Positions 1 to 64,000 of a stretch of 64,000 nucleotides of DNA are shown here, in pieces. The DNA comes from Candidatus Pacearchaeota archaeon. Lineage in GTDB: Archaea > Nanobdellota > Nanobdellia > Pacearchaeales > UBA284. The stretch covers positions 808 to 64,807 of the forward strand of contig JBNAVB010000001.1 in assembly GCA_049699715.1 (NCBI GenBank), written 5' to 3'. The position numbers and the translations under genes are program-made. The notes beneath the pieces were generated by a model that saw nothing but the letters and a program-made list of their open reading frames with translations, had not been told where the DNA came from and ran no database searches. Numbering within the stretch: position 1 is the first letter of the stretch; every line of letters starts with the position of its first letter.

Positions 1-5
1 TGATA

Positions 6-1142
6 ATGTTAATAGCGTTTTTCCTTAACAAAACTGTGCTTGGGCCTTTATTTAAGTTTGCTTCATCATCAACCGAGCTTTTGTCATTAGTCGCGGTAGC
101 ATTCGTGTTCCTGTTCGCGGGTTTGGCTTATCTTCTAAACTTGTCAATTGTGATAGGGGCTTTTATTGCAGGCATTACCATTGCGAACTTACCTTACAAG
201 CTCGAGATTGAGAGCAAAGTAAGGCCGCTCAGAGATTTCTTTGCTATAATATTTTTCGTTTCTCTAGGAACATGGCTCACTACTCTCGATATAACTAAAA
301 CGGTGATTCCTTTTTTTATATTCTTGGCTTTTGTATTGCTTGTGAAACCATTCATCACAGCTGCAACAATAAGACTCTTTGGCTACAAGACAAGAACCAG
401 CATCTTGAGTGGGATAAGCTTGGCGCAAATTTCAGAATTCTCCTTAATCTTGGCGTTCCAAGGCCTGCTATTTGGGATTCTCGCACAAGGGACTTTTAAC
501 ATGGTTGTGTTAATAGCGATAATAACAATGGCATTGTCTCCTTACTTAATGAGGATAAGCACTCTAGTCTATGGCAAAACAGCCTCACTATTTAATTTTC
601 TTAATGGAATCTCAATATATAAAGAAGAGCCAAAGCATATCACAAAGAACAAGAAGGGCATTTTATTGTTCGGATGCCACAGGATGGGCTCAATTTTCCT
701 GAAAGCGCTGAACAACGCTAAAGAGAATATAATGGTTGTAGATTATAACCCTGATATCATCAAAGCATTGACAAAACAAAATGTTTCTTGTATTTATGGA
801 GACTCCAGGAGTGATGAAGTTATAGAGTGTTTACCGGTAAAAGATGCCAAGATTGCCATTTCGACAATCCCGAACATAGCGGACAATATATTACTCATAG
901 GCAAACTGAAAAAATTGAACCCCCAGATTTTTATGATTGTCGAAGCGGACAAGATTCATGATGCTTTGAAACTTTACAATCTAGGCGCAGATTATGTCAT
1001 TTTGCCGCAAGTAGTCGGGGGGGAGAAAAGTCTGGATATCGTGAAAGAAGCTGAAAATATAAGCAAAAATAAAGAACGGCTCGCAAAGCTGAAAAAAGAA
1101 CATTTTGAATATCTAAAGGAATTACATCGAACCCTTTATTAA
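6..1142 (+). CDS. Cation:proton antiporter (Kef/CPA2-like) membrane domain with C-terminal TrkA-N/KTN NAD-binding regulatory domain; 5' end probably truncated by the window edge
   Basis: Multiple hydrophobic helices, then a Rossmann-like segment GILLFGCHRMGSIFLKAL...DYVILPQ typical of KTN/TrkA-N; ORF runs to position 6 with no clear upstream start. Confidence 0.55.
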   Translation: MLIAFFLNKTVLGPLFKFASSSTELLSLVAVAFVFLFAGLAYLLNLSIVIGAFIAGITIANLPYKLEIESKVRPLRDFFAIIFFVSLGTWLTTLDITKTVIPFFIFLAFVLLVKPFITAATIRLFGYKTRTSILSGISLAQISEFSLILAFQGLLFGILAQGTFNMVVLIAIITMALSPYLMRISTLVYGKTASLFNFLNGISIYKEEPKHITKNKKGILLFGCHRMGSIFLKALNNAKENIMVVDYNPDIIKALTKQNVSCIYGDSRSDEVIECLPVKDAKIAISTIPNIADNILLIGKLKKLNPQIFMIVEADKIHDALKLYNLGADYVILPQVVGGEKSLDIVKEAENISKNKERLAKLKKEHFEYLKELHRTLY

Positions 1143-2467
1143 CTCTTTATCTCTTTTATCTTTCTTATGCCCATTTCTTTCAACTGGGCTTGGCTTACTG
1201 ACTTGAGCAACTCGTGGATGTTGGTTATATCTCTTTTGGATTTCGCCCACAACTGATTATTCTTGATGAAAGCTTTGGGCCATTTTTTCTTGAATGCTTT
1301 GAGATATTTCTCTTGAACGCCCAATGGCGGGCCCTTAACAATATACTCTTTTGAAGGCTCTTTCAAGATAAAATAAAATGTCGCAATGAAAGTTTTTTCA
1401 TTAAATTCAAACTCGCCTTTCAAAATTTTAAAACCATTTTTCTTTAACAAGAAATATAAGAACTCGTAAAGTTTTTTTAGCTTCGCACCCGCAACGTCAA
1501 CTTTGTTTTTGAAACTCAAAGCTTTTAATGTGATAAACTTGGCTTTTGTTTTTTTTGCCCGTGTTTTTAAATTATTGATATCAATTTTTTCCTTGAAAAA
1601 GTAAGATTCTGATGGATGAGCAAGGAATTTTTTTGCTGCTTCAATAAATTTCTTTAGAGTTTCAAAGCTTAATGCTGCGCAAGCATTTCTTTCTTTCTGG
1701 ACAGGATCAACAAGGATTATTGGAGAGTGAAGCTTGGCTTCGTTCATTTCCTCGAGCAATTGTCGCTTTGATTTGTAATAGTGTTTTGAATCGATTACGA
1801 TTCTTGTTTCAAGACTTGTGGGAATTTTCCATTTTGTCGCTGCTTTCAAAAATTTCAAGAAAGAACCATAATAAGAAACAAGGATTTCAAGGGCATAGCC
1901 TGAAAAGCCCCTGATGTAACTCTCAGCGCCATAACAATCACTAGCATAACAGAAAGCCTTGGCAAGCTTGATTTCATTCGCGAGTTTCTTGTTCTTTTTT
2001 GTTTTGCTTAGAACATAAAAAACATGTAAAGGCGAGATGTCTGTAATGTTCAGGGCTTCGGAAGCTTTTTTTATTGCGAGAATGGGAATCAGTTCAAGAG
2101 TTAAGTTCTTGAATTTGATTTGGAAATAATTTCTCGAGCCTTTTAATGTGATATATCGGATTTTTGCGCTTTTGAGTGCTTTTTCTAGGAGGTTTGATAA
2201 TTCGCTTGATTTCTTGCTGAATTTATTGTAGGGAAAAAGAATGAAAATGTCAATGTCATAACTTGTATCTCTCTTCACAAGAGTTTGTTTTGCTAGTGAG
2301 CCACCAATAAAAATTTTTGCGCCGTATTTCTTGAGCTTTGGTTTCAGCTTTGCTTCGAACTTGAGAAGAGCTTTGTCTAGAGCAATCTTTTCTTCGTGAG
2401 GTGGTGTTATCTTTCTTATGACGTTCGTTAAAATTTGGTTTGTTAAAATTTGATTTGAGTTTTTCAT
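1139..2467 (-). CDS. cca: Archaeal class I CCA-adding enzyme (tRNA nucleotidyltransferase)
   Basis: Nucleotidyltransferase motif GGSLAKQTLVKRDTSYDIDIFILF and the block AESYIRGFSGYALEILVSYYGSFLKF match archaeal CCA enzymes (RGFSGY...E(L/I)L...YGSFL). Consistent with the tRNAs here lacking encoded CCA. Confidence 0.8.
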   Translation of the reverse strand: MKNSNQILTNQILTNVIRKITPPHEEKIALDKALLKFEAKLKPKLKKYGAKIFIGGSLAKQTLVKRDTSYDIDIFILFPYNKFSKKSSELSNLLEKALKSAKIRYITLKGSRNYFQIKFKNLTLELIPILAIKKASEALNITDISPLHVFYVLSKTKKNKKLANEIKLAKAFCYASDCYGAESYIRGFSGYALEILVSYYGSFLKFLKAATKWKIPTSLETRIVIDSKHYYKSKRQLLEEMNEAKLHSPIILVDPVQKERNACAALSFETLKKFIEAAKKFLAHPSESYFFKEKIDINNLKTRAKKTKAKFITLKALSFKNKVDVAGAKLKKLYEFLYFLLKKNGFKILKGEFEFNEKTFIATFYFILKEPSKEYIVKGPPLGVQEKYLKAFKKKWPKAFIKNNQLWAKSKRDITNIHELLKSVSQAQLKEMGIRKIKEIKS

Positions 2468-2561
2468 TTCTTCTCTCTTGCCATAGGAAACGTTTTTAAA
2501 TTTATAAATCTAACTTATATTAGATGAAAGAGGAAATGGATAGGAGAAGAAGAGGTGAAAG

Positions 2562-3647
2562 ATGTTGAGAATTGAAGAAGGGATTGTTATGAGCTATTTT
2601 TGTTTTGATGTGGGCAATGAAATAAGGCTCGAAGAAATTGAAAAAGTTCTCGGAAAAAAAGCTGAACAGATTTTGCTTACCTATGAAAGACTAACGCCTG
2701 AATACGTCCAGTATAAAACTCCGCCTTTGTTTATAAGGGTGGGGGTCGAGAAGGTTAATGGCAAGGAATGGGGCATCGATGCGAAGATTTATGATTTTGG
2801 TGTTGTGACTGTGAGGCTTTGGACCGGAATTGAAGGCACGACTGTAGAAATTACAAAATCCCTCAACAAAGCAGAGCAGGAAATAAAGAAAAAAGCTTTC
2901 ACAATTTTAAACAAAATCTTAGGCGAGATTAAAGCTTATATCGAAAAGCCTCTTATCGATGTGGAAAAGACTTTTAGCAATTATAATATATTTTTTGTGC
3001 AGAGGTTCGAAAGAGCTTGGAAACCACAAGATATTGTTAAGAGGTTCGGTGATGAAATCGCACATTTCTTGAGATATGAAAGTAAAAAACTCAGCGAACC
3101 GGAAATTAGAGATATAATAAAAAATCCACTCTCTTACTATAGCGATGACCTGACGATAATTGATTTCAATGCGGCGTTAATTTATGATCCCCGCAAAAGC
3201 TATGATGTACCGGATGTTTTGGAATATGCTATCATCGAACTGACTGAGTTAAGAGTTTATGATAATTTCCTTGATTCTGTGCTTGAGACAACTTATGAGG
3301 AACTGGGCAAGAAAAAGTTTTTCGCAAGGGGGAAGATCATAGACAAATTGTCCCAGATAAAGCTTGAGGTTTCGGAAGTTAAAGAAAAAGTAGAGAATTT
3401 TATTAAGTTAATTGACGATTCTTATCTTGGAAAGATTTATGTTGCCGCTTCGAACAAATTCTATCTTGAGAAATGGAAGTCGAGTGTTAAAGAAAAGCTG
3501 GAGCTACTTGAAAGCTTATATTCGAAAAGCTGGGACAGGCTACAAACAAGCAGGAATATTTGGCTCGAAGCTGCAATAGTTGCGCTGTTCATCTTGGATA
3601 TAATCTTAATTCTTTGGGAATTATTTGGGAAGAAGATTGGATTGTAA
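2562..3647 (+). CDS. Hypothetical protein with C-terminal transmembrane anchor
   Basis: Long ORF, coding-like composition, C-terminal hydrophobic helix (AAIVALFILDIILILWELF). No recognisable catalytic motif. Confidence 0.4.
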   Translation: MLRIEEGIVMSYFCFDVGNEIRLEEIEKVLGKKAEQILLTYERLTPEYVQYKTPPLFIRVGVEKVNGKEWGIDAKIYDFGVVTVRLWTGIEGTTVEITKSLNKAEQEIKKKAFTILNKILGEIKAYIEKPLIDVEKTFSNYNIFFVQRFERAWKPQDIVKRFGDEIAHFLRYESKKLSEPEIRDIIKNPLSYYSDDLTIIDFNAALIYDPRKSYDVPDVLEYAIIELTELRVYDNFLDSVLETTYEELGKKKFFARGKIIDKLSQIKLEVSEVKEKVENFIKLIDDSYLGKIYVAASNKFYLEKWKSSVKEKLELLESLYSKSWDRLQTSRNIWLEAAIVALFILDIILILWELFGKKIGL

Positions 3648-3654
3648 GTTCGGT

Positions 3655-5178
3655 TTAGTGTTTTTTAATTATGACTGGCCTGATTCTCTCTGCGATTCGT
3701 TTTGCATAAGCTAACTTTTCCTTTGTTTCGGCGTAGATTGTGAAAAGTTTCTCATTTCTTTTTACTTGCTCGCCAACATGTTTGTAAAGAAAGAGTCCTG
3801 CGCCGTTGTCTGCAGGCGAGCCAGCCATTCTCGCGATCTTTGACATCCTCTTGTTTGAGATTTCCGAAACTGTCCCTTGATCTTCTGCAAGAATGTCTGC
3901 TTTGAATTTGCCTAGCGCAAGTTTCTCATCCAACTTCGCCAAAGAGCCTTTTTGTGCTGCTATAATCTGTTCAAATTTACTTAATGCACGACCAGAGCCA
4001 AGAATTTCGTTGCAAGTCTTCGAGGCTTCCCCTTCTGGAATGTTCAGCACAAAAGAGAGTAATGCCGAAGCCAAATAAATAGCTCTAGTTTCTAGGTCTC
4101 TTGGGCGGTTAACATCTTGCCTCAAAACCTTTATTATATCCTGCATCTCAAGCGCTGGGCCTATACCATTGCCGATTGGCTGGCTGCCATCTGTGAGGGT
4201 GACTTTTATTGCAAGATTAAGGTTTGCGGCGACTTTCTCGAACTTTTCTTTGAGTTTCTTTGCTGTGGCGATGTTCGGCATCTTGGCGCCCCTGCCATAT
4301 GAAATATCGAGCAAGACATGGGTCGCGTTGACTGCCAATTTTTTCGAGAGGATTGAGGCTATGAGCTGAGGTTCTGGATCAAGAGACAATAGCCTTTCGA
4401 CTTGGATTATTTTATCATCAGCAGGCGCCAAGCCAAGGGAACCGCCCCAAACCAAACAGGCATTTGTCTTGTTAATAATTCTCCTTATTTCATTGATGTC
4501 AAACTCAACCTTAGCAACAGTTTCTATCACATCAGCTGTGCCTGCTGCGCTTGTTATTGCACGAGAAGAAGTTTTTGGGATTATCGCATTGAGTTTAAGC
4601 TCATCAATTGCCGCAGCAATAATTGAAACTACAATTGGAGTTGTCCTGTTGCCTTCGATACCGCCGATGCTATGCTTGTCTATCACTATTTTCTTGTGAA
4701 AATCTAGCTGATGGCCTGTCTTAACCATAGATTTTGTCAACGAAGTAATCTCAGTGAGGTTCATACCTTTCAAGTAAACCCCGGAAACAAAATAGGCAAC
4801 CTCGGCTTCTGTCAACTTGTTGTTCACAATGTCAGAAACTATCGTAAATATTTCTGTGAATGTCAGGGGCTCGCCGCGAAGCTTTTTCTTTATATAATCA
4901 ATGCTCAGCGGCCTCAATGCCGGATTAACATCGACTATTTCTTTGCTTCGGAGTTTCAGTTCTTTGGTTATTTCCTGGGAGAGCGCTATATCTTCTGGGT
5001 CTAGAATCGTGCCGCCGCCTGCGATATCTATCGGCGCGATAATCTCTTGTTTTCTGTCATATCTTTTGATCCTAACGCGTTCGCCCACATGCAAATTAAG
5101 CCATTTTGCAGTGTCCTCATGGATTATTGCGATTGGTTTGCCAGCTATCAAGTGCAAAGCTTTAACTTTCAGTAACAT
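3655..5178 (-). CDS. AMP phosphorylase (archaeal thymidine-phosphorylase-family enzyme)
   Basis: HSIGGIEGNRTTPIVVSIIAAA, PKTSSRAITSAAGTADVIE and ACLVWGGSLGLAPADD match the pyrimidine-nucleoside phosphorylase family. The ~500-aa length with an N-terminal extension fits archaeal AMP phosphorylase. Confidence 0.8.
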   Translation of the reverse strand: MLLKVKALHLIAGKPIAIIHEDTAKWLNLHVGERVRIKRYDRKQEIIAPIDIAGGGTILDPEDIALSQEITKELKLRSKEIVDVNPALRPLSIDYIKKKLRGEPLTFTEIFTIVSDIVNNKLTEAEVAYFVSGVYLKGMNLTEITSLTKSMVKTGHQLDFHKKIVIDKHSIGGIEGNRTTPIVVSIIAAAIDELKLNAIIPKTSSRAITSAAGTADVIETVAKVEFDINEIRRIINKTNACLVWGGSLGLAPADDKIIQVERLLSLDPEPQLIASILSKKLAVNATHVLLDISYGRGAKMPNIATAKKLKEKFEKVAANLNLAIKVTLTDGSQPIGNGIGPALEMQDIIKVLRQDVNRPRDLETRAIYLASALLSFVLNIPEGEASKTCNEILGSGRALSKFEQIIAAQKGSLAKLDEKLALGKFKADILAEDQGTVSEISNKRMSKIARMAGSPADNGAGLFLYKHVGEQVKRNEKLFTIYAETKEKLAYAKRIAERIRPVIIKKH

Positions 5179-5226
5179 TCTCGCCTTTACCTCTTTTTCT
5201 TTATTTCCTCTTCTTTCTGTTTATTT

Positions 5227-6279
5227 TTAACTAGCTAATTTTATTGTGCCGGTTCTGTAGAGCTCTATGAAAATGAGCAAGTATTCCAAGACAAGAGGGC
5301 CCACAATAATACCGACGGGCCCTATCAGTGCTAAACCGCCTAACATCCCGATTAATGCAACAACTTCGTTTATCTTTCCTTTTTTGCCTACAATGCCCGG
5401 TTTAATTATGTTATCTATCCACGAAACCACCAACACCCCGAATATGAACATCAATATTCCGTTTGTGGTGTTTCCCATCGCAATCATTACTATACTAACA
5501 GGCACCCACACAAATGCCGGGCCAATAAAGGGGATTATTGAAAGCAATATTGCTAGTAATGTAAAAAATAGAGGGGAAGGCGCGCCGAATATGTAGAAGC
5601 CTACACCTGCCACTGCTCCTTGGATTATCCCTACAACAACTTGCCCGTAAATAGTAGCAGAACTAATCTCTTTTGAGCGTTTTATCAATCGTTCGTTAAC
5701 TTCGGATGTGAATGGCAGGATTTCCTTAATGTAATTGGTTATTTTAGGGCCTTCCTTGAGCGAATAATAAGCAACAAAAAACACAACAAATAATTGTAGG
5801 ATAATCGTTGGGGCGTCTGTCAGCACTTTTCCGACATTCTCTGTAAAGCTCGAAGTTAATGTTATAATCGCCTGCTGGATTGTCGTCGTAATTTGCCTGC
5901 TTAAGTCGGGGGTTTCAAATATTCTAGAGAGAAAACCGTTAATCAAAGTGTAAAAATCAATTTTTTGTATTTCAATATAAAGGTTGAATGCTTCTTTGAT
6001 TGTTATCTGCGCAATAAAATAGAGTGCAACGGCCAACACTAGAACAGTGACTATTGTAATTATTAAAGATGCTGCTGTTGGATTTTTGACAAGCTTCAAA
6101 ATTTGTTTATATAGGGGGGCCAAAATAAATGCAAGGACTAAACCAAATATCACTGCGACTATAAAAGGCTTTATCAGGAAAAAGGCAAGTATTAACAGCC
6201 CTATCAGTATTACCACCGCGAAGGTTTTTCTAGATGTGTAATGGTCTGCTGGATTATTAATATAGCTTTTCCGGGGCAT
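5227..6279 (-). CDS. AI-2E family transporter (UPF0118/PerM-like permease)
   Basis: Eight predicted TM helices and the conserved C-terminal block GQVVVGIIQGAVAGVGFYIFGAPSPLFFTLLAILLSIIPFIGPAFVWVPVS typical of the AI-2E family. Confidence 0.7.
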   Translation of the reverse strand: MPRKSYINNPADHYTSRKTFAVVILIGLLILAFFLIKPFIVAVIFGLVLAFILAPLYKQILKLVKNPTAASLIITIVTVLVLAVALYFIAQITIKEAFNLYIEIQKIDFYTLINGFLSRIFETPDLSRQITTTIQQAIITLTSSFTENVGKVLTDAPTIILQLFVVFFVAYYSLKEGPKITNYIKEILPFTSEVNERLIKRSKEISSATIYGQVVVGIIQGAVAGVGFYIFGAPSPLFFTLLAILLSIIPFIGPAFVWVPVSIVMIAMGNTTNGILMFIFGVLVVSWIDNIIKPGIVGKKGKINEVVALIGMLGGLALIGPVGIIVGPLVLEYLLIFIELYRTGTIKLAS

Positions 6280-6362
6280 AATAATATACAGCTTAGTGCT
6301 TTTATAAAGTTTTTTAAAGAATGAGAAACTTTATATTTCAATAAAGCAAAAGGAATTAAAAA

Positions 6363-7262
6363 ATGAGAAAGGCTATAGTTTCTGGACAGTTTTATTTGAG
6401 TGATAAAAGCGGGTTGAATGGCCAAGTCGAATCGTGTTTTTTCAATAAGTTAGGGCCTGGTTCGCTTCCGAAAGCATTTAACTTGAAAGCAAGAAAACTT
6501 GGATTGATTGTTCCTCATGCAGGCTACCCTTATTCTGGAGCTTGCGCTGCCTGGGCCTACAAAGCGCTGATGGAAGTAAAGAAAGAGGACATGCCAGAAA
6601 CTTTTATTATCTTCGGGCCCTGTCACAGCGGTTATGGCAAAACTCCTTTCTCGTTATCCCTTGAAAATTTTGAAACTCCACTCGGGCTTGTCAAAAATAA
6701 TATTGAGCTTGGAAATTCACTTATTGAAGCTTTGAGCTCATTAGGATTGCAGCAGGATGAAGCAGCTCATAAGCTCGAGCACAGTATTGAAGTGCAGCTG
6801 CCTTTCCTGCAGTTTTGTTACAAATTGGCAAAAAAAGAATTCAGGATTGTACCAATTGTTGTGTCATCAATCGATTATGACTCGTGCGCAAAACTTGCCA
6901 TGGCGATAGCGAAAGTCCTCGATGAACAGAAAATAAACAAAAAAGTCTGTGTGATTGCTTCGAGCGATTTTACTCATTACGGATTGAGCTATGGATTCCT
7001 TCCATTCACGAGAAATGTCAAGGAAAATTTGTATGCTTTAGACAAAGCCGCAATATCTCTGATCCTTAAGCTTGACTCAAAGAATTTTTACAAGAAAGCT
7101 ACGAGCTTGACGATCTGCGGCTATTCGCCTATCGTAATGATGCTCGAGCTTGTAAAGGAACTCGGGGCGAAGAAAGCAGAGCTTCTGAAATATTATACTA
7201 GTGGAGATGTTGTTAATGATTATAGTAGCGCGGTCGGATATGCGAGCATTGTGATAGAATAG
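6363..7262 (+). CDS. MEMO1-family protein (AmmeMemoRadiSam system protein B)
   Basis: N-terminal SGQFY, the LIVPHAGYPYSGACAAWAYKAL block and the FGPCHSG motif are MEMO1-family hallmarks. Confidence 0.7.
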   Translation: MRKAIVSGQFYLSDKSGLNGQVESCFFNKLGPGSLPKAFNLKARKLGLIVPHAGYPYSGACAAWAYKALMEVKKEDMPETFIIFGPCHSGYGKTPFSLSLENFETPLGLVKNNIELGNSLIEALSSLGLQQDEAAHKLEHSIEVQLPFLQFCYKLAKKEFRIVPIVVSSIDYDSCAKLAMAIAKVLDEQKINKKVCVIASSDFTHYGLSYGFLPFTRNVKENLYALDKAAISLILKLDSKNFYKKATSLTICGYSPIVMMLELVKELGAKKAELLKYYTSGDVVNDYSSAVGYASIVIE

Positions 7263-7288
7263 ATTGAATACAAACGTTAATCAAACAA

Positions 7289-7920
7289 TTAGCTCTCCCT
7301 ATATTCTTGGATCACTTTTCTTAAAGAGTCCCCTCTAAACACTTTAAGATTATTATTAAACTTGGGCTTTACAGAATTAATATATTTACTTGCTTTTCCA
7401 GAATAAACTATTGCAAATTCAGATAATCTTAAATCCAATTTTTCAAGAATAACTTCTGTCCAAGTTTTTTTAGGAATATAAATGTAGTTCTCTCGAAAAA
7501 GTTTCTTTTCTTTAGATGTTCGCTCTCTTTTTGAACAATCATAGAAAGCAAGAAAATCCCAAGTACGACCATCTATATATTTAATATCATTTGTATTTTT
7601 TTTAATACATCCAGCTTAAATGCAAAATGCACGTCATAATCCAAATTAGATAATCCCGAACGATCCAAACTGCTTAGATGAATCTTGGGTTCAGATAAAT
7701 AATAAAAATAATATTTGCATATCCTATAAAAATCATCTTGTATATCTTGTTTTGGAGTTATAATAAAATCTTTGAAGATTTTAAGGTGTTCTATAGAGAT
7801 GCTATGGAACACTAAATCGGCTGGATGAGAAAGCTCGTAATCATAACATCGAGGGCAATAAGCCATAACAACCTCCTCGAGTTTTATTCCCTTTTCTATT
7901 TTATGATGTAAACAATACAT
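7289..7920 (-). pseudogene. Hypothetical protein gene interrupted by an apparent +1 frameshift in an A8 run (ORF 7573..7920 continues in another frame to 7289)
   Basis: The listed 115-aa ORF stops just after a KK (AAAAAAAA) run. One extra A in that run opens ~105 more stop-free codons (LKKNTNDIKYIDGRTWDFLAFYDC...VIQEYRES), unlikely by chance at this AT content. Confidence 0.4.
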
Positions 7921-7925
7921 GATAA

Positions 7926-8209
7926 TTATTTACCTTCTTCAATTTTTGTTAGAATTCCCTCTATTTCTTTGAATATTTTTTTGACCTCGACTGGAGATAA
8001 ATTCCTGTTGGGAATTGGAAGCGTAGGACGATGAGTCACGCCATTTTTTCATAACTGAAACCATAAATCTTGTGATCTCCTTTTTGTCGTATAAATTTGA
8101 AGCCCAGACTCTCCACATAAGCCATAATTTCTTTACCTTTAAAAGATTTAAACCACCCTTCTTCCCTGTTTTTATATTTTTGATATGCCTCTTCGACTTC
8201 CTGCGTCAT
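7926..8209 (-). pseudogene. hicA: HicA-like (YcfA family) mRNA-interferase toxin gene with an apparent +1 frameshift in an A6 run
   Basis: MTQEVEEAYQKYKNREEGWFKSFKGKEIMAYVESLGFKFIRQKGDHKIYGFSYEK resembles the HicA N-terminus (KGSH..Y motif). After a +1 shift at GAAAAAATGG the frame continues NGVTHRPTLPIPNRNLSPVEVKKIFKEIEGIL, resembling the HicA C-terminus. Not in the ORF track because each piece is under 60 aa. Confidence 0.4.
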
Positions 8210-8316
8210 TTTTTTATATATTTTTTGTATAGTATTTATAGTGTATCTATAGTTTAAATTTTTTATAGTTTAAATTTTTATCTTTTTTAATATTTATTAA
8301 AAAGTTTTGCTCTTGA

Positions 8317-8823
8317 TTATTTATATCTTCTCTCGGTCCAATAAAAATGTCCTTTTTCTATTGCTTTTTCTCTGAAAGCAGATGGATAGTTAGTAAAAAG
8401 TTGGGAGATATGTTCTCTGGGGAGGTTTCTAAGTGAGACTTTGTCTAGAGCAGTATATATCTCTTTGATTCCTTTTTTAATTTCATTAAAGACTATCGGG
8501 ATTAAATGAACCTTGTTATAATCCAACTTAAGTTGCTTGATGGGGATTTTGTAGTAATATGACCCAGCCCCATTCTTAGGAGTATTTATAATGTATTTAT
8601 CCCTAAATTTTTGTAACTCTAAATTTCCTAAATGGCATTCCTTGCCATTGTAATCTATAATCAGCTCCTTGAAAGTGCCGTAAAAATAAAAATCGCTCAT
8701 ATTATTGATTTTTAAATTACCTTTATATTTGTATATAAGATAATCCCTGCATATACCCCGAAGATCGTGCATTTTTGATTTTAAGGGAATTAGGGTTCCA
8801 TTTATTCGGATTATAGAACACAA
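8317..8823 (-). CDS. Hypothetical protein
   Basis: 168-aa ORF with coding-like composition; no recognisable motif. Confidence 0.35.
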   Translation of the reverse strand: MCSIIRINGTLIPLKSKMHDLRGICRDYLIYKYKGNLKINNMSDFYFYGTFKELIIDYNGKECHLGNLELQKFRDKYIINTPKNGAGSYYYKIPIKQLKLDYNKVHLIPIVFNEIKKGIKEIYTALDKVSLRNLPREHISQLFTNYPSAFREKAIEKGHFYWTERRYK

Positions 8824-9093
8824 CCCTTTAGTTTTTTCATCTTCAAAGCCCCAAGGTCAAAGACAACCCTGCTCTTTCCATAATTTTCTATATTTATGAT
8901 TAGATTAGCCATTTTCTCGCTTCCTTCTTAGCGATTTATCATTTAAAAATTTTAACCATTCTTATAAATTATGTCACTTATCTGTGGTAACAAACAGAAA
9001 GGTTTATAAATCTCATTTTCTTTTGAAACCTATCAAAACTTATAAAAATAAAGATAAAAATTAAATAATTAAAAAGGTTTAAAAAATAAAAAA

Positions 9094-9399
9094 ATGGATA
9101 ACGACAAATTAGCAGGGATTATATTAGGGGCATTGGGTGCTAGCGCTGTTGCAGGGATAAGCGCAATTGTATGGCATTTCGGGATTAATCCCTTGATCAA
9201 AAACGAGAGAGACCTTAAAAAAATCATGAATCCGGATTCTACAATTGAATATTCTGGAACAATATGGGGCTCTTGGAAAAAATACGGAGAACCTTATGGG
9301 ATAGCTTGGGATATTTGGCTACACGGGATAACAGAATACAATAATATAAAAAATCCAGATAATCCTGGAAAATATAAAGTGTCTATACTTGAAAAATAA
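9094..9399 (+). CDS. Hypothetical small membrane-anchored protein
   Basis: N-terminal hydrophobic helix (LAGIILGALGASAVAGISAIVW) followed by a Trp/Gly-rich soluble part. Confidence 0.35.
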   Translation: MDNDKLAGIILGALGASAVAGISAIVWHFGINPLIKNERDLKKIMNPDSTIEYSGTIWGSWKKYGEPYGIAWDIWLHGITEYNNIKNPDNPGKYKVSILEK

Positions 9400-9408
9400 A
9401 CAAGTAAG

Positions 9409-9594
9409 ATGATAGATGAAGAATTGAAAAAAATTTATAATGCATTAATAAGAGGATGTATCGAAGAGAATGCTCTTTTTATGGAGAATTATGAGTGTGG
9501 CTTGGCAAAGAAAGTCACTGACATTTATTTGGTGGATTGCCCCAAAAGAAAAGGATTTAAATGCCTTGCTTACAGAAAACAAGACAAAGTTTAA
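9409..9594 (+). CDS. Hypothetical small Cys-containing protein
   Basis: 61-aa ORF directly after the previous gene and before infB; CxxxxxxxxC...C pattern. Weak. Confidence 0.2.
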   Translation: MIDEELKKIYNALIRGCIEENALFMENYECGLAKKVTDIYLVDCPKRKGFKCLAYRKQDKV

Positions 9595-9615
9595 AAGTTT
9601 CTTTTTCTTTTTGAC

Positions 9616-11439
9616 TTGATGGCAACTAAAGTTGAGATTAAAGTAAAAGTCAGAGAGAAGAAACCAATACAAAAACCCGCGCCAGCTCTCGCTCTCTCGA
9701 ACATAAGGCAGCCAATTGTGACAGTTGCCGGGCATGTCGACCATGGCAAAACCACATTGTTGGATAGCATTCGAGGGACCTGTGTCGCGGCAAAGGAAGC
9801 CGGCAAGATAACACAAAAAATTTCTTTTACTCTTGTGCCTTCATCAATTGTCAGAGAGAGATGCTCTAAATTATTGGATAAATTTAATATTAAGCTTGAG
9901 ATTCCTGGATTTTTGTTTATTGATACTCCCGGGCATGCGGCTTTCACTAACTTGAGAAAAAGAGGAGGCGCTTTAGCCGATTTAGCAATACTAGTTATAG
10001 ATATTAACGAGGGGATTATGGAACAAACTCGCGAGAGCATTGAGGTTCTTAGAGCTAATAAAGTGCCTTTTATTGTTGCGCTGAACAAAATAGACAACAT
10101 TACGGGATGGACAAAACGAAGCGAGAGTTTAGTTGAAAATATAGAAAAACAGACAAAATTCACTCGTGAGGAATTTGACAAGAAACTTTACACGATAATC
10201 AATGGCTTCACAAGTTTAGGATTTGATTCTGATTTGTTTTATAGGATAAGCGATTTTACTAAACAGCTCGCGTTAGTGCCTTGCTCTGCCAAAACTTGTG
10301 AAGGGCTGCCTGAACTGATTGTAATGTTGGCTGGCCTTGCTCAGAAATTCCTGAAAGGAAGATTATTGATAGGGACAGAAGGCAAGGGCACTATACTTGA
10401 AATAAAAAAAGAAAAAGGATTTGTGACAATTGAGGCTGTGCTTTATGACAGCATTTTGACAAAGCGTGATACTTTGGTTATCGCGACTCTTGGAAAAGCT
10501 GTTGAAACCAAAGTACGAGCATTGTTCCGCGCTCTTCCATTAGGGAAAGGTTATGAACCTGCTGATGAAGTGCGAGCGGCAACTGGGATCAGATTATACT
10601 TGCCAATTACCGAAGAACTTGTTCCGGGCATGCCATTTATTGTTGTAAAGGATTCAAAAACAGAAAAAATCGCCAAGTTAAAAGAGTTGCTGCAGAAAGA
10701 GGTTGAGCAGGTTTTGAACCTTGATAAAGAAGGGATTATAGTCAAGGCAGATTCATTAGGCTCTTTAGAAGCTTTGCTGTTCTTGTTGAGAAAAGAGGGA
10801 GTGAGAGTAAAAAAAGCAGAGATTGGCAATATCAAAAGGCAGGATATTACACTTGCTGCGGCTAATCAAGAAACCCGGCCTCTAGAGACAGTCGTTGTGG
10901 GTTTCAATGTTGCACGAGAGGAAGGAGTGATGCCTGATGAAAAAGTCAAGATAATAGAAAGCGATGTCATCTACCATATAATCGAACAGTTAATAAAATG
11001 GCGACAGGAAAAAGCTCTGGAAATTGAACGGGAGAAGCTCGGAGGATTGATATGGCCTTGTAAAATCAAAATCTTAAGAAATTGTTGTTTCAGACAAAGT
11101 AAGCCAGCAATTTTTGGTGTAAGAATCGAAACAGGAATGCTAAAACCGGGAACATTACTGATTAATGAAAATGGCGAGGAAATTGACAAGGTAAAGGGAA
11201 TGCAAAGTGAAAGCAAGAGTGTTGAAAAAGCCATGACTGGCACAGAGCTTGCTATTTCTTTGCCCAATGTAACTTTCGGCAGACAAATTAAAGAAGACGA
11301 GACACTTTATGTAGACTTGGGTGAGGAAGAGTTCCGCAAATGGAAAGAAAACAAGAGATATTTGAACGGGAGCGAGATTAAAGTGCTTCAAGAAGTTGCC
11401 GAGATAAAAAGAAAAACCAAGGCGACCTGGGGGATTTAG
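9616..11439 (+). CDS. infB: Translation initiation factor aIF5B (IF2 homolog)
   Basis: GTPase motifs VAGHVDHGKTTLLD, DTPGH and NKID, and a length (~600 aa) typical of aIF5B. Confidence 0.85.
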   Translation: MMATKVEIKVKVREKKPIQKPAPALALSNIRQPIVTVAGHVDHGKTTLLDSIRGTCVAAKEAGKITQKISFTLVPSSIVRERCSKLLDKFNIKLEIPGFLFIDTPGHAAFTNLRKRGGALADLAILVIDINEGIMEQTRESIEVLRANKVPFIVALNKIDNITGWTKRSESLVENIEKQTKFTREEFDKKLYTIINGFTSLGFDSDLFYRISDFTKQLALVPCSAKTCEGLPELIVMLAGLAQKFLKGRLLIGTEGKGTILEIKKEKGFVTIEAVLYDSILTKRDTLVIATLGKAVETKVRALFRALPLGKGYEPADEVRAATGIRLYLPITEELVPGMPFIVVKDSKTEKIAKLKELLQKEVEQVLNLDKEGIIVKADSLGSLEALLFLLRKEGVRVKKAEIGNIKRQDITLAAANQETRPLETVVVGFNVAREEGVMPDEKVKIIESDVIYHIIEQLIKWRQEKALEIEREKLGGLIWPCKIKILRNCCFRQSKPAIFGVRIETGMLKPGTLLINENGEEIDKVKGMQSESKSVEKAMTGTELAISLPNVTFGRQIKEDETLYVDLGEEEFRKWKENKRYLNGSEIKVLQEVAEIKRKTKATWGI

Positions 11440-11490
11440 CAACTATTGATTTTTAGATAGTTTTTTAAATAATCAAATCGAGAGATTATA

Positions 11491-12000
11491 ATGCAATTCA
11501 AATTAGACATTGGAGATCCTAAGAGCAATAGAACGGTGCACATAGAGACAAATAGCGATGCGTTTATCGGTAAAAAAATAGGAGACACTTTACTAGGAAA
11601 TGTGATTAAAGAGATCCCTGACTTTAAAGATTATGAGTTTGTTATAACCGGAGCGAGTGACAAGGCAGGATTTCCAGCTTTAAGCATTGTTGAAGGAGTT
11701 GGAAGAAAGAGAGTTCTTTTGACTAGAGGAAAAGGAATGAGAACCAAAAAGCCCAAAGGCCTAAGGCTAAGAAAGCTTATTAGGGGGAATACCATTGCAG
11801 AAGATATTATTCAAATCAATCTGAAAGTTTCAAAGCAAGGCACTAGGAGCTTTGATGAAATCTTTGGCAAGAAAGAGGAAAAAGCCGAGGAAAAGAAAGA
11901 AAGTAAAGAAGAAATTAAAAAAGAAGGAGCAGAAGGTGGGGCAAAAGAAGAGACGAAAGAAAACGAGAAGGAAGAAAATGCAGAAGAGAAGAAAGAGTGA
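11491..12000 (+). CDS. rps6e: 30S ribosomal protein S6e with a Lys/Glu-rich C-terminal tail
   Basis: MQFKLDIGDPKS...GKKIGDT..G..V.ITGASDKAGFP...GVGRKRVLLTRGKGMR matches the eS6 family. The C-terminus is low-complexity KEEKAEEKKESKEE. Confidence 0.8.
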   Translation: MQFKLDIGDPKSNRTVHIETNSDAFIGKKIGDTLLGNVIKEIPDFKDYEFVITGASDKAGFPALSIVEGVGRKRVLLTRGKGMRTKKPKGLRLRKLIRGNTIAEDIIQINLKVSKQGTRSFDEIFGKKEEKAEEKKESKEEIKKEGAEGGAKEETKENEKEENAEEKKE

Positions 12001-12093
12001 TTATTGACTTTTTCTAAATAAATCTTTATATAAGGAACTATTCTCAAATTGCTTGTGGCATAAGGAAATCTTAAATATTCAGATTCGTGAGAA

Positions 12094-13116
12094 ATGGGAA
12101 AATTCAATTCTCTTAACTTGAATCTTGAGAAAATCTTGGCTAAAGAAACAATTGTTCTGATGGATGCATCGTTTCTAACAAAGCGGAGGAACTTTTTCCG
12201 TGGGCTCTATGACAAAACCTCTTACAAAGAATTGGACGAGTACTCGCTTCGGAAAAATATAGAAATAATAAAGAAAGATTTGGAAGTTTTGAACAAACCC
12301 AAAATTATGGTTTTAGAGGAAACTTTAGAAGAATTGGTGGCGTTCCAAAAAATAATAAGCAGAAAAGCGTGTTATTTTAATTCAATGAGGAGATTTAACG
12401 GCGAGCTGGATAAAGAAAGTATTGACAATAAAAAGAGACTCTTTGAAGAGATATGTTTGCTTTCTTTAGAGAGAACAAAGATAGCAAAACAAAAAATTTA
12501 CAGACCCAAAAAAACCGAATGTTACGAGGCGTTTCTGGAGATTGTTAGAATAATAACAACTTCGGAGAAACTAAAGGGGCCGAAGAACTTCCCTGAGTGG
12601 TATAAAGCAAAGTCTTACCGGAAAGGGCCACTGAATCTACACACTGATGAAAAAATTATCGCGGCATTGCTAGAATCCATGTATGGTAAGCCTATTGCGG
12701 CTATAGGGAAAGATTACCATTTGAAAACTATCTTCAAGGAAGTTTGCGAGCTTTTGTTGTGCAAGGAACTTATGCCATATAACCACAGATTCTCACGATT
12801 AGCAAAAAAGAAGCCCGCTTCGCTCTATTATTACAACAGGCATTTTGACAAGGGAGAAATTTATTTTTTCAGAGAAAACCTCAACCCCGGATGGTATCTT
12901 TTTAGGACCTGGCATTTTAGTGGCAGAGAAAATTTCAAACTGATTTGCCCCTACGAAGAAGCTAGAAAAAAATATTTTATAGATATTGAACAACAGGAAG
13001 ACATAGCTAATGAAGCGGGTGAAAATGATAAAAAACTGAGGGAATTAAAAGCAAGGCATACAATCATAGACAATCTGATTAAAATTGACAAAGCAGACAA
13101 ACAGTGCACTTTTTAA
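12094..13116 (+). CDS. Hypothetical protein (possible PIN-like N-terminal domain)
   Basis: 340-aa ORF. The N-terminal ETIVLMDASFL...VLEETLEEL loosely resembles PIN acidic motifs; no firm assignment. Confidence 0.35.
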   Translation: MGKFNSLNLNLEKILAKETIVLMDASFLTKRRNFFRGLYDKTSYKELDEYSLRKNIEIIKKDLEVLNKPKIMVLEETLEELVAFQKIISRKACYFNSMRRFNGELDKESIDNKKRLFEEICLLSLERTKIAKQKIYRPKKTECYEAFLEIVRIITTSEKLKGPKNFPEWYKAKSYRKGPLNLHTDEKIIAALLESMYGKPIAAIGKDYHLKTIFKEVCELLLCKELMPYNHRFSRLAKKKPASLYYYNRHFDKGEIYFFRENLNPGWYLFRTWHFSGRENFKLICPYEEARKKYFIDIEQQEDIANEAGENDKKLRELKARHTIIDNLIKIDKADKQCTF

Positions 13117-13173
13117 GAATATTGTTGTCACTTTAAAGGAAAGATTTAAATATATCTGAAGACCCTGTTTTTT

Positions 13174-13443
13174 ATGGCAAAAACAATACATAAGACTATC
13201 GAGATGATACTCGAAGATGGGGAAAGATATATAGCTGAGAGTAAAGACGACAAGTATTTTGTTTATCCAGAAGAGTTTCTTATTATACTGCAAGAGGCTT
13301 TAAATGAGGGCCTTGGCCCGGGAAGAGAGTTCCTCAAGTTAAACAGGATGCAAGAAAAGGGTAATTATGTCCATGATATTATGTACAGAGGGATTAATTT
13401 TATCACAGCTACGCCAAAAATGATTAAAGTTGATTATGAATAG
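13174..13443 (+). CDS. Hypothetical small protein
   Basis: 89-aa ORF in a tandem same-strand series; no motif. Confidence 0.3.
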   Translation: MAKTIHKTIEMILEDGERYIAESKDDKYFVYPEEFLIILQEALNEGLGPGREFLKLNRMQEKGNYVHDIMYRGINFITATPKMIKVDYE

Positions 13444-13461
13444 TTAAATAGAGAAATAAAA

Positions 13462-13836
13462 ATGTCGCTAGCAAATTTAGTTTCGATATTGAGTTTATTT
13501 TCGCAAGCAAGTCAACCAATTGTGTATGAATTAATACTGCCCAAAGGCAAGTTGTGGGATATCAGCAGGGAATATGGAGTTAAGGAGCAGGTTGTCTCGT
13601 TAAACGCGGATTCTACACAAGACATTATTTATAGAAGGATAAATGAGGAAGGCGAAGCTACAATAGTTGATTTTGGAAAAGACGGAAAAGTGGATTATGT
13701 TTTGGTTGTAGATGGAAAAAATAATGAAATTAGGAATTACAATTCGAAAAATAAAAAAGATGAGCCAGGAATCATTGCAGCTGAAAACCTTTTGAAGGAC
13801 GTAATGAATTTTCTGAAAGGATCTCAAAAGAAATAA
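13462..13836 (+). CDS. Hypothetical small protein
   Basis: 124-aa ORF with an N-terminal hydrophobic stretch; no motif. Confidence 0.3.
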   Translation: MSLANLVSILSLFSQASQPIVYELILPKGKLWDISREYGVKEQVVSLNADSTQDIIYRRINEEGEATIVDFGKDGKVDYVLVVDGKNNEIRNYNSKNKKDEPGIIAAENLLKDVMNFLKGSQKK

Positions 13837-13837
13837 A

Positions 13838-14065
13838 ATGACGGAAGAAAGAACAAAGGAAAATTCGGGATTGGTTGCAATAACAAACATGGCGATTCCA
13901 ATAGAATTTGACACTTTCTGCGATGCTTTGAGATTGGGGGGTAAGCTTGTTTTGAAAAATGGGTTTCAGAAACATGAGAACGGGAATTATTTCCATGTTT
14001 TAGATTATAAAGGAACGACTTATATCACAACAACCGATTATCCTGTTATGGATTTCTTGATTTAA
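13838..14065 (+). CDS. Hypothetical small protein
   Basis: 75-aa ORF whose start overlaps the previous stop (ATGA-type coupling). Confidence 0.3.
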   Translation: MTEERTKENSGLVAITNMAIPIEFDTFCDALRLGGKLVLKNGFQKHENGNYFHVLDYKGTTYITTTDYPVMDFLI

Positions 14066-14105
14066 CTTCAATAAGATTTAAAAGTTCTCTTTCTTTTGTT
14101 CTGGG

Positions 14106-15344
14106 ATGCAAGAATCTCAAATCACCTTGACAAAACAACCATTGCTTAACATTGGGATAGTCGGGCATATAGACCATGGCAAGACCACTTTACTTTATCA
14201 GCTTACAGGGGTATGGGCTGACAAGCATAGTGAAGAGCTGAAGAGAGGCATAACAATCAAGTTAGGCTATGCTGACATAATTATCAGGAAATGTGAGAAA
14301 TGTAACAAATTTATTACGGGCAAGGAATGTGAATGCGGTGGCAAAGCTCGCGATATAGAGTATGTAAGTTTTGTTGATGCCCCCGGTCATGAGATGCTGA
14401 TGGCTACTATGCTCGGAGGCGCGGCTATAATTGATGCTGCATTGCTAGTAATTGCGGCTAATGAGCCTTTTCCTCAGCCTCAGACAAAAGAACATTTGCT
14501 CGCATTAGAAGCAAAAGGCATCAAACAGGTTATAATTGTTCAGAACAAACTTGATTTAGTTACAAAAGAACAGGCATTGAAACAATATAAGGAGATTAGG
14601 GCGTTTATCAAAGGAACGAGTGCGGAAAATGCAGTTATCGTTCCTATATGCGCGCAACAATCCATTAATATTGATGCGCTGCTTGAAGCGATAACACAGC
14701 TAAAAGTTCCACAGAGGGATGAGAAATCCAAACCATTGTTCTTGGTGGCTCGCTCATTTGATATCAATAAGCCAGGAACCAGGCCCAAGGATCTCCAAGG
14801 AGGTGTGTTAGGAGGCACTTTGAAGCAAGGCATTCTGAAAGTTGGCGATGAGATTGAAATCAAGCCGGGATTGTCTTCAAAAAAGCATGACCAGACAATT
14901 TACAAAACTATCAAAACTAAAATTTTAGCGATAAGGGCCGGGCATAATGATTTGAAAGAAGCTTTGCCCTCTGGCAGTTTGGCCATACAAACGAGCTTGG
15001 ATCCTTTTTTGACAAAAGCGGATTCATTGGCTGGCTGCATTTCTGGTTTAGTGGGCTCGCTGCCGGAAATTGTCTATAAAATAACCATCAAAGCAAACAT
15101 TTTCAAGGAAATTGTCGGAGCGAAAGAGAAAGAGGCTATCAAAATCGAGCCGCTTAAAACCAACGAGTTCTTAATGCTCAGTGCAAACACTGCTACTACC
15201 GTAGGGACTATAACAAAAATCAAGGGCAATGATATAGAGCTTGTGTTGAAGATTCCTATAGTTCCATTTAAAGGTGAGCGAGTTGGCTTGGCTCGTAACT
15301 ATCAGGGCCATTGGAGATTGATTGGCTGGGGCGAATTGCTGTAA
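14106..15344 (+). CDS. Translation initiation factor aIF2 gamma subunit
   Basis: G-domain GIVGHIDHGKTTL, zinc ribbon CEKCNKF...CECGG inside the G domain, DAPGHE and NKLD motifs; ~410 aa. Confidence 0.85.
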   Translation: MQESQITLTKQPLLNIGIVGHIDHGKTTLLYQLTGVWADKHSEELKRGITIKLGYADIIIRKCEKCNKFITGKECECGGKARDIEYVSFVDAPGHEMLMATMLGGAAIIDAALLVIAANEPFPQPQTKEHLLALEAKGIKQVIIVQNKLDLVTKEQALKQYKEIRAFIKGTSAENAVIVPICAQQSINIDALLEAITQLKVPQRDEKSKPLFLVARSFDINKPGTRPKDLQGGVLGGTLKQGILKVGDEIEIKPGLSSKKHDQTIYKTIKTKILAIRAGHNDLKEALPSGSLAIQTSLDPFLTKADSLAGCISGLVGSLPEIVYKITIKANIFKEIVGAKEKEAIKIEPLKTNEFLMLSANTATTVGTITKIKGNDIELVLKIPIVPFKGERVGLARNYQGHWRLIGWGELL

Positions 15345-15402
15345 AGCAAAATATGTTTTCTCGAGCATAAATTGTTTTAAAGAAGCTTTAGTTGTTATTG
15401 TA

Positions 15403-15786
15403 ATGCCAAAATACAAATGCGGAGTTTGCGGCGAGGATGCGACTCATATTGCTGTAATTTATTATTCTTTCCCGCAGGATATAAGTGTTTCAACTGAACA
15501 TTTAACTTGTTCAGACAAAAACTGCCAAGATATAATCAGCATAGAGATAGTTGAAGGCTCGAGAAACAAGGAAGTTAGGATTTATCCCCTTAATATGAGT
15601 TCTTTAAAACAAATTCCTTATCAAGAAGAAAGAGCAAGATTAAAGGAAATTATCCTACAATGTGACTTGACTCGCGGACTCGAAAACAGAGCATCGCAGA
15701 GCTCAAGGCAAACAAAACAAGACAAATCCATTGCGAGAGAGCTAAGCCAAGGAAAATTGTTTCATACTCGCGAAGAAAGTCATTGA
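15403..15786 (+). CDS. Hypothetical small Cys-rich protein (start taken at internal Met; 3' part overlaps the convergent Lgt-like gene)
   Basis: MPKYKCGVCGED...CSDKNC zinc-ribbon-like pattern. A 136-bp convergent overlap with the Lgt-like ORF makes the C-terminal part doubtful. Confidence 0.25.
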   Translation: MPKYKCGVCGEDATHIAVIYYSFPQDISVSTEHLTCSDKNCQDIISIEIVEGSRNKEVRIYPLNMSSLKQIPYQEERARLKEIILQCDLTRGLENRASQSSRQTKQDKSIARELSQGKLFHTREESH

Positions 15787-16444
15787 AGAAGCGGAAAAAG
15801 GAATAGAAGAGCAAGAAAAACAGAAAAAGCGAGCTAGGGTTTTCTAAAAGTTTTTTGAATCTCGTGTCGCGGCCTTTTTCTCTGATTTTTTTGAATCCAA
15901 GAAGAATAAAAAACGATGCAAGCGAGTAAAGAGATTCATAGAGCTGCGTTGGATGTCTCGCGAAATCGTCGCCAACTTTAATTGCCCAAGGCAACTGCGA
16001 TACTGAACCATAATCATCCCAGTTCAAGAAACAGCCAACTCGAGTTATTGCTATGGCGAGCAAAAGATAAGGAGCAACTAAATCAAGAATCTGTGTAAAA
16101 GTTATGTCTTTTTGCTTTCTTGTGTAAAGCCACACAAACAACAAGCTAAGAAAAGTGCCGTAACTTGTTATTCCTCCTTGCCACGTCGCTATAATCTCAA
16201 CGGGGTTTGCGATAAAATATGCAAGATGTTCCAGAACAAACACTAAACGAGGGCCAATAATTGCGCCTATCAAAACGAGCAAGGCAATATTATAGAGGTG
16301 TTTATCTTGAATTTTTTGTTTTTTGGCTTCTCGCCAGATTAACAATAAAGCTACAAGAAAGCCTATGACAAACATAAAACCCCAAGTGAACACTTTGAAG
16401 CTTCCTATCTGGAATAAAATGTGTAAGGGCTCAAATGAAATCAT
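15650..16444 (-). CDS. lgt: Prolipoprotein diacylglyceryl transferase (Lgt) family membrane protein
   Basis: Seven TM helices; HILFQIGSFKVFTWG at the N-terminus, GAIIGPRLVFVLEH and the Lgt-signature-like ITRVGCFLNWDDYG (cf. RxGxFxNxExxG) with a following HPTQLYES block. Confidence 0.5.
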   Translation of the reverse strand: MISFEPLHILFQIGSFKVFTWGFMFVIGFLVALLLIWREAKKQKIQDKHLYNIALLVLIGAIIGPRLVFVLEHLAYFIANPVEIIATWQGGITSYGTFLSLLFVWLYTRKQKDITFTQILDLVAPYLLLAIAITRVGCFLNWDDYGSVSQLPWAIKVGDDFARHPTQLYESLYSLASFFILLGFKKIREKGRDTRFKKLLENPSSLFLFFLLFYSFFRFFNDFLREYETIFLGLALSQWICLVLFALSSAMLCFRVRESSHIVG

Positions 16445-16658
16445 AAAATAAAAAAAGAAAAGGGCTATAAAAAGTTATCTTTTAATTTTATTTGTTCAGT
16501 ATTCTGAATAAAATTTGTAAAAATAATGAAAATATCATCGATATCTTGAAAATACTAAAAGACAGGTAAAATACTAAGGGACAGATAAAAAATTTTCAGA
16601 CAATTGCAGACAATTTCGTCGTAGGAACTTCAAAAAGCTAAGCAATTACTTTTATCTT

Positions 16659-16904
16659 TTATTTTTCTCCTAGCCATATTTTTTCGAGCTGTTCTTTTTG
16701 ATAGCGCAATTTCTCATATTTCTTTTTATATTCCTCAAGTTCAGATGAATAACCTTGTTTCTCTAATTCAACTATTCTTTTTAAAAAAATTTCTTCTGGT
16801 TCGGAGTTATAAACAGCCGGAGCTTTCAAACTTCTTTTCATGGCTCCAAGCAATTCAGTCAACTCTGCTTTGAGTTCTTTCGGCAATTTTTGTTTTGATT
16901 CCAT
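16659..16904 (-). CDS. Hypothetical small charged helical protein
   Basis: 81-aa Lys/Glu-rich ORF, divergent from the ImmA-like gene. Confidence 0.3.
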   Translation of the reverse strand: MESKQKLPKELKAELTELLGAMKRSLKAPAVYNSEPEEIFLKRIVELEKQGYSSELEEYKKKYEKLRYQKEQLEKIWLGEK

Positions 16905-17018
16905 TTAATTTAAGTTTCCTTTGAGTTTTATATAGTTATTATACTACTATCAGATAGTAACAAATAGAAAGATTTAAATAGGGGTTTTGCCTCTATATTT
17001 TATAATAATTGATATAAA

Positions 17019-17393
17019 ATGGCAGAACAAGTCTTACATTATTTTGGAAGAAAAGTTTGGAGAAGAATCTTAGAGGAAACCTTAGAGGATTATGACATAC
17101 AATACAAAAAAGGGCCTTTTTATATAAAAGAAGAAGAACTGAGAACAAAGAATCATAGATATCGTACTGATAATGGATATATCGATGATGAAAAGGGGAT
17201 TATTGTTATTAACTGTGATTTGCCAAGAGATGAAAGAGAGATAACTCTGAATCATGAGCTGATCCATGGGAGATATCCAAATTTAAGCGAAAAGAAAGTG
17301 GAAAATTTGGCTCTGGAATTGTTCAACAAATATCAAATTGGTTATGATTTTTATAAATCGAGAAAACAAAAAACGAAAGGCAAAGAAAAATGA
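17019..17393 (+). CDS. ImmA/IrrE-like HExxH zinc-metallopeptidase mini-protein
   Basis: EITLNHELIHGRYP resembles the (R)FTLAHELGH core of COG2856/ImmA-IrrE peptidases. Stop overlaps the next start (ATGA). Confidence 0.35.
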   Translation: MAEQVLHYFGRKVWRRILEETLEDYDIQYKKGPFYIKEEELRTKNHRYRTDNGYIDDEKGIIVINCDLPRDEREITLNHELIHGRYPNLSEKKVENLALELFNKYQIGYDFYKSRKQKTKGKEK

Positions 17394-18697
17394 GCAAAGA
17401 AAGAGAATTGAAAAGGAAACTGAAAAGTTGTTATAGAATTATTGAAAACGCGCAAAAGGATAGTGAGAAATATACCCTAAATGGCATTTTTAGAATGCTA
17501 GATGATCTTTATGAGGCGAAAAAAAAGATAGTTGAAATAGAAAAGGATTTGTCCCCATTCTCTCGGCCGCATCCACTTTTGGGTTTCTTTATAGGCATTG
17601 ATGCCGGAAGCTCTAAAGAGCTGGAAGAACTAGGAATTCAGAGTAATAAACAAATTTTAGATAGTGTAGTAGCAAATGAAATTTTGAATAGGATAATTAA
17701 CTATAACAAAGGAGCATTCCAAAATTTTGATGAACATTTAGAGTTTTTTTTAATGCAGAAGGATCCAGAAAGATTAAAAAGCAAAAGGAAAGAGAAAAAA
17801 AGTTTTTTTGATTTTTTGAGGGGGAATAAGAATAGCCAGATTGAAGATGAAAATGAAGATAAAAATGGGAAATACACGCTTAAAAATATTTTAGAAGAAA
17901 AATTTGAACTTAATAAAGAAAAATTAAAAAACTATTTTAATAATTTTGTAGAGCACTACTATGCTGCTCTAACAACCAATTTAAAGAAATTGTCTGGAGA
18001 ACTGAATGAATTAACACTTTTAGAAGAATTCGATTTCCTAAAGAAAATTTTAGATAAATTGAAAGAAATAGGCCTCGAAAAAAAGGTATATGTAAAGGAA
18101 GGGACTAAAGAAAGATACCTTGAGGATAAAGAAATCTTGGATATGGCAATTAGTTATGCTGAAAAGGAGTTGTCTTTTATAGAAAAAAATATTTTTTTAA
18201 TTAATGACTATAATTTTGAAAAATTTTTCTTTCAAGACGAAGTTCAAGAGCATTATGATTTCCTGAAAGATTTTGTCAAGGAACACAATGATGGGAGTTA
18301 TGTTAACCTTGTTGAAAGAATAAATAAAATTGGTGAAATTGTAGAAGTTAAGAAGAAAGACTTTTCAGAAAAATTGGGGAAAGTTCAGGATGGGCTTGAA
18401 AAAAGAGCTTTGGAAGAAGCAACTAAAGGAAATTCTTATTATAAGTCGGTGCTCAACGAATTTATTGGCCTTTCAATCAAATATAGCAAGGTTTTAGAAG
18501 AAGATGATAAAGAAATTGGAATTTTACCTAATCTTTATGATCCGGATGTTCACATTTCCGTAAATAATAAAAATCAAGGAGGAGTTTTGCCTCTCTATGG
18601 TCTTTATAAGAATTCCGGGGAGGGGAGTCTTGTTAGAACAGTTTTAGATATTGAACTAAACTACATAAGAAATAAAAATAAAACTCATGATAATTGA
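17390..18697 (+). CDS. Hypothetical Lys/Glu-rich coiled-coil protein, translationally coupled to the upstream HExxH protein
   Basis: 435-aa ORF with an ATGA overlap to the previous gene; predicted helical, no enzymatic motif recognised. Confidence 0.4.
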   Translation: MSKERELKRKLKSCYRIIENAQKDSEKYTLNGIFRMLDDLYEAKKKIVEIEKDLSPFSRPHPLLGFFIGIDAGSSKELEELGIQSNKQILDSVVANEILNRIINYNKGAFQNFDEHLEFFLMQKDPERLKSKRKEKKSFFDFLRGNKNSQIEDENEDKNGKYTLKNILEEKFELNKEKLKNYFNNFVEHYYAALTTNLKKLSGELNELTLLEEFDFLKKILDKLKEIGLEKKVYVKEGTKERYLEDKEILDMAISYAEKELSFIEKNIFLINDYNFEKFFFQDEVQEHYDFLKDFVKEHNDGSYVNLVERINKIGEIVEVKKKDFSEKLGKVQDGLEKRALEEATKGNSYYKSVLNEFIGLSIKYSKVLEEDDKEIGILPNLYDPDVHISVNNKNQGGVLPLYGLYKNSGEGSLVRTVLDIELNYIRNKNKTHDN

Positions 18698-18863
18698 ATG
18701 AATAGTAATTGAAGGAATTGTTTTTAGAGGTGTGCTGCATGATCTATTCTATATGATTTATTCGGATTTTAATTCTCAAACGCTACTTATTATCTAGTGT
18801 GTTAATAATCTTTGAAAATTAATAATTATTGAAAACCATGCACCAGTGAAAAACCAGCGAAAG

Positions 18864-18873
18864 CTTTATAAAT
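18864..18873 (+). promoter_or_regulatory. Candidate archaeal TATA box for the rRNA operon
   Basis: ctTTATAAAT about 200 nt upstream of the mature 16S 5' end, in the rRNA leader; position only loosely constrained. Confidence 0.2.
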
Positions 18874-19077
18874 TATAAACGCGCGTGGATTATACTAAAA
18901 TGTCACGAATGAGTGCCTTAATAGTCATACAAGTTAAGGTATGATGTTGTAATGGCAGTTATTCGTGAACTCGACGATTCTTTTAGAATAATGTAAGAAT
19001 TAAGTTAATGAGATGGGACAATTGCGGCTCAATTGTCTTTTTCGATGACTTGCTTAATGATTGCGACACCCAAATTA

Positions 19078-20535
<1,458 letters not shown>

Positions 20536-20729
20536 ATAAATTTTCTTTAAAAAAAGAAAATTTATATGGCAAATAAAATTAAAAAATCGGAGATAGTCGA
20601 TAGCGAGACTGCCTTTACAACAAATTTTTTAGGAAAGAAAAGTTAATTAAGGAAGCACCTAAAAAAATTTTATCAATAAAAAATCAAAAAATAAAAACTT
20701 TAAAAAGCTACAAGCTCTGAAAATAAGGA

Positions 20730-20838
20730 GGGCCTGTAGTTCAGCGGTAGAATGCCTCCCTTGCACGTGAGGGAAGTGTCCCTTCACAACTCTCACTAAG
20801 AACGGAGGAGGTCGTGGGTTCGATTCCCACCGGGTCCA
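20730..20838 (+). tRNA. tRNA-Ala(TGC) with a 37-nt intron after position 37; no encoded CCA
   Basis: Acceptor GGGCCTG/CGGGTCC with the G3:U70 alanine identity pair, anticodon loop CTTGCA|intron|C, T-arm GTGGGTTCGATTCCCAC. Intron spans about 20766..20802. Confidence 0.85.
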
Positions 20839-21193
20839 TAATTTTCTACTGCTCTACTGCATGACAATATACGAGAGAGAAATCATGTTCATCAGCAACG
20901 TCGGAAACGTTGCAATTCTTCAGATGAATCACAAAATATGACGCTGGTAAGTGTAACTTGCCGGCCGAGTTGATGCTTAGAAAATCTTTTAGGAAAAGAT
21001 TTCCCAAGAAAATGAAACTTTTCTGAGCGCCGAAAATCTTTGATTTTCGAGCGTATCAAAAGAAATCTTTCCTGAAAAGGCAAATGAGATATCATAGTAA
21101 GAAAGCACAACAACTAGACATAAGTCTTTTTCATCTTCGAAAAAGATTTATCAAAGTGGTTGGAAGCGTTAAGCTTGATTAATTTATTAAACT

Positions 21194-24078
21194 GCTAGAC
21201 GGATGACTTGGCTTAGATTGTGATGAAGGACGCGGCAAGCTGCGATAAGCTTGAGGGAGCCGCATGCAGGCTTTGATCTCAAGGTCTCCGAATCTGAAAC
21301 AGATTGTTCGAAGAGAACAATATTCTTTGAGAAAGCATACGCTGGGAATTGAAACATCTTAGTACCGGCAGGAAAAGAAAATAATAATGATTCCCTTATT
21401 AGCAGCGAGCGAAGAGGGAACAAGGCAAACCGAATCCGCTAGGGAAACTTAGCGGAGATGTGGAGTTGGCCGGGTTACACCTAAGGTCATTGAGTTGAAG
21501 TCTCCTGGAAAGGAGCGCCGTAGAGAGTGATAGCCTCGTAAACAGGATGATTATGGTGAGTGCCCGTGTCCAAGAGTAGCGCGTCCCGGTTAGGACGCGT
21601 GAATATGGTTCTACTAAGAACTAACTTTAAATATGAATCTAAGACCGATAGCGCACTAGTACCGTGAGGGAATGTTGAAAAGTACTTCTAGCGAAGAGTG
21701 CAAAGACCTGAAATCTAGCAGTTATAGTCAGTTACTGCTCTCTACGGAGAGTTGTAACATACGTTTTGGAAAACGGGCCAAGGAGTTGATGTGAGTGGCA
21801 AGGTTAAGTTGCTATGCAACGGAACCAAAGCGAAAGCGAATGTTCGTATCGCAAGAAAGGAACAGTGTATGAAAATGCATTAGTCACTAGCATCAGACCT
21901 GAAACCAGGTGATCTACTCGCGAGCAGGATGAAGCTTCCCTAACGGGGAGTGGAGGTCCGAACAAGTGCTATGGGCAAGTGCTTTGATGACTTGTGAGTA
22001 GGGGTGAAAAGCCAATCTAACCTGGCGATGGCTGGTTCCTGCTGAAATATACTTTAGTATAGCCTCTTGTTAGTTGGCTATCATGGTAGAGCGACGGATG
22101 GGACATGCAGGCAAGTTTTCTTGTCGGTGTCCTTTCCAACTCCGAATGTGGTAGCAACGCAGCAAGGGAAACAGGTGTGCGGGGTAAGCTTGTACACCGA
22201 AACCGGAACAACGGAGACTAGAGTTAAGGTCCCAAAATGTTAACTAAGTGCTTTTGAAAGGAGTCTTGATTCTGAGACAGTTGGGAGGTAGGCTCAGAGG
22301 CAGCCACCCTTTAAAGAAAGCGTAACAGCTCACCTATCGAGAATCAGGGCACTGAAGATTGACGGGGCTAAGTTAACTACCGAGACTCTTGTGTTTTTCC
22401 TTCGGGAAAAACAGGTAAGCAGGCGTGCTGTCTGGGCAGAAGCCTCTTCGTAAGAAGGGGTGGACCGGATAGTAACGAGAATCTTGGCATTAGTAGGATC
22501 ATACTTACGTGAGAGCCGTAAGGGTCGTAAGAGCTAGGGTTCCTCGACAATATCGATTAGTCGAGGGTTAGTCGATCCTAACTGTGTACTTAACTGATAC
22601 ACGGGAAAATGGGGGGCATGTTAATATTCATGCGCTGCCTAGCATCGTTAAAGTTTTCGAGGACACTTCGAGATAAACAGAGTGTATCTGCAAAGACATT
22701 TCTTGCAAGAAGATTGTGGAGTATCGTAATGATGAGAAACGATTGAATTGCGAGAACGAAAGTCTGTTGATTCTTGGAGTCCGTGAAAAGTCGAAAATGA
22801 AGATGTTAGGCAATCGTACCTAGAACTTGCACTGGTGCTCTTGCTGAGAAGGCAAAGATCTGCAAGCTTAAAGCTGGTAAGGGAATTCGGCATATTGGTC
22901 CTGTAGCTTCGGTAGAAGGGATGCCTATATTCGTGTTTAGAAATTCTTAGATGCGAAGGTAGGTTGCAATAACAAGGATCGCCCGACTGTTTATCAAAAA
23001 CGTAGCCAAGTGCTAGGCCGAAAGGCTTCGTACACTTGGTGAGACCTGCCCAGTCGCGGTGTTTAAAACTCCTTTTCAAGGGAGCTAAGACCCGTGAAAC
23101 GGCGGGCCTAACTGTGAGGCTCTTAAGGTAGCGTAATACCTTGTCGTCTGAATGGCGACTTGCATGAATGGTTTAACGAGGTGGTCACTGTCCCTACCAG
23201 CGAGCTTCCGAACCTCTCATCCTGGTGCAAAGACCAGGGACGTCTAGTGGGAAGCGAAGACCTTGTGGACCTTTACTGCAACTTGTAGTTGTTTTTTGTA
23301 ATGAAATGCATAGAGTAGCTAGGAGAGATGAAGCGTAGCTTTGGCGAGGCGGATCGAAAGTGTAACACTAGCTATTTTTTTACAAGAGACTCACTTGAAA
23401 AAGGACAGCTACTGGCGGGCAGTTTGGCTGGGGCGGCACCCTTCCGAAAAGATATCGGAAGGGCCCAATGGTGAGCTCAGCGTAGTTGGAAACTATGTGT
23501 AGAGTGCAGAGGCAAAAGCTCGCCTGACTGTGACTCGCAAAGAGAGAGTCGCAGATACGAAAGTAGGGCTCAGCGAACCTTGATGCTCCTTTAGTGGGAG
23601 CTCAATGTGACAGAAAAGGTACCCCAAGGATAACAGGCTTGTCGCACCCGATAGTCCATATTGACGGTGCGGTTTGGTACATCGCCGTCGGCTCTTCCTA
23701 TCCTGGCTGTGCACAAGCAGCCAAGGGTGTCGGGGTTCACGCATTAAAAGGGATCGTTAGCTGGGTTAAGAACGTCGCGAGACAGTTTGTTTGATATCTA
23801 CTAGACGTGTTGTTGCCTGAGTGGAAGAAGCAAGTAGTACGAGAGGAACCTTGCTTCGAAGCCTCTGGTTTAGCGGTTGTCCTTATCGGGCAGGCCGCGC
23901 AGCTACGCTTTGACTGATAAGAGCTGAAAGCATCTAAGCTCGAAGCAGCCCGCAAAAATAGGCAACTAAGGCCGTTGAAGAAAACAACGTTGATAGAGTT
24001 GGGGTGTAAGGCCAAAGGCAACGATGGTTTCAGCCCGCAACTACTAAAAGCCTCTTTTTAACAAGTAAGGCTTCCAAT
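21194..24078 (+). rRNA. 23S ribosomal RNA (ends approximate)
   Basis: 5' GGATGACTTGGCTTAG...GAAGGACGCGGCAAGCTGCGATAAGC; internal sarcin-ricin loop region AGTACGAGAGGAAC; 3' region GATAGAGTTGGGGTGTAAGG...ACTACTAA. Confidence 0.85.
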
Positions 24079-24151
24079 CATCACATTGTGCATTTCTTAC
24101 TATGATGTCGATGCTTTTTTGATTTTTTAAATTACTAAAGAAGAAAAATTT

Positions 24152-24472
24152 TTAGATGAACCTTCTAACTTTCTTAATCGTTCCTGAAACTCCTACACAT
24201 TCTAAATCTGTAAGAGTGAGAGAAGCTTTAACCTTATCAACCAATTTTGTAACAATGCTGATTATAGCATAATTTTTCCTGAGTTCTATAAAGAGCACTC
24301 CCGCTTTAGCATAGCCATAAATGCCGATGAAATCCAAGATTGCCTTGTCTATCTTCTCTTTCAACTCGTTTTCGTTCAGCACTTTTTTTGACTTGATGAC
24401 AAGATAATGCCTTTTCTCTCGCAATGTTGGCAAAAGTTTAAGTTTTTTCTCGATTGGTTTCTGTTTCTTCAT
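24152..24472 (-). CDS. RNase P protein component 2 (Pop5/Rnp2 homolog); start taken at an internal Met to avoid overlap
   Basis: LPTLREKRHYLV...GYAKAGVLFIE...LECVGVSGTIKKV parallels archaeal Pop5 (LPPTLRDKKRYIAF...LGTSGTLK). Confidence 0.6.
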   Translation of the reverse strand: MKKQKPIEKKLKLLPTLREKRHYLVIKSKKVLNENELKEKIDKAILDFIGIYGYAKAGVLFIELRKNYAIISIVTKLVDKVKASLTLTDLECVGVSGTIKKVRRFI

Positions 24473-24489
24473 TTTTTCTTTTTTTATTT

Positions 24490-24801
24490 TCACTCGGGCC
24501 CGCATTTGCCCTTGATGCAAGTGCAATTGCTAATTTTACAGTTATAGAGCGCTGTGCATATAAGCTGATTTTGTGGCGGGCAATCTTTTAGCTTGTCTTC
24601 ATAGACACTCGCCAAACCTCTAGGAACACATTGTTCTGTGCCTCCTGAATTGCAAGGGCAGCATGTTATCTGAACTTTTACACAATCGTTGTCTGTGAGA
24701 CACTCGGCTTGTGGCGCACATCCACTTGCGCCAACAACCGCGAGAAGTAAAAGAATAAATGATAAAAAAAGCACGATTGTTGAAAGTCTCATATTTATCA
24801 T
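24490..24801 (-). CDS. Small secreted cysteine-rich protein (signal peptide + 14 Cys)
   Basis: N-terminal hydrophobic signal (LSTIVLFLSFILLLLAVVGASG), then a Cys-dense 75-aa region (CxxxxxC..CCPC..C..C..C..C.C.C..C). Immediately downstream of the giant surface protein on the same strand. Confidence 0.45.
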   Translation of the reverse strand: MINMRLSTIVLFLSFILLLLAVVGASGCAPQAECLTDNDCVKVQITCCPCNSGGTEQCVPRGLASVYEDKLKDCPPQNQLICTALYNCKISNCTCIKGKCGPE

Positions 24802-24892
24802 CTGTTAATAAGAGCGAGAGGATTAAAAAAAGTTTCCCTTTTAATTGTTAAGATATGTGAAAAATGATTGAAAAGTGATGTTTGTCGGGCAA

Positions 24893-27800
24893 TCATGTCA
24901 TTGCTGCGCGGAATGCAGCTTCTATTGCTTCTTTAGGCCAACCTGCTTCCTGGAGCTTGGCTACGATTTCTTGTTTTGTCGCGCCCGTCGTTAAGGCATC
25001 GCGAATATAACTTGTAAGCTCAGGGTACGCCTCGGCTTTTGCTTGTGCTCCCGCCCCTTTCTTCGCCGAGGGGATTATGACAAATATGATGACTACAACT
25101 GCTATAGCCGCTATAACAACGCTAATGACCACATACACAAGCCATCCTATTGCCGGCTTTTCTTCTATTACATAAACTGAATTAAGGATCATATCAAGAT
25201 CAGCGCCAGTCCATCCGAACTGCTGAAGCTGCTGTTTCATCTCAGCTCTTGATGCGCCTTGCTGAGCTCTGGTCTGAACATATTCTGTAATAATACTTAT
25301 GTCACAAGTCCTCTGGGCTGATGGGATTGTTGAATAAGGATCGCTCGTGTTACATGTCGTGCTCATTAGATCACATTGTCTTGTCTGCGTGGCTTGTGGC
25401 CTGCATGGCAATGGCTGCCATTCGCTACAACTGTAATCATTTTCAGAACAAGGCAGCGCAGCTGCGCATGATTGTGTTTGGGTTATTGCTTTAAATTGAG
25501 GACAAGAAGCGGTTCCTATGTAAGTACAATTAACAATTCTTGTTTGGATTCCCCCAATGCATGAGCTCCAGTTTGAAATAACTGGCGCGTCAGTACAGTT
25601 ATAGAAAGTATCGTTGCAATCTGTTGGCGCGCCCGCAACTCCAACATAGAAAGGAGTTGAAACTTGATGAATTAAAGTTTCGTTGACAGGAACTTGAACA
25701 GGCTTGTAGCGCACACGAACTGTTAAAGAGTAAGTTCCATTCTGTGTCGGCGCCTTGAAATTGCCAAATATAGTTTTATTTAGTCTCACTGTGTAGATAT
25801 TGTTCCAATCGCGGCATTTGCATAATGCTGTATTGCATGAGTTACTTGAGGTGTCAAGACAAGCGGTATAGCCTGCATTATTGCCATAGCATGCATCATA
25901 CAATTGGATTATTTGTCCTTCGACACTTGCCTGGCAATATCCTTCTGTTCGATTCCATTTCTGGGTTTCTGATTGCGAAATGAAATTGCCTAGCTCGAGA
26001 GTGGCATTGGCGGTACAATTTTCCCAGCACTCTTGATCTTGAGGACAAGTTAGCTGCTCACCATAATATTTCCCAAAACCTGCTCCTGTAGCGCAGCAGT
26101 GCCCTTTTCTTGAGCATGCTGTCGAAGGTTCTTGGCTTCCATATTTCCAAAGTTCGACATTATCAAAATACACGCGTTGACCATAATAATTGTAGTTGTC
26201 TATCTTGCCATGCGATACAAGCCATATTTCTGTTATTGTATCTTCAGGACTTCCACCGTGCTGTGTCCAGTCATCAAACAAATTAGCCCCGTCATTCAAT
26301 ACTTTATCAGCTGGAGGAACCGTCTTATTCACGCAAGCATCTCCGTAAGGGCATGCCGATGCCGCCCCCCCTCCTAAATTATACCAGTAGTGCAGTGCTC
26401 TTTCAGCATTCTGAGAAGTCTTGCCTTTAACAATAATTTCAAATGCGTAGCCAGTTCCAGGTGTTGTTGCTGGATCTAAAGCTACGCTCCATTTCAATTG
26501 CTTTTCTGTTTGGAAATATAATTCTGGTAACTTTTCTTTTTTATTTTCTTCTTTAGGCAAATTTGGCAAATTCGATAACGTTACTGCTGCATCTCCTGAA
26601 GGAGCCGTAGCACATTCATCAGGCGAGTCAAAATAAATACAAATGCTTTTGCTTGCTGTAGCAATTCGATCATTGTAGGTGCCTATTACAGTTAGTGTTG
26701 TTCTGCCAGCAACTGTTGGTGTAAATTTCGATTTTCCATTAGACGTGATGTTAGCAAGTATGCCTTTAACTGGAGACTGAGCCCATGCAAATGTTGCTTG
26801 ATTTGTTACGTCTACGTTGTCTACTATCATAGAGGCATTAAAAATACTCACGTTTGAATTGCCCCATGCTGTTTTTGTGCCATTATTTTCATCAAATTTG
26901 AATTCAGCAACAAGCCCATTTCTTATATCTATGCCATTGTATCTTGCTGTTACTTCATCAGCAGAGAGTGCCCTAGTGTAAATCCTTACTTCATCAATTG
27001 TGCCGTTGAAATATTCTAAAATAAGATCATTTCCTATTATGCTCCAATTTATTGGAAGTGATGAAAAGCTTGTAAAGTTATCCGGGGTGCCATTTAAGTA
27101 TAAAGCCATATGTGTGCCATTCGATGTCAAAACAACGTGATACCATTGATTAATATTTAAACTAGTTTTACCGATAAGTGTATCGCCCCCCCAGTGAAAA
27201 AAAGATAATTTGTTTCCTTTAAGGAAAAAACCATAACGATTATTTTGTGCAACAATGGTACTATATTGATCTGGAGACCTAAATTTTAAAGGATATATCC
27301 AGGATTCTATAGTGTATTTATTAGTAATAGTAATCGGTCCAAAAACCACTTTAGACTCATTGGAATTTAAATTGAACTGCAAGGCATTTCCTTCTTTACC
27401 TGTTGTCCAGTTTGCTCCGGAAATTGTCCCATATTTAACTTTTATATTATCTCGGCCAGTAATTGTTACATATTGGGTTGGTTTTGTAAGTTCCTTAACT
27501 TTAAAAGCCCTTGTGCCAAGTGCTTGAACAACAGAGATGTTTGAATTAGTTTCAGATGAGATGGTTGAGTCTAAGAATAAAGCATTTTCAAAAAGGACAT
27601 CTCCAGTAGTGTTAACTACTTGAGACTCTATGCCGGCATTGCCCATATCAATGTTAGAAGCAAAGGTAAACCAGCCTGGGAACAATGCCGCATTGAATTT
27701 GCTATTTAAGATAACTTGCTTACAGTTTGCGCCTGCTTTCAAGCAGCAAGTTCCTTCTGGATCTGCATCAATCAAATTACATGTGCCATCACTATAATTG

Positions 27801-28183
27801 TGCCATGCTACAAGAGAATTGTCTGGGCAGATGTAGTGTGTGGAACAGTTTGGCAGGTTAGCTGAAACAAAAATGTCAATTTTTGTGGCTGCTGGCAATA
27901 TATCTTCTACATCCACTTGTAGAGAGATATTTCCTTTCAACCTTTCCGAGGCATTATACTGAATTTTTTCGAGCTGTATTGAAGAGAGTGCTTTGCCTGT
28001 AAGCTGCTCTGTGTTCTCTTCGGGAGCCTTGAATAAAATTATCACTGCAAGGAGAATTAATATTAAAAATAAACTGATTATGGCCTTCTCTAAAGTATTG
28101 TTCTGAGGTTGGTTCTGATATTGAGAAGCCCCTAGGGACTTAACTTTCGGCTTAACTTTTAATTTCTTTTTTAATGCCGCCAT
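24893..28183 (-). CDS. Giant (1096 aa) cell-surface protein: N-terminal signal anchor, LamG/ConA-like lectin domain, Cys-rich regions, C-terminal TM helix and short cytoplasmic tail; very many N-glycosylation sequons
   Basis: N-terminal helix IISLFLILILLAVIILF; LamG hallmark IDEVRIYTRALSADEV; over 30 N-x-S/T sequons; C-terminal TM IGWLVYVVISVVIAAIAVVVIIFVII followed by a 56-aa tail. Confidence 0.6.
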   Translation of the reverse strand: MAALKKKLKVKPKVKSLGASQYQNQPQNNTLEKAIISLFLILILLAVIILFKAPEENTEQLTGKALSSIQLEKIQYNASERLKGNISLQVDVEDILPAATKIDIFVSANLPNCSTHYICPDNSLVAWHNYSDGTCNLIDADPEGTCCLKAGANCKQVILNSKFNAALFPGWFTFASNIDMGNAGIESQVVNTTGDVLFENALFLDSTISSETNSNISVVQALGTRAFKVKELTKPTQYVTITGRDNIKVKYGTISGANWTTGKEGNALQFNLNSNESKVVFGPITITNKYTIESWIYPLKFRSPDQYSTIVAQNNRYGFFLKGNKLSFFHWGGDTLIGKTSLNINQWYHVVLTSNGTHMALYLNGTPDNFTSFSSLPINWSIIGNDLILEYFNGTIDEVRIYTRALSADEVTARYNGIDIRNGLVAEFKFDENNGTKTAWGNSNVSIFNASMIVDNVDVTNQATFAWAQSPVKGILANITSNGKSKFTPTVAGRTTLTVIGTYNDRIATASKSICIYFDSPDECATAPSGDAAVTLSNLPNLPKEENKKEKLPELYFQTEKQLKWSVALDPATTPGTGYAFEIIVKGKTSQNAERALHYWYNLGGGAASACPYGDACVNKTVPPADKVLNDGANLFDDWTQHGGSPEDTITEIWLVSHGKIDNYNYYGQRVYFDNVELWKYGSQEPSTACSRKGHCCATGAGFGKYYGEQLTCPQDQECWENCTANATLELGNFISQSETQKWNRTEGYCQASVEGQIIQLYDACYGNNAGYTACLDTSSNSCNTALCKCRDWNNIYTVRLNKTIFGNFKAPTQNGTYSLTVRVRYKPVQVPVNETLIHQVSTPFYVGVAGAPTDCNDTFYNCTDAPVISNWSSCIGGIQTRIVNCTYIGTASCPQFKAITQTQSCAAALPCSENDYSCSEWQPLPCRPQATQTRQCDLMSTTCNTSDPYSTIPSAQRTCDISIITEYVQTRAQQGASRAEMKQQLQQFGWTGADLDMILNSVYVIEEKPAIGWLVYVVISVVIAAIAVVVIIFVIIPSAKKGAGAQAKAEAYPELTSYIRDALTTGATKQEIVAKLQEAGWPKEAIEAAFRAAMT

Positions 28184-28364
28184 CTTCCCCTTTTATAATA
28201 AAGTGCGTTATAGTAAGGTGTCTATCTCCCTTTAAATACATTTCGTTGATAAAATAGTCAAAAAAAGGAGGCAAGATTTTTAATTAATAAAGAAGTTAAA
28301 AAGTAGCAAAGTAGCCAAAACCAGTTAAAGTAAGATTTAAAAAAACTCTTTGCTTTGTGGATAG

Positions 28365-30791
28365 ATGGTAAAAAAAGAGACAAAAGAGAAAGATATAGAA
28401 AAATCTAAGAGAAAGAAAAGTGATAAGGGAGGGGGGAATTTTAATTTTGACATCAGAGAGATAGAAAGGAAATGGCGAGATTACTGGGAAAAGGAGCGGG
28501 TCTACAGATTCGACGCGAAGAAGAAAATTGCTTTCTCTATTGACACGCCGCCACCAACGGTTTCAGGCAAGATGCATATCGGGCATGCTTTTTCTTATGC
28601 GCAACAAGATTTTATTGCAAGATTTCGAAGAATGTTTCATGGCAATATTTTTTATCCTTTCGGCACAGATGACAATGGGTTGCCAACCGAGCGACTTGTT
28701 GAGAAAATTAACAATGTAAAAAGCAAAAATATGTCACGAGCAGATTTCATTGATTTGTGTTTAAAAACTTTAGCCAAAACAAGAAAAGATTTCATACAGG
28801 ACTGGAAAGACTTGGCAATATCGTGCGACTATGACCTTTATTATTCAACTATCGATAAACACTGCCAAAGAATCAGCCAAAAATCGTTCATCGAGCTGTA
28901 CAAGAAAGGGCTAATTTACAAAGCCGAATTTCCAACAATCTTCTGCGTTGAATGCCAGACGCCTGTTGCACAAGCTGAACTTGAAGACAAGCAGGAACAA
29001 GCATTATTCACAACAATAGCTTTCCAAATCAAAGGTTCGAAATCGAGCGTCGATATAGCAACAACAAGGCCCGAATTTCTGGCTTCCTGCCTTGCAATTT
29101 TTGTAAATCCTAAAGATTCGCGATACAAGAAACTCGTTGGTAAAAAAGTTATCGTGCCGGTGTTTGGGCAAGAGGTTCCGATTCTTGAAGACGATTCAGC
29201 AGACATGACAAAAGGCACTGGGGCAATGATGATTTGTTCTTACGGAGACAAATATGATGTTGAAGCGATAAAGAGAAAGAAACTCAAGCCAAAAATTATT
29301 TTTAATAATGATGGCACGATGAACGAGTTTGGAGGAAAGTTCAAAGGAATGAAAATAAAAGCCGCGAGAGAAGCTATATTGAAAGAGCTTGAAGAGAAAA
29401 AGCTTATTGTCAAACAGGAGAAAATTATGCATTCCGTGAATGTGCATGACAAGTGCGGCACGCCTATCGAGTTTTTGACAACAAGGCAGTGGTTTATTAA
29501 AATCCTCGACAAGAAAAAAGAATTGATAGAGCAAGGAAGAAAAATTAAATGGTTTCCAAATTTTATGGTAAAGCGCTATGAAAACTGGATTAACGGCTTG
29601 GAGTGGGACTGGAGTGTTTCAAGAGAGAGGCACTTTGGGGTGCCTATTCCAGTGTGGCAGTGCAAAAAATGTAAAGAGGTTATTTTGCCTGATGAAGAGC
29701 AGCTTCCAGTCGACCCATTGAAAGATAAGCCTTCAGGGAAATGCAAATGCGGTTCAAGTGACTTCGAAGCTGAGCAAGATGTTCTTGACACTTGGGCTAC
29801 AAGCTCATTGACACCTGAACTTGCTTTATCGTTAATAACAAAAAAGCCAGAAAAATTGTTGCCTATGGACTTAAGGCCGCAAGCTCACGACATTATAAGG
29901 ACATGGGCTTTCTATACTATTGTTAAGGTGTTTTATCATTACAACAAGATTCCTTGGGAAAATATAATGATATCTGGCTTCGTTACACTTGGCGGAGAGA
30001 AAATGTCAAAATCAAAAGGGATTATAATAGAGCCTCATAATATTATGGAAAAATTCGGAACAGATGCCCTTAGATTCTGGGCGGCAAGTGCGAAATTAGG
30101 AGAGGATTTGGAATATCAGGAGAAAGATTTGCTCACAGGGCAGAGAACCATCACAAAATTATGGAATGCCGCAAAATTTGTCTCGCTTAATTTAAAAAAT
30201 GTGCCTAAACCAAAAATTTTAGAGGTATTTGACTTGTGGCTTCTCTCGAAATTAAACAAGGCTGTAAAAGAATGTACCGAGGCATTTGAAAATTATGAGT
30301 ATTCCAAGGCGAAGGCAGCGACAGAACATTTTTTTTGGAAAGTTTTTTGCGACAACTATCTCGAGATTATCAAAAAAAGGATTTATCAAGGAAACGCACA
30401 AGAGAAAATTTCAGCGCGATATACTTTATACAATGCTTTTTTAACCATCCTCAAACTTTTCGCCCCTATAATGCCACATATAACAGAAGAATTGTATCAG
30501 CAATATTTCAAAACAAATGAGAAAGTCAAGAGTATTCATCTATGCAAATGGCCGAAGCATGATGAAGGATTTATTGACGATAAAATTGAAAAAGTGGGTG
30601 ATATGGCTTGTGAGATAATCAATAATGTGAGACAATTCAAGTCAAAAAATCAGAAATCACTGAAAACAGAGGTTATTTTAACAATTGAGAAGGAAAAACT
30701 CGGAGAATTGAAGCCCATTCTTGAGGATTTAAAAGCCGTAACCCGCGCAAGAGAGATAAAAGAGGGGAAATTCTCAATCCAATTGCTGTAG
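28365..30791 (+). CDS. valS: Class Ia aminoacyl-tRNA synthetase, most likely valyl-tRNA synthetase
   Basis: HIGH region TPPPTVSGKMHIGHA (cf. ValRS PPPNVTG.LH.GHA), CP1 editing motif IATTRPEF (TTRPET), KMSKSKG, and a Cys4 knuckle CKKC...CKC. 808 aa is short for ValRS, so Leu or Ile cannot be fully excluded by eye. Confidence 0.6.
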   Translation: MVKKETKEKDIEKSKRKKSDKGGGNFNFDIREIERKWRDYWEKERVYRFDAKKKIAFSIDTPPPTVSGKMHIGHAFSYAQQDFIARFRRMFHGNIFYPFGTDDNGLPTERLVEKINNVKSKNMSRADFIDLCLKTLAKTRKDFIQDWKDLAISCDYDLYYSTIDKHCQRISQKSFIELYKKGLIYKAEFPTIFCVECQTPVAQAELEDKQEQALFTTIAFQIKGSKSSVDIATTRPEFLASCLAIFVNPKDSRYKKLVGKKVIVPVFGQEVPILEDDSADMTKGTGAMMICSYGDKYDVEAIKRKKLKPKIIFNNDGTMNEFGGKFKGMKIKAAREAILKELEEKKLIVKQEKIMHSVNVHDKCGTPIEFLTTRQWFIKILDKKKELIEQGRKIKWFPNFMVKRYENWINGLEWDWSVSRERHFGVPIPVWQCKKCKEVILPDEEQLPVDPLKDKPSGKCKCGSSDFEAEQDVLDTWATSSLTPELALSLITKKPEKLLPMDLRPQAHDIIRTWAFYTIVKVFYHYNKIPWENIMISGFVTLGGEKMSKSKGIIIEPHNIMEKFGTDALRFWAASAKLGEDLEYQEKDLLTGQRTITKLWNAAKFVSLNLKNVPKPKILEVFDLWLLSKLNKAVKECTEAFENYEYSKAKAATEHFFWKVFCDNYLEIIKKRIYQGNAQEKISARYTLYNAFLTILKLFAPIMPHITEELYQQYFKTNEKVKSIHLCKWPKHDEGFIDDKIEKVGDMACEIINNVRQFKSKNQKSLKTEVILTIEKEKLGELKPILEDLKAVTRAREIKEGKFSIQLL

Positions 30792-30869
30792 CTTAATTCA
30801 GAGAAATTTTTAAACTCCCAATTATTAATCCAAATATAAAATAAAAAAATGAAATAGATAAAATAGAAA

Positions 30870-31964
30870 ATGGAAGAAAGTGAAAAAGCTAAGTTACGCG
30901 AACTGATTGAAGAGCTTGAGAGTTACAGAGGAAGGCACACAGAGCTCATAACTGTTTACGCACCTGCTGGTTACAGCATAAATCAGATAGCTAATCAATT
31001 GCTCTCGGAACAGAGTACTGCAATGAATATAAAGAGCAAAACTACGAGGACTAATGTTATAGATGCTCTCGAGCGGATCATGAGACATCTCAAGCTTTAT
31101 AAAAAATTGCCTGAGAACGGCTTTGCGATATTCTGCGGCAATGTCAGCAAGACAGAAGGGCAACCTGACATAAGGATATGGGCTATTGAGCCTCCACAGC
31201 CGATGAAAACAAAGTTCTACAGATGCGACCAGACTTTTGTTTTAGAACCTCTTAAAGAGATGCTTGAAGCCACAGAGGTGTATGGATTGATTGTACTTGA
31301 CCGTAAAGAGGCTACTTTTGGCTTGCTCGAAGGCAAAAGTATCAAGTTCTTAAGAAAATTGTCAAGCGGAGTGCCCGGCAAAATCAAGGCAGGGGGGCAG
31401 AGTGCTGCGAGATTTGAAAGATTGACAGAAGAAATAGCCAAAGAATTCTACAGAAGAATCTCAGAACATGCTAAAGACTTGTTTTATGATATGACAAAGC
31501 TTAAAGGAATAATCGTCGGAGGCCCAGGGCCTACAAAAGAGGAATGGCTTAAGGAAGGGAATCTAACTCCTGAACTCCAAAGAAAAATTGTTGCGATTAA
31601 AGATGTCGGCTACACTGACGAGCGAGGATTGACGCATTTGGTTGAAGCAGCCAAAGAAGAGTTGGCAGAGGCTGAAATAACAAAAGAAAAGAAAATTCTC
31701 GAGAGATTCTTCAATCTGCTGGGCAAGTCATCCAACAAGGTTGCTTATGGCAAGGAAGACGTTGCCAAGGCCTTGGAAATGGGTGCTGTTGATACCATTA
31801 TAATTTCAACCAAGTTTGACAAAAATGAAGCGCGGGAGCTTGAAAAGAAAGCTTTCAGCATTGCTGCGGAGGTAGTTTACGTTTCAACTGAAACTGATGA
31901 AGGAATCCAGTTCAGCCATCTTAAGGGAGGTATTGGCGCAATATTGAGGTTCGCAATCCAGTAA
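30870..31964 (+). CDS. prf1: Peptide chain release factor aRF1
   Basis: NIKS motif (NIKSKTTRTN), GGQ motif (KAGGQSAARFERL), ~360 aa. Confidence 0.85.
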   Translation: MEESEKAKLRELIEELESYRGRHTELITVYAPAGYSINQIANQLLSEQSTAMNIKSKTTRTNVIDALERIMRHLKLYKKLPENGFAIFCGNVSKTEGQPDIRIWAIEPPQPMKTKFYRCDQTFVLEPLKEMLEATEVYGLIVLDRKEATFGLLEGKSIKFLRKLSSGVPGKIKAGGQSAARFERLTEEIAKEFYRRISEHAKDLFYDMTKLKGIIVGGPGPTKEEWLKEGNLTPELQRKIVAIKDVGYTDERGLTHLVEAAKEELAEAEITKEKKILERFFNLLGKSSNKVAYGKEDVAKALEMGAVDTIIISTKFDKNEARELEKKAFSIAAEVVYVSTETDEGIQFSHLKGGIGAILRFAIQ

Positions 31965-31993
31965 ATCTATAAAAATTAAAAAAAGATTAAGAA

Positions 31994-32551
31994 ATGACAA
32001 AAGAAAACAAAGAAGTCATCAAGAAGATTGAGGCAGTGTTGTTTCTCTCAGCGAGATATCTCACTACCGATGACATCGTGAGATTCACAGGGGTTAATCC
32101 ACTAACTGTAAAAGAAATCATGCTCGAGCTGATTAAAAGATACAACAAAGAGGACAGCGGCTTGACAATTATCAGACAGAATGTAGAAGGTAAAGAGTTA
32201 TGGAAGATGGATGTCAGGCAAGAGTTCCATCAGCTCATCAACAAAATAGCCACAGGAGAGAGCGAGTTTACCAAGGCAGAACAAGAGACTTTGGCTGTGA
32301 TAGCTTACAAGAAACCAATCAAGCAGAGCGTTGTTGTCAAGATTCGTGGAAACAAAGCTTATGACCACATTAAACATTTCATTGAATACGGCCTTGTCAA
32401 GTCAAAAAAAGCGGGGAGAACTTACGAATTAAATGTAAGCGAAAGGTTCTATGATTATTTCAATCTGGATAAGGAAGGGAAAGTCGAAGTGAAAGAAAAG
32501 AGCGAGAAAGAGGTAAACAAAGAAAATGCAATTGTTGATTCCGGATACTAA
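31994..32551 (+). CDS. scpB: Segregation and condensation protein B (ScpB-like winged-helix)
   Basis: IEAVLFLSARYLTTDDI...TAEQETLAVIAYKKPIKQSVVVKIRG matches the ScpB tandem winged-helix pattern. Confidence 0.6.
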   Translation: MTKENKEVIKKIEAVLFLSARYLTTDDIVRFTGVNPLTVKEIMLELIKRYNKEDSGLTIIRQNVEGKELWKMDVRQEFHQLINKIATGESEFTKAEQETLAVIAYKKPIKQSVVVKIRGNKAYDHIKHFIEYGLVKSKKAGRTYELNVSERFYDYFNLDKEGKVEVKEKSEKEVNKENAIVDSGY

Positions 32552-32885
32552 TTTTTTAATTTATCTTGTAAAATTCAAGATGTTAGATGAGCTTGATAAT
32601 TATAAACTTATAACCATCAAACAAATTCTTGAAGAATTGGACAAAATAACCAAAGCAAAGAAGGTGAAAGTCGACGATAGGGTTGCTGCCTCTATCGCTT
32701 TAGACTATTTTATATCGAAAAGGCCCGAGATTAAGAAACAGGAAGGCCTTGTGGATGACGCAATCATCGCGCTTGCAAAAAAACTTGGCGCGGCTGTAGG
32801 AACGATGGACAAGGGCCTAAGCTCAAAAGCTAAAAAAAAAGGTATAAAAATAATAAAAATCAGGCAGAAAAAATATTTGAGGTGA
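32526..32885 (+). CDS. PIN-domain protein (VapC-like nuclease fold)
   Basis: Acidic quartet in PIN order: LIPDTNFLIY (D), EEL (E), VDDAIIALAKK (D), GTMDKG (D). Overlaps the scpB 3' end by 26 nt. Confidence 0.45.
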   Translation: MQLLIPDTNFLIYLVKFKMLDELDNYKLITIKQILEELDKITKAKKVKVDDRVAASIALDYFISKRPEIKKQEGLVDDAIIALAKKLGAAVGTMDKGLSSKAKKKGIKIIKIRQKKYLR

Positions 32886-32891
32886 AAAAAG

Positions 32892-33323
32892 ATGAAAAGG
32901 TTAAGAAAAGGGGTTTTTGTTGTTGTATTCAGCTTGAAACCTCTTCGCTATTTGCTCTTGCGTCGCAAACTTCACTGGAAAGGATGGGAATTTCCTAAGG
33001 GCGGCGTGATAGCGCGAGAGAAGATAGAGAATACTGTTAGAAGGGAAGTTCAAGAAGAAACAGGGTTAAAGGTTCTAAATATTATTCCATTCAAAAGTAA
33101 GGGGGAGTTTACTTATGACAAAAAAACACAGCGTGAAAGAAAAGCTAAAGGATTTAGCTATATTTTATTTGGATGTGAAGTTAAAAAAGGCAGGGTAAAA
33201 ATAAGCAAGAAAGAGCATGATAATTTCAAGTGGCTGTCTTATGCAAAAGCAGTGAAACTTTTGAGATGGCCGAATCAGAAAAAAGCCATTAGAATCGTTA
33301 ATGATGCTCTTAAAAAGGTTTAA
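32892..33323 (+). CDS. NUDIX hydrolase
   Basis: Nudix box GGVIAREKIENTVRREVQEETGL (Gx5Ex7REUxEExGU). Confidence 0.7.
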   Translation: MKRLRKGVFVVVFSLKPLRYLLLRRKLHWKGWEFPKGGVIAREKIENTVRREVQEETGLKVLNIIPFKSKGEFTYDKKTQRERKAKGFSYILFGCEVKKGRVKISKKEHDNFKWLSYAKAVKLLRWPNQKKAIRIVNDALKKV

Positions 33324-33371
33324 AAAGCTTTCAAAATATAAACTAACATAATCTCTTGAAAAATTTGAAAA

Positions 33372-33983
33372 ATGTTTTATATTGTTGAAATTCAAGATCA
33401 CGTAAGGGTTGAACCAGAGTTGTTTGGCTTGCCTGTTAAAGAAGCTGTTCTGCAACAACTTCAGAAGAGCTTTGAGAATTATATCGACGAGGAACTTGGC
33501 GCTGTAGTGGCTGTGTTAGACGTGTTACATGTCGGCGAAGGCATTCTTATCCCAGGAGATGCCGCTGCTTACTATGACTCAGAATTCAAGTTGCTCATAT
33601 TCAAACCGGTTCTGCAAGAGCTAGTTTATGGGCAGATAACCCAAATCACCAATTTTGGCGCGTTCATGAATCTCGGAGCAATGGAAGCCATGATTCACAT
33701 AAGCCAAACTATGGATGATTATGTCTCTTTCAGCAAAAGCGACGCGCTCATAGGCAAGAGCTCGAAACACGCATTGAGGAAGGATGATTTGTGTATCGCA
33801 AAAATAGTCTCGGTGAGTTACAAAACATTGCCCCCCAAGATAGGATTAACGATGAGACAGCCGGGATTAGGAAAGATAGAATGGATACAAGAAGACAAGA
33901 GAAGGGCAAAGATAGCAGCTGACAAACTTGCGAGGGCAGAAGGCAAGGAAGTAAAAGGCAAAGGCAAGGGAAAGAAAAAATAA
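33372..33983 (+). CDS. rpoE1: DNA-directed RNA polymerase subunit E' (Rpo7)
   Basis: MFYIVEIQDHVRVEPELFG N-terminus and an S1-like C-terminal domain typical of Rpo7; conserved position before spt4. Confidence 0.8.
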   Translation: MFYIVEIQDHVRVEPELFGLPVKEAVLQQLQKSFENYIDEELGAVVAVLDVLHVGEGILIPGDAAAYYDSEFKLLIFKPVLQELVYGQITQITNFGAFMNLGAMEAMIHISQTMDDYVSFSKSDALIGKSSKHALRKDDLCIAKIVSVSYKTLPPKIGLTMRQPGLGKIEWIQEDKRRAKIAADKLARAEGKEVKGKGKGKKK

Positions 33984-34005
33984 AGAATAAAAACAAGGAA
34001 TAAAA

Positions 34006-34197
34006 ATGAAGAAAGGTAAAAAAGCGTGCAAGAAATGTAAAGCATTAGTAGAGAGCGGAGACAAATGCCCATTGTGTCAGAGCACCCAACTCGTGGACTC
34101 GTGGAAAGGGCAGGTTGTCATATTGAAACCTGAGGAAAGCGAAATCGCGAAGGAAATAGGTATCAAACAGAAGGGCACTTACGCGATAAAAATCTAA
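34006..34197 (+). CDS. spt4: RNA polymerase subunit E''/Spt4 (zinc ribbon)
   Basis: 63 aa, CKKCKALVESGDKCPLCQS zinc ribbon, located directly after rpoE' as in most archaea. Confidence 0.65.
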   Translation: MKKGKKACKKCKALVESGDKCPLCQSTQLVDSWKGQVVILKPEESEIAKEIGIKQKGTYAIKI

Positions 34198-34220
34198 ATT
34201 GATTAAAAGAAAAGAGAAGA

Positions 34221-34532
34221 ATGAAATTCAAGATCGAAAAAAAAGAAGACAATCCTTTAATGGAAAGATACGAATTGTATGTAAAGATAGAGGACACGGG
34301 CCCAACCCCTTCAAACGAATATGTGAAACAAGAGGTGTCAAAAGCAACCAACAAATCTTCTGATTTGATTGTAATGAAAAAAGTGTTGCAAGCTTACGGC
34401 AAAAAAGAAGCTAACGCATGGGTTTATGTTTATGAATCTCCTGAAGCCTTGAAAAAGTTCGAGCATGCAAAAAAAGAAAAGAAAGCAGTTGCAGGGGCTC
34501 CTGCAAAGACAGGGGGAGAAAAAGTAAATTAA
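34221..34532 (+). CDS. rps24e: 30S ribosomal protein S24e
   Basis: [39 protein letters not shown] matches the eS24 N-terminal consensus. Confidence 0.8.
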
Positions 34533-34537
34533 ATAAA

Positions 34538-34780
34538 ATGGCGAAAGTAGTTCAAAAAGGGAAAAAGAAAAGAAAACCGAGGAAGCCGAGCGAGAGATGG
34601 AAGAAGTATAAAGTATCTGGCGAACATGTTGAAAGAAGCGCAAAATTCTGTCCGAGGTGTGGCCCCGGAGTTTTCTTGGCCAATATGAATGACAGGATTT
34701 TCTGCGGGAGATGCCACTACACAGAGTTCAAAGGTAAAACAGAAACAAAGGTAGAGCACAGAGAGAAAAAAAGAGCGTAA
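34538..34780 (+). CDS. rps27ae: 30S ribosomal protein S27ae
   Basis: [28 protein letters not shown] zinc-ribbon core of eS31/S27a. Confidence 0.8.
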
Positions 34781-34854
34781 AAAGAAATAAAAAGGGTAAA
34801 AAACTGATTATATCAGCTATATTATATAATTAAAAAAGTAAAAAAGGAGGTAAA

Positions 34855-35025
34855 ATGGCAAAATTGACTGCATGGCTTGTTACTTTAATAGGAGTGCTAC
34901 TCGTTTTAGCATTGCTTTTGCCTGCCACTTTCTCTGGACTGTGGTTTAATTGGGTAGTTGCTTTAGTAGTACTTGTTATAGGCATAGGCAAGCTCATAAG
35001 AAACTATAGCTACAAGAAAAAATAA
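34855..35025 (+). CDS. Small (56 aa) hydrophobic membrane protein, preceded by GGAGG
   Basis: MAKLTAWLVTLIGVLLVLALLLPATFSGLWFNWVVALVVLVIGIGKLIRNYSYKKK, two predicted TM helices, SD-like aaaGGAGGtaaaATG. Not in the ORF track (<60 aa). Confidence 0.3.
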   Translation: MAKLTAWLVTLIGVLLVLALLLPATFSGLWFNWVVALVVLVIGIGKLIRNYSYKKK

Positions 35026-35083
35026 ATCTTTATTTTTACTTTTTATTTTTTTAATTTAGATATTTTAATTTTTATGTTAGAAG

Positions 35084-35422
35084 ATGACTGAACAAAAACC
35101 TGAAAAAGCTGTAGCCGTCGATGTAAAGAGGGTCATGCCTATATTTGCAGACCACGTTCTTGTTGCTAACATAATCAAAGCGCATACCGAAGACTGGAAG
35201 AAAAAGAAACATATTAAGAAAGAGGGTTATGTTACACTAATTTTTATAGACACTCTCACTCACCAGGCTGTTTCGCGAGTTGTAGTTTCAAGGGGCACTG
35301 CAGAAGCGCTTGAAAAAGCTTTAGGAGAGAGCCTCGAGAAATTTGACAGGGAGCTCAAAAGCAAGGAAGTGAAAGGCAAGACAAAAGTCGAGACGACAAA
35401 TGTAGGGAAATATCTAGGGTAA
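35084..35422 (+). CDS. Hypothetical protein
   Basis: 112-aa ORF; no motif recognised. Confidence 0.35.
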   Translation: MTEQKPEKAVAVDVKRVMPIFADHVLVANIIKAHTEDWKKKKHIKKEGYVTLIFIDTLTHQAVSRVVVSRGTAEALEKALGESLEKFDRELKSKEVKGKTKVETTNVGKYLG

Positions 35423-35769
35423 ATCTAGGGTAAAATATCTAGAATAAAAATTCTAAGGAGATAGATTAAAAATAAAAAGCGGGGCCAGAATTTAAAGAAA
35501 TAATGGCTGTAATCCGCTAAAAACCTCAGTTTTTATTAATAAATTGAATATTGATGCGTGATTAAAAACCCTGGGAAAGACTCTTGGGAAAATCAAGCAG
35601 ATGCCCCTCAAGCCTTTCCTGGGTAAAAAGAGGTGATAATATTTTGAAGCAGAAGAAGTATTTAAATCTTTCGGTTTGTAGTAATTATATAGTAGTTACT
35701 AATTCCCGGGATTTTAGGGCTGTTCCCTTTAAGCATAATTAGATTTTTAAGTCGGAAAAGCTAGGATTA

Positions 35770-36615
35770 TTGATGATAAAAGAGCAAGGAAAAGGCAATA
35801 AGAATAATACCGTGGGTCAAGAACAGCTCTATGACATGCTTGTTTCTAGAGAAGTATCATGGCAGGCGATTATCTATGATTTGATTAAGACTGAACAGCT
35901 CGACCCTTGGAACATTGACTTGATATTTCTTGCGCAAAAATATCTTGAAAAGGTTCATCAGCTAGAAGAGGAGCATGTTTTCTTCATCTCAAGTAAGGTT
36001 TTACTTGCTGCGGCCATCCTGCTCAGAATCAAGAGTGAGTTGCTAAGAGAAAATATTGTCGCTATCGACGAGATTCTTTTCGATAGGAAGAAGAAAACAA
36101 GCGCGAGCGAGTTGATAGACTCATCAAGCGTAATTGATTTTGTCTCTGAAGACTATGAGATATTGCCTCGAACCCCTATTCCTCGCGCTAGAAAAATTAC
36201 ATTGCAAGAGCTTATGGGGGCATTAGACAGGGCTATCAATACAGAACACAGGAGAATAAGGAGGGAATTGTCATTGAAACGAGTTACTTACGATGTTGGT
36301 TTTGTCATGCCAAAAAAAACTGTGGATATAAGGGAAAAAATCAAAGAACTTTATAATAAAATCAAGGAATTTTTCACAAGGAAAAAAACCGGCGAGTTCT
36401 TGACTTTTAGCGAGCTTGCTGGCACAAGCAAAGATGAGAAAATAGCTTGTTTCTTGCCTGTATTGCATTTAGACACTCAGGAAAAAATATATTTGGAGCA
36501 GCAAGAGCCTTTTTCAGAGATAAACATCTGGCTAAAGGAGCTCAGAAAGCGGGAGGAAGCGCAAGAGGCTGTTAAAGCAGAACAAGAAGCTATCAAAGAA
36601 AATAAATTACAATAG
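35770..36615 (+). CDS. scpA: Segregation and condensation protein A (ScpA kleisin)
   Basis: LYDMLVSREVSWQAIIYDLIKTEQLDPWNIDLIFLAQKYLEKV matches the ScpA N-terminal consensus; winged-helix-like C-terminus. Confidence 0.6.
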   Translation: MMIKEQGKGNKNNTVGQEQLYDMLVSREVSWQAIIYDLIKTEQLDPWNIDLIFLAQKYLEKVHQLEEEHVFFISSKVLLAAAILLRIKSELLRENIVAIDEILFDRKKKTSASELIDSSSVIDFVSEDYEILPRTPIPRARKITLQELMGALDRAINTEHRRIRRELSLKRVTYDVGFVMPKKTVDIREKIKELYNKIKEFFTRKKTGEFLTFSELAGTSKDEKIACFLPVLHLDTQEKIYLEQQEPFSEINIWLKELRKREEAQEAVKAEQEAIKENKLQ

Positions 36616-36872
36616 CAGAGAAAATAGAAAAAAATCAAACCTTTTCTAAAAAATATATTATGTCGTTTATGTCTTCTTCGATGCCCCCGGATGTGCATTT
36701 TGTATCATTCCTAGAGCAACTACATTCTTCATCTCTCATCTGCAGATATTTCAGTCTATTCTTTTTCTTGTATGATAAGGAATCCCATAAATTATTAGTT
36801 CCGTCTCAAATCTTTATTTTTACCTATTTTAATCTGAAAAATTAAAAGAAAGCTGAAAAATTAAATAAAAAA

Positions 36873-37445
36873 TTATGCAGCTTTCCTTCCTTCTTCTTCT
36901 TTCTTTTTATACATCTCTACAAGTGTTTCATTGCTCATGTCAGTCATGAGCTCAGCGTACAAGTTTCCTTTGAGTTTTTGTGTGTCAATTATGCTTATCG
37001 CAGTCAATGCTTTTTTTGCTTCTTTGCCTTCATCATTTTTTCCTTTAGCCACTTCCTTTAATTGGCTAACGGTATAAGTCATATATTTCTTAAGGCCCTC
37101 TAAAGCTTCTGCTGGAATTTTGTATCCCTTGTCCATAGCTCTTTTAACAATTGTAGCCACAGTCGCATTTTCCAAAGCGCTTCCATAGTGTTGGCTATAA
37201 AGCCCGATTGCGTGGACTAAGGCGCTATCTCCTATCCCTGTTCCAGCCCCTACTCCTTCCATGGCCCTTTCCAAGGATTGGCCGATAATAGGGTCATCCT
37301 TAGTCAAACCGTAAGCTTTGTAGTAATGGTATCTCATTGCATTTACTGCCATTGCAGGATCTGTTTTAGCTATGGAGCCTGCTAAAGCAGCATATTCGTT
37401 CCTAGCAAGTTGCTCAAGACTTGTAGTTTGCTTTTGTTCTGCCAT
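36873..37445 (-). CDS. Hypothetical soluble protein
   Basis: 190-aa ORF, Ala/Gly-rich middle (EGVGAGTGIGDSALVHAIG); no assignment. Confidence 0.4.
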   Translation of the reverse strand: MAEQKQTTSLEQLARNEYAALAGSIAKTDPAMAVNAMRYHYYKAYGLTKDDPIIGQSLERAMEGVGAGTGIGDSALVHAIGLYSQHYGSALENATVATIVKRAMDKGYKIPAEALEGLKKYMTYTVSQLKEVAKGKNDEGKEAKKALTAISIIDTQKLKGNLYAELMTDMSNETLVEMYKKKEEEGRKAA

Positions 37446-37451
37446 TTTTAT

Positions 37452-37625
37452 TTAGTTTATTTGATTTAGCATCTGGTTTTGAGTATTTAACTCTTTCACC
37501 TGACTTTCATCTGACAAATCTTTAGTTAAAGCCTCTTCCAGGCCTTCATGATCCTGAGGGAAAACCCCCTTTTCTTTATAGATTACTATTTGAGTTTTAT
37601 TGTAAGACTTTGTTTGATTTGTCAT
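37452..37625 (-). CDS. Small hypothetical ORF (57 aa) 6 nt upstream of the preceding gene
   Basis: MTNQTKSYNKTQIVIYKEKGVFPQDHEGLEEALTKDLSDESQVKELNTQNQMLNQIN; tight spacing suggests co-transcription. Below the ORF-track length cut-off. Confidence 0.25.
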   Translation of the reverse strand: MTNQTKSYNKTQIVIYKEKGVFPQDHEGLEEALTKDLSDESQVKELNTQNQMLNQIN

Positions 37626-37753
37626 AATTATCTCAGTATTTTGAAGTTTATAAATCTTTCGGTTGTTGTCTCATTTAAGTAGTGACAAATAATGGATTAT
37701 AGGATGCGTTAAAAAGTGGAAAACTTTAAATAAACATTCAGGTTTTAAAATAT

Positions 37754-38458
37754 ATGTTCAACAAAAAAATCAAATGTGTCTGTGGGAAGAAAATCGACGC
37801 TAAGTATAACTTCTGCCCTTTTTGCGGCCGCAACCTTAAGGCCAAGCTCGAGAAGGACAAGGTTCGCGAGAAAGAAATTAATGGAATGATCAAACAAGTG
37901 GAGGAAGCTTTCAATGTTCCTTTTCTCATGAAATTCCCGTTCGAGAAACTTGTTAAACAGATGATGAAAGAAGTAGACAAGCAATTCCAAGAATACGACG
38001 AGCAACTCGCAAATGCTCAGAAAGAGCCAAATGTAGTCTCGTCTGGAATCAGTATAAGCATAAACTCCTCGCCGGAAGGTCAGCCAGTCATAGAAGTCAA
38101 GCAGTTTGGTCAAGGACAAGAAGCTGAAAAGGAGATAAAACCTCGGAAGATCAAGGAAGAGAAAATAAAGAAATTGCCCAAAGCAAGAATCAGCGAAGCA
38201 GAGGCAACGAGACTAGCAAAACTTCCAAGGAAAGAACCAGAAACGAAGGTTAGAAGATTGACAGACAAAATTGTTTATGAAATCTCATTGCCCGGAGTTC
38301 TCGAGGAGAAAAATATAATCATAAATAAGCTGCAGAACAGCATCGAGATCAAGGCTTTTGCAAAAGACAAGGCTTATTTCAAGTTAATCCCCTTAGATTT
38401 GCCTATCCAGAATTACAAGCTCGAGAAAGAGAAACTTATTCTTGAGCTGAAGCCGTAA
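37754..38458 (+). CDS. Zinc-ribbon protein with a C-terminal Hsp20/alpha-crystallin-like domain
   Basis: N-terminal CVCGKK...CPFCGR ribbon; the C-terminal ~80 aa (KIVYEISLPGVLEEKNIIINKLQNSIEIKA...FKLIPLDLPIQNYKLEKEKLILELKP) follow the ACD pattern of small heat-shock proteins. Confidence 0.4.
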   Translation: MFNKKIKCVCGKKIDAKYNFCPFCGRNLKAKLEKDKVREKEINGMIKQVEEAFNVPFLMKFPFEKLVKQMMKEVDKQFQEYDEQLANAQKEPNVVSSGISISINSSPEGQPVIEVKQFGQGQEAEKEIKPRKIKEEKIKKLPKARISEAEATRLAKLPRKEPETKVRRLTDKIVYEISLPGVLEEKNIIINKLQNSIEIKAFAKDKAYFKLIPLDLPIQNYKLEKEKLILELKP

Positions 38459-38498
38459 AGAGCCATAAATTTTTAAATTATAATTTCCTCAAGTTATT

Positions 38499-39539
38499 AT
38501 GAAAAGAGAATTGCTGCCGTTGGTTTTGTTTGTATTAATACTCTCATTGGGTTTGGCATCAGCTCAATACTACAATTATGGCTACGGCACGAGCGGCTTT
38601 GGGGGATTGCCTTCTATTGCTGAGCTCGTGAACAACGAGTGGGTCAATGCTGCTGTAATCTTCTTGTTTGTGTTCGCATTCGTGTGGTTTATCACACAGC
38701 AAGTTTTCAACGCAAGCAAACCAGCAGCGGTTGTTATCTCGATAATTCTTGCGTTGATAGCTGCTTTTGGTGTTGTTTACATGTACGGCCCAATCATAGC
38801 TAGATTCGGCAACCTAATCTTCTTCGCAGTCTTCGCAGGAATAATTTTATTATTATGGTTCCAGTTCAGACATGCTAAGACAGTTGTCTTTATCGCATTA
38901 GCTGTTGCTTCATTAATCTGGCTTTTGTTTCTCCGAGGACAGTTATGTCCTCCTTTCGGAATTCTTTTCCAAGAGCTCTGTGTCATCCTTGATGTTATTG
39001 CTATAATTCTTATTATAATTTTGATCATAAGGTTATTGTGGGCATTGTTCAACAAATTAAGAAGAGGAGTCAGGCAAAAGGGGGGAGGTCCAGAGGCAGT
39101 TGAATTGATTATCGAATCAACCCCTGGCGGAACAACTAATCCACCGCCAGGCTCTTATCCTGTTCAAAAAAATAGCGTAGCAACAATAGTTCCAATTCTA
39201 GATTATGGCCATGTCATTGATCATTGGACTGTCGATGGGCACAGTGTTAGGGCATACACTTTAACAATCAAAGTCAAAAAACGAACTTATGTCCGAGCGT
39301 TCTTTGCTCGCGAGGGAAAGAAGAAAGAGCAAGAAGAAAGAAAAGCCATAACTTATGAAGAGAAAAAGATGTTACCTCCGCCAGCTGAGATAAACAGAAT
39401 CAAGCGAGATCTGATGCGCGTGCAAAGTCTCACAGACAAGGAGATGAAGAAAGGAGAGAGAGCAAATCAACAAAGAATTGATAAGCTCCTTGCAATGCGC
39501 AACAGATTACAAAAACGATTACACGAGCTTAGGAAATAA
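38499..39539 (+). CDS. Polytopic membrane protein with signal peptide and charged coiled-coil C-terminus
   Basis: Signal-like N-terminus, at least five hydrophobic helices, a Pro/Gly-rich linker, and a basic helical C-terminal region. Confidence 0.45.
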   Translation: MKRELLPLVLFVLILSLGLASAQYYNYGYGTSGFGGLPSIAELVNNEWVNAAVIFLFVFAFVWFITQQVFNASKPAAVVISIILALIAAFGVVYMYGPIIARFGNLIFFAVFAGIILLLWFQFRHAKTVVFIALAVASLIWLLFLRGQLCPPFGILFQELCVILDVIAIILIIILIIRLLWALFNKLRRGVRQKGGGPEAVELIIESTPGGTTNPPPGSYPVQKNSVATIVPILDYGHVIDHWTVDGHSVRAYTLTIKVKKRTYVRAFFAREGKKKEQEERKAITYEEKKMLPPPAEINRIKRDLMRVQSLTDKEMKKGERANQQRIDKLLAMRNRLQKRLHELRK

Positions 39540-39594
39540 TCAACAAATTTATAAATCCCGAATAGATAATAAAATAAAAGAGGTAAAAATAAAA

Positions 39595-39789
39595 ATGTAT
39601 GCAAAAACTTTGATGTTTATTGCAGGGATAATCGCATTGGTTGTAAGTGCTGCAGGATTAGCGATTAATTTAGGTTACGCTTTTGCATTTTTAGAGGCAT
39701 TGCCTTCAAACCCTATGATATATTTGGCTATAGATGCTATTATTGGATTATTGCTAGTAATCTTTAGTTTCCAAAGGTCACTGTACTAA
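39595..39789 (+). CDS. Small two-helix membrane protein (start at internal Met)
   Basis: MYAKTLMFIAGIIALVVSAAGLAINLGYAFAFLEALPSNPMIYLAIDAIIGLLLVIF; A-rich upstream sequence aagaggtaaaaataaaaATG. Confidence 0.3.
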   Translation: MYAKTLMFIAGIIALVVSAAGLAINLGYAFAFLEALPSNPMIYLAIDAIIGLLLVIFSFQRSLY

Positions 39790-39816
39790 TAAAAATCTGA
39801 GGTAAATAAACAAAAA

Positions 39817-40041
39817 ATGAAACCACGAGTGATGTTAATAGTGTTTGGACTTCTTATAGCAATATTAAGCATCCTTGCTTTGTTACAAGGTACAAGCATA
39901 ACCGGCTTTGCAACAGTCTCAACCTTTTTGGAAGAAAAACTTGATTTCCCAACATCAGCCACATTCTATTTGATTACTATTTTAGTCATTAGTATCCTCG
40001 CCATAGTTCTGGGACTAAAACATAGAAAAGTTGTTTACTAG
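39817..40041 (+). CDS. Small two-helix membrane protein
   Basis: 74-aa ORF, two hydrophobic helices. Confidence 0.3.
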   Translation: MKPRVMLIVFGLLIAILSILALLQGTSITGFATVSTFLEEKLDFPTSATFYLITILVISILAIVLGLKHRKVVY

Positions 40042-40050
40042 TAATCAAAA

Positions 40051-41094
40051 CTAAAAATCGCCCAAGCCTTTCTGGCTTGCTTTTTCTTTGTGCTCATGAA
40101 TCTTTTCCAAAGCTGAAGAAACTCGCTCTTCACTGAAGTCATGTTCTGTGCATAATAACTTCTTGACAGCTTTTTCATTCACGCTCTTGAATTCTATTTT
40201 GTAATCTTTCGTGACATTTGGTTTTTTGAAAAGTTCAAAGATATCTTGCCAGTCAAAATCAGGATTGTTAATTTTGCCTTCTTCCGCGAGCTTGCCTAAA
40301 GCATTGAAAAGCAATGCCGGAGATTTATACTGCTGCACAAGTTGTAAAGCTCTTTTAGGCCCTATTCCTTTTACCCCCATAGGATTGAAATCTGTTCCGA
40401 CAAGAATGCCCAAACAAATGAGTTGTTCATGATTTATCTGCAGCGAGTTTAAAACTTGCTCAAGCTCAATCATCTCAGGCATGATAGACACATAGGCTCC
40501 TGAGGCAAGTTTTCTTTTTCTGGCGAGCGTTAAATTCTGAATGAGTCTCGGTGCCCCAAAAGCAAGCGAGTCATAATCCTGCGAGGCGACAGCATAAGCA
40601 TCGTGATTCTTGGCCATGAAAGAACATTGAGCCTCCCCTTCACTCGGAGCTTGCACAACTGAGAGTCCTAAAGCTTTCAAAAGTTCTTTTGATTCAACAA
40701 TCATCTCGTCTGTCAAATGCAAAGCCTGTCTAGAATACTTAAACATCTCTTCCTCGCTCCCTCGAGCTTTAGCCCTTTCATATTTCTCTTTTGCTTCTTC
40801 CTTGCGCGCTATTCTTTCAGAGACTGTTTCACCCTTCAACTCATGAGGCTTGCCGTCAAAAACATAAACGAGCTTTAAACCTTGGGCCATTAAATTAGTC
40901 GTCCTATAAAACAATCCCGATAGATGTGAAGTCACTCGTTTCTTGCTATCCATTAATGGGGTGCCATCAGGCTGTCTTATGTTAGCAAGAAACTGATAAA
41001 TAACATTGAAAGCATCTACCGCCAAGATTTTGCCTTTCAAATCCTCGAGCTTTATCTCTTTTTTCGGAATAATCTCTCCAATTTGCAAACCCAT
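40051..41094 (-). CDS. fen: Flap endonuclease FEN-1
   Basis: MGLQIGEIIPKKEIKLEDLKGKILAVDAFNVIYQFL N-terminal XPG-N motif, GEAQCSFMAKN and helix-hairpin-helix GIGPKRALQL; 347 aa. Confidence 0.85.
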   Translation of the reverse strand: MGLQIGEIIPKKEIKLEDLKGKILAVDAFNVIYQFLANIRQPDGTPLMDSKKRVTSHLSGLFYRTTNLMAQGLKLVYVFDGKPHELKGETVSERIARKEEAKEKYERAKARGSEEEMFKYSRQALHLTDEMIVESKELLKALGLSVVQAPSEGEAQCSFMAKNHDAYAVASQDYDSLAFGAPRLIQNLTLARKRKLASGAYVSIMPEMIELEQVLNSLQINHEQLICLGILVGTDFNPMGVKGIGPKRALQLVQQYKSPALLFNALGKLAEEGKINNPDFDWQDIFELFKKPNVTKDYKIEFKSVNEKAVKKLLCTEHDFSEERVSSALEKIHEHKEKASQKGLGDF

Positions 41095-41116
41095 AAAACA
41101 AGAAAGAAAATGAAAC

Positions 41117-41608
41117 TTAAATAATTTGCTCTAATACATCTTCGACATAGCGACTTGTTATTTCTTCAATACCCTCTGCCCTTATATAATGCTCATAACA
41201 AATATAATCATCGCCCCTTATTTTTTTATAGAGAATCCTTGCTTCAATCCTGTCTGAATCCACAAAAACCTCATATGTCCTGAATTCAGAAGGGTATATT
41301 ATCCTTAAGAGAATCTCTTCCTCAGTCGGGGAATATTTTTTCCTCATAAATGTAGGGACATCAAATTCTGTGGTGCCTCCTATAAATATTATTGGCCCGC
41401 CGAATTTTTGGCTTATTTCTTTAAGATATTTTTCATCTATGAACTCTGCAAAATTAGGCAATTCCCTCTTTATCTCGAATGTATTGAAAAAATAAGCTTG
41501 TCTTTCAATTTTTTTAAATTTGTTTTTGGACGTTCCGATAAATGCCATCTCCTTGAGACAAGCTTCCATCTCATTCAATTCCGCTTGTTTTAATTTGTGA
41601 GATTTCAT
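41117..41608 (-). CDS. Hypothetical protein
   Basis: 163-aa ORF; no motif. Confidence 0.35.
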   Translation of the reverse strand: MKSHKLKQAELNEMEACLKEMAFIGTSKNKFKKIERQAYFFNTFEIKRELPNFAEFIDEKYLKEISQKFGGPIIFIGGTTEFDVPTFMRKKYSPTEEEILLRIIYPSEFRTYEVFVDSDRIEARILYKKIRGDDYICYEHYIRAEGIEEITSRYVEDVLEQII

Positions 41609-41614
41609 TTTGAT

Positions 41615-41863
41615 TCATCCGACATATTTGCCTGCGTAAGTCAAGAGATAATTAAATAGTGCTCCTATCTGCAAATTATCATAGCCTCTCGCGTTCAAAT
41701 CCTGTTTTCCGCCGGGTCCGAACCTCTTAGGGAAATATTTTATTAGGAGCTCTTTTTTCCTTTTGACATCTTTTTCGAAACTCGTGGAAAGCCCAGCGCT
41801 ATCTCTGTGGAATCGTCTGTAAATTTCTTCTCTCCTTAATCGCCATTCTAAACTTCTAGCCAT
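41615..41863 (-). CDS. Hypothetical small basic protein
   Basis: 82-aa Arg/Lys-rich ORF. Confidence 0.3.
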   Translation of the reverse strand: MARSLEWRLRREEIYRRFHRDSAGLSTSFEKDVKRKKELLIKYFPKRFGPGGKQDLNARGYDNLQIGALFNYLLTYAGKYVG

Positions 41864-41881
41864 TTTTTATTTTTTTCTTTT

Positions 41882-42565
41882 TTATTTCTTTTTCTCTTTA
41901 CCATTTAAACAATCTCTTATATTATAAAATTTGTTTTTGACTTTCGTGTTATGCCTCGGGTCTTTATTCCAATATTTAAGAACATAAATTGCAGAATCTG
42001 GGGCTTCAATTTTTTTCTGGTTCATGTGGTGTCTTAAAAAAAAAGCGGCATACTTATGCTGATAGTCTGGGTTCAATAACAATCTGTGTCCTTTGAGATT
42101 GTTAACTGTATTGGCAGTAGAATCATGTTTTTTTATTTGCTCTTCAAGCCATCTGTGGTTAGTTTCATTTATAGAATAATAACCCCAAGAAAATTTTTTT
42201 AAATTTCTGTCAGTCACCATATTCTCGACTCCGGTTTCAATGATAGCCAATGAAAGTAGCAATTCCTGCGGTACCTTATACTCTTTGCTTGCGATATAAG
42301 AACCTTTAGCAAAAGAATAAGCTTCATTATAGTCTAAAGTATCGCCCCAGTATGCTTTATGTTCTGTCTGGATAATCTTTACAAATTTGCTTAAATATTC
42401 TTCAAGTTTTTCTCGCTCCTTTTTCTTTGCTTGCCATTCAAGGAAAGCAGGGATCCCTTTAAGAGCAGCCACTGAAGCCAAACATCCTAACAGTATCCAT
42501 CTTCCTATTTTGGGCATTTTTTTGTATTTGATATCGTTAATTTTGTTACCATCAAAAAATAACAC
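41882..42565 (-). CDS. Hypothetical membrane-anchored protein
   Basis: N-terminal TM helix (IGRWILLGCLASVAAL); no motif in the soluble part. Confidence 0.4.
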   Translation of the reverse strand: MLFFDGNKINDIKYKKMPKIGRWILLGCLASVAALKGIPAFLEWQAKKKEREKLEEYLSKFVKIIQTEHKAYWGDTLDYNEAYSFAKGSYIASKEYKVPQELLLSLAIIETGVENMVTDRNLKKFSWGYYSINETNHRWLEEQIKKHDSTANTVNNLKGHRLLLNPDYQHKYAAFFLRHHMNQKKIEAPDSAIYVLKYWNKDPRHNTKVKNKFYNIRDCLNGKEKKK

Positions 42566-42643
42566 TTATTTATAAATCTTTGCTTTAGTAAACGCCTTAG
42601 AAAACAGAATTAGATTTATAAGATAAAGCCGCTTGCTCAATAT

Positions 42644-45103
42644 ATGCTTACATTAAATTTTATTCCAGTAGACTATGATTACTTTGATTGGCAGTCTCGC
42701 AATTACGTGAAAATAATCGGCCGCGATGATAAAGGCAGACGAATATGCCTTGTGGACAGCTTCGAGCCCTATTTATGGGCAATCTTCAAGCAAGGCACGA
42801 GCGAGAAAAAAATAAAAGAAATCCAGCAAAAGATAGAAAAAATAAAAATCGAGCAGCCAAGCCGTAAAACTGCAGTAGAAAAAACCCAAGTCCTCGAGAA
42901 AAAATTTCTTGGAAAGCCAGTCAAAGCTCTCAAGATATTCATAACCAACTATAAGGATGCTCACCTAGTCGCAGACAAAATAGACTTTCTAGAAATCGAA
43001 GCCCGCAGAGAGTACGATTTGAACCTAATTACAAAATATATAATTGACAAGAAACTCGCGCCTTTGACTTGGCATAAAATTTCAGGAGATTTAATCGATT
43101 CTTCTGATTTTGGGGGCTTATCAAACTTGATAGATGTTGATGTTTGTATTAAAGTAGAGAAAATAGAAAAGATTGAGCCAGAGTTAAAGTTTGAGCCAAA
43201 GATTATGGCTTACGATATAGAGGCGGATGAATTCGAGATTGGCCGTGGCGAGATTCTGATGATTTCTCTTGTTGGAAAAAACTTCAAGAGAGTTCTGACG
43301 TGGAAGCGCGTTCCTCGAGCTCCTGATTTCGTTGAATTCTGTAAAAACGAAGCCGAGATGATTGAAAAATTTGTAGAGCATATAAAAAAAGAACAGCCAG
43401 ACATCTTAGTGGGCTATTTTTCAGATGGCTTTGACTTGCCTTATCTCCGAGCGCGAGCCGAGAAATTTAAAGTTAAGCTTGCTCTTGGTTTAGATGATTC
43501 CCCGCCAACATTCGCCAGAGGCCGCGTCACTTCTGCGCGAATCAATGGGATAGTTCATGTTGATTTGCTTCGCTTTATTGAAACAATCTACTCGCCATAT
43601 ATGCAGTCCGAAACTTTAAGTTTGGATGAAGTTGCTACCGAGTTTCTTGGCGAGGGCAAAAAGGATTTCAAATTCAAGCATTCCACAAGACTCAAGGAAC
43701 ATGAATGGCTTGATTACTTTGAATATAACTTGCAAGATTCTATACTCACTTACAAGCTAACAGAAAAATTCTGGCCGGACATGCAAGAGTTCTGTAAAAT
43801 TATTCAAGAGCCAGCGTTCGAGATAACCCGTGACGGGATGTCGCAGCTCGTTGAAGGTTACATTTTACATCATCTCTATGAATATGATGAAATCGCTGAA
43901 AAAAGGCCGTTACACGATGAAATCGAGCAGAGAAGGGCTCAGGGCAAGTACGAAGGCGCTTTTGTTTTTCAGCCCACTCCCGGTTTGTATGAGAACATTG
44001 TGATGTTTGATTTTACAAGTATGTATTCTTCTGTAATTGTAACTTACAATCTCTCAAAAGCAACTCTTCTCACGAGCAAAAAAACTGAAAATGAAGCTTA
44101 CAAAGCCGAACTCGAAGAAGGCAAAGTTTATTTTTCGAAAAATCAAGGTTTTTTCCCGTTGATGCTTAAAGATATGGTAGAGAAAAGAAAAAAATACAAA
44201 GAAGAATACAAAAAAGATCCTTCCCCTGTTAGAAGAGCTCGGAGCAATGCTTATAAATTGCTTGCCAACGCCTGCTACGGTTACCAGGGTTTTTTTGGAG
44301 CGAGATATTATTGCAGGGAAGCTGCTGCCGCCACAGCCGCTCTCGCAAGAAAAGCAATTCTCACAACAATTGACAAGATAAAAAACGCAGATTATCAAGT
44401 TATTTATTCTGACACAGATTCTATCGCGTTTTTGTTAGGAAAACACAAAAAATCCGAGGCTCTCGAATTCCTGAAAAAACTCAATTCCGAGCTACCGGGA
44501 ATAATGGAGATGGAACTCGAAGATTTCTATGCTCGAGGAATATGGGTTACAAAGAGGACAGGCGAGTTCGGCGCAAAGAAAAAATATGCCTTGATAACAG
44601 AAGAAGGCAAATTAAAAGTCAGGGGCTTTGAAACTGTTAGGCGAGACTGGTGCAATTTGGCTCGAGAGTTACAAAACCAAGTTCTTTTGAGAATCTTGAA
44701 AGAAGGTAATGAAAAAAGTGCTCTCGAACATACAAAAGAAATAATCAAAAGGCTTAAAGAAAGGAAAGTCAGCAAAGAAGACATAATTATTAGAACTCAA
44801 CTTAAGAAGCCAATTTCAGAGTATAAATCCATCACTCCCCATGTCATTGCAGCCAAAAAAATGGAAGAAGCCAACATTCCTGTGGACGCAGGCATGCTTA
44901 TAAGTTATTTCATCGCTGAAACCCGCGACACCAAGAAACTTGTTCGTGAGAAAGTCAAGCTTCCAGATGAAAAAGGAGAGTATAACATCAAATATTATCT
45001 GGAACATCAAATAATTCCGGCAGTCGAGAACATCTTTGAGGTTTTTGGCATCAAGAAAGGCGAGTTGTTAGGAAAACAACAGAAAAAGCTGATGGAATTT
45101 TGA
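42644..45103 (+). CDS. polB: DNA polymerase, family B
   Basis: Exo I (IMAYDIEAD), polymerase motif A (DFTSMYSSVIVTYNLS), motif B (K.L.NA.YGY.G), motif C (YSDTDSIAF); 819 aa. Confidence 0.85.
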   Translation: MLTLNFIPVDYDYFDWQSRNYVKIIGRDDKGRRICLVDSFEPYLWAIFKQGTSEKKIKEIQQKIEKIKIEQPSRKTAVEKTQVLEKKFLGKPVKALKIFITNYKDAHLVADKIDFLEIEARREYDLNLITKYIIDKKLAPLTWHKISGDLIDSSDFGGLSNLIDVDVCIKVEKIEKIEPELKFEPKIMAYDIEADEFEIGRGEILMISLVGKNFKRVLTWKRVPRAPDFVEFCKNEAEMIEKFVEHIKKEQPDILVGYFSDGFDLPYLRARAEKFKVKLALGLDDSPPTFARGRVTSARINGIVHVDLLRFIETIYSPYMQSETLSLDEVATEFLGEGKKDFKFKHSTRLKEHEWLDYFEYNLQDSILTYKLTEKFWPDMQEFCKIIQEPAFEITRDGMSQLVEGYILHHLYEYDEIAEKRPLHDEIEQRRAQGKYEGAFVFQPTPGLYENIVMFDFTSMYSSVIVTYNLSKATLLTSKKTENEAYKAELEEGKVYFSKNQGFFPLMLKDMVEKRKKYKEEYKKDPSPVRRARSNAYKLLANACYGYQGFFGARYYCREAAAATAALARKAILTTIDKIKNADYQVIYSDTDSIAFLLGKHKKSEALEFLKKLNSELPGIMEMELEDFYARGIWVTKRTGEFGAKKKYALITEEGKLKVRGFETVRRDWCNLARELQNQVLLRILKEGNEKSALEHTKEIIKRLKERKVSKEDIIIRTQLKKPISEYKSITPHVIAAKKMEEANIPVDAGMLISYFIAETRDTKKLVREKVKLPDEKGEYNIKYYLEHQIIPAVENIFEVFGIKKGELLGKQQKKLMEF

Positions 45104-45113
45104 ATTCTAATAA

Positions 45114-45788
45114 TCAAAACTCACCGAGCTTTTTCTGTCCTTTTTTGCCTTCTTGATTCTTCCAAGTTTGCCATGATTTTCTGATGAGGCCAATCTTTGC
45201 AAGTTCTTTGGCCTTAGGGGTTTTCAAAAACTTAACACACAAGGGGTCAGAAGGATAGCCACTTCCGCACTCAATGTCATATTCGCGCCTTATCTTTTCC
45301 ATTTCCGAGTCTCGCGTAACTTTTGCCAAGATACTCGCTGCAGAGCAGACCGGATGATGGACATCAGCTTTATGCTCGCATTTCAAAACAATTTTATCTA
45401 TATTGTTCACATGAGACAAAACATAATTTCGCCATGCCATTACATTATTTGAAGGGCAATCTATAATAACTTCCGCTTGAGTGATATTTTTTATCAAAAT
45501 ATTTATGATTTCTGCTGATTTGAGCGCTTCAATCTTGTTCAAGTTGATCTTCTGCTCAAGCATTGAATCAATCTCACTTGCCGTTGTTTTTAAAATCACA
45601 TACGCATTAGCAATTTTCTTGATTTCTCTGGCAAGAAATTCTCGATGCTGTGGTGAAAGCATCTTAGAATCCTTAACTTTGATAAGCTTTAACTTGGCTT
45701 CCTGTTTCTCGTCAACGAGAATACCTGCTAAAACCATTGGCCCTATAACTGGGCCCCTGCCAGCATCATCTATCCCGATTTTAAACAT
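45114..45788 (-). CDS. rnhB: Ribonuclease HII (start at internal Met)
   Basis: MFKIGIDDAGRGPVIGPMVLAGI N-terminus and the DSK...E...D catalytic pattern of RNase HII; 224 aa. Confidence 0.8.
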   Translation of the reverse strand: MFKIGIDDAGRGPVIGPMVLAGILVDEKQEAKLKLIKVKDSKMLSPQHREFLAREIKKIANAYVILKTTASEIDSMLEQKINLNKIEALKSAEIINILIKNITQAEVIIDCPSNNVMAWRNYVLSHVNNIDKIVLKCEHKADVHHPVCSAASILAKVTRDSEMEKIRREYDIECGSGYPSDPLCVKFLKTPKAKELAKIGLIRKSWQTWKNQEGKKGQKKLGEF

Positions 45789-45815
45789 CGTAGTTACCTC
45801 TTTATCTAAAAAGAG

Positions 45816-45944
45816 TAGCGGGGGCGGGATTTGAACCACGCGACCTCAAGGTTATGGGCCCTTCGCTTTTGTTTTAAAACAAAATTGCGAGCTAACCAGG
45901 CTGCTTTGGGCAACACTTATTGTTTTTAGTGTTTCCACCCCGCT
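45816..45944 (-). tRNA. Probable initiator tRNA-Met(CAT) with two non-canonical introns (D-arm and anticodon-stem positions); irregular T-stem
   Basis: Minus strand: A1:U72 acceptor pair (AGCGGGG/CCCCGCU), A11:U24 in the D-stem, GGG/CCU in the anticodon stem and a CCCAUAA loop, T-loop TTCAAAT. Two inserted hairpins (~29 nt after position 10; ~24 nt perfect palindrome TTTTGTTTTAAAACAAAA between 27 and 28) must be removed to give a 76-nt cloverleaf. One unpaired U remains in the T-stem and position 33 is C, so a degenerate gene is possible. Confidence 0.4.
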
Positions 45945-46012
45945 ATACCTGGAAAAACCATAAAGGTCTATCCCCGCAATAGTTTATCGAAGATAATCCT
46001 TATAAAGTTTTC

Positions 46013-46645
46013 TTATAAGAACTTTTCTGCACGTCGTTTATATAACTCATTCGAACTGCCCACTACATCAAACCATTTTTTCAATTCTTTTTTACCACTT
46101 ATTCTAATTTTTAATTTGCCTTTTTCTAATCGCTGAATTCTATAAGAAAAATTGTTTTCTTTTAAGATATCTATAATTTGTTTCTGCGCTGGGCAAGGAG
46201 ACATTCTAATTTCTATTCTAGGATAAAGAATCCCATTATTTCTAAATATAGTCACAGAACCATCAGTATCAAATAAGCCTCTTAAAACTAACAAAGCCAG
46301 TCTTCCTTTAACATAGTCTTTAGGAATTTCCATTCTGTTCCATTTTGGAGATTTTTTAAGTCCAAGGACATTTATAGCATAAAGTACCTTATCTTTTCTG
46401 AAAATTCTTATATCTGTAGCATTTTCACTTTTTTTGAAATGCACTTTTGGAGGGAGTCCCATTACTTCTTTCATTAAATTAAAAACATGGCCAATATATT
46501 GCTTATTTCTAGAATCGAGGGTAACTTTCAATTGGTGTAATTTTTTACTTTTATTTTCTTGTTTAAAATCATAAATACCTATACTTCCGTCTCCCAACAT
46601 TACTCCTATGAATTCGGCGATTTTCTCCTCTTTTAATTTTGCCAT
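46013..46645 (-). mobile_element. Free-standing LAGLIDADG homing endonuclease gene (two-motif, single-chain type)
   Basis: Two LAGLIDADG motifs, IGVMLGDGSI and LRGLFDTDGSV, about 100 aa apart; 210 aa. Sits between two tRNA genes, 12 nt from the next tRNA. Confidence 0.65.
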
Positions 46646-46656
46646 CTTATAAAAAA

Positions 46657-46731
46657 TGGGGCTGCCCGGATTTGAACCGGGGCCGCGAGTGCCCTAGACT
46701 CGTATACTAGACCAAGCTATACTACAGCCCC
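46657..46731 (-). tRNA. tRNA with apparent anticodon AGG (Pro) — unusual A34; no encoded CCA
   Basis: Minus strand GGGGCUG/CAGCCCC acceptor, T-arm CCCGGUUCAAAUCCGGG, anticodon stem CGAGU/ACUCG with loop CUAGGGC. D-stem weak (GUAU/GUAU with G:U pairs). Confidence 0.55.
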
Positions 46732-46769
46732 ATAATAAATCTTAAATATATAGCTTTATTAAGATTTTC

Positions 46770-47006
46770 ATGTCAGGAAAAGGTGAGGGCAAGTATGAAT
46801 TAAAAGGAGCAAAAGTCTATTTACATGAGCAAGGCAAATCACGAGCCAGAATAACTCATATAGATATAGAGCATCCTAAAATTGCTGAAATTATCAAGGA
46901 AGGCGAGGCAACGTATTGCGCTGGCAAATCAGGAGGTTGTTTTATTGGACTAAAGCGAGAAATGCTTGAAAGAGCCGGGAAATTAATTAAAAAAAGCGAG
47001 AATTAA
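46770..47006 (+). CDS. Hypothetical small protein
   Basis: 78-aa ORF; no motif. Confidence 0.3.
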   Translation: MSGKGEGKYELKGAKVYLHEQGKSRARITHIDIEHPKIAEIIKEGEATYCAGKSGGCFIGLKREMLERAGKLIKKSEN

Positions 47007-47116
47007 AGTGACGTCCTCTTCGGGCTAAACGAAGTTTCCAATAGGACAACATCAGCATCATCATATTAAAATATCAGAGAAATTAAACAAAGAAATTAAA
47101 TTTTCTTTGCATAAAA

Positions 47117-47431
47117 ATGAGTTTAACTAAGAGAGTAGAAGAATTTTTTGAAATAAGTGCTAATATCAACTTTGGTTCTGTGTTTCCCTATCTTGGTTCT
47201 GCTACTTTTTCTTTTTATAATATTCTTGATGGAAGCAATAGCAACGACTGGCTCCTGAACGGTGCAGCCACAGCCTCATTAATAATCGGCTTTTGTATTT
47301 CCGGGATTAGTTACTCGATTTATAAAAGCATAGAATCAAGGCCCGAAGAACTTGAAGAAATAGAAGGGGCTACAAACAACAGATTAATCAAGAATGTAAT
47401 AAACTATTATAAAAGAACCAACAAGAAATAA
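47117..47431 (+). CDS. Hypothetical small membrane protein
   Basis: 104-aa ORF with hydrophobic segments. Confidence 0.3.
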   Translation: MSLTKRVEEFFEISANINFGSVFPYLGSATFSFYNILDGSNSNDWLLNGAATASLIIGFCISGISYSIYKSIESRPEELEEIEGATNNRLIKNVINYYKRTNKK

Positions 47432-47463
47432 ATTTAAAAGTTCTTGATTCTTCATAAATTTAA

Positions 47464-47587
47464 GCCGCGATGGCCCAATGGTAAGGCGCAGGTTTGCTAA
47501 AGAATCTTTTTAGAAAAAAGATTCTATCAAAAAATGCAAACAACCTGTTTCCGAAAGGATATCTGGGTTCAATTCCCAGTCGCGGCG
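47464..47587 (+). tRNA. tRNA-Ser(GCT) with a ~42-nt intron at the canonical 37/38 site and a long variable arm
   Basis: Acceptor GCCGCGA/TCGCGGC, anticodon stem CAGGT/ACCTG with loop TTGCTA|intron|A, variable-arm hairpin TTCCGAAAGGA, T-arm CTGGGTTCAATTCCCAG. Confidence 0.75.
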
Positions 47588-47650
47588 TTTTTTTTTATTC
47601 TTCTCGCATATTCTCGCAACCTTTTTAAAGCAAGACTTTCTTACACTTTA

Positions 47651-48598
47651 ATGCCGCGAAAAAAGAAAACTGAAGAAACCAAAATAGAAGAAAAAATCGA
47701 AGAAGTAATAGAAAAACCAGAAGAAGTCAGGGAAGTAGTGGAAGATAAACCAAAGAAAGAGAAGGAAGAAGTTGGAGAGAAGGAAGGAGAGAAAATAAAA
47801 GAAAAAGAAGTCCTGCTCGTGCCTCTTGAAGAGTATATCAAGGCAGCTGTTCATCTTGGAACTAGGGCGATAACTCCCGACATGAGGCAGTATGTCTACA
47901 GAAGAAAGGCCGATGGGATAGCAGTCCTTAACACAAAAAAGATTGATGAGAAAATAGCTGTCGCTGCCAAATTCCTCGCGCAGTTCGAACCGAAAGACAT
48001 GCTTGTCTGCTGCAAGCGCGAGGTTGGATGGAAAAGTCTTGAGGCTTTCAAGGAAGCTTTAGGCGACGTGAAGATTTTTATGAGATATCCTGCCGGCATT
48101 ATAACCAACTCAGACTTAGAGAACTTTTTCGAACCCAAAGTTCTGTTTATCGTTGACCCCTGGCTTGACAAAAATGCGTTGCATGATGCTACAAGAATTA
48201 ACATTCCTGTTGTTGCACTATGCGATACCAACAATGTAACCACAAATATCGATATAGTCGTTCCTTGCAACAACAAGGCTCCCAAAAGTATAGGCTTAGT
48301 GCTCTATCTCATAGCGAAGCTTTATCTTGAAAAGAAAGGGATAAAAAAGAAACTTAATCCTCGCGATTTTTATGAGATAGAAGAAAGCGAAGTCAAAGAG
48401 ACAGCAGGCAGAAAAAGGCTGAAAGAAGAGCTTCTCAAGAGAATTCAGCTCGATGAAGAAAAGAAAGAATCAGAGAAAAAAGAAACAAAAGAAAAGAAGG
48501 AAAGAGAAGCCGAGAAAGAAAGCAAAGAGAAAAAGGAAACAGAAGAAGTGGAGAGGGAAGAAAAGGAAGAGAGAAAGAGCGAAGAAACGATGGAATAA
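47651..48598 (+). CDS. rps2: 30S ribosomal protein S2 (uS2) with Lys/Glu-rich N- and C-terminal extensions; start moved downstream of the tRNA
   Basis: Core VHLGTRAITPDMRQYVYRRKADGIAVLNTKKIDEKIAVAAKFL...VDPWLDKNALHDATRINIPVVALCDTNN matches archaeal/eukaryotic uS2. The ORF-track start at 47534 lies inside tRNA-Ser; first Met after the tRNA is at 47651. Confidence 0.8.
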   Translation: MPRKKKTEETKIEEKIEEVIEKPEEVREVVEDKPKKEKEEVGEKEGEKIKEKEVLLVPLEEYIKAAVHLGTRAITPDMRQYVYRRKADGIAVLNTKKIDEKIAVAAKFLAQFEPKDMLVCCKREVGWKSLEAFKEALGDVKIFMRYPAGIITNSDLENFFEPKVLFIVDPWLDKNALHDATRINIPVVALCDTNNVTTNIDIVVPCNNKAPKSIGLVLYLIAKLYLEKKGIKKKLNPRDFYEIEESEVKETAGRKRLKEELLKRIQLDEEKKESEKKETKEKKEREAEKESKEKKETEEVEREEKEERKSEETME

Positions 48599-48653
48599 GC
48601 ACTGCGAGGCGAGGATTTTTAAATTTCTAATTCTTTAGATTATAGATGATTAT

Positions 48654-48725
48654 GCCTCGGTAGCTCAACGGCAGAGCATCTGCTTCGTAAGCAGGCGGTT
48701 GTGGGTTCAAATCCCATCCGAGGCT
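48654..48725 (+). tRNA. tRNA-Thr(CGT)
   Basis: GCCTCGG/CCGAGGC acceptor, D-arm GCTCAACGGCAGAGC, anticodon loop TTCGTAA, T-arm GTGGGTTCAAATCCCAT; intronless. Confidence 0.85.
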
Positions 48726-48729
48726 CTCT

Positions 48730-49248
48730 TTATTTTTTGTTCCCTTTCTGGAAGCTTAGAAAATCAGCAATGCTCTCCTCTTTTTCTTCTAGAACTTTGC
48801 CATTGAAGCAATCCACATGTATCCTCAAGATTTTCAGGCAATCCATAAGGCATGTAACATTCCACAATTGAACATTGTTTATTTTCTGCAGCACAATGAA
48901 TATTTTGCTTATGTTGAATTCTGTCAGGGCTCTCCTTTTAATCTCGCCTTCAATTATTTTCTTCAGCTTTTCAATATCTATCTTTATTTTTTCATCTAGC
49001 GCGCTCAACTCGCTTGTCGGATTGATTTCATCTTCTTTGTATTCAATTTTGCCTTCTTCGCTGACAAGAAAGGTTGCCACCTTAGTCTTGCCGATGATAT
49101 AATCAAGCTGCTGTGTCTCGAGCTCGAGCTTCGAGTTAAGCGCGAAGAAAGCGCTAAATAAGAACGTGTTCTTATGCTTTTCCTTGAATCTTTTGAATTC
49201 CTTGCTGCCTTGCAGAATTTTCAGAGAATTTTGAAATGACATTATCAA
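48730..49248 (-). CDS. Hypothetical protein
   Basis: 172-aa ORF, predicted helical; no motif. Confidence 0.35.
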   Translation of the reverse strand: MIMSFQNSLKILQGSKEFKRFKEKHKNTFLFSAFFALNSKLELETQQLDYIIGKTKVATFLVSEEGKIEYKEDEINPTSELSALDEKIKIDIEKLKKIIEGEIKRRALTEFNISKIFIVLQKINNVQLWNVTCLMDCLKILRIHVDCFNGKVLEEKEESIADFLSFQKGNKK

Positions 49249-49265
49249 TTGTTATGTTATTTATA

Positions 49266-50984
49266 CTACAATTCTCTTTTCGCTATTCTCTCTCTAATTT
49301 CCTTAACAAATTTCTCAAGCTTAACCCCAAACTCTGGCTTCTTTCCGCGGGCTCTCACAGCTAATGTTCCTTGTTTCTCTTCTTTGTCTCCTATGACAAT
49401 TATGTAAGGGATTTTCATCAGTTCAGCCTCGCGAACCTTATAATCGACTGTGCTATCACGGAAATCAGAATCCACCCGCAAGCCTTCTTTCTCAAGAGAT
49501 TTGACAATTTTCTCAGCTGCTTTGACATTTCTTTCTGTGAAGCTGAGAATGCGGGCTTGGATCGGAGCAAGCCACACTGGAAGGTTCCCATTCAAATGTT
49601 CTAATAGCACTCCTATGAACCTTTCTATTGAACCATAAATCGCTCGATGAATCATAACCGGCCTTAACCTTTCGTTATTTTCATTTGTGTAAGTCAAATC
49701 AAAGCGTTCTGGCATCGCAAAATCTACTTGGATAGTCGCGCACTGCCAATGCCTCCCTAAAGAATCGTGCATCGAGAAATCTATTTTGGGGCCATAGAAA
49801 GCCCCTTCCCCTTTGTTTAATTTAAATTTAATCTTTCTGTTTTTCAAAACATTTTCTAAAGCCTTTTCGGCTTTGTCCCACATCTCATCCGAGCCTATCC
49901 TTTTTTCTGGGCGTGTTGATAATTCAACACTTATCTCAAATTTGAACGGCTTGTAGAGAATATTTATCAGCTCTATTACCTTGGAAATCTCATCTTCAAG
50001 CTGCCTTTCTGTACAATAAATGTGGGCATCGTCTTGTGTGAATTTTATTACCCGGAACAATCCCCCTAGCACTCCACTTAGCTCTTGTCTATGAACCGTT
50101 CCTAACTCGCCAACTCTTAAAGGCAATTCTTTATAGCTTCTTGGGCGAGTTTTATAAACAAGAATCCCGCCAGGGCAGTTCATGGGCTTAACAGCAAAAT
50201 CCCGGTCTTCGTATCTTGTGAGAAAAATATTTTCGCGATATTTTTCCCAGTGCCCAGAGATTTTCCAAAGCCTTGAATCCATTATCTGAGGAGTTGAAAT
50301 TTCTTGATAGCCCGCTTTTTGATGCTCCTCGCGCCAGAATTTCAAAAGCTCCTGATAGATTATCCAACCATTTTTGTGCCAGAACACCATTCCTGGCGCG
50401 ACTTCATTGAACGAGAACAAATCAAGCCTTTGTCCAATAATCCTATGATCATTTTCTTTGAGCTTGCTCGTATCGAGCTGGGCTTTAGAGATTTGATTCA
50501 AAAGCTGTTTATAATCATATTTCTCTTCTTTCAAAACTTTTCCTTGTGTTATTTCAACTTTACCCTCTGCTCCGAATTGTCTACTTAACTCGCTAAGCGG
50601 ATGCCCCTTGCATTTTAGCTCAAACTCCTTGTACCATCCGAAAGGCGCCCTCGTGACAGTAAACTTTTCTTTTGCCAAGACTTTCTCGCCTTCTTGCAAA
50701 ATTTGTAATGCACTTGAAGGCTTTGAAGGCATGTTTGTGAGATGGACATAAGGATAAAGAACTATGGTTTTGGTTTTGAGTTGAGAGGCGATATCTTTTA
50801 TGTTCCTAACAAGCTCCTTTGCTACAGCAGTTTCATGCCCCTCATCGTTTTTCTCGACAGCACCCAAAATAACAAGACATTCCTTTACAGTTTTCTCTTT
50901 CTTCTCGACTTCTTCCCTTGCTTTTATTGCTTCCTTGACCGGCTTGAACTTTATATAGTCACAATGAAGCGTTAAAATTTTCAT
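49266..50984 (-). CDS. thrS: Threonyl-tRNA synthetase (class II) with archaeal-type N-terminal editing domain
   Basis: Class II motifs (FRDSTVDYK... region, HRQELSGVLGGLFRVIKFTQDDAHIY, GAFYGPKIDF). The N-terminal ~140 aa are unlike bacterial TGS/N2 domains and fit the archaeal editing domain; adjacent to tRNA-Thr. Confidence 0.85.
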   Translation of the reverse strand: MKILTLHCDYIKFKPVKEAIKAREEVEKKEKTVKECLVILGAVEKNDEGHETAVAKELVRNIKDIASQLKTKTIVLYPYVHLTNMPSKPSSALQILQEGEKVLAKEKFTVTRAPFGWYKEFELKCKGHPLSELSRQFGAEGKVEITQGKVLKEEKYDYKQLLNQISKAQLDTSKLKENDHRIIGQRLDLFSFNEVAPGMVFWHKNGWIIYQELLKFWREEHQKAGYQEISTPQIMDSRLWKISGHWEKYRENIFLTRYEDRDFAVKPMNCPGGILVYKTRPRSYKELPLRVGELGTVHRQELSGVLGGLFRVIKFTQDDAHIYCTERQLEDEISKVIELINILYKPFKFEISVELSTRPEKRIGSDEMWDKAEKALENVLKNRKIKFKLNKGEGAFYGPKIDFSMHDSLGRHWQCATIQVDFAMPERFDLTYTNENNERLRPVMIHRAIYGSIERFIGVLLEHLNGNLPVWLAPIQARILSFTERNVKAAEKIVKSLEKEGLRVDSDFRDSTVDYKVREAELMKIPYIIVIGDKEEKQGTLAVRARGKKPEFGVKLEKFVKEIRERIAKREL

Positions 50985-51065
50985 TCTGTTTGCCTGTCCT
51001 GTTCATTCACCTTTTATTTCAATAGTTAAAAAGAAATGAGATTTATAAAATTAATGCCTGACACC

Positions 51066-51956
51066 CTAGTTTTCAACAGGAAGGTTTCCCAATTCTAAAA
51101 TATTTATGTAGGTTTTGCCATCCCCTCTTTCATAGCCACCATCTGCTGTTCTTTCCAGTTTTCTGATAACCATCCTAACATATAAATTATCCCAACCATT
51201 AACCCATTTTGAGAAAGTTCTGTCAATGCTCGCGCCTGGAGGAATGCTCGCCGAGCCTCTCACACCCTCTTCACCTTCTTCACATTCATCTTCTGTGTTG
51301 CCGTCACTAAATTTGATTTCAGAATATGGCAAGGTGAAATGACCCTCTGATACATTCCTAATAGTAGTAAAAACATATAATTTCCATCCCATATAATCCC
51401 CGCCAACGCGGCTGCTGATGAACTTCTCTCTTTGTAAATGGTAGTCACGAATCATAAATTCGAGGTCGCCAGCGTTCGCCCATTCGCCCACATTATAATA
51501 ATTCGTTGCCGAGTACTTGTAATCCTCACGAGATTCTTCTTGTACTTGCTCTTGCCTTTGTTCTTGCTTATATGTTGGCTGTTCTTCTTTTTCTTTCTTC
51601 TGAATTTTCACTTGTATTTGTTCATCTTCAGTTATTTTTTGAGGTGTTGATGGTTGTGAATAATGTTCTGTAATATTCGATTTTCCTTCCTCTGCTTTTT
51701 TATGGGGAATGTAAAGAGTATAATAACACAAGGCAGCAGCTAAACTTAATGTCATTAAAGCCCCAACCAACCAATTCCTTGGGGCATGGCTTTTTTTGGG
51801 TAAATGTATTAATGACTGTGACAGTTGACTCCCACTTTCGGGGATTTCTGAGCTGCCCTTAGTTTTATCTAGAAGAGTCTTGGCTTCTTCGCTAGTAATT
51901 TTGCCTTCTTCAAGAAGTTTTAGAATCTTGAATTTTAAATCTTTCTCATTAGCCAT
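51066..51956 (-). CDS. Single-pass membrane protein with N-terminal SHOCT-like motif and C-terminal beta-rich extracytoplasmic domain
   Basis: KFKILKLLEEGKITSEEAKTLLDK (SHOCT-like), TM helix LVGALMTLSLAAALCYYTLYI, Gln/Glu-rich linker, C-terminal ~150-aa beta domain. Confidence 0.4.
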   Translation of the reverse strand: MANEKDLKFKILKLLEEGKITSEEAKTLLDKTKGSSEIPESGSQLSQSLIHLPKKSHAPRNWLVGALMTLSLAAALCYYTLYIPHKKAEEGKSNITEHYSQPSTPQKITEDEQIQVKIQKKEKEEQPTYKQEQRQEQVQEESREDYKYSATNYYNVGEWANAGDLEFMIRDYHLQREKFISSRVGGDYMGWKLYVFTTIRNVSEGHFTLPYSEIKFSDGNTEDECEEGEEGVRGSASIPPGASIDRTFSKWVNGWDNLYVRMVIRKLERTADGGYERGDGKTYINILELGNLPVEN

Positions 51957-52049
51957 TTAAACATAAAAATAAAGAAATTTATAAATATTTATATACAAAA
52001 ATATACAAAAAACTTTAAATACAATAGTGTTATTAAAGAGGTATATAAA

Positions 52050-54194
52050 ATGACAAAGATAACCAAGACTTTTTTGATTTTACCCTTGTTTTTCATATCG
52101 CTATTACTTATCAACTTGGCATCTGCCACGATTATCTTGTCAAATGTCAACCCCATATACAATCTTGGCGACATGATAAAGCTCGAAGCTAAAGTTTCAA
52201 GGGCAGAGGCATTTTCTGGCTTCTTCCGCATAGGACTCTTCTGCAATAACACAGAAACTTTAATGTACTTCTCGCCAATAGATCTTGTCAAGAACAAAGA
52301 AAAGGCTATCACAGTTAATTTTCCTGTGGCCAAAACAGGATCTTGTTATATATCCGCGACACTTGAAGATAATTATAACACAAAAATAGAGGAAACTAAA
52401 ACTCCAACAGTTTCTCTTAGTAATAAAATTAATATCGTGCTAAATGTTAATCAAAATGAGTTCGAACCTAAAGATAAATTAGAGCTCAGTGGCACAGCAA
52501 CTAAAGAAAATGTCCAGGCAGCAAGTGGAATAGCAACAATAACTCTCAGTCAAGGTAAAGATTATAGCTCAAGTGTCCCGAATGGAAAGATTTCTTTCTC
52601 GCTAGATTTGCCTGCAGACATAGCTCCGGGCCAGCATCAAATAACAGTAAGCATCAAAGACAATAACAACAATCAAGGCACTGCAGCTATAAATATAACA
52701 ATACTTTCTGTCCCAACAACTTTAACAATAGAGACAAACAATGATAGTTTCATCCCTAATTCTTTGCTTATGATAACCCCCAAACTTCTTGATCAGGCAA
52801 ACAACACTTTAGATGCCACGATAACAACGAAACTTTCAAGACAAGTTTCGCTCATAAAAAACGAGAAGCTTCTCGAAGAGTTGATAGCAAGTGGCAACAA
52901 TACTGTTTATAGATTCACAGAATTCAGCCCGCCCGGTGATTATATAATCGAAGCTTCGACAAGCACATCAAAAGGTGAGTTTAATTCAAAGAAAATTTTG
53001 AAAGTTGAGTATTACGAAAAAATCAAAGTCGATTTACAAGGCGACACTTTGTACATTTCAAACATTGGGAACGTGCCTTTCAAACGCGCTATAGAAATTG
53101 AGTTTATGATAGAGAACCAAAGCACAAAAAAAGTTATTGACTTGGATTTAAAGATAAATGAGAACGCGACTTTCAAGCTCGAAGCGCCAAAAGGAACCTA
53201 CACAATAAAAGTGAATACAGGTTCTGAGATTCTTGAATTCAAAAGCGTGCCATTGACAGGCTATGTTGTAGCAACAATCGAGTTGAACAAGTCACAAAAA
53301 TTAGATTTTAGAGGGTTGGTAGGCTTGGTAGCACTGGCTGTTGTATTGATTGTTATCATGATTCTCTTAAGAACAAGAAGATCACACAAGGAAAAAAAGG
53401 GGATAATCAAGATGATGAAAAATAATGGCCAAGAATTTCCTATAGCTGCACACGCAACAACTGGAAATCTGATAGCATCCGCTAAGCTAGACCACTTTGC
53501 TTCGGGCGATGTGACACTGAAGAAGATATTCTTAAGGCACTCCTCAAAACTCGCAGCGGACAAGATTGTCTCGACAATAGTCTATGGGACAAAACAAGAA
53601 ATAACAGCGTTGTTCGTTCATTTGGGCGTTGATTCCTTAAACGAAATTAAGAAAAAAGATTCCATGACCTACGCAAAAATTTTAGATGAATACTTCAAGG
53701 AAATCACACAGAAAATTAAAGAACATCAGGGAGTCGCGGATTTATATGATAACAACCTGATTGTCTTGTTCAATGTAATCAAGCAATACAGGCATGACAT
53801 TGCCGCGCTGAAGACAGCAGAAGCAATTAAACAAATCACAGAGGAATTGAATAGAGCGTTGGCGCCAAAGGGCGTTAAGATTGGAGTGTGCGCAGGCATC
53901 AATACTGGCTTGGCAAACGTCACAAACATTCAAAATGGCACAGTAAAATATACTGCTATAGGCAATACAACTTCCTTGGCAAGGGCATTACAAGCAAAAG
54001 CGTGCGCAGGCGAGATATTGTTCACAGAAAAAGTTTATGACCGCGTTGCTAATGTAATCAAAGCAAGGAAGATGCAACCACATTACTTGAGCGAGCAACA
54101 AGCAATTAATATATACTCATTACAAGACGGTATGAAAGCAGAGCTACGAAACAAGAATCAGTGGTACATCAGGCGAGCTCTAGGAAAAGGTTAA
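52050..54194 (+). CDS. Receptor-like membrane protein: signal peptide, ~420-aa extracellular repeat region, one TM helix, cytoplasmic class III nucleotidyl-cyclase-like domain
   Basis: Signal LILPLFFISLLLINLASA; TM LVGLVALAVVLIVIMILL; cytoplasmic GVKIGVCAGINTGLANVTNIQNGTVKYTAIGNTTSLARALQAKACAGEILFTEKVYDRV parallels the cyclase-homology core (IGIHTGPVVAGVIG...Y.V.GDTVNTASRME..A.PG.I.VSE.TY). Confidence 0.5.
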   Translation: MTKITKTFLILPLFFISLLLINLASATIILSNVNPIYNLGDMIKLEAKVSRAEAFSGFFRIGLFCNNTETLMYFSPIDLVKNKEKAITVNFPVAKTGSCYISATLEDNYNTKIEETKTPTVSLSNKINIVLNVNQNEFEPKDKLELSGTATKENVQAASGIATITLSQGKDYSSSVPNGKISFSLDLPADIAPGQHQITVSIKDNNNNQGTAAINITILSVPTTLTIETNNDSFIPNSLLMITPKLLDQANNTLDATITTKLSRQVSLIKNEKLLEELIASGNNTVYRFTEFSPPGDYIIEASTSTSKGEFNSKKILKVEYYEKIKVDLQGDTLYISNIGNVPFKRAIEIEFMIENQSTKKVIDLDLKINENATFKLEAPKGTYTIKVNTGSEILEFKSVPLTGYVVATIELNKSQKLDFRGLVGLVALAVVLIVIMILLRTRRSHKEKKGIIKMMKNNGQEFPIAAHATTGNLIASAKLDHFASGDVTLKKIFLRHSSKLAADKIVSTIVYGTKQEITALFVHLGVDSLNEIKKKDSMTYAKILDEYFKEITQKIKEHQGVADLYDNNLIVLFNVIKQYRHDIAALKTAEAIKQITEELNRALAPKGVKIGVCAGINTGLANVTNIQNGTVKYTAIGNTTSLARALQAKACAGEILFTEKVYDRVANVIKARKMQPHYLSEQQAINIYSLQDGMKAELRNKNQWYIRRALGKG

Positions 54195-54256
54195 AAGGTT
54201 AAAAAATCCCTATTAGTTTAACAATATCAATAATAAAAAGAGGAAAAAGAAAGAAT

Positions 54257-55207
54257 TTGAAAGGAGGTAATGAAATGGAAAATAATATTTTTTGGGCATT
54301 TTTAGCAGTTACTTTTATTGTAGGATTAACTTTAGGAATTGCAATATATGGGTTGCCTGCAGGAATAACAGGCAGAGCCGCATTCTTTCCTTTTACTCCA
54401 GCAATAAATTGTAATGACACTGATGGGATTAACCTTGCTGTCAAGGGAGCATGCATAGATCCCTATGGGACAAAAACAGATGTCTGTTCCAGCCCGACTA
54501 ATCTAGTAGAGTATTGGTGCATGAACGGGACAAACATAAGCTATTGTGTATCGCAAGTATATAATTGTGTTAGTTATGGTTATACAGGCTGTTATGATGG
54601 TGCTTGTGTTGGTAGCAACAAATCTCAAGCTGCGACGGGAAGCGTCAGTGGCGTGCCAGCGACGCCAGCGACAAGTGGTTTTGGCGGATCTGCAGAATCT
54701 ATGCAAATATATAATTATGTAACTACACAAAGTTCTCAATTATTTCATTGTGGTTTAACAAATGATTTCAGTCTTGATAGTGAGCATAGCATCTTCCATT
54801 TATCAAAATGTGATAGAGCAATATTTAGTGACGGGAACAGAAGAAAAGAGGTGACTCTCCATGGGGTCTATTTTGATACTATGCATAGGAAATTTGTAGC
54901 CCATATACAATATAAGTATTTTTTAGATGATGTGCTATGTACAGAAGAAGATATTCTAAGCGGAACGGAAGACAGTGGATTTGCAGTGGATATCCTTGAA
55001 ATCAGATCAAAACTAACAAATAGCGGAGAGTCCATCCAGATGGTCCTGGCAACAATTCCTGATAATGTTTTCGCTGATTCTTGCTTTAATACTGTAGGGA
55101 CTTTAGGAAGTGGTGGGATGAACGGAAGATATGTCATTGTAGATGATGAAGTAACGTGTCAAAGTGGTGGTTGGCAATGTAAATGTGAAGAATCTTCTGC
55201 AAGATAA
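54257..55207 (+). CDS. Secreted cysteine-rich protein with Ser/Thr/Gly/Ala linker
   Basis: N-terminal hydrophobic signal/anchor, a Cys-dense module (12 Cys within ~90 aa), an SQAATGSVSGVPATPATSGFGGS linker and a C-terminal globular part ending in a Cys-containing motif. Confidence 0.4.
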   Translation: MKGGNEMENNIFWAFLAVTFIVGLTLGIAIYGLPAGITGRAAFFPFTPAINCNDTDGINLAVKGACIDPYGTKTDVCSSPTNLVEYWCMNGTNISYCVSQVYNCVSYGYTGCYDGACVGSNKSQAATGSVSGVPATPATSGFGGSAESMQIYNYVTTQSSQLFHCGLTNDFSLDSEHSIFHLSKCDRAIFSDGNRRKEVTLHGVYFDTMHRKFVAHIQYKYFLDDVLCTEEDILSGTEDSGFAVDILEIRSKLTNSGESIQMVLATIPDNVFADSCFNTVGTLGSGGMNGRYVIVDDEVTCQSGGWQCKCEESSAR

Positions 55208-55226
55208 TTTTTCTTTCTTTATTTTT

Positions 55227-56150
55227 TTATTTTTTCAATTCTCTTAGCAACAAGCATGCTTTGCACAAGTCATGAGAAGAAGCAAAGCCGCATTTCTTGC
55301 ATTTTTTGAACTCAGTATCCTTAAATTTTTCTTTGATTAATGGCATTAGCTTGAGAAATGAATTGACTATCGCGTTTTTTATCTCTACATGTTTCTTGTC
55401 CATCTCATCAAGAAAATTCCTTATCTCTATCCTGAAAGTTTCGCCGCGCGAAGGGCAAGTTGCTATCTCTTTCTTTGGAATAGGCAAATTCTTGAGCTTG
55501 GCATAACACATTATTTCTTGTGTAGAGCAAAGGTAAAATGGTTTCACGCGTTGAACAAAAGCTTTAGTTTCTTGAGTGCCTGCCTTTGGCCCTAGCTTTG
55601 CTAAAAGCTCACTGTTGCCCTTGAAAATATTGAGCAAAATGTTCTCTGCCTCATCGTCAAGAGAGTGAGCTGTCGCAATGACATCAAACTTCAGCTCTTT
55701 AGCTTTCTTGTTGATCAACCATCTTTTCAATATTGAGCAAACCGCGCAATTGCTCAATTTCATCTTTTCAATTTTATTCTGAACTCTCTTGTCGCCAAGA
55801 TTAAACCCAAACTCTTTTTTGAATGTAAAAATTTTGAGAGAAATCCCTAAATCTTTACAGAGTTTTTTACTGTCTCTTAACAAATTTTTCCTGTAATCTC
55901 CGATGCCTTCATCAACCATCAATGCCTCGAGCTTCTGGCCTCGTTCTTTGCAGAATTTCGTTAGGATATAAAGTAAAACAATGCTGTCCTTGCCGCCAGA
56001 GAAGGCCACAGCAATTTTGTTTTTCTTGTTAATGAGCTCATACTTGCGAATTGTATAAAGGACTTTTCTCTCGAAATATTTGATGAACTCGATGGCATCA
56101 AGCCATCTTCCACAGCTTAAGAAATGAACCCTCTTGCCATGCTTTCTCAT
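55227..56150 (-). CDS. PP-loop ATP pyrophosphatase family protein (TtcA/TtuA/NcsA-like tRNA thiolation enzyme)
   Basis: PP-loop VAFSGGKDS, C-terminal CKKCGF...CKAC zinc/Fe-S ligand pairs, internal CAVC pair; 307 aa. Confidence 0.55.
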   Translation of the reverse strand: MRKHGKRVHFLSCGRWLDAIEFIKYFERKVLYTIRKYELINKKNKIAVAFSGGKDSIVLLYILTKFCKERGQKLEALMVDEGIGDYRKNLLRDSKKLCKDLGISLKIFTFKKEFGFNLGDKRVQNKIEKMKLSNCAVCSILKRWLINKKAKELKFDVIATAHSLDDEAENILLNIFKGNSELLAKLGPKAGTQETKAFVQRVKPFYLCSTQEIMCYAKLKNLPIPKKEIATCPSRGETFRIEIRNFLDEMDKKHVEIKNAIVNSFLKLMPLIKEKFKDTEFKKCKKCGFASSHDLCKACLLLRELKK

Positions 56151-56164
56151 TTTTTACTGCCCAA

Positions 56165-56386
56165 TTACCTGACTTCCTTGATGCTTATAATGTTTACTGG
56201 GCATATGTCCGCGGCTTCCTTGTTACACTTGTATTCTTTTGCTTCGATTAAAGTTTTCCTTGGCTTGGCTTTGCCGTCGCTGCCTATTACCCAGTTCTCC
56301 CCACAGACAGATACGCATGCACCACAGCCAATACATTTCTCGTGCTCTTGAGTGATTTTATATTTTCTGTTCTTTTTGATTTCCAT
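56165..56386 (-). CDS. Small [4Fe-4S] ferredoxin
   Basis: CIGCGACVSVC...C(N)KEAADICP cysteine pattern; 73 aa; immediately downstream of the PP-loop gene. Confidence 0.55.
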   Translation of the reverse strand: MEIKKNRKYKITQEHEKCIGCGACVSVCGENWVIGSDGKAKPRKTLIEAKEYKCNKEAADICPVNIISIKEVR

Positions 56387-56397
56387 TTTATTAAATT

Positions 56398-59300
56398 TTA
56401 TTGACTATATTTATTATTCCCATTTAATTCTGTTATTTCGACCACTTTAGCAAGATCAGTGACTTTGTCATCAGGCCTGAGCCTTATTATTCTAACGCCC
56501 TGAGTAGCTCTGCCCATTACTCTAATATCCTTACAAGGGACTCTTATGACCATTCCTTTAGATGTCGTAACAATCCCAGAATCCTTGTCGTTTACAGACA
56601 CAGTTGTAACAACTTTGCCTGTTTTGTCTGAGATTTTCAAGTTGATTACGCCTTTGCATGCTCGGCCTGTAAGCCTGTAATCCTCAATTGCGCTTCTTTT
56701 GCCGTAGCCTTTTTCTGTGATTGTGAGAATCGTGCTTTTCGGGTCATCAAGAACCTCGAGAGAGACAACTTCATCACCTTTCTCGAGCTTTATTCCTGTC
56801 ACTCCATAACTCGCACGGCCCATTGTTCGAACTTCATCAGAATTGAACCTTATTGCCTGGCCCTCTTTTGTTACAAGAATTACTTCCTGCTTCTCTTTTA
56901 TTGGCTTGACATCAATGACAACATCCGAACCATCTAGAGGCAAATTAATAACACGAACCCCGGAAGCCCTTGGCTTGCTTAGGAGCGAGAGATTCATTTT
57001 TTTAACTTGCCCTTTCTTTGTGACAATCATCAAAAAGTCTTTGAACTCTTTAACAGCCATCACGCTCTGTATTGTTTCATCTTTCAAATTTAAAATGTTG
57101 ATTAATGCCTTGCCTTTGCTATATTTCTCGACAGCCGGAATATAATACGCTTTAAGCCAGTACACTCGGCCTTTGTTTGTGAAAAATAATAAGTAATCAT
57201 GAGTTGAGCAAGTTATTATTTGTTTCACGAAGTCGCCTGTTGCGAGGTCAGAACCAATGACACCCTTACCGCCGCGCTTCTGCTCCTTATAATCCTTGAC
57301 GTCAATCCTTTTACAGTATCCTTTGTCTGTGATTGTTATAACAACATCTTTCTTGCTGATTATGTCTTTTTCCTGGATTTCAGCGATTCTTTGTAAAATT
57401 TGTGTTCTTCGGGCATCGCCATATTTCCTCTTTAGCTCTGAAACTTCTTTCTTGATGACATTCAAGATTTCCTTGCCGCTAGAGAGAATTTTCTCAAGCT
57501 CTTTAATCAATTCTCTCAATTTCTTTTCCTCATCTTTGAGCTTGTCTTGCTCCAAGTTAGTCAGGCTGCTGAGCTTCATGTCAAGGATTGCCTGCGCTTG
57601 CTTGCCAGTCAACGAGAACTTTTTTAAAAGTGACTCATAAGCTTCGGTTGTATTCTTGCTCCCCTTTATTAATTTGACAACAGCATCAATGTCCTTGAGC
57701 GCAATTAACAATCCTTGGACTATCTCCCTTCGCTCCTGGGCTTTCTTCAGTTCGAATTTTGTTCTTTTTGTAACAATAACCTCGCGATATTTGACATATT
57801 CCTCAATCAAGTTCTTCAGATTTAATTGCTTTGGATGCCCTTTCACGAGAGCAATCATGTTTACGTCAAAATTGTCCTGGAGCCTGGTGAATTTGTAAAG
57901 CCTGTTGAGCGTGAACTTGTAATCTGCACCTTTTCTTAATTCTATGACAATACGCACTTTTCCTTTGGCACTTTCATCGCGCAGATCCCACACGTCAGGG
58001 AGCTTCTTCTCCTGGATTAATTTCGCAATGTCTTTGACGAGCTCGGCCTTATTAAGCATGTAAGGGATTTCTGTGATAATAATGCTTGTTCTGCCTTTGT
58101 GTTCTTCTGTCGTGGTCTTTCCTCTTAAGATGATGCGGCCTTTGCCTGATTTATAAATCTCCAAGAAGTTCGCGTTTGCTTGGCCCCCTGTCGGGAAGTC
58201 AGGGCCGATTATTATTTCTGAAAGTTTTTCTATAGTTATATCTGGATTATTAATGTAAGCATTGATAGCGTCACAAACTTCGCCCAGGTTGTGCGGCGGC
58301 AAATTCGTAGCCATGCCAACTGCGATGCCTGTTGCGCCGTTGATTAGTAGATTTGGAAGTTTCCCGGGCAGAGTTTCTGGCTCTTCGAGTGAATTGTCAA
58401 AGTTTTGCAAGAACTTGACAGTTTCTTTGTCAATATCCTCGAGAAGCTCAGCTGATATTGCAGCTAGCTTTGCTTCCGTGTATCTCATTGCTGCTGGCGA
58501 GTCTCCATCCATTGAGCCGAAGTTCCCTTGCCCATGAACTAAAGGATAACGCAACGAAAAATCCTGGGCCATTCTCACGAGTGCGTCATAAATTGCCATG
58601 TCGCCATGAGGATGGAATTTGCCCATACAATTGTGAGAACGCATTCCATTTGCCAAAAATTCATGCTCTTTCTCAACCTGGATATCGTAAGTGATTTCTG
58701 GTTTTGCTCTCTCTACTTTTTTTACTTCAACAAAAAAGAAATCATTTTCTAGAATTGGTTTTAATTTTGCGGCCAACGGAGAACCGATTCTCTTAAGTTT
58801 TTCTAAAATATTTAGTTTCTTGATAGTGCTTTTGTATATTTTTATTTTGTTTTTCAAGCCTTTATAATATCTAATTTTTGTTCCATTTTCATATTTGATT
58901 CCTAATCTGAATTTTTTTCCATTGACATCTTTATACCAGCCTCCCCCAAGATGTTTTTCTGAAAATTCAGAAAATATTGCGCTACCAAAGTAGGGAAGGA
59001 TATCAAATTGTGAAGGATTTACTTTTGTTTTTATTTTCAAGAGCCTTTCCTTTTTTTGCTCATTGGACAAGTTAAGGTTATCTTTTAGAGATTGTATACT
59101 GCTTCCACAGATTTCTAGAGAGTATGTTTCGAAATTAGGTTTTATTATTCTTCCCTTGTATGAATGATTTTTCTTTTTGTTTCTGTACTTCCTAGAAAAT
59201 ATTCCTAACGAGAACAGCAACGTTTGCAAGCTATCAATAAACTTTTCAGATATTGATGTGATGTTGATTACTTTTCTATTTTTATGCACAAAACCATCTC

Positions 59301-60237
59301 CATCTATAATACCTGAAAGAAATGCAAAAATAACAGATTTTGGCGATTTTGATATTGTTTCTGGAACTTTAATGTTGTATGCTTTTTTATCCATAATATC
59401 AAATAAAGACAAAAATCTTTTTGAATAATCTGTGCTGTTCAATCTAATTAAATAACTGTTGTTTTTAATACAAATATTTTCATTAGTGTCGAATTCTTTT
59501 TGGAATATTTTTTGTATTTTATTAATTACACTTTTACAATTATTCTGAATTGATAGCCTCAAATACTCTTTTTTTCTGTCTATCCATCCATCAGACAAAA
59601 ACATTCCAAGAAGATAAGCAAGGTTTTCATTGATAACAATTCCATTCCTTTTAACATATTTATTTATCTTTGGATATGTTCCTTGGAGTACCAAATAAAC
59701 TCCCTTTTTCAATTCAGAGGCCTTCTTCCATTCAAATTTGAGATCTTTTGTAAGAACCATATACATTTGCCCTTTAGTAGAAGTGTTAGAAGAGCCATTT
59801 TTTAGTGTGACTTCAACTAGCTCTTGCTTGGGCATAATGTATAATTTGGTTATTTTTCTTATCCCGTTCGAAGTGAATACCCTGTCTCCTTTTTTTAATT
59901 TTTGAATAGGAATAAGCCCTTTTGGTGTAGAGACTAGTGTATCTTTTACAAAACATTCACCTACGATTCTAGCACTTTTCTTTGTCTGCCCTTTCTGCAA
60001 GCCCATCAAATCCATTGAATACAAGATTCTACGTTGAACAGGCTTCAATCCATCTTCGACTGCAGGCAATGCTCTCGAGACTATGACACTCATGGCATAA
60101 TCAATGTAAGCTTTTTTCATCTCGTCTGAGATTTCTGAATCAATCTGCCCTTTTTCCTTTTCCTCTCCCATTTCTTCCCCCTCTTCTGTCTCTTCCTTCT
60201 TTGTTTCTTTTTCTTTCTTCTCTTCTTTTTCGGCCAT
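56398..60237 (-). CDS. gyrA: DNA gyrase subunit A interrupted in-frame by a large intein
   Basis: Extein: ...KSARIVGE | [39 protein letters not shown] (GyrA active-site region), long C-terminal beta-pinwheel. Removing residues 95-536 restores a ~837-aa GyrA. Confidence 0.85.
58630..59955 (-). mobile_element. GyrA intein (~442 aa) with embedded LAGLIDADG homing-endonuclease domain
   Basis: Begins with Cys directly after ARIVGE, ends ...GMRSHN followed by extein +1 Cys. Internal motifs [14 protein letters not shown] and [12 protein letters not shown]; inserted where canonical GyrA reads ARIVGDVMGKYHPHGD. Confidence 0.75.
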
Positions 60238-60264
60238 TTTCTATTTTTTTTATTATCTAAAATT

Positions 60265-60546
60265 TTAATTTTTCTTAATTTGTTCTTTGTTTTTATAAAT
60301 AATCAGGTTGTTGCTTTCATACACCGCCAAGACTTTGAAATAACCCTCCCCGGGGATTTCATATTTTGGACATTCTTTACAAAATAACTCATCACAGTAG
60401 TAATAGATTTTTCTTTGGATTGGAAACCAGATTATTTTACACTTATCACACAATTGGAACAGTTCTCGCAATTTATCTAGTTTTAATTTTATTCCAAGAT
60501 TATTTTCCGCAAGTTTTTCCAGTTGGCTTTTCCCCTTAGTTATCAT
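60265..60546 (-). CDS. Hypothetical small Cys-rich protein
   Basis: CDKCKII...CDELFCKECPKYE zinc-ribbon-like pattern; 93 aa; between gyrB and gyrA. Confidence 0.3.
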   Translation of the reverse strand: MITKGKSQLEKLAENNLGIKLKLDKLRELFQLCDKCKIIWFPIQRKIYYYCDELFCKECPKYEIPGEGYFKVLAVYESNNLIIYKNKEQIKKN

Positions 60547-60627
60547 TTTTAGTCTTTACTTTTCATTTTCAATTTTATTTTTTCTTTGGCTTTTCTAACT
60601 TTTCTAAATTTTTGAAATTTAACATTA

Positions 60628-60984
60628 TTAACATGTAACATGAAACAAGCCTGCCTTTCTCGCTTCAGTTTCGTTAAAAATTTTTATAGCTTTCGGCGTG
60701 GGTTCTGCTATGAGTTTAGTTCCGTATTTTTCGCAAATTCTTTCAGCACCCTGTTCTAGATGGCATGCCTTGTATTGCCCCAATCCGACTATTAAAACTT
60801 GGGGTTTTGAAGCAAGTAAATCTTTAATTTCTTCTGTGCAAATAAGGTGATGGGTTCCATAATGCTTCTCCCCTATATCGCTTCTTTTTGCAACGACGCC
60901 GTTCCCATCAATAATGATGTCATAATTATAAGTTTTATTGTCTATAACAATTTTGCCGAACTCTGTCGAATTTACCTTTACCAT
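60628..60984 (-). CDS. Mth938-like domain protein
   Basis: YNYDIIIDGNG...HYGTHHL...LLASKPQVLIVGLGQYK...AEPTPKAIKIFNE...AGLFHVTC follows the Mth938/DUF498 pattern. Confidence 0.5.
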   Translation of the reverse strand: MVKVNSTEFGKIVIDNKTYNYDIIIDGNGVVAKRSDIGEKHYGTHHLICTEEIKDLLASKPQVLIVGLGQYKACHLEQGAERICEKYGTKLIAEPTPKAIKIFNETEARKAGLFHVTC

Positions 60985-60995
60985 CTTGATTAAAA

Positions 60996-62921
60996 TTAAA
61001 CGTCGAGTATTGCCTCCTTCGCATGTTCCTCAATGAAGGCGCGTCTAGGAGCAACATCATCGCCCATAAGCATCTGGAATGTGGTGTCGGCTTCTACAGC
61101 ATCTTCTATAGTAACTCTTTTTATCTTTCGTGTGTTGGGGTTCATTGTTGTTTCCCATAGCTGTTGTGGATTCATCTCTCCTAGACCTTTGAACCTTGTT
61201 ACGTTTGCATTGCCCAATTTGTCAAGAACCCTCTTCAATGCTCCGTCTGAATAAACATAATGATCTTTTTTCTTTCGGATTTTATACAAAGGTGGCACTG
61301 CAACCCATATGTGTCCGTTTTCAATGAGCGGACGCATAAACCTGAAGAAAAACGTCAAGAGCAAAGTTTTGATATGCTGGCCGTCGACATCTGCATCAGT
61401 CATTATTATTATTTTAGAATAACGCAGCTTTTCTATATTGAAATCTTCTCCTACGCCTGTGCCTATTACAGTTATCAAGTTTGAAATTTCCTCGTTTGAG
61501 AAAACTTTTGTCGGCGCGGCTTTTTCTACATTCAAAATTTTCCCCTTCAAGGGCAGCACAGCTTGGATTTCTTTGTTTCTCGCCTGTTTTGCGCTTCCTC
61601 CAGCGCTCTCTCCCTCAACGATGTAAAGCTCGGTTTCTTCTTTCTTCGAGCTAGAACAATCTGCGAGCTTTCCAGGCAAGCCACTGAAGCCAAAAGCACT
61701 TTTCCTTCTTACAAGCTCTTTGGCTTTCTTCGCAGCTTCTCTTGCTTTCGCGGCTTCGCTTGCCTTTGTAGCAATTTTCTTGGCGATTTGAGGATTCTCT
61801 TCAAACATCTCTGACAAGCAAGAAGTTACAACAGAGTCAACATAACCTTTTACTTCACTGTTGCCAAGCTTTGTTTTGGTTTGGCCTTCGAACTGGGGGT
61901 TTTTTATCTTGATGCTAACGATAGCTGTTAAGCCTTCTCTAACATCATCTCCTGTGAGAGAGCCAGACTTTATTATGCCTTGTTTCTGGGCATAATCATT
62001 GATGACTCTTGTCAAAGCAGTTTTGAAACCAATAATATGCGTTCCGCCTTCGATTGTGTTAATTGTGTTGACAAAGCCAAAAATATTTTCTTGATAACCG
62101 GTGTTGTATTGAATTGCGACTTCGACAATTGTATGATCTGCCTCTTTTCTGAAATAAATAGGCTTGTGAAGCGGTTCTTTAGTTCTGTTAAGCCACTTTA
62201 CAAATTCTTGGAGGCCCCCATCATAGACAAATTCTTCGCGCTTTTCTTTTTCTCCCCTCTTATCTTCAAGGATTATCCTTAGACCTGCATTTAAAAACGC
62301 TAACTCGCGGAACCTTGTGGCTAAAAGCGCGAAATCAAGTTCAGTAGTTGAAAAAATTGACTCGTCTGGATAAAAAGTTACCTTAGTTCCTGTCAAGCTT
62401 TTATCGCATGAGCCTATAATTTTGACTTCATGCAATGGATTGCCTATTTTATAGCTTTGCATGTATATCTTGCCATCGCGCTTGACTTCAACTATCATTT
62501 TTTTTGACAGCGCTGCAACAACACTGATACCGACACCATGCAGCCCCCCAGAAATCGCATAAGCTTTGTTGTCAAACTTGCCTCCAGCGTGCAATTTTGT
62601 GACAATAATTTCCATGGCAGATTTCTTGTAAATAGGATGTATATCCACAGGGATTCCACGACCGTTATCTTCGACTGTGACGCTTCCGTCTTTGTTGAGC
62701 GTTACTCTTATGGCATTGCAAACTCCAGCCAGGCACTCGTCAACGGCATTATCAACTATCTCATACACGAGATGATGCAAACCTTCCTTACCTGTAGAGC
62801 CTATATACATCGCTGGCCTTTTCCTAACTCCCTCCAATCCTTCAAGAACCTTGATGCTTTCGGCTGTATATTTCTGTTTTTCTTCCTTGCTTTGTTGTAT
62901 TTCTTTTCCTTCGCCAGACAT
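60996..62921 (-). CDS. gyrB: DNA gyrase subunit B
   Basis: GHKL ATPase N-box (LHHLVYEIVDNAVDE), GLHGVGISVV, TOPRIM ELYIVEGESAGGSAKQ, C-terminal MGDDVAPRRAFIEE. Confidence 0.9.
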   Translation of the reverse strand: MSGEGKEIQQSKEEKQKYTAESIKVLEGLEGVRKRPAMYIGSTGKEGLHHLVYEIVDNAVDECLAGVCNAIRVTLNKDGSVTVEDNGRGIPVDIHPIYKKSAMEIIVTKLHAGGKFDNKAYAISGGLHGVGISVVAALSKKMIVEVKRDGKIYMQSYKIGNPLHEVKIIGSCDKSLTGTKVTFYPDESIFSTTELDFALLATRFRELAFLNAGLRIILEDKRGEKEKREEFVYDGGLQEFVKWLNRTKEPLHKPIYFRKEADHTIVEVAIQYNTGYQENIFGFVNTINTIEGGTHIIGFKTALTRVINDYAQKQGIIKSGSLTGDDVREGLTAIVSIKIKNPQFEGQTKTKLGNSEVKGYVDSVVTSCLSEMFEENPQIAKKIATKASEAAKAREAAKKAKELVRRKSAFGFSGLPGKLADCSSSKKEETELYIVEGESAGGSAKQARNKEIQAVLPLKGKILNVEKAAPTKVFSNEEISNLITVIGTGVGEDFNIEKLRYSKIIIMTDADVDGQHIKTLLLTFFFRFMRPLIENGHIWVAVPPLYKIRKKKDHYVYSDGALKRVLDKLGNANVTRFKGLGEMNPQQLWETTMNPNTRKIKRVTIEDAVEADTTFQMLMGDDVAPRRAFIEEHAKEAILDV

Positions 62922-63086
62922 TTTTTGGGGGTTTTTTGTTATGTTTTTTTCTTGAATTTATCGTCGAGAATAAAGGTTTTATCGTCGACAATTATAACAA
63001 AGTAAACTATATTTAAAAATCTTTTTGCCGAATTAAGCCTTATTTAATTGATAAAATAGAGAATTAGCAAAAAAGTTTTTTGCTTT

Positions 63087-64000
63087 TTACTTTTTGTGTT
63101 CTTTATGTCTCACAATTTTTTTTCTCTTTTTGAAATATATCATTAGACTTATAATCAATGCCGCAAGAATCACAAGATAATACCAACAAATCCCAACTTG
63201 CCAGAAATAAATCCCCCAACAGAACCCAAACAAACAGCAGTCGGGCCTGCAGGCATTTCTTACACACTTGTAGACCCTGCCCAAGAACACGGGGCCTAAA
63301 GCTAAGCCTTCGCGCTTGCATCCGCAATCCTTGCAACAATTCTCCTGGTTTTCAGCGAGCTCGCATCTCGCATCGCCACATCTAGCAGCGTAACAATCAT
63401 TAGGGCAGGTTCTCCAGTCTTCGCCTTTGTCGGGCTCACAGATTCCGTTACCGCAGGCTGCGCAGTCAATAGGGCAATTTTCTGGCGTTTCATTCTTGTC
63501 TGCTTCACATATTAGGTTGCCACAGAATATCGCACAATCAGGGCATGAAGCATAAGTCTCACCAAGGTCACAAACATTATCATAATCGCAACCTCCACAG
63601 CAATCTGCGCAACAAGTTAGGGCAGTTTCATTACATTCTGCTTGGCAAATCTTATCCCCACAAATACAACCAGGACAATCTATAGGGCAATTCAATGTTG
63701 TCTCAGTGAAATTGAAGCACAATCCATGTATCACATCACAGATTCCGTTGCCGCATCTACAGTCCTGAGGACAAGTAATATTAGTTTCATTATGCTCGGG
63801 CTGGCATTTGCCGTCAGGACAGTGACAATCAAAAGGACAAATACTACAGTTCTCGCCATAATCTTTATCGCAAATTCCATTAGGCGGGTTGCATAAACAA
63901 TCAACACAATTAGTAACATTCTCACACCTGCGTCTTGTGGAATCATTAGTCAAGTCAGGAATAGGTTCGCAAATGCTGTTGTTGTTACATACAGGCGCAC
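63087..64000 (-). CDS. Membrane-anchored cysteine-rich repeat protein, 5' partial (N-terminus beyond window end)
   Basis: Reading frame stays open to the window edge with no ATG (the listed M is a TTG). Repeated NETxxxCPxDC / CGNGICE modules and a C-terminal TM WYYLVILAALIISLMIYF plus basic tail. Confidence 0.45.
   Translation of the reverse strand, partial: APVCNNNSICEPIPDLTNDSTRRRCENVTNCVDCLCNPPNGICDKDYGENCSICPFDCHCPDGKCQPEHNETNITCPQDCRCGNGICDVIHGLCFNFTETTLNCPIDCPGCICGDKICQAECNETALTCCADCCGGCDYDNVCDLGETYASCPDCAIFCGNLICEADKNETPENCPIDCAACGNGICEPDKGEDWRTCPNDCYAARCGDARCELAENQENCCKDCGCKREGLALGPVFLGRVYKCVRNACRPDCCLFGFCWGIYFWQVGICWYYLVILAALIISLMIYFKKRKKIVRHKEHKK

Follow-up and report, generated by a model that had tools for sequence, protein, structure and literature searches.

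A 64,000-nucleotide stretch of a Candidatus Pacearchaeota archaeon genome (contig JBNAVB010000001.1; hereinafter the window, at its full length) encodes, close to an archaeal 16S-tRNA-23S operon (window 19078-24065), a giant protein with a LamG domain and a small Cys-rich secreted protein, which raises the question whether the giant protein is an accessory element lodged among core genes or a regular envelope component of this lineage, and what it might do at the cell surface. The two same-strand genes, for 1096-aa and 103-aa products, are as given by the first-pass annotation, and the genes of the locus are as follows.

24152..24472, reverse strand: Pop5/Rpp14, RNase P protein subunit, context gene (Pfam PF01900, E=7.4e-5)
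24490..24801, reverse strand: small gene, 103-aa protein with signal peptide and 13-Cys mature part
24893..28183, reverse strand: big gene, 1096-aa predicted membrane-anchored surface glycoprotein of a scaffold family, with LamG-bearing central cassette
28365..30791, forward strand: valS, context gene, conserved neighbour, divergently transcribed

The Pop5-like ORF spans 24152..24526 on the reverse strand and matches the NCBIfam RNase P component 2 model (E=4.7e-9); its start is likely the ATG at 24472, 17 nt past the stop of the small gene. The big protein is identical to a called gene product in NCBI (P0001, 'MAG: LamG domain-containing protein [Candidatus Pacearchaeota archaeon]') and has orthologues there (P0002-P0007), so it is not a chance ORF.

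Domain architecture and predicted topology

The big protein can be divided into the following segments, all encoded on the reverse strand.

28028..28183: Lys-rich N-terminal segment, residues 1-32 (pI 10.2), and predicted TM1, residues 33-52
27473..28015: N-terminal beta domain with Cys, residues 57-237 (alignments A1/A2)
26843..27472: LamG/ConA-like insertion, residues 238-447 (Pfam PF13385)
26624..26842: Ig-like beta-sandwich, residues 448-520 (all-beta in the whole-protein AF2 model)
26117..26521: jelly-roll-like beta-sandwich, residues 555-689 (AF2 core model, pLDDT 80-94)
25634..26116: Cys-rich scaffold pieces cysA, residues 690-765, and cysB, residues 766-850 (invariant Cys columns)
25301..25633: two Cys-rich stalk repeats, residues 851-961 (alignment A4)
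25166..25300: juxtamembrane three-helix domain, predicted extracellular copy, residues 962-1006 (AF2 pLDDT 93-96)
25079..25156: predicted TM2, residues 1010-1035 (hydropathy up to 3.6)
24896..25027: predicted cytoplasmic three-helix tail domain, residues 1053-1096 (AF2 pLDDT 90-92)

Hydropathy analysis revealed two strongly hydrophobic 19-residue windows, at approximately residues 33-52 and 1010-1035, and the charges flanking both helices follow the positive-inside pattern; TM2 corresponds to helix 469-491 of the AF2 core model and is followed by K-K...K. In the family-wide alignments, L31-E32-K33, F39, L50-F51 and P54 are invariant or nearly so, and because such conservation is unusual for a cleaved signal peptide, the N-terminal segment together with TM1 probably forms an uncleaved signal anchor with the N-terminus inside; alternatively, this helix could be a cleaved signal peptide. 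The double-anchor topology is thus a prediction from hydropathy, charge and conservation. The protein (120 kDa, with an acidic ectodomain, pI 5.1) contains 34 cysteines, and Cys counts are even in 33 of the 36 family members. There are exactly 30 N-x-S/T sequons, not more than 30 as initially counted, but they are indeed dense: composition-preserving shuffles yield 12.4 +/- 3.1 (z ~6), the density of 27.4 per 1000 aa is about 5 times that in the other 35 ORFs of the window (5.1), and the enrichment is restricted to the predicted ectodomain. Given the two positive-inside helices, the placement of the sequons and the even Cys counts, we infer that this is a membrane-anchored, N-glycosylated surface protein, in agreement with the location originally proposed.

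The LamG assignment is confirmed by the Pfam Laminin_G_3 model (PF13385; E=1.5e-24, residues 284-411), which scores 87.3 bits where the cut-off is 27.6, and the match (window coordinates 26951-27334) agrees with the ~26940-27316 of the first-pass annotation; the AF2 pLDDT of this region is ~25, with just 2 informative sequences. The domain is real but does not define the family: it was found in 3 of 36 members and in none of the 8 syntenic orthologues tested, the segment that bears it is missing from P0003-P0007 in the alignment, and it is accordingly an insertion. The Ig-like region is modelled at low confidence (pLDDT ~60 in the whole-protein model), and relatives show weak Big_2 matches (best E 5.8e-4). 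The jelly-roll-like domain (AFEVIVKG...LHYWY...GQRVYFDNVEL) had no match in a Pfam search, and the fold matches that it yielded, to CFAP20-like and CBM16/22 jelly rolls, were all weak, with E-values of at least 0.08.

The remaining parts belong to a conserved scaffold. The N-terminal beta domain is common to many other DPANN surface proteins, and its HMM matches 12 of 12 distant relatives (1e-15 to 1e-23). In the latter, cysA directly follows this domain and cysB comes after a variable insert, so that the order of scaffold pieces and insert differs from that seen here. AF2 models the core with confidence (pLDDT 81.6, with 85-91 for cysA and cysB), and this model has no significant match among solved and viral structures (PDB, BFVD). 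The stalk repeats (W-x-C...W-S-x-C...Q-T-R-x-C) resemble thrombospondin type-1 repeats in motif only: the TSP_1 Pfam model does not match, a PDB profile search was empty at E<=10, and the sole TSP1 hint, a phage 'TSP1 repeat' protein, is a weak fold match (E=0.047). The tsrA and tsrB HMMs cross-match the same stalk units, of which there are 2 here and 3 in relatives.

Hydropathy bears out the C-terminal TM helix of the first-pass annotation; what had been described as a short cytoplasmic tail is, however, a conserved folded three-helix domain (YPELTSYI-DAL--GATKQEI-AKLQEAGWPK-AIE), near-identical in all 36 members and the most conserved part of the family. The same domain is present on many other proteins, including tandem arrays of three and six copies, and has no natural relative in PDB by either sequence or structure. 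The juxtamembrane and tail domains are homologous (BLASTP 1e-5; reciprocal HMM comparisons 1e-3 and 2.5e-6), and the prediction of copies on both sides of the membrane is odd if the domain has a single function.

Conserved locus and variable middle

Apart from two exceptions, the related contigs examined keep the gene order valS / big / small / Pop5, which also recurs in 9 species-representative Pacearchaeota-type genomes, including a complete Pacearchaeota chromosome. Pop5 is syntenic at all related loci, valS was found by HMM in 8 species loci, and tRNA-synt_1 neighbours are present at loci L002, L005-L008, L012, L014 and L015. Given this recurrence, the earlier impression of an accessory gene fails: the variation lies in the central cassette of the protein and not in the presence of the gene, which is this genome's form of a scaffold protein that is conserved yet evolves fast.

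The family, which is hitherto undescribed, comprises 228 clusters at E<1e-3, 40 of them below 1e-30. It combines a constant core of 500-590 aa (~540 aa, with no Pfam model) with an N-terminal part of 229 to 675 aa; instead of LamG, other members carry Big_2, CARDB, NPCBM_assoc or Flg_new_2. Identity of the big protein drops to 38-61% where that of eRF1 is 88-90%, Pop5 78-91% and the small protein 70-77%; in Nanoarchaeota, surface proteins have the highest non-synonymous SNP densities (PMC6142677). The sequence is, moreover, mosaic: in a comparison of three sequences with 55-63% identity, informative sites fall into blocks separated by breakpoints near residues 180 and 665, residues ~180-665 resembling one relative and the flanks another (block contrasts with opposed directions, Fisher p 3e-4, 5e-6 and 6e-5). 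The middle section thus appears to have been swapped between lineages by recombination.

Possible functions of the big protein

LamG/ConA-like proteins have been proposed as DPANN adhesion proteins (PMC7414124). Those of Undinarchaeales (arCOG07813; PMC7414124) are likewise secreted or membrane-bound and carry a Laminin_G_3-type module, but here LamG is optional, being inserted into another conserved scaffold, and most family members lack it. Phage virion or receptor-binding LamG proteins (PHROG 8510, 3545, 14220) also have modular, swappable binding domains, and the sharing of LamG with phage virion structural proteins favors a binding role for the module; the PHROG virion-protein matches (E 6e-14 to 6e-8) are, however, limited to the LamG segment, the big gene lies in a cellular housekeeping context, and no relatives were found in IMG/VR contigs. 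Eukaryotic type I adhesins with thrombospondin repeats, such as thrombospondin and Plasmodium TRAP, possess a binding head, a Cys-rich juxtamembrane stalk with W-S-x-W-like motifs, one TM and a cytoplasmic tail that is short and conserved and in which a Trp is essential. The big protein follows a similar logic of head, Cys-rich stalk, TM and short conserved tail, but given the failure of the TSP_1 and PDB profile searches, the likeness is one of motif and layout, not of membership.

The explanation that we favor, with confidence somewhat above even, is that the big protein serves in recognition or adhesion at the cell surface, through a tip that can be exchanged, and is this genome's orthologue of an envelope glycoprotein that is conserved in Pacearchaeota-type DPANN but diversifies rapidly. 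Under this scenario, the N-terminal signal anchor and the C-terminal TM helix would place both ends in the cytoplasm, with the ~950 intervening residues extracellular, disulfide-bonded and N-glycosylated. The N-domain, cysA and cysB, the two stalk units, the juxtamembrane domain, TM2 and the tail would form the conserved base; with both ends anchored, the mid-chain would be the membrane-distal tip, in this genome the LamG, Ig-like and jelly-roll domains, putatively acquired via recombination from a lineage other than that of the flanks. The most likely ligands of the tip would be glycans or proteins on the surface of a partner cell or substrate, bound for recognition or adhesion, and the tail may couple the protein to a cytoplasmic partner common to many other DPANN surface proteins. 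The attachment role suggested by the first-pass annotation is plausible. The positional conservation of the gene also fits a structural envelope protein.

The latter possibility is the main rival: if the big protein were the main structural, S-layer-like glycoprotein, its C-terminal core together with the TM anchor would make up the coat and its variable outer part would serve as antigenic decoration, with the small Cys-rich protein as a possible second subunit. The fixed position among housekeeping genes across the lineage is consistent with such a role, and the S-layer glycoproteins of Haloferax volcanii and Nanoarchaeum equitans are similarly large, acidic and sequon-heavy, with an N-terminal export signal, a C-terminal membrane anchor and one conserved gene per genome locus (PMC5744192); furthermore, Pacearchaeota lack a known S-layer protein (PMC5744192). 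We nevertheless consider this reading doubtful. The big protein has no match to any S-layer Pfam or NCBIfam family and probably retains its N-terminal anchor, while its ectodomain is modular and subject to exchange by recombination; divergence of the ectodomain down to 38% identity between close genomes is hard to square with lattice contacts. S-layer proteins do not typically have 34 Cys or a folded, near-invariant tail in the cytoplasm, and with the anchor cassette and scaffold pieces present on many different proteins, a multi-member adhesin-like superfamily seems likelier than a single coat protein.

The most conserved part of the protein is a folded tail (pLDDT ~90), and a cytoplasmic coiled-coil protein (P0183) has tandem copies of it, as one would expect for an interaction module; both observations would suit a receptor whose variable ectodomain detects a ligand and whose tail relays the signal to a cytoplasmic partner. 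This appears unlikely given that the big protein has no enzymatic or known signalling domain, the tail lacks a natural relative, and its homologous copy is predicted outside the membrane. A strain-specific lectin adhesin inserted between core genes and acting with the small protein would account for a LamG domain that is uncommon among relatives and for the adjacent, co-oriented small gene; the synteny described above, the GC content of the big gene (0.36-0.44, inside the range of the window), and the occurrence of the small-protein family in bacteria and, in other Nanoarchaeota, next to an unrelated surface subtilase make it quite improbable. Finally, an ectodomain that is Cys-rich, anchored in the membrane and predicted to be glycosylated, in a lineage for which cell-cell contact is suspected, brings to mind a membrane fusogen or a protein forming a cytoplasmic bridge to a host cell, but this is very hard to credit: none of the class I, II or III fusogens matched significantly in structure searches of PDB and BFVD, and a fusion-loop-like feature was not found.

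The small Cys-rich protein

The small same-strand neighbour does have a signal peptide and is Cys-rich, with 13 Cys rather than the 14 first reported. Pfam and PDB searches produced no match; the mature part has the motif DCVKVQ-TCCPCN-GG...ALYNCKI-NC-C (alignment A5), and the family counts 17 homologues and, in species genomes, 28 loci. The membrane-anchored Peptidase_S8 surface proteins that adjoin this family and Pop5 in other Nanoarchaeota (L024-L041) are comparable to the big protein in general layout (876-1188 aa, signal peptide, C-terminal TM, basic tail, 41-61 sequons per 1000 aa) but are not homologous to it: hhalign matches the TM only, and their catalytic subtilase domain is absent here. 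Position alone connects the small protein with the big one, and the small protein is a co-inherited extracytoplasmic protein, possibly tethered through its N-terminal Cys.

Genomic context and divergence of the large gene

The following features define the locus in the window:

19078-24065: archaeal 16S-tRNA-23S operon
24152-24526, minus strand: Pop5-like gene
24490-24801, minus strand: small gene, 103-aa Cys-rich product
24893-28183, minus strand: large gene, 1096-aa product
28365-30791, plus strand: valS

The three minus-strand open reading frames agree with the first-pass annotation. NCBI holds a protein identical to the large one, and there the small one, from the same organism, is annotated as hypothetical. 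The large gene had been taken for an accessory one, a claim contradicted by the recurrence in related contigs of the order valS(-), large gene(+), small gene(+), Pop5(+). This order is shared by the window and loci L001-L008, L012, L015-L020, L022, L025 and L029 of other contigs and genomes, among them L001 (large-small-Pop5), L002, where the small open reading frame is present and merely not called, and L012 and L015, where the large proteins show 35% and 31% identity, respectively. The genes for eRF1, ScpB and PIN often lie past valS, in the window as well. Locus L014 has valS-large-Pop5 with the small gene absent, the downstream genes differ in L011, and the most distant locus, L013 (25%), has L16 upstream and retains the series large gene, TM protein, small gene, Pop5. 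When the small-protein profile was used with one genome per species, 28 loci were found, nine of which carry a gene of the large-protein family beside the small gene and Pop5; valS is upstream in eight of these nine, which include the complete chromosome CP061211.1. By eye, TATA-like A/T-rich boxes are seen at window 24802-24892 and 28184-28260, including upstream of the large gene, and T-runs follow its stop codon. A defense system was considered and dropped, with no PADLOC match.

Judging from amino acid identities to neighbors within the same loci, the large protein evolves fast.

Amino acid identity between products of the window and of two syntenic loci
Locus; eRF1; valS; Pop5; small protein; large protein
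L006; 90%; 80%; 80%; 72%; 45%
L007; 88%; 64%; 91%; 77%; 38%

In Nanoarchaeota populations, genes for surface proteins have been found to be the most polymorphic (PMC6142677).

Architecture of the scaffold family

The large protein can be divided into the following segments.

Domain anatomy of the 1096-aa protein
Residues 1-32: Lys-rich segment, pI 10.2
Residues 33-52: TM1, with L31-E32-K33, F39, L50-F51 and P54 invariant or nearly so
Residues 57-237: N-domain, 6 Cys
Residues 238-447: LamG insert
Residues 448-520: Ig-like sandwich
Residues 555-689: jelly-roll-like sandwich
Residues 690-765: Cys-rich piece A (cysA)
Residues 766-850: Cys-rich piece B (cysB)
Residues 851-961: two homologous Cys repeats, W-x-C..W-S-x-C..Q-T-R-x-C (stalk repeats)
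Residues 962-1006: first three-helix domain
Residues 1010-1035: TM2
Residues ~1036-1052: basic stretch
Residues 1053-1096: second three-helix domain (tail)

The N-terminal anchor and C-terminal TM helix noted earlier are borne out by strong hydropathy at residues ~33-52 and ~1010-1035. Judging from how charge is distributed and from the conservation of TM1, the anchor is probably uncleaved and both termini probably lie inside. The number of N-x-S/T sequons is exactly 30, not the more than 30 originally reported, and all but one of them (29) fall in the predicted ectodomain, the exception being N28, ahead of TM1; composition-preserving shuffles give 12.4 +/- 3.1 (z about 6), and the density per 1000 aa is 27.4 vs 5.1 in the other 35 open reading frames of the window. 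The protein contains 34 Cys, and the Cys count is even in 33 of the 36 aligned family members, as expected if every cysteine is disulfide-paired.

A word-indexed search gave P0002, which is 55% identical over the full length and carries LamG, P0003-P0006, which are 41-60% identical over ~59% of the query and lack LamG, and the partial sequence P0007. An exhaustive profile search extended the family to 228 cluster representatives at E<1e-3, 40 of them below 1e-30. Among the 36 aligned members, the length of the C-terminal core is steady (497-592 aa), and the region N-terminal to it ranges from 229 to 675 aa. Pfam has no family for the core, and a literature search found no description of the scaffold family; the non-LamG Pfam domains detected in other members of the 36 are Big_2, CARDB, NPCBM_assoc and Flg_new_2. 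All scaffold sub-HMMs (N-domain, cysA, cysB, stalk repeats, TM and the YPEL...AGWP tail) match the large protein. In distant relatives, the order is N-domain, cysA, variable insert, cysB, three repeats, TM and tail; in the large protein, it is the N-domain and cysA that flank the variable insert. Given these differing insertion sites, the family acts like a scaffold in separate pieces into which variable modules can be inserted. Should the chain be anchored in the membrane at both ends, its central part would form the membrane-distal tip, which would account for variability in the center and not at the termini.

The LamG assignment was upheld by Pfam Laminin_G_3 (PF13385; E=1.5e-24, 87.3 bits vs a cut-off of 27.6), which matches residues 284-411 over profile positions 14-150 of 151, equivalent to window 26951-27334, where the module had originally been placed. 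In the alignment of close relatives, residues ~238-447 are found only in the large protein and P0002; Pfam detects LamG in 3 of the 36 aligned members, and it is absent from all eight syntenic orthologues tested in species-representative genomes (0/8). Thus, LamG is an add-on to the scaffold protein and not part of its core. The segment has weak PDB sequence matches to the LamG-like modules 5hon and 4qvs (E about 0.015). A viral origin was considered and is argued against by the lack of relatives of the large protein in IMG/VR and by PHROG matches that are restricted to LamG.

Sliding-window identity and informative sites divide the protein into three blocks: residues ~5-175 are nearer to P0003 (76%) than to P0002 (53%), residues ~180-665 nearer to P0002 (68% vs 46%), with LamG common to P0002 only, and residues ~681-1096 again nearer to P0003 (70% vs 57%). 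The Fisher p values for the blocks are 3e-4, 5e-6 and 6e-5, so the ancestry of the central cassette differs from that of its flanks. A diversity-generating retroelement was also sought: the 64 kb contain no template/variable repeats, just A/T-rich chance matches, and a reverse transcriptase is absent from the scanned open reading frames. Outside the large gene, the window holds no further copies of the N-domain, jelly-roll, stalk-repeat, three-helix or tail modules.

The AF2 model of the whole chain, built on a 7-sequence alignment, has a pLDDT of 43 and is unusable for LamG, where pLDDT falls to about 25 because just two sequences cover the region; the core (residues 545-1096, 36 sequences) is well modelled, with a pLDDT of 81.6 and a pTM of 0.39, such that its domains are reliable and their mutual arrangement is not. 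A Foldseek search with the core model against PDB and BFVD gave no match at E<=0.001; the best of the weaker matches include CFAP20-like and CBM16/22 jelly rolls (E>=0.08). The stalk repeats, modelled with short strands (pLDDT 53-74 in unit 1 and 88-93 in unit 2), are alike in motif to the thrombospondin type-1 repeat (PF00090), whose fold layers three strands and has 3 disulfides and a Trp-Arg ladder. Foldseek offers a single weak match for them, a phage protein annotated 'TSP1 repeat' (prob 0.35, E=0.047). However, Pfam TSP_1 was absent from 7 members at E<=1 and from 36 at E<=0.01, and the stalk-repeat profile (A4) had 0 matches among PDB sequences at E<=10; membership in the thrombospondin repeats was therefore dropped and the likeness is treated as a resemblance only.

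Homology between the two three-helix domains is shown by BLASTP (1e-5) and by reciprocal HMM matches (1e-3 and 2.5e-6). The tail, YPELTSYI-DAL--GATKQEI-AKLQEAGWPK-AIE, hardly varies even in members with 25-30% overall identity, and the cassette of repeats, TM and tail recurs on many further proteins, 56-1360 aa in length. In P0199 (358 aa), three tail domains follow a TM helix in tandem, and in P0183 (833 aa) six of them end a long Lys/Glu/Arg-rich coiled-coil protein. This recurrence, on many proteins and in tandem, suggests that the tail domain is a cytoplasmic protein-protein interaction module, and hints at a cytoplasmic scaffold that could associate with surface-protein tails or imitate them. 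A UBA-like identity of the tail was dropped: the similarity to Rad23 UBA is weak (E about 0.6 in PDB with a single sequence), the tail profile (A7) finds de novo designed helical proteins and nothing else in PDB, and RecX_HTH1 is below the cut-off.

The small Cys-rich protein and its other large neighbor

The small protein has 13 Cys, not 14 as first counted. It belongs to a family of ~100-aa proteins with a signal peptide ending in nearly invariant Gly-Cys and the motif DCVKVQ-TCCPC-xGG...YNCKI-xC-C. It has no relative in Pfam, NCBIfam or PDB and no similarity to the large protein beyond hydrophobic helices. When the end of the signal peptide was compared with the lipobox pattern [LVI][ASTVI][GAS]-C, the protein showed A-S-G-C and its homologue in L012 the canonical L-G-G-C. 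Bacterial homologues with 35-36% identity were noticed in a Bdellovibrionales MAG (L042, 6884-7234) and a Spirochaetes MAG (L043, 6875-7246); they share DC...TCCPC-SGG, and the Bdellovibrionales protein has a lipobox-like A-A-S-C. The odd Cys count, together with L-G-G-C in L012 and the lipobox in the bacterial homologue, suggests that the small protein may be tethered via its first Cys.

Little or no space separates the small gene from Pop5: the gap is 17 nt in the window (24472-24492), and the two genes overlap by 4 nt in L002 (7579-7582) and by 16 nt in L015 (10783-10798), which suggests co-transcription with this RNase P subunit gene, for which a functional reason is not evident. A box, cttttttaat, was noticed by eye with its center ~26 nt before the start codon (ATG) of the small gene; given its position, a leaderless transcript is possible.

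At least a dozen other genomes labelled Nanoarchaeota or Woesearchaeota have the arrangement RNase J-like gene(-), small gene, large gene, Pop5. In these loci (L024, L026, L028, L030, L033, L034 and L036-L041; e.g., L037 6962-10428), Pop5 usually comes after the large gene, the RNase J-like gene is upstream in many, and the large gene encodes a membrane-anchored Peptidase_S8 subtilase of 876-1188 aa, which combines an I9 propeptide and Ig-like domains and carries 41-61 sequons per 1000 aa. No homology between the subtilases and the scaffold family was found. Therefore, the small gene is most constantly linked to Pop5 and "some large surface glycoprotein", and its putative pairing with the LamG protein is positional. 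The small protein could be an inhibitor or a co-factor of the subtilase; alternatively to such a relation with the protease, the locus may be a hotspot for surface-protein genes.

Possible functions and other features of the window

To our knowledge, no envelope protein of Pacearchaeota has been characterized, and how DPANN archaea recognize and hold partner cells is largely unknown. We slightly favor the view that the large protein is a surface recognition or adhesion glycoprotein, in which a conserved membrane-proximal base would carry an exchangeable ligand-binding tip (LamG, Ig-like and jelly-roll) and the conserved cytoplasmic tail would serve docking. LamG/ConA-like proteins have been put forward as DPANN adhesins (PMC7414124). 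An S-layer-like structural protein appears unlikely: an N-terminal hydrophobic helix, a C-terminal TM and sequon enrichment are S-layer-type traits, but Pfam and NCBIfam scans matched no S-layer families. Pacearchaeota have no known S-layer protein (PMC5744192), so the large protein would matter as well if the adhesion reading failed and it were the S-layer subunit. A role as a receptor is considered improbable. The original proposal of an accessory, strain-specific adhesin seems more improbable still; in the comparison with related genomes, the middle of the protein with LamG varies and the gene itself is present in most of the contigs examined. A fusogen is the least credible reading, close to dismissal: rhabdovirus G is among the weak structural matches (prob <=0.04), and no fusexin or viral class I-III fusogen fold was matched in PDB or BFVD at E<=0.001.

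Beyond the preferred adhesion reading, we tentatively put forward three linked proposals, whose joint validity is rather doubtful. The valS-Pop5 locus would encode a doubly anchored surface display scaffold of Pacearchaeota, whose membrane-distal tip would be swapped by recombination for cassettes of other lineages (LamG, Ig, jelly-roll, CARDB and others) and might be the determinant of host range or partner recognition, by analogy with phage tail-fibre or variable-antigen systems. The near-invariant YPEL...AGWP tail, present on hundreds of DPANN surface proteins, would be a new cytoplasmic docking module that gathers surface proteins at the contact site. Finally, the small protein would be a tethered co-factor of whatever large surface protein holds the locus.

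Putative DPANN adhesins with LamG are already known; the scaffold family, its fixed locus, the cassette mosaicism and the shared three-helix tail appear undescribed. The conserved valS-Pop5 position makes the candidate easy to find, the conserved base could serve for antibodies, tagging or cryo-ET assignment, and the variable tip could account for partner specificity among closely related strains. The core (~540 aa, with no Pfam model or structural match) and the tail are widespread in DPANN proteomes. The comparative evidence is good and the function of the large protein is unproven; given that this function is inferred, the locus is a solid lead and not a discovery.

Several other genes of the window deserve mention. 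The open reading frame at 63087-63953 (minus strand), which probably runs past the window end, has 17% Cys, CGNGICD...NCP-DC-type repeats, a C-terminal TM, a Lys-rich tail and 8 sequons (z=6.6); it encodes a further Cys-rich surface protein, of a different family. At 52050-54194 (plus strand), a 714-aa protein is laid out like a receptor: it has a signal peptide, an ectodomain rich in beta structure that bears 11 sequons, and a TM helix at residues ~425-445, and its cytoplasmic part weakly matches adenylate/guanylate cyclase, below the cut-off (E=5.9e-4). An intein containing a LAGLIDADG homing endonuclease (matches to Intein_splicing, LAGLIDADG_3 and Hom_end) splits the DNA gyrase A gene at 56398-60237 (minus strand), and gyrB is at 60996-62921. 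The tRNA matches at 20730-20838 and 47464-47587 span 109 and 124 nt vs the 71-position model, lengths that point to tRNA genes with introns; one of the two sits within the 16S-23S spacer.

Follow-up and report, generated by a model that had tools for sequence, protein, structure and literature searches.

The archaeal rRNA-intron enzymes I-Tsp061I and I-DmoI have a monomeric two-motif LAGLIDADG fold and are encoded inside the BHB intron that they mobilise, in a stable RNA gene. Another arrangement, known as collaborative or trans homing, has been described in phages, where a free-standing endonuclease gene is co-inherited with the ORF-less or defunct intron of an adjacent gene, as for F-CphI with the psbA group I intron and T4 mobE with the I-TevIII intron (PMC6083498, PMC2790892). 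These phage systems rely on self-splicing group I introns and on enzymes of the Endo VII or HNH type. In the Thermoproteales and other archaea, multiple non-canonical tRNA introns and “intron transposition” have been reported, the mechanism of transposition being unknown (PMC4090602), and broad-specificity splicing endonucleases are present in DPANN, whose L3 loop goes along with a relaxed recognition of BHB motifs (PMC5829648). Finally, LAGLIDADG-bearing insertions in the rRNA genes of CPR bacteria were the subject of a 2024 survey, in which tRNA is never mentioned (PMC11270868).

Here, we analyzed a locus that has points in common with each of these systems. It lies in a 64,000-nt stretch of contig JBNAVB010000001.1, hereafter the window, in which Rfam detects archaeal 16S and 23S rRNA genes as well as several tRNAs, identifying the window as archaeal. 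Relatives are annotated as Nanoarchaeota, Pacearchaeota or Woesearchaeota MAGs, and the host is a DPANN archaeon of the Pace-/Woesearchaeota type. Between genes for a family B DNA polymerase and RNase HII on one side and for ribosomal protein S2 on the other, about 900 bp hold three linked features, all of them real: an initiator tRNA gene, a tRNA-Pro(AGG) gene and a LAGLIDADG gene (Table 1). The window ORF resembles I-Tsp061I and I-DmoI in its fold, in its archaeal host and in its association with BHB introns in a stable RNA gene, but it lies outside the tRNA gene, whose 24-nt intron contains no ORF. As in the F-CphI and mobE systems, a free-standing endonuclease gene sits beside a gene with an ORF-less intron and is co-inherited with it; in contrast to them, the setting is cellular, the intron is a protein-spliced BHB intron in a tRNA gene, the enzyme is of the LAGLIDADG type and cleavage at the insertion site is a proposal. 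Similar to the Thermoproteales-type introns, several short non-canonical BHB introns are found, and similar introns have been gained in a lineage-specific manner at one site (10/11) of two tRNAs, the initiator and tRNA-Gln; however, no endonuclease is linked to the Thermoproteales-type introns, whereas here a candidate DNA-level driver adjoins the gene. The CPR rRNA insertions share with the family described below the enzyme superfamily and the kinds of host (ultrasmall CPR, co-occurring with DPANN), but they reside inside rRNA genes, while this family resides beside tRNA genes (tRNA-Ser in CPR, various tRNAs in DPANN). Free-standing homing endonucleases, BHB introns and A34 tRNAs are already known kinds; the tRNA-linked family and the endonuclease-intron cassette appear to be new. 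We consider it likely that the locus combines a functional two-intron initiator tRNA, a functional A34 tRNA-Pro and a mobile endonuclease co-inherited with the intron at 29/30. This recovers the features of an original prediction made from the sequence of the locus and part of its interpretation, with the second intron at a different position; the membership of the ORF in a large family tied to tRNA genes goes beyond what that prediction could see.

Table 1. Features of the locus and rRNA genes of the window
Feature	Position	Strand	Evidence or remarks
16S rRNA gene, archaeal	19078..20535		Rfam
23S rRNA gene, archaeal	21175..24065		Rfam
Initiator tRNA gene	45816..45944	(-)	two introns; spliced length 76 nt
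Exon 1, tRNA positions 1-10	45935..45944	(-)	in-silico splicing, relatives, L166 comparison
Intron 1, 29 nt, at 10/11	45906..45934	(-)	BHB; local minimum-free-energy fold and relatives' junction
Exon 2, positions 11-29	45885..45905	(-)	relatives, L166 comparison
Intron 2, 24 nt, at 29/30	45861..45884	(-)	BHB; relatives' covariation
Exon 3, positions 30-73	45816..45860	(-)	C33, anticodon CAU, extra U in 5' strand of T-stem
5' leader/spacer with partly conserved hairpin	45945..45998	(-)	endonuclease-bearing alleles only
TATA-like box TTTATAAG directly after ORF stop codon; presumed tRNA promoter	45999..46006	(-)	read from sequence
Free-standing LAGLIDADG gene, 210 aa, two motifs (LGDG with D19; DTDG with D128)	46013..46645	(-)	Pfam, alignment, predicted structure
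tRNA-Pro(AGG), A34, 75 nt, intronless	46657..46731	(-)	ARAGORN; Rfam tRNA 56.7 bits (gathering score 29)

The raw initiator gene is called neither by ARAGORN, with or without intron mode, nor by Rfam, at the gathering threshold or with E up to 10, as would be expected of a decaying pseudogene whose inserts are junk rather than spliced introns. In agreement with the prediction that an initiator-type tRNA emerges once two inserts are taken out, removal of nt 11-39 and 61-84 of the gene yields a 76-nt sequence that ARAGORN calls tRNA-Met(CAT) and that exactly matches an intronless gene in the metagenome contig L166, itself scoring 56.3 bits with the Rfam tRNA model. Folded by hand, the spliced tRNA displays a perfect 7-bp acceptor stem with A1:U72, a D arm, a T arm and a CAU loop, and the initiator hallmarks A1:U72, A11:U24 and the CAU anticodon are all present in a cloverleaf accepted by the model. 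One hallmark alone is lacking, the run of three consecutive G:C pairs in the anticodon stem (29-31 with 39-41), where the window has A29:U41, G30:C40 and G31:C39; the relatives L004, L007, L009, L010 and L015 have all three. Besides this stem with two G:C pairs out of three, the gene carries C33 and an unpaired U in the T-stem, two anomalies already pointed out in the original prediction, which left open that they mark degeneration. Both are indeed there, but more than 30 related genes, intronless ones included, share GGCCCAUAACC and the T-stem pattern GYR(Y)GG/CCYRC, with compensatory T-stem changes, showing that C33 and the extra T-stem pyrimidine are traits of the lineage and not decay. Given also that the exons are 100% identical to the intronless L166 gene, that both inserts have BHB geometry and that the window contains no other initiator tRNA, a pseudogene is barely credible, and this comparative evidence indicates a functional-looking initiator tRNA gene. 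A TATA-like box of the TTTATAAG type is also found 3′ of the ORF in tandem relatives and presumably serves as the promoter of the tRNA. In endonuclease-free alleles, the promoter is CTTTAAAAG, at about −36 to −27, and the leader is absent.

Analysis of both inserts for BHB motifs supports the prediction of two non-canonical introns. Intron 1, of the length and at the site foreseen (29 nt after position 10), conforms exactly to the BHB motif of two 3-nt bulges and a 4-bp helix that leaves an intact tRNA product: a central helix G5-U8/G34-C37 is bordered by the bulges GG^A and AA^A and followed by an intron helix of 6 bp, and the minimum-free-energy fold of nt 1-46 is exactly this motif. Since the same gene, downstream of the same ORF, has the uninterrupted junction GGGGTGG^AGCAGCC in all of L001-L006, intron 1 can be fixed at 10/11. 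It is unique to the window genome among the relatives compared and present in single copy, a search of the window having found no second one. Introns at the same site and of the same architecture, whose central helix is built from positions 5-8, whose bulge has 3 nt and whose end is GCGGAA or GCCCAA, occur in tRNA-Gln genes that adjoin related endonucleases (L042, L055 and L084).

The second insert is common to L001-L006, with a variable sequence. The predicted length of 24 nt holds, but the insert is not a 24-nt palindrome placed between positions 27 and 28: it consists of an 18-nt palindrome, which forms the intron helix, and GCGAAG, and it lies at 29/30. Its BHB motif comprises a central helix U24-C27/GCGA and the bulges AA^U and AG^G, the 5′ bulge having 2 or 3 nt in the window, where it can close to 2 nt. 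In every locus, positions 24-27 pair with the four intron bases that precede the 3-nt 3′ bulge; the four pairs are complete in all 11 distinct tandem endonuclease-bearing loci and covary in distant relatives (UCGC/GCGA versus CCGU/GCGG). The position at 29/30 follows from the covariation of A29:U41 in the window (CGCAA^...^GG with CCTTG) and G29:C41 in L004 (CGCAG^...^GG with CCCTG as the 3′ strand). The inserts of L001 and L002, which end in GCGATT, together with G29:C41 of L004, rule out both the 27/28 placement and an alternative junction, m2, based on a CAGGG stem. The 29/30 intron is also found in distant initiator-linked clades, at position 30/31 in the Altiarchaeota.

Excision of both introns by the archaeal splicing endonuclease would thus produce a 76-nt tRNA with A1:U72, A11:U24, C33 and a bulged T-stem pyrimidine, and intron 1 would be a lineage-specific insertion acquired more recently; introns of its type occupy the same site in tRNA-Gln beside related endonucleases. 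A tRNA-Ser(GCU) gene of the window has a canonical intron of 42 nt that is absent in L001-L003 and L166. From these two introns, intron gain in this genome appears to be recent.

Reviews report that ANN anticodons are absent from archaea (PMC8007984, PMC11066159), which have no known A34 deaminase (PMC8007984), so that the A34 of the tRNA-Pro gene, with its anticodon loop CUAGGGC, might be put down to an assembly error or to a dead gene. The 75-nt tRNA with an AGG anticodon is confirmed by ARAGORN and Rfam (Table 1), and the A34 gene is likewise found in L001, L002, L003 and L166, hence in five independent assemblies. Across these relatives, compensatory substitutions in the acceptor, anticodon and T stems keep all stems paired, with CUAGGG fixed, making an error or a dead gene highly improbable and bearing out the original reading that an archaeon here encodes an A34 tRNA-Pro in its genome. 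In the distant relative L050, tRNA-Pro has GGG in place of AGG. As judged from its conservation, tRNA-Pro(AGG) is an exception to the rule that archaea have no ANN anticodons. Its anticodon is shared with eukaryotic tRNAPro(AGG), which is converted to IGG, and with a Salmonella mutant whose unmodified A34 tRNAPro decodes CCU and CCC, according to the account of Chen et al. 2002 given in PMC11066159; in contrast to both, the window gene is natural and archaeal. By the same account, unmodified tRNAPro(AGG) decodes CCU and CCC to a similar extent and can decode the whole set of four codons. The A34 of the window tRNA would most likely be used unmodified to decode CCU and CCC, and it may even serve the entire Pro box; the four codons occur 185 (CCT), 66 (CCC), 171 (CCA) and 79 (CCG) times in the window ORFs (n=501).

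The remaining gene matches the Pfam models LAGLIDADG_2 (32 bits, cut-off 25) and LAGLIDADG_3 (26.3 bits, cut-off 22.5) and is located outside any intron or intein, its stop codon about 70 nt from the initiator tRNA gene, which agrees with the 210-aa, two-motif, free-standing endonuclease proposed originally. No second LAGLIDADG gene was found in the window. An exact-sequence look-up of the ORF product returned no record, and a database search returned at least 269 homologues, of which the 120 listed have 192-237 aa; almost all homologue clusters are on only one to a few contigs each. In an alignment of 15 sequences, the mean column identity is 69% and many columns are invariant, including the motif residues D19 and D128. 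The AlphaFold2 model of the ORF (pLDDT 94.5) has as its top Foldseek matches I-Tsp061I, from an archaeal 16S intron, PI-PfuI and I-DmoI (probability 1.00; E 1e-10 to 1e-8). At the sequence level, a profile search of PDB sequences gave I-DmoI as the only match (E = 0.076), and identity to I-Tsp061I and I-DmoI is only 16-18%. According to this model, the ORF is a monomeric two-motif LAGLIDADG enzyme for which I-Tsp061I is the closest solved fold, with the alpha-beta-beta-alpha-beta-beta-alpha unit in two copies and a catalytic acidic residue at the end of each LAGLIDADG helix, and the motifs, both Asp residues and the fold predict that it is catalytically intact. A viral element was ruled out, since a scan of viral contigs gave a single weak match at 26% identity. 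The idea that the ORF had once been intron-encoded was also discarded: of about 100 loci, none places the ORF within the tRNA or between split exons.

To describe the genomic context of the homologues, we extracted 80 loci from one-genome-per-species contigs, 75 of which were informative. In 72 of these 75, a count of which four cases were confirmed by eye and the rest come from a script, a tRNA gene is located within 200 nt of the endonuclease gene, as compared with 20% of the other ORFs in the same loci. Two arrangements of the partner tRNA occur: it follows the ORF directly on the same strand, or it is convergent and its 3′ end meets the stop codon. Homologues with at least 36% identity, from Woese- and Pacearchaeota, Nanohalobium and Altiarchaeota, adjoin the initiator tRNA, and more distant archaeal homologues adjoin Gln, Asn, Thr, Phe, Pro(GGG) and other tRNAs. 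Nearly all homologues from CPR bacteria have tRNA-Ser as their neighbour (27 of 29 informative loci); the nearest tRNA-Ser is 290-480 nt away in L045 and L075, both from CPR. In an NJ tree, the proteins group by adjacent tRNA (iMet, Gln, Phe, Thr, Asn and bacterial Ser), the bacterial Ser group being divided into UGA, CGA and GCU sub-clades. The family, which spans archaea (DPANN) and bacteria (CPR), is apparently undescribed, as searches of the open-access literature on LAGLIDADG enzymes in connection with DPANN, CPR or the initiator tRNA yielded no account of a tRNA-linked family.

Such a tight association with tRNA genes could reflect either a mobile element or a domesticated, vertically inherited host factor tied to the tRNA gene, for instance through gene-specific DNA binding, regulation or processing. 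Pointing to a host factor are the single-copy status of the gene amid housekeeping genes, the protein clades that track tRNA identity, the many invariant columns of the alignment, a dN/dS of about 0.16 between the window and L002, and a protein identity that exceeds that of RNase HII and S2 (90% versus 79% and 81% in one comparison, 84% versus 60% and 67% in another) or of the neighbouring genes in a third comparison (70% versus 50%). However, L166 and L003, whose S2 genes are 87% identical at the nucleotide level and whose tRNA-Pro genes are identical, differ in the presence of the endonuclease: in L166, tRNA-Pro is followed after 43 nt by the intronless initiator tRNA, without endonuclease or remnant, whereas L003 carries the endonuclease-tRNA unit, inverted between the same flanks relative to the direct orientation of the window. 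No endonuclease remnants were found in the empty loci. Among 21 archaeal initiator tRNA loci from metagenomes, collected with a sequence pattern starting at G30 whose other matches were mostly bacterial fMet tRNAs, a single one contains the gene. Furthermore, pS between the window and L002 is 0.285 for the endonuclease, whereas the flanking genes, RNase HII and S2, have saturated values of 0.77-0.80, and nucleotide identity is 95-100% across most of 46235-46600, falling to 83-87% at about 46415-46505, compared with 60-83% in the flanks. This presence and absence between near relatives, the inversion, the low synonymous divergence and the rare occurrence among metagenomic loci speak for a selfish element that recombines rather than for a host gene that is fixed, and the retention of both catalytic Asp residues as well as the occurrence of the family in both archaea and bacteria also speak against a host factor, which we consider improbable. 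The endonuclease hence looks mobile, with a sporadic distribution and a history unlike that of its flanking genes, and would be a selfish gene that spreads among related genomes through recombination at the tRNA locus. Mobility of the endonuclease or the intron, suggested at the outset, is therefore supported by a cassette that is absent, inverted or direct in L166, L003 and the window, by its low synonymous divergence and by the restriction of intron 1 to one genome.

The distribution of the 29/30 intron links it to the endonuclease. The intron is present in 11 of 11 distinct tandem initiator loci with the endonuclease and in 0 of 20 endonuclease-free loci, a contrast whose Fisher p-value (1.2e-8) overstates the support because the loci are related and not phylogenetically independent; all 20 endonuclease-free loci are devoid of any intron. 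An adjacent endonuclease gene and an intron-bearing gene that are co-inherited, as in collaborative homing, are thus found here, and the loci compared indicate that endonuclease gene and 29/30 intron form one inherited cassette in the initiator-tRNA branch. In our best, hypothetical model, a free-standing homing endonuclease homes together with an ORF-less tRNA intron. The enzyme would cut the uninterrupted initiator tRNA gene at or near 29/30, the intron would break the cut site and protect its carrier, and repair of a cut empty allele would copy both the intron and the nearby endonuclease gene, in a process of “collaborative homing.” Alternatively, the endonuclease may be mobile and tRNA-linked with the intron as a mere passenger, the two being 100-170 bp apart and co-swapped by recombination, and the true target may lie elsewhere, in the tRNA flank or 3′ end, and be disrupted by the inserted gene. 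Several loci fit such a passenger: four convergent initiator-linked loci (L008, L011, L013 and L020) have the endonuclease without the 29/30 intron, the L013 enzyme being 71% identical to that of the intron-bearing L014; the ORF stop abuts or overlaps the tRNA 3′ end in L013, L017 and L020; L078 is a tandem tRNA-Gln locus without intron; and the bacterial tRNA-Ser partner genes are intronless. The near-identical tract of the window and L002, a sign of recent exchange, is likewise internal to the ORF, with no continuous run from the 29/30 site. The convergent loci imply that the intron is not the only route to self-immunity. On the other hand, a passenger does not readily account for the perfect co-occurrence in tandem loci, for the fact that neither intron-only nor tandem endonuclease-only initiator alleles were seen, or for the recurrence of the same intron position in distant initiator-linked clades (30/31 in Altiarchaeota), and we regard it as possible, on the unlikely side. 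Returning to collaborative homing, we tentatively propose, short of real confidence, that a free-standing LAGLIDADG family in DPANN and CPR homes at individual tRNA genes and that, in the initiator branch, the enzyme and a 29/30 BHB intron of 21-43 nt form a two-part mobile element in which the intron breaks the target of the enzyme.

As the locus illustrates, essential tRNAs in genomes of this type escape standard tRNA finders, and tRNA-Pro(AGG) provides a natural archaeal counter-example to the rule of no ANN anticodons. The tRNA-linked family would represent an apparently unremarked class of selfish elements in two radiations of ultrasmall cells, with each endonuclease clade tied to one tRNA, and in CPR bacteria to one serine isoacceptor. 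The question of how archaea acquire short tRNA introns, and how these move, becomes directly testable with a predicted-intact endonuclease gene located 70 nt from a tRNA and gained or lost with one intron. If true, the two-part element would offer a mechanism at the DNA level, the first of its kind, by which ORF-less tRNA introns spread in archaea, and a plausible step on the path toward endonuclease-bearing BHB introns.

Across the clade, the T stem of the initiator tRNAs has an additional pyrimidine on its 5′ side; it follows the pattern GYR(Y)GG/CCYRC, in which pairs covary. The same tRNAs have C33 rather than U33. Both traits occur with and without the endonuclease, in the initiator tRNAs of the window (45816-45860, minus strand) and of L090, L100, L102, L107, L112, L115, L135, L136, L148, L161, L163, L166, L192 and L202. 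The endonuclease-free initiator tRNA genes (L089-L202) are preceded by CTTTAAAAG, a box spanning roughly −36 to −27, a position that implies a nearly leaderless transcript. Tandem alleles, in which the initiator tRNA follows the endonuclease on the same strand, have TTTATAAG ~55-62 nt upstream (compared with window 45945-46006), as well as a hairpin leader that is conserved in part. The empty allele, L166, encodes a small hydrophobic ORF that is not present in the window.

The BHB architecture of intron 1 of the window initiator tRNA recurs in an intron at 10/11 of the tRNA-Gln genes of L042, L055 and L084, each of which adjoins a distant LAGLIDADG homologue, while in L078 the endonuclease is present, yet tRNA-Gln is intronless. 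Two further tRNAs of the window are interrupted at canonical sites. For one of these, tRNA-Ser(GCU), the orthologues in L001, L002, L003 and L166 are 82 nt long and lack the intron, and the window genome seems to be a recent gainer of introns. Since the same tRNA gene is overlapped by the start of a long S2 ORF call, the true start of S2 is probably farther downstream.

Features called in the window and in compared loci
Feature	Location	Strand	Details
tRNA-Ser(ACT)	L044:4593-4677		ARAGORN
tRNA-Ser(ACT)	L045:123-210		ARAGORN
tRNA-Ser(ACT)	L060:3439-3526		ARAGORN
tRNA-Ser(ACT)	L082:6980-7064		ARAGORN
tRNA-Ser(ACT)	L085:3441-3526		ARAGORN
tRNA-Gln	L042:4711-4891		intron at 10/11
tRNA-Gln	L055:1235-1346		intron at 10/11
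tRNA-Gln	L084:3327-3429		intron at 10/11
tRNA-Ser(GCU)	window 47464-47587	+	42-nt intron, canonical 37/38
tRNA-Ala(UGC)	window 20730-20838	+	canonical intron, ~37 nt; in 16S-23S spacer
Small hydrophobic ORF	L166, between initiator tRNA (484-559) and RNase HII gene	minus strand of locus	~115 aa

In several CPR bacteria, a tRNA-Ser with the A34 anticodon ACT was called, and some of these genes adjoin a LAGLIDADG gene; this anticodon is reportedly absent everywhere in the Ser/Arg split box (PMC8007984).

At the convergent loci L013, L017, L020, L008 and L011, the endonuclease ORF terminates at the tRNA gene's 3′ end or within it, and at L013 (4340-4345) tRNA positions 71-73 are complementary to the endonuclease stop codon, TAG. 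Two tRNA genes often flank the endonuclease gene, one on each side: two tRNA-Ser genes at the CPR loci L054, L060, L071, L081, L085 and L086, and, in the window (45816-46731), tRNA-Pro on one side with the initiator tRNA on the other. Recombination could use such flanking tRNA genes as conserved homology arms.

Follow-up and report, generated by a model that had tools for sequence, protein, structure and literature searches.

Among the closest known systems are the class IIIb cyclases of bacteria, exemplified by CyaB of Pseudomonas aeruginosa (3r5g), CyaC of Spirulina (1wc0/1wc1) and Cya2 of Synechocystis (2w01). Eukaryotic single-pass receptor cyclases (trypanosome GRESAG4/ESAG4, 1fx4; the animal membrane guanylyl cyclases) have active catalytic domains and ectodomains unrelated to the one described below; their architectural likeness to it is convergent. 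A class III-like domain without catalytic function has been solved before, in an ATP-binding, class III adenylyl cyclase-like protein from P. aeruginosa (PDB 6yii); this one is bacterial and soluble, forms the N-terminal part of a transcriptional regulator and has neither an ectodomain nor a transmembrane (TM) helix. Degenerate GGDEF domains that act as receptors or scaffolds (FimX, 3hva) belong to a different family and offer a conceptual analogy only. Class III cyclases have rarely been predicted in archaea (PMC8646023), and a literature search on DPANN or Pacearchaeota class III cyclases, or on pseudo-cyclases, found nothing specific.

Single-pass receptor cyclases also exist in DPANN archaea, as a family of their own in which the ectodomain is macroglobulin (MG)/Ig-like. 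P0082 (identical to MBS3118786.1/HLC80288.1, Woesearchaeota/Nanoarchaeia), P0085, P0087 and P0089 are full-length homologues of a Pacearchaeota protein encoded in the 64-kb window, the whole stretch of DNA analyzed here, and share with it a signal peptide, an MG/Ig-like ectodomain with the Y37/G40/C65/C99/NxGN residues, a single TM helix and a C-terminal cyclase-homology domain (CHD). They are annotated as cyclases and, unlike the window receptor, retain all six canonical catalytic residues, have a charged linker of 65-96 aa and lack a C-terminal helix; their genomic contexts differ as well. Compared with the bacterial class IIIb enzymes, the window receptor is missing the two metal-binding Asp residues, the substrate-specifying Lys, the transition-state Asn/Arg pair and the Arg of the phosphate loop, and it carries an extra C-terminal helix and other N-terminal modules.

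Organization of the receptor locus

The features of the locus are listed below with the evidence for each.

51066..51956, minus strand: conserved divergent neighbour, membrane-anchored protein (Pfam profile, synteny)
51957..52049, no strand: divergent intergenic region, 93 bp, AT-rich (TATA-like elements, read by eye)
52050..54194, plus strand: gene for the putative pseudo-cyclase receptor, 714 aa, type I membrane protein (ORF list, full-length AF2 model)
52050..52127, plus strand: signal peptide, residues 1-26 (hydrophobic helix 4-21 in the AF2 model; cleavage site inferred between ASA and T)
52128..53255, plus strand: ectodomain of four tandem MG/CARDB/Ig-like beta-sandwich domains (AF2 model)
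53307..53381, plus strand: single TM helix, residues 420-444 (AF2 model)
53382..53510, plus strand: cytoplasmic linker, residues 445-487 (pLDDT 30-42; weak conservation)
53511..53543, plus strand: pre-domain helix, residues 488-498, KKIFLRHSSKL (AF2 model, alignments)
53562..54122, plus strand: degenerate class IIIb CHD, residues 505-691 (profile, alignment, structure)
54144..54185, plus strand: clade-specific extra C-terminal helix, residues 699-712, ELRNKNQWYIRRAL (AF2 model, clade comparison)
54275..55207, plus strand: variable downstream neighbour, TM-anchored Cys-rich protein with 15 Cys (start codon analysis, synteny)

The receptor is recorded at NCBI as a 'hypothetical protein' of Ca. 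Pacearchaeota (MGB9707764.1), and its full-length AF2 model has a pLDDT of 83. Annotation of the family is inconsistent: some MAGs list its members as 'hypothetical protein', others as 'adenylate/guanylate cyclase domain-containing protein'. An NCBIfam search with the receptor and its neighbours returned no meaningful match. The layout proposed in the preliminary description (signal peptide, extracellular region of ~420 aa, one TM helix, cytoplasmic tail of ~270 aa) is borne out by the ORF and the model. The basic cluster RTRRSHKEKK directly follows the TM helix and, by the positive-inside rule, places the roughly 270 residues beyond it in the cytoplasm. The tail begins with a linker that is probably disordered, shows only 4-35% identity between orthologues and ranges from 52 to 151 aa across the degenerate clade; this variable tether replaces the charged linker of the intact forms (61-96 aa). 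The pre-domain helix aligns with the F-x-R/K-Y-V-x-P helix ahead of canonical class IIIb domains. Beyond the CHD the degenerate clade has 22-30 residues versus about 12 in intact cyclases, reflecting the gain of a C-terminal helix missing from the intact relatives.

The four sandwiches of the ectodomain (residues 27-117, 121-218, 222-319 and 325-402, all-beta in the AF2 model) resemble the MG domains of alpha2-macroglobulin, complement C3-C5 and CD109 and the archaeal CARDB domains (3idu), a likeness that at the sequence level is marginal and, in the window protein, lies under the Pfam gathering score. Unlike the MG proteins, the receptor has no thioester, bait or CUB regions and only four tandem domains. 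A sequence search of the PDB with the ectodomain as query gave no match. A full-length alignment with 16 relatives defines Y37, G40, C65, C99, N338, G340, N341, P380 and Y384 as invariant in the family, and the window receptor carries the family signature (Y-N-L-G-D, the paired Cys and the N-x-G-N-V-P motif).

Upstream of the receptor gene, and always divergent from it, lies a gene whose product is secreted or anchored and shares a conserved domain at its C-terminus. In the window its product consists of a SHOCT-like N-terminus (29.7 bits, GA 27), a TM segment, a K/E/Q-rich linker and an extracytoplasmic, beta-rich 'GEW' C-terminal domain, in agreement with the SHOCT-like anchored protein described previously, and positional homologues occur in L004, L005, L007 and L008. 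The intergenic region presumably holds the promoters of both genes; TATA-like elements such as TTTAAATA were read by eye about 30 nt upstream of the receptor's ATG at 52050. The downstream Cys-rich protein exists as previously described and is TM-anchored; its start, formerly placed at TTG 54257, is probably ATG 54275, preferred because of a GGAGGT Shine-Dalgarno sequence and the match to the N-termini of homologues. Pfam searches with the 'GEW' and Cys-rich proteins of five genomes identified no family. The suggestion of a cell-surface sensing locus is supported only in part: the upstream surface gene is constant, the Cys-rich gene is confined to the closest relatives (L003, L004, L005), and the genes farther out have housekeeping roles (ThrRS, PP-loop ATPase, ferredoxin, GyrA/B).

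Catalytic positions of the cyclase-homology domain

The preliminary description had proposed a membrane protein of receptor type whose cytoplasmic part contains a class III cyclase-like domain, to be verified by profile and structure comparisons; these, together with the residue analysis, uphold it. Against PF00211 the tail alone scores 22.1 bits, just above the gathering threshold of 21.9, over profile positions 6-174 of 183, while the full-length protein (19.9 bits) falls slightly under it; 14 of 17 family members match. An hhalign comparison of the degenerate-clade profile with the canonical cyclase profile gives an E value of 8e-39. The predicted domain (pLDDT 84) has the beta-alpha-beta-beta-alpha-beta palm-type fold and superposes on solved class III cyclases, 1cs4, 3uvj, 6pas and 6yii being among the PDB matches in the comparison. 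As for a GGDEF diguanylate cyclase, neither a PF00990 match nor the GG[DE]EF signature was found.

Within this retained fold, five of the six canonical catalytic residues are gone, with the same outcome from three independent alignments (phmmer, MAFFT and hhalign). The first metal Asp (F-x-D-I-x-G-F-T, end of beta1) is replaced by H524 and, across orthologues, by H, S, T, P, E, R, K, L or N; the second (G-D, beta2-beta3 turn) by N568, the position being N, S, G or R in nearly the whole clade. The substrate-specifying Lys, four residues ahead of the second Asp, falls in a clade-wide one-residue deletion after D564, and the transition-state Asn and Arg (helix alpha4, N-x-A-x-R-L-E) are S642 and A646, with a basic residue, R645, one position ahead of the lost Arg. 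The beta1-alpha1 phosphate loop is likewise one residue shorter, without the phosphate Arg of DIRGFT and without the GFT motif. The sole survivor is T635, in K-Y-T-A-I-G, which aligns with the Thr of the canonical E/D-Y-T-A-I-G-D; this second substrate-specifying residue is Asp in class IIIa and Thr in class IIIb. Because the substituted positions vary among orthologues, they do not make up a new conserved catalytic constellation. The conserved positions belong mostly to the fold core (G513, G561, F574, A586, A590, G616, G620, Y634, L647, I656), together with some lysines.

D528 (GVDSL) and D567 (YDNN), within the motifs VHLGVDSL and YDNNLIV where the metal-binding residues had been tentatively placed, were rejected as ligands, since all three alignments speak against them and neither is conserved: the true positions are H524 and N568, and D567, beside the latter, is mostly G in the clade. 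H524, D528, D567 and N568 all lie close to the former site in the window protein and could in principle contact a metal; none is conserved in orthologues. The earlier suspicion that the domain might be degenerate or non-catalytic accords with the residue check. With five of six canonical residues missing, a working cyclase is unlikely, and we infer that the window receptor has lost cyclase activity.

The domain may still bind nucleotide, since K633 (in 89% of the clade) and a K/R at 645 are conserved basic positions close to where the nucleotide once bound. It could then serve as a non-catalytic sensor in which occupancy of the old cleft by ATP or a cyclic nucleotide is the signal, in the manner of 6yii. 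This seems unlikely given the shortened phosphate loop with its missing Arg and GFT motif, the absence of both phosphate-bridging metal ligands and the deletion of the base-reading Lys; moreover, sequence comparison of 6yii with the receptor family detected no similarity.

Less probable still is an active nucleotidyl cyclase using non-canonical residues, with His524, Asp567 and Asn568, for example, as metal ligands. Mn2+ or Mg2+ can be ligated by His, Asp and Asn, DPANN enzymes can tolerate radical active-site changes (PMC8204694), and NCBI names the orthologue P0242 'adenylate/guanylate cyclase domain-containing protein'. However, orthologues have S, T, P, E or other residues in place of H524 and G in place of D567, neither the substrate Lys nor the transition-state Asn/Arg pair is present, and deeper members of the clade stand at 0/6; purifying selection must therefore target something other than these residues.

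Class III heterodimers with one degenerate site, each subunit giving a complementary half-site, are well established, as in mammalian C1/C2 and soluble guanylyl cyclase alpha/beta, and such structures are among the matches (1cs4, 3uvj, 6pas). That the CHD serves as a regulatory subunit, paired with an intact cyclase encoded elsewhere in the genome, is nevertheless very improbable: it supplies neither half-site (the Asp pair and the Lys/Asn/Arg set are both missing), so that the composite sites would be dead and a partner could only be inhibited. No second CHD was found within the 64-kb window, and the intact relatives belong to other lineages and contexts. The analysis covered these 64 kb of the genome, and a partner cyclase or cNMP effectors may be encoded outside them.

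Conservation and origin of the receptor

The CHD is the best-conserved region of the protein, with identities to orthologues of 78, 64, 52 and 55%, against 59, 54, 41 and 42% for the ectodomain. Its dN/dS is 0.11 versus 0.21 for the ectodomain in the L007/L008 comparison, the only pair for which, apart from a few short regions, the ratio is usable, most orthologue pairs being saturated at synonymous sites. The tail is present in each of the 18 ectodomain homologues, and the ectodomain was never found without it. Judged from sequence, the tail is not a relic. That it is a functionless stub decaying on a surface adhesin or S-layer-type protein is hardly credible: the catalytic residues are lost and the ectodomain is similar to modules of adhesins and macroglobulins, but the tail is better conserved and has a lower dN/dS than the ectodomain, is confidently modelled, accompanies every ectodomain homologue, and has been retained in genomes of 0.6-0.7 Mb.

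The gene occupies a fixed syntenic slot across six named MAGs, including a complete genome of 710,724 bp, and has been conserved in Pacearchaeota through vertical inheritance. The preliminary description had considered a sensor-TM-cyclase architecture unexpected in a reduced genome; the receptor is no oddity of a single genome. A search of genome contigs with the single receptor protein gave no match; search patterns were derived from an 8-sequence alignment, the 17-sequence full-length alignment being too diverse.

Relatives with the same ectodomain retain six (P0082, P0085, P0087, P0089), four (P0090, P0086) or three (P0067) of the six catalytic residues; the remaining 36 members of the monophyletic clade keep none to two. 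By the orthology test, the intact and intermediate forms lack the synteny of the degenerate clade. The CHD of that clade is still cyclase-like in fold but no longer has the two-metal site, the substrate Lys or the transition-state Asn/Arg pair. The series indicates that one whole order-level lineage turned a receptor cyclase into an apparent pseudoenzyme, with the CHD under stronger constraint than the ectodomain.

Possible functions of the degenerate domain

The explanation we favor, and regard as reasonably probable, is that of a Pacearchaeota-specific pseudo-cyclase receptor whose dead CHD has been kept for holding a dimer and/or binding a cytoplasmic partner. The ancestor would have been a DPANN receptor-type class IIIb adenylyl cyclase of the same layout, from the signal peptide and tandem MG/Ig-like ectodomains through the one TM helix to the CHD; its descendant would make neither cAMP nor cGMP. 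Class III cyclase domains are obligate head-to-tail dimers, which would account for retention of the dead domain, and conservation of glycines in its fold core and arm region is suggestive of such a dimer. As a counterpoint, inactivity is deduced from sequence and DPANN enzymes can survive active-site substitutions: the RNA polymerase of Nanoarchaeum equitans is active despite changes predicted to kill activity (PMC8204694).

Outside the cell, the MG/Ig-like stalk would bind some extracellular ligand, conceivably a host-surface or matrix component in an episymbiotic DPANN cell, possibly together with the divergently encoded surface protein. A more specific version, which we advance only tentatively and hold to be rather doubtful, has the dead CHD taking on a new role as the intracellular output of a Pacearchaeota-specific receptor for host contact, or supporting a new ligand or chemistry on the conserved Lys/Arg. 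Engagement of the stalk, perhaps with the divergent surface protein, would then be relayed through the CHD dimer and the new C-terminal helix to a cytoplasmic partner. If true, a cAMP receptor-cyclase would have given rise, in the course of genome reduction, to a device that signals or anchors without a second messenger.

Host sensing and attachment by DPANN archaea are poorly understood, and the receptor provides a concrete, conserved surface protein as a candidate for the DPANN-host interaction. The progression from 6/6 through 4/6 and 3/6 to 0-2/6 catalytic residues offers a natural system for following a signalling enzyme as it becomes a non-catalytic module.

A membrane receptor with a class III cyclase-homology tail

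The receptor gene (52050..54194, + strand) encodes 714 amino acids. An exact look-up identified the product as MGB9707764.1, which comes from a Candidatus Pacearchaeota MAG and is annotated as 'hypothetical protein'. The full-length AlphaFold2 model, built with 17 family members as input (mean pLDDT 83), shows the following elements:

Residues 4-21: hydrophobic N-terminal helix, then ASA|T
Residues 27-117, 121-218, 222-319 and 325-402: four all-beta sandwich domains (pLDDT about 90)
Residues 420-444: single TM helix, then RTRRSHKEKK
Residues 441-485: low-confidence segment (pLDDT 30-42)
Residues 488-498: short helix
Residues 505-691: alpha/beta domain
Residues 699-712: terminal helix

The succession of N-terminal helix, beta sandwiches, one TM helix and RTRRSHKEKK predicts a type I topology, with the ectodomain outside and a tail of roughly 270 aa inside. 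ORF and model thus match the preliminary description, which had proposed a signal peptide, an extracellular repeat region, one TM helix and a ~270-aa tail.

Taken by itself, the Pfam evidence for a cyclase domain in the tail is borderline: PF00211 scores 19.9 bits with the whole protein and 22.1 bits with the tail alone (gathering score, 21.9), the match covering profile positions 6-174 of 183. Among PDB sequences, phmmer matched Pseudomonas aeruginosa CyaB (3r5g, E=3.7e-8), Cya2 (2w01, 3.7e-5) and CyaC (1wc0, 4e-3). Everything that a three-sequence family profile retrieved from 5.8 billion sequences, down to E=2e-15, was a PF00211 protein, and an exhaustive HMMER search yielded 12,889 relatives at E<=1e-3. 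Alignment of the clade profile with a canonical-cyclase profile (hhalign) gave a probability of 99.96% (E=8e-39). When an AlphaFold2 model of residues 484-714 (pLDDT 84.3, pTM 0.81) was compared with the PDB using Foldseek, all of the top 50 matches were class III cyclases, including 3r5g (E=1.2e-12, TM 0.82). The agreement of these approaches makes fold and homology certain: by descent and fold, the tail domain belongs to the class III cyclase-homology family, as had been proposed from the sequence alone. A GGDEF identity was excluded, no GGDEF profile matching the protein even at E<=10 (Pfam). The domain is class IIIb-like, as shown by Thr at the purine position in the motif Y-T-A-I-G.

Stepwise loss of the catalytic residues

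The residue register was the same in phmmer, MAFFT and hhalign alignments:

Metal Asp1 (F-S-D-I-R-G-F-T): His524
Phosphate Arg of the Asp1 loop: deleted
Substrate Lys: deleted (G-V-A-D-[gap]-L-Y-D-N-N)
Metal Asp2 (G-D): Asn568
Substrate Thr: Thr635, retained
Transition-state Asn: Ser642
Transition-state Arg: Ala646, with Arg645 one position early

The two-metal site, the Lys and the Asn/Arg pair have been lost while the class III fold was kept. One of six canonical residues is left. Of the five residue-level tests of cyclase competence the protein fails four, and it should therefore not be classed as a cyclase, adenylyl or guanylyl. The earlier suspicion of a degenerate or non-catalytic domain was well placed. 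The Asp pair tentatively put forward as metal ligands (D528, D567) had to be discarded, as these residues lie beside the canonical positions and are not conserved in orthologues.

We infer from these alignments that cyclic-nucleotide synthesis by this protein has ceased. Residual catalysis is improbable but conceivable: in N. equitans, also a DPANN archaeon, RNA polymerase is documented to function in spite of 'inactivating' substitutions (PMC8204694). A role as heterodimer partner of an intact cyclase is very improbable: the protein has neither half-site, so that both composite sites would be dead, and no second cyclase-homology domain was found within the 64-kb window.

Word-indexed searches recovered three close relatives only; at E<1e-30 the exhaustive search gave some 20 cluster representatives, most of which were 670-800 aa long and had the domain at the C-terminus. 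The ectodomain alone retrieved 18 proteins, all full-length, and hence was never found without the tail. It is homologous family-wide in the full-length alignment, with invariant Y37, G40, C65, C99, N338-x-G340-N341, P380 and Y384. A residue census covering 54 domains, combined with an NJ tree, gave the following distribution of canonical residues:

6/6: P0082, P0085, P0087 and P0089, relatives with the same ectodomain as the window protein
4/6 (Lys to His, Arg to Lys): P0090 and P0086
3/6 (both Asp kept): P0067
0-2/6: the 36 remaining members of a single monophyletic clade, to which the window protein belongs

The pseudo-cyclase clade is thus derived from intact receptor cyclases, through what reads in the census as a stepwise series of losses. 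P0082 (Woesearchaeota/Nanoarchaeia) is annotated as 'adenylate/guanylate cyclase domain-containing protein'. Within the degenerate clade, the Asp1 position is variable (H/S/T/P/E/R/K/L/N). Residues conserved in at least 80% of the clade are mainly fold-core Gly/Ala/hydrophobic positions common to real cyclases, together with lysines K515, K588, K633 and K674; no replacement catalytic-looking constellation was found among them. The clade's linker (52-151 aa) is variable, less charged and richer in S/T/Q/N/P/G than the highly charged 61-96-aa linker of intact and intermediate forms, and the post-domain extension measures 22-30 aa, with an extra helix, versus about 12 aa in intact forms.

Some relatives deserve separate mention. 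At L012 (165-2153 and 2156-4179), P0090 adjoins HD-domain and HATPase_c proteins, the former possibly a phosphohydrolase or phosphodiesterase; these neighbours hint that the lineage still has a working module for nucleotide signalling. The metagenomic P0003 and P0002 (L001, 1-1200; L002, 1-1301) apparently begin within the last beta sandwich or immediately ahead of it and lack a signal peptide; what precedes them is either stop codons or a HypC-like gene that is unrelated. They are natural short-ectodomain truncations, or else artefacts of assembly or frameshift. NCBI gives the label 'Spirochaetota bacterium' to P0001, the closest partial relative (78% identity; L003, GCA_052746075.1 contig JBRAFO010000333.1). 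Its contig, in which receptor, Cys-rich protein and PP-loop ATPase follow one another as in Pacearchaeota, is probably mis-binned.

Selection and genomic setting

The receptor gene is present in six named MAGs, including the complete 710,724-bp genome CP061211.1. The cyclase-homology domain is the best-conserved region across six orthologues (78/64/52/55/37/53% identity; ectodomain, 59/54/41/42/37/21%; linker, 4-35%). Nei-Gojobori dN/dS, read for the pair of loci whose synonymous sites are unsaturated (L007 vs L008), was 0.11 in this domain and 0.21 in the ectodomain. The tail domain is under purifying selection; it is not the relic of a dead cyclase.

The receptor's position is conserved in these minimal genomes. 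Named MAGs and metagenomic contigs share the order 172-aa protein, ThrRS, divergent surface protein, receptor and variable slot, followed by PP-loop ATPase, ferredoxin, GyrA and GyrB; the contexts of intact and intermediate relatives are unrelated to this slot. The window contains:

51066..51956, - strand: divergent gene, SHOCT-like N-terminus and TM segment
54257..55207 as called, + strand: Cys-rich protein, N-terminal TM anchor, 15 Cys
55227..56386, - strand: PP-loop ATPase with C-terminal zinc ribbon, TtcA/Ncs6-like tRNA thiolation type
56398..60237, - strand: GyrA, 1279 aa, intein with LAGLIDADG homing endonuclease (Pfam Intein_splicing, LAGLIDADG_3, Hom_end)

The proposal of a cell-surface locus is partly supported on the upstream side. 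The receptor's divergent neighbour invariably codes for a protein that is secreted or anchored, in the window as in L004 (3380-4435), L005 (3304-4470), L007 (3661-4518) and L008 (3465-4493; all - strand). These homologues share only a C-terminal beta-rich 'GEW' domain, which no Pfam family fits; their N-terminal anchors differ (SHOCT-like plus TM in the window, signal or lipoprotein-like elsewhere). Outside the cell, the 'GEW' protein could be a partner of the receptor. Downstream the proposal is weak, the Cys-rich gene occurring only in the closest relatives (L003, L004, L005; absent in L001, L007, L008 and L009), where conservation is confined to the N-terminal roughly 115 aa. Its start is probably ATG 54275, which has a GGAGGT Shine-Dalgarno sequence 7 nt upstream and is consistent with homologues beginning MEN..FW.

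The PP-loop ATPase and a small single-cluster 4Fe-4S ferredoxin form a conserved pair beside the receptor at most related loci. GyrA orthologues in L004-L009 are intein-free (815-850 aa), indicating that the intein is a recent or sporadic acquisition in the window lineage. The window is archaeal by content: its 16S-23S operon is archaeal, its ThrRS has an editing domain of archaeal type, and some of its tRNAs contain introns. Two Rfam tRNA genes (20730..20838 and 47464..47587, both + strand; one in the 16S-23S spacer) are 109 and 124 nt long, implying introns; ARAGORN reported only tRNA-Pro and tRNA-Thr and missed both.

A putative role for the retained domain

Class III domains work in head-to-tail pairs. 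For this reason the most plausible role of the retained domain would be to keep the receptor dimeric and/or to present a surface for binding by a cytoplasmic partner, perhaps with the aid of the new C-terminal helix. The MG/Ig-like stalk would bind an external ligand. DPANN cells are generally thought to be host-dependent, and an attractive idea is that the putative ligand is the host surface. Single-pass receptor cyclases of trypanosomes and animals have a similar architecture but an unrelated ectodomain. Degenerate GGDEF receptors and 6yii offer parallels in the dead-domain concept.

Within the literature library searched, no paper on DPANN receptor cyclases or on this pseudo-cyclase clade was found. 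Public annotation of the family is inconsistent ('hypothetical protein' in some MAGs, 'cyclase domain-containing' in others). Overall, the observation made in the preliminary description is confirmed and its interpretation supported, with the corrections noted. Archaea are regarded as seldom having class III cyclases (PMC8646023); intact DPANN homologues of the receptor are already annotated in public records, and the window receptor itself would not be an active archaeal cyclase. Its significance lies in being a strongly conserved pseudoenzyme receptor, maintained in minimal genomes, whose stepwise path of degeneration can be traced.
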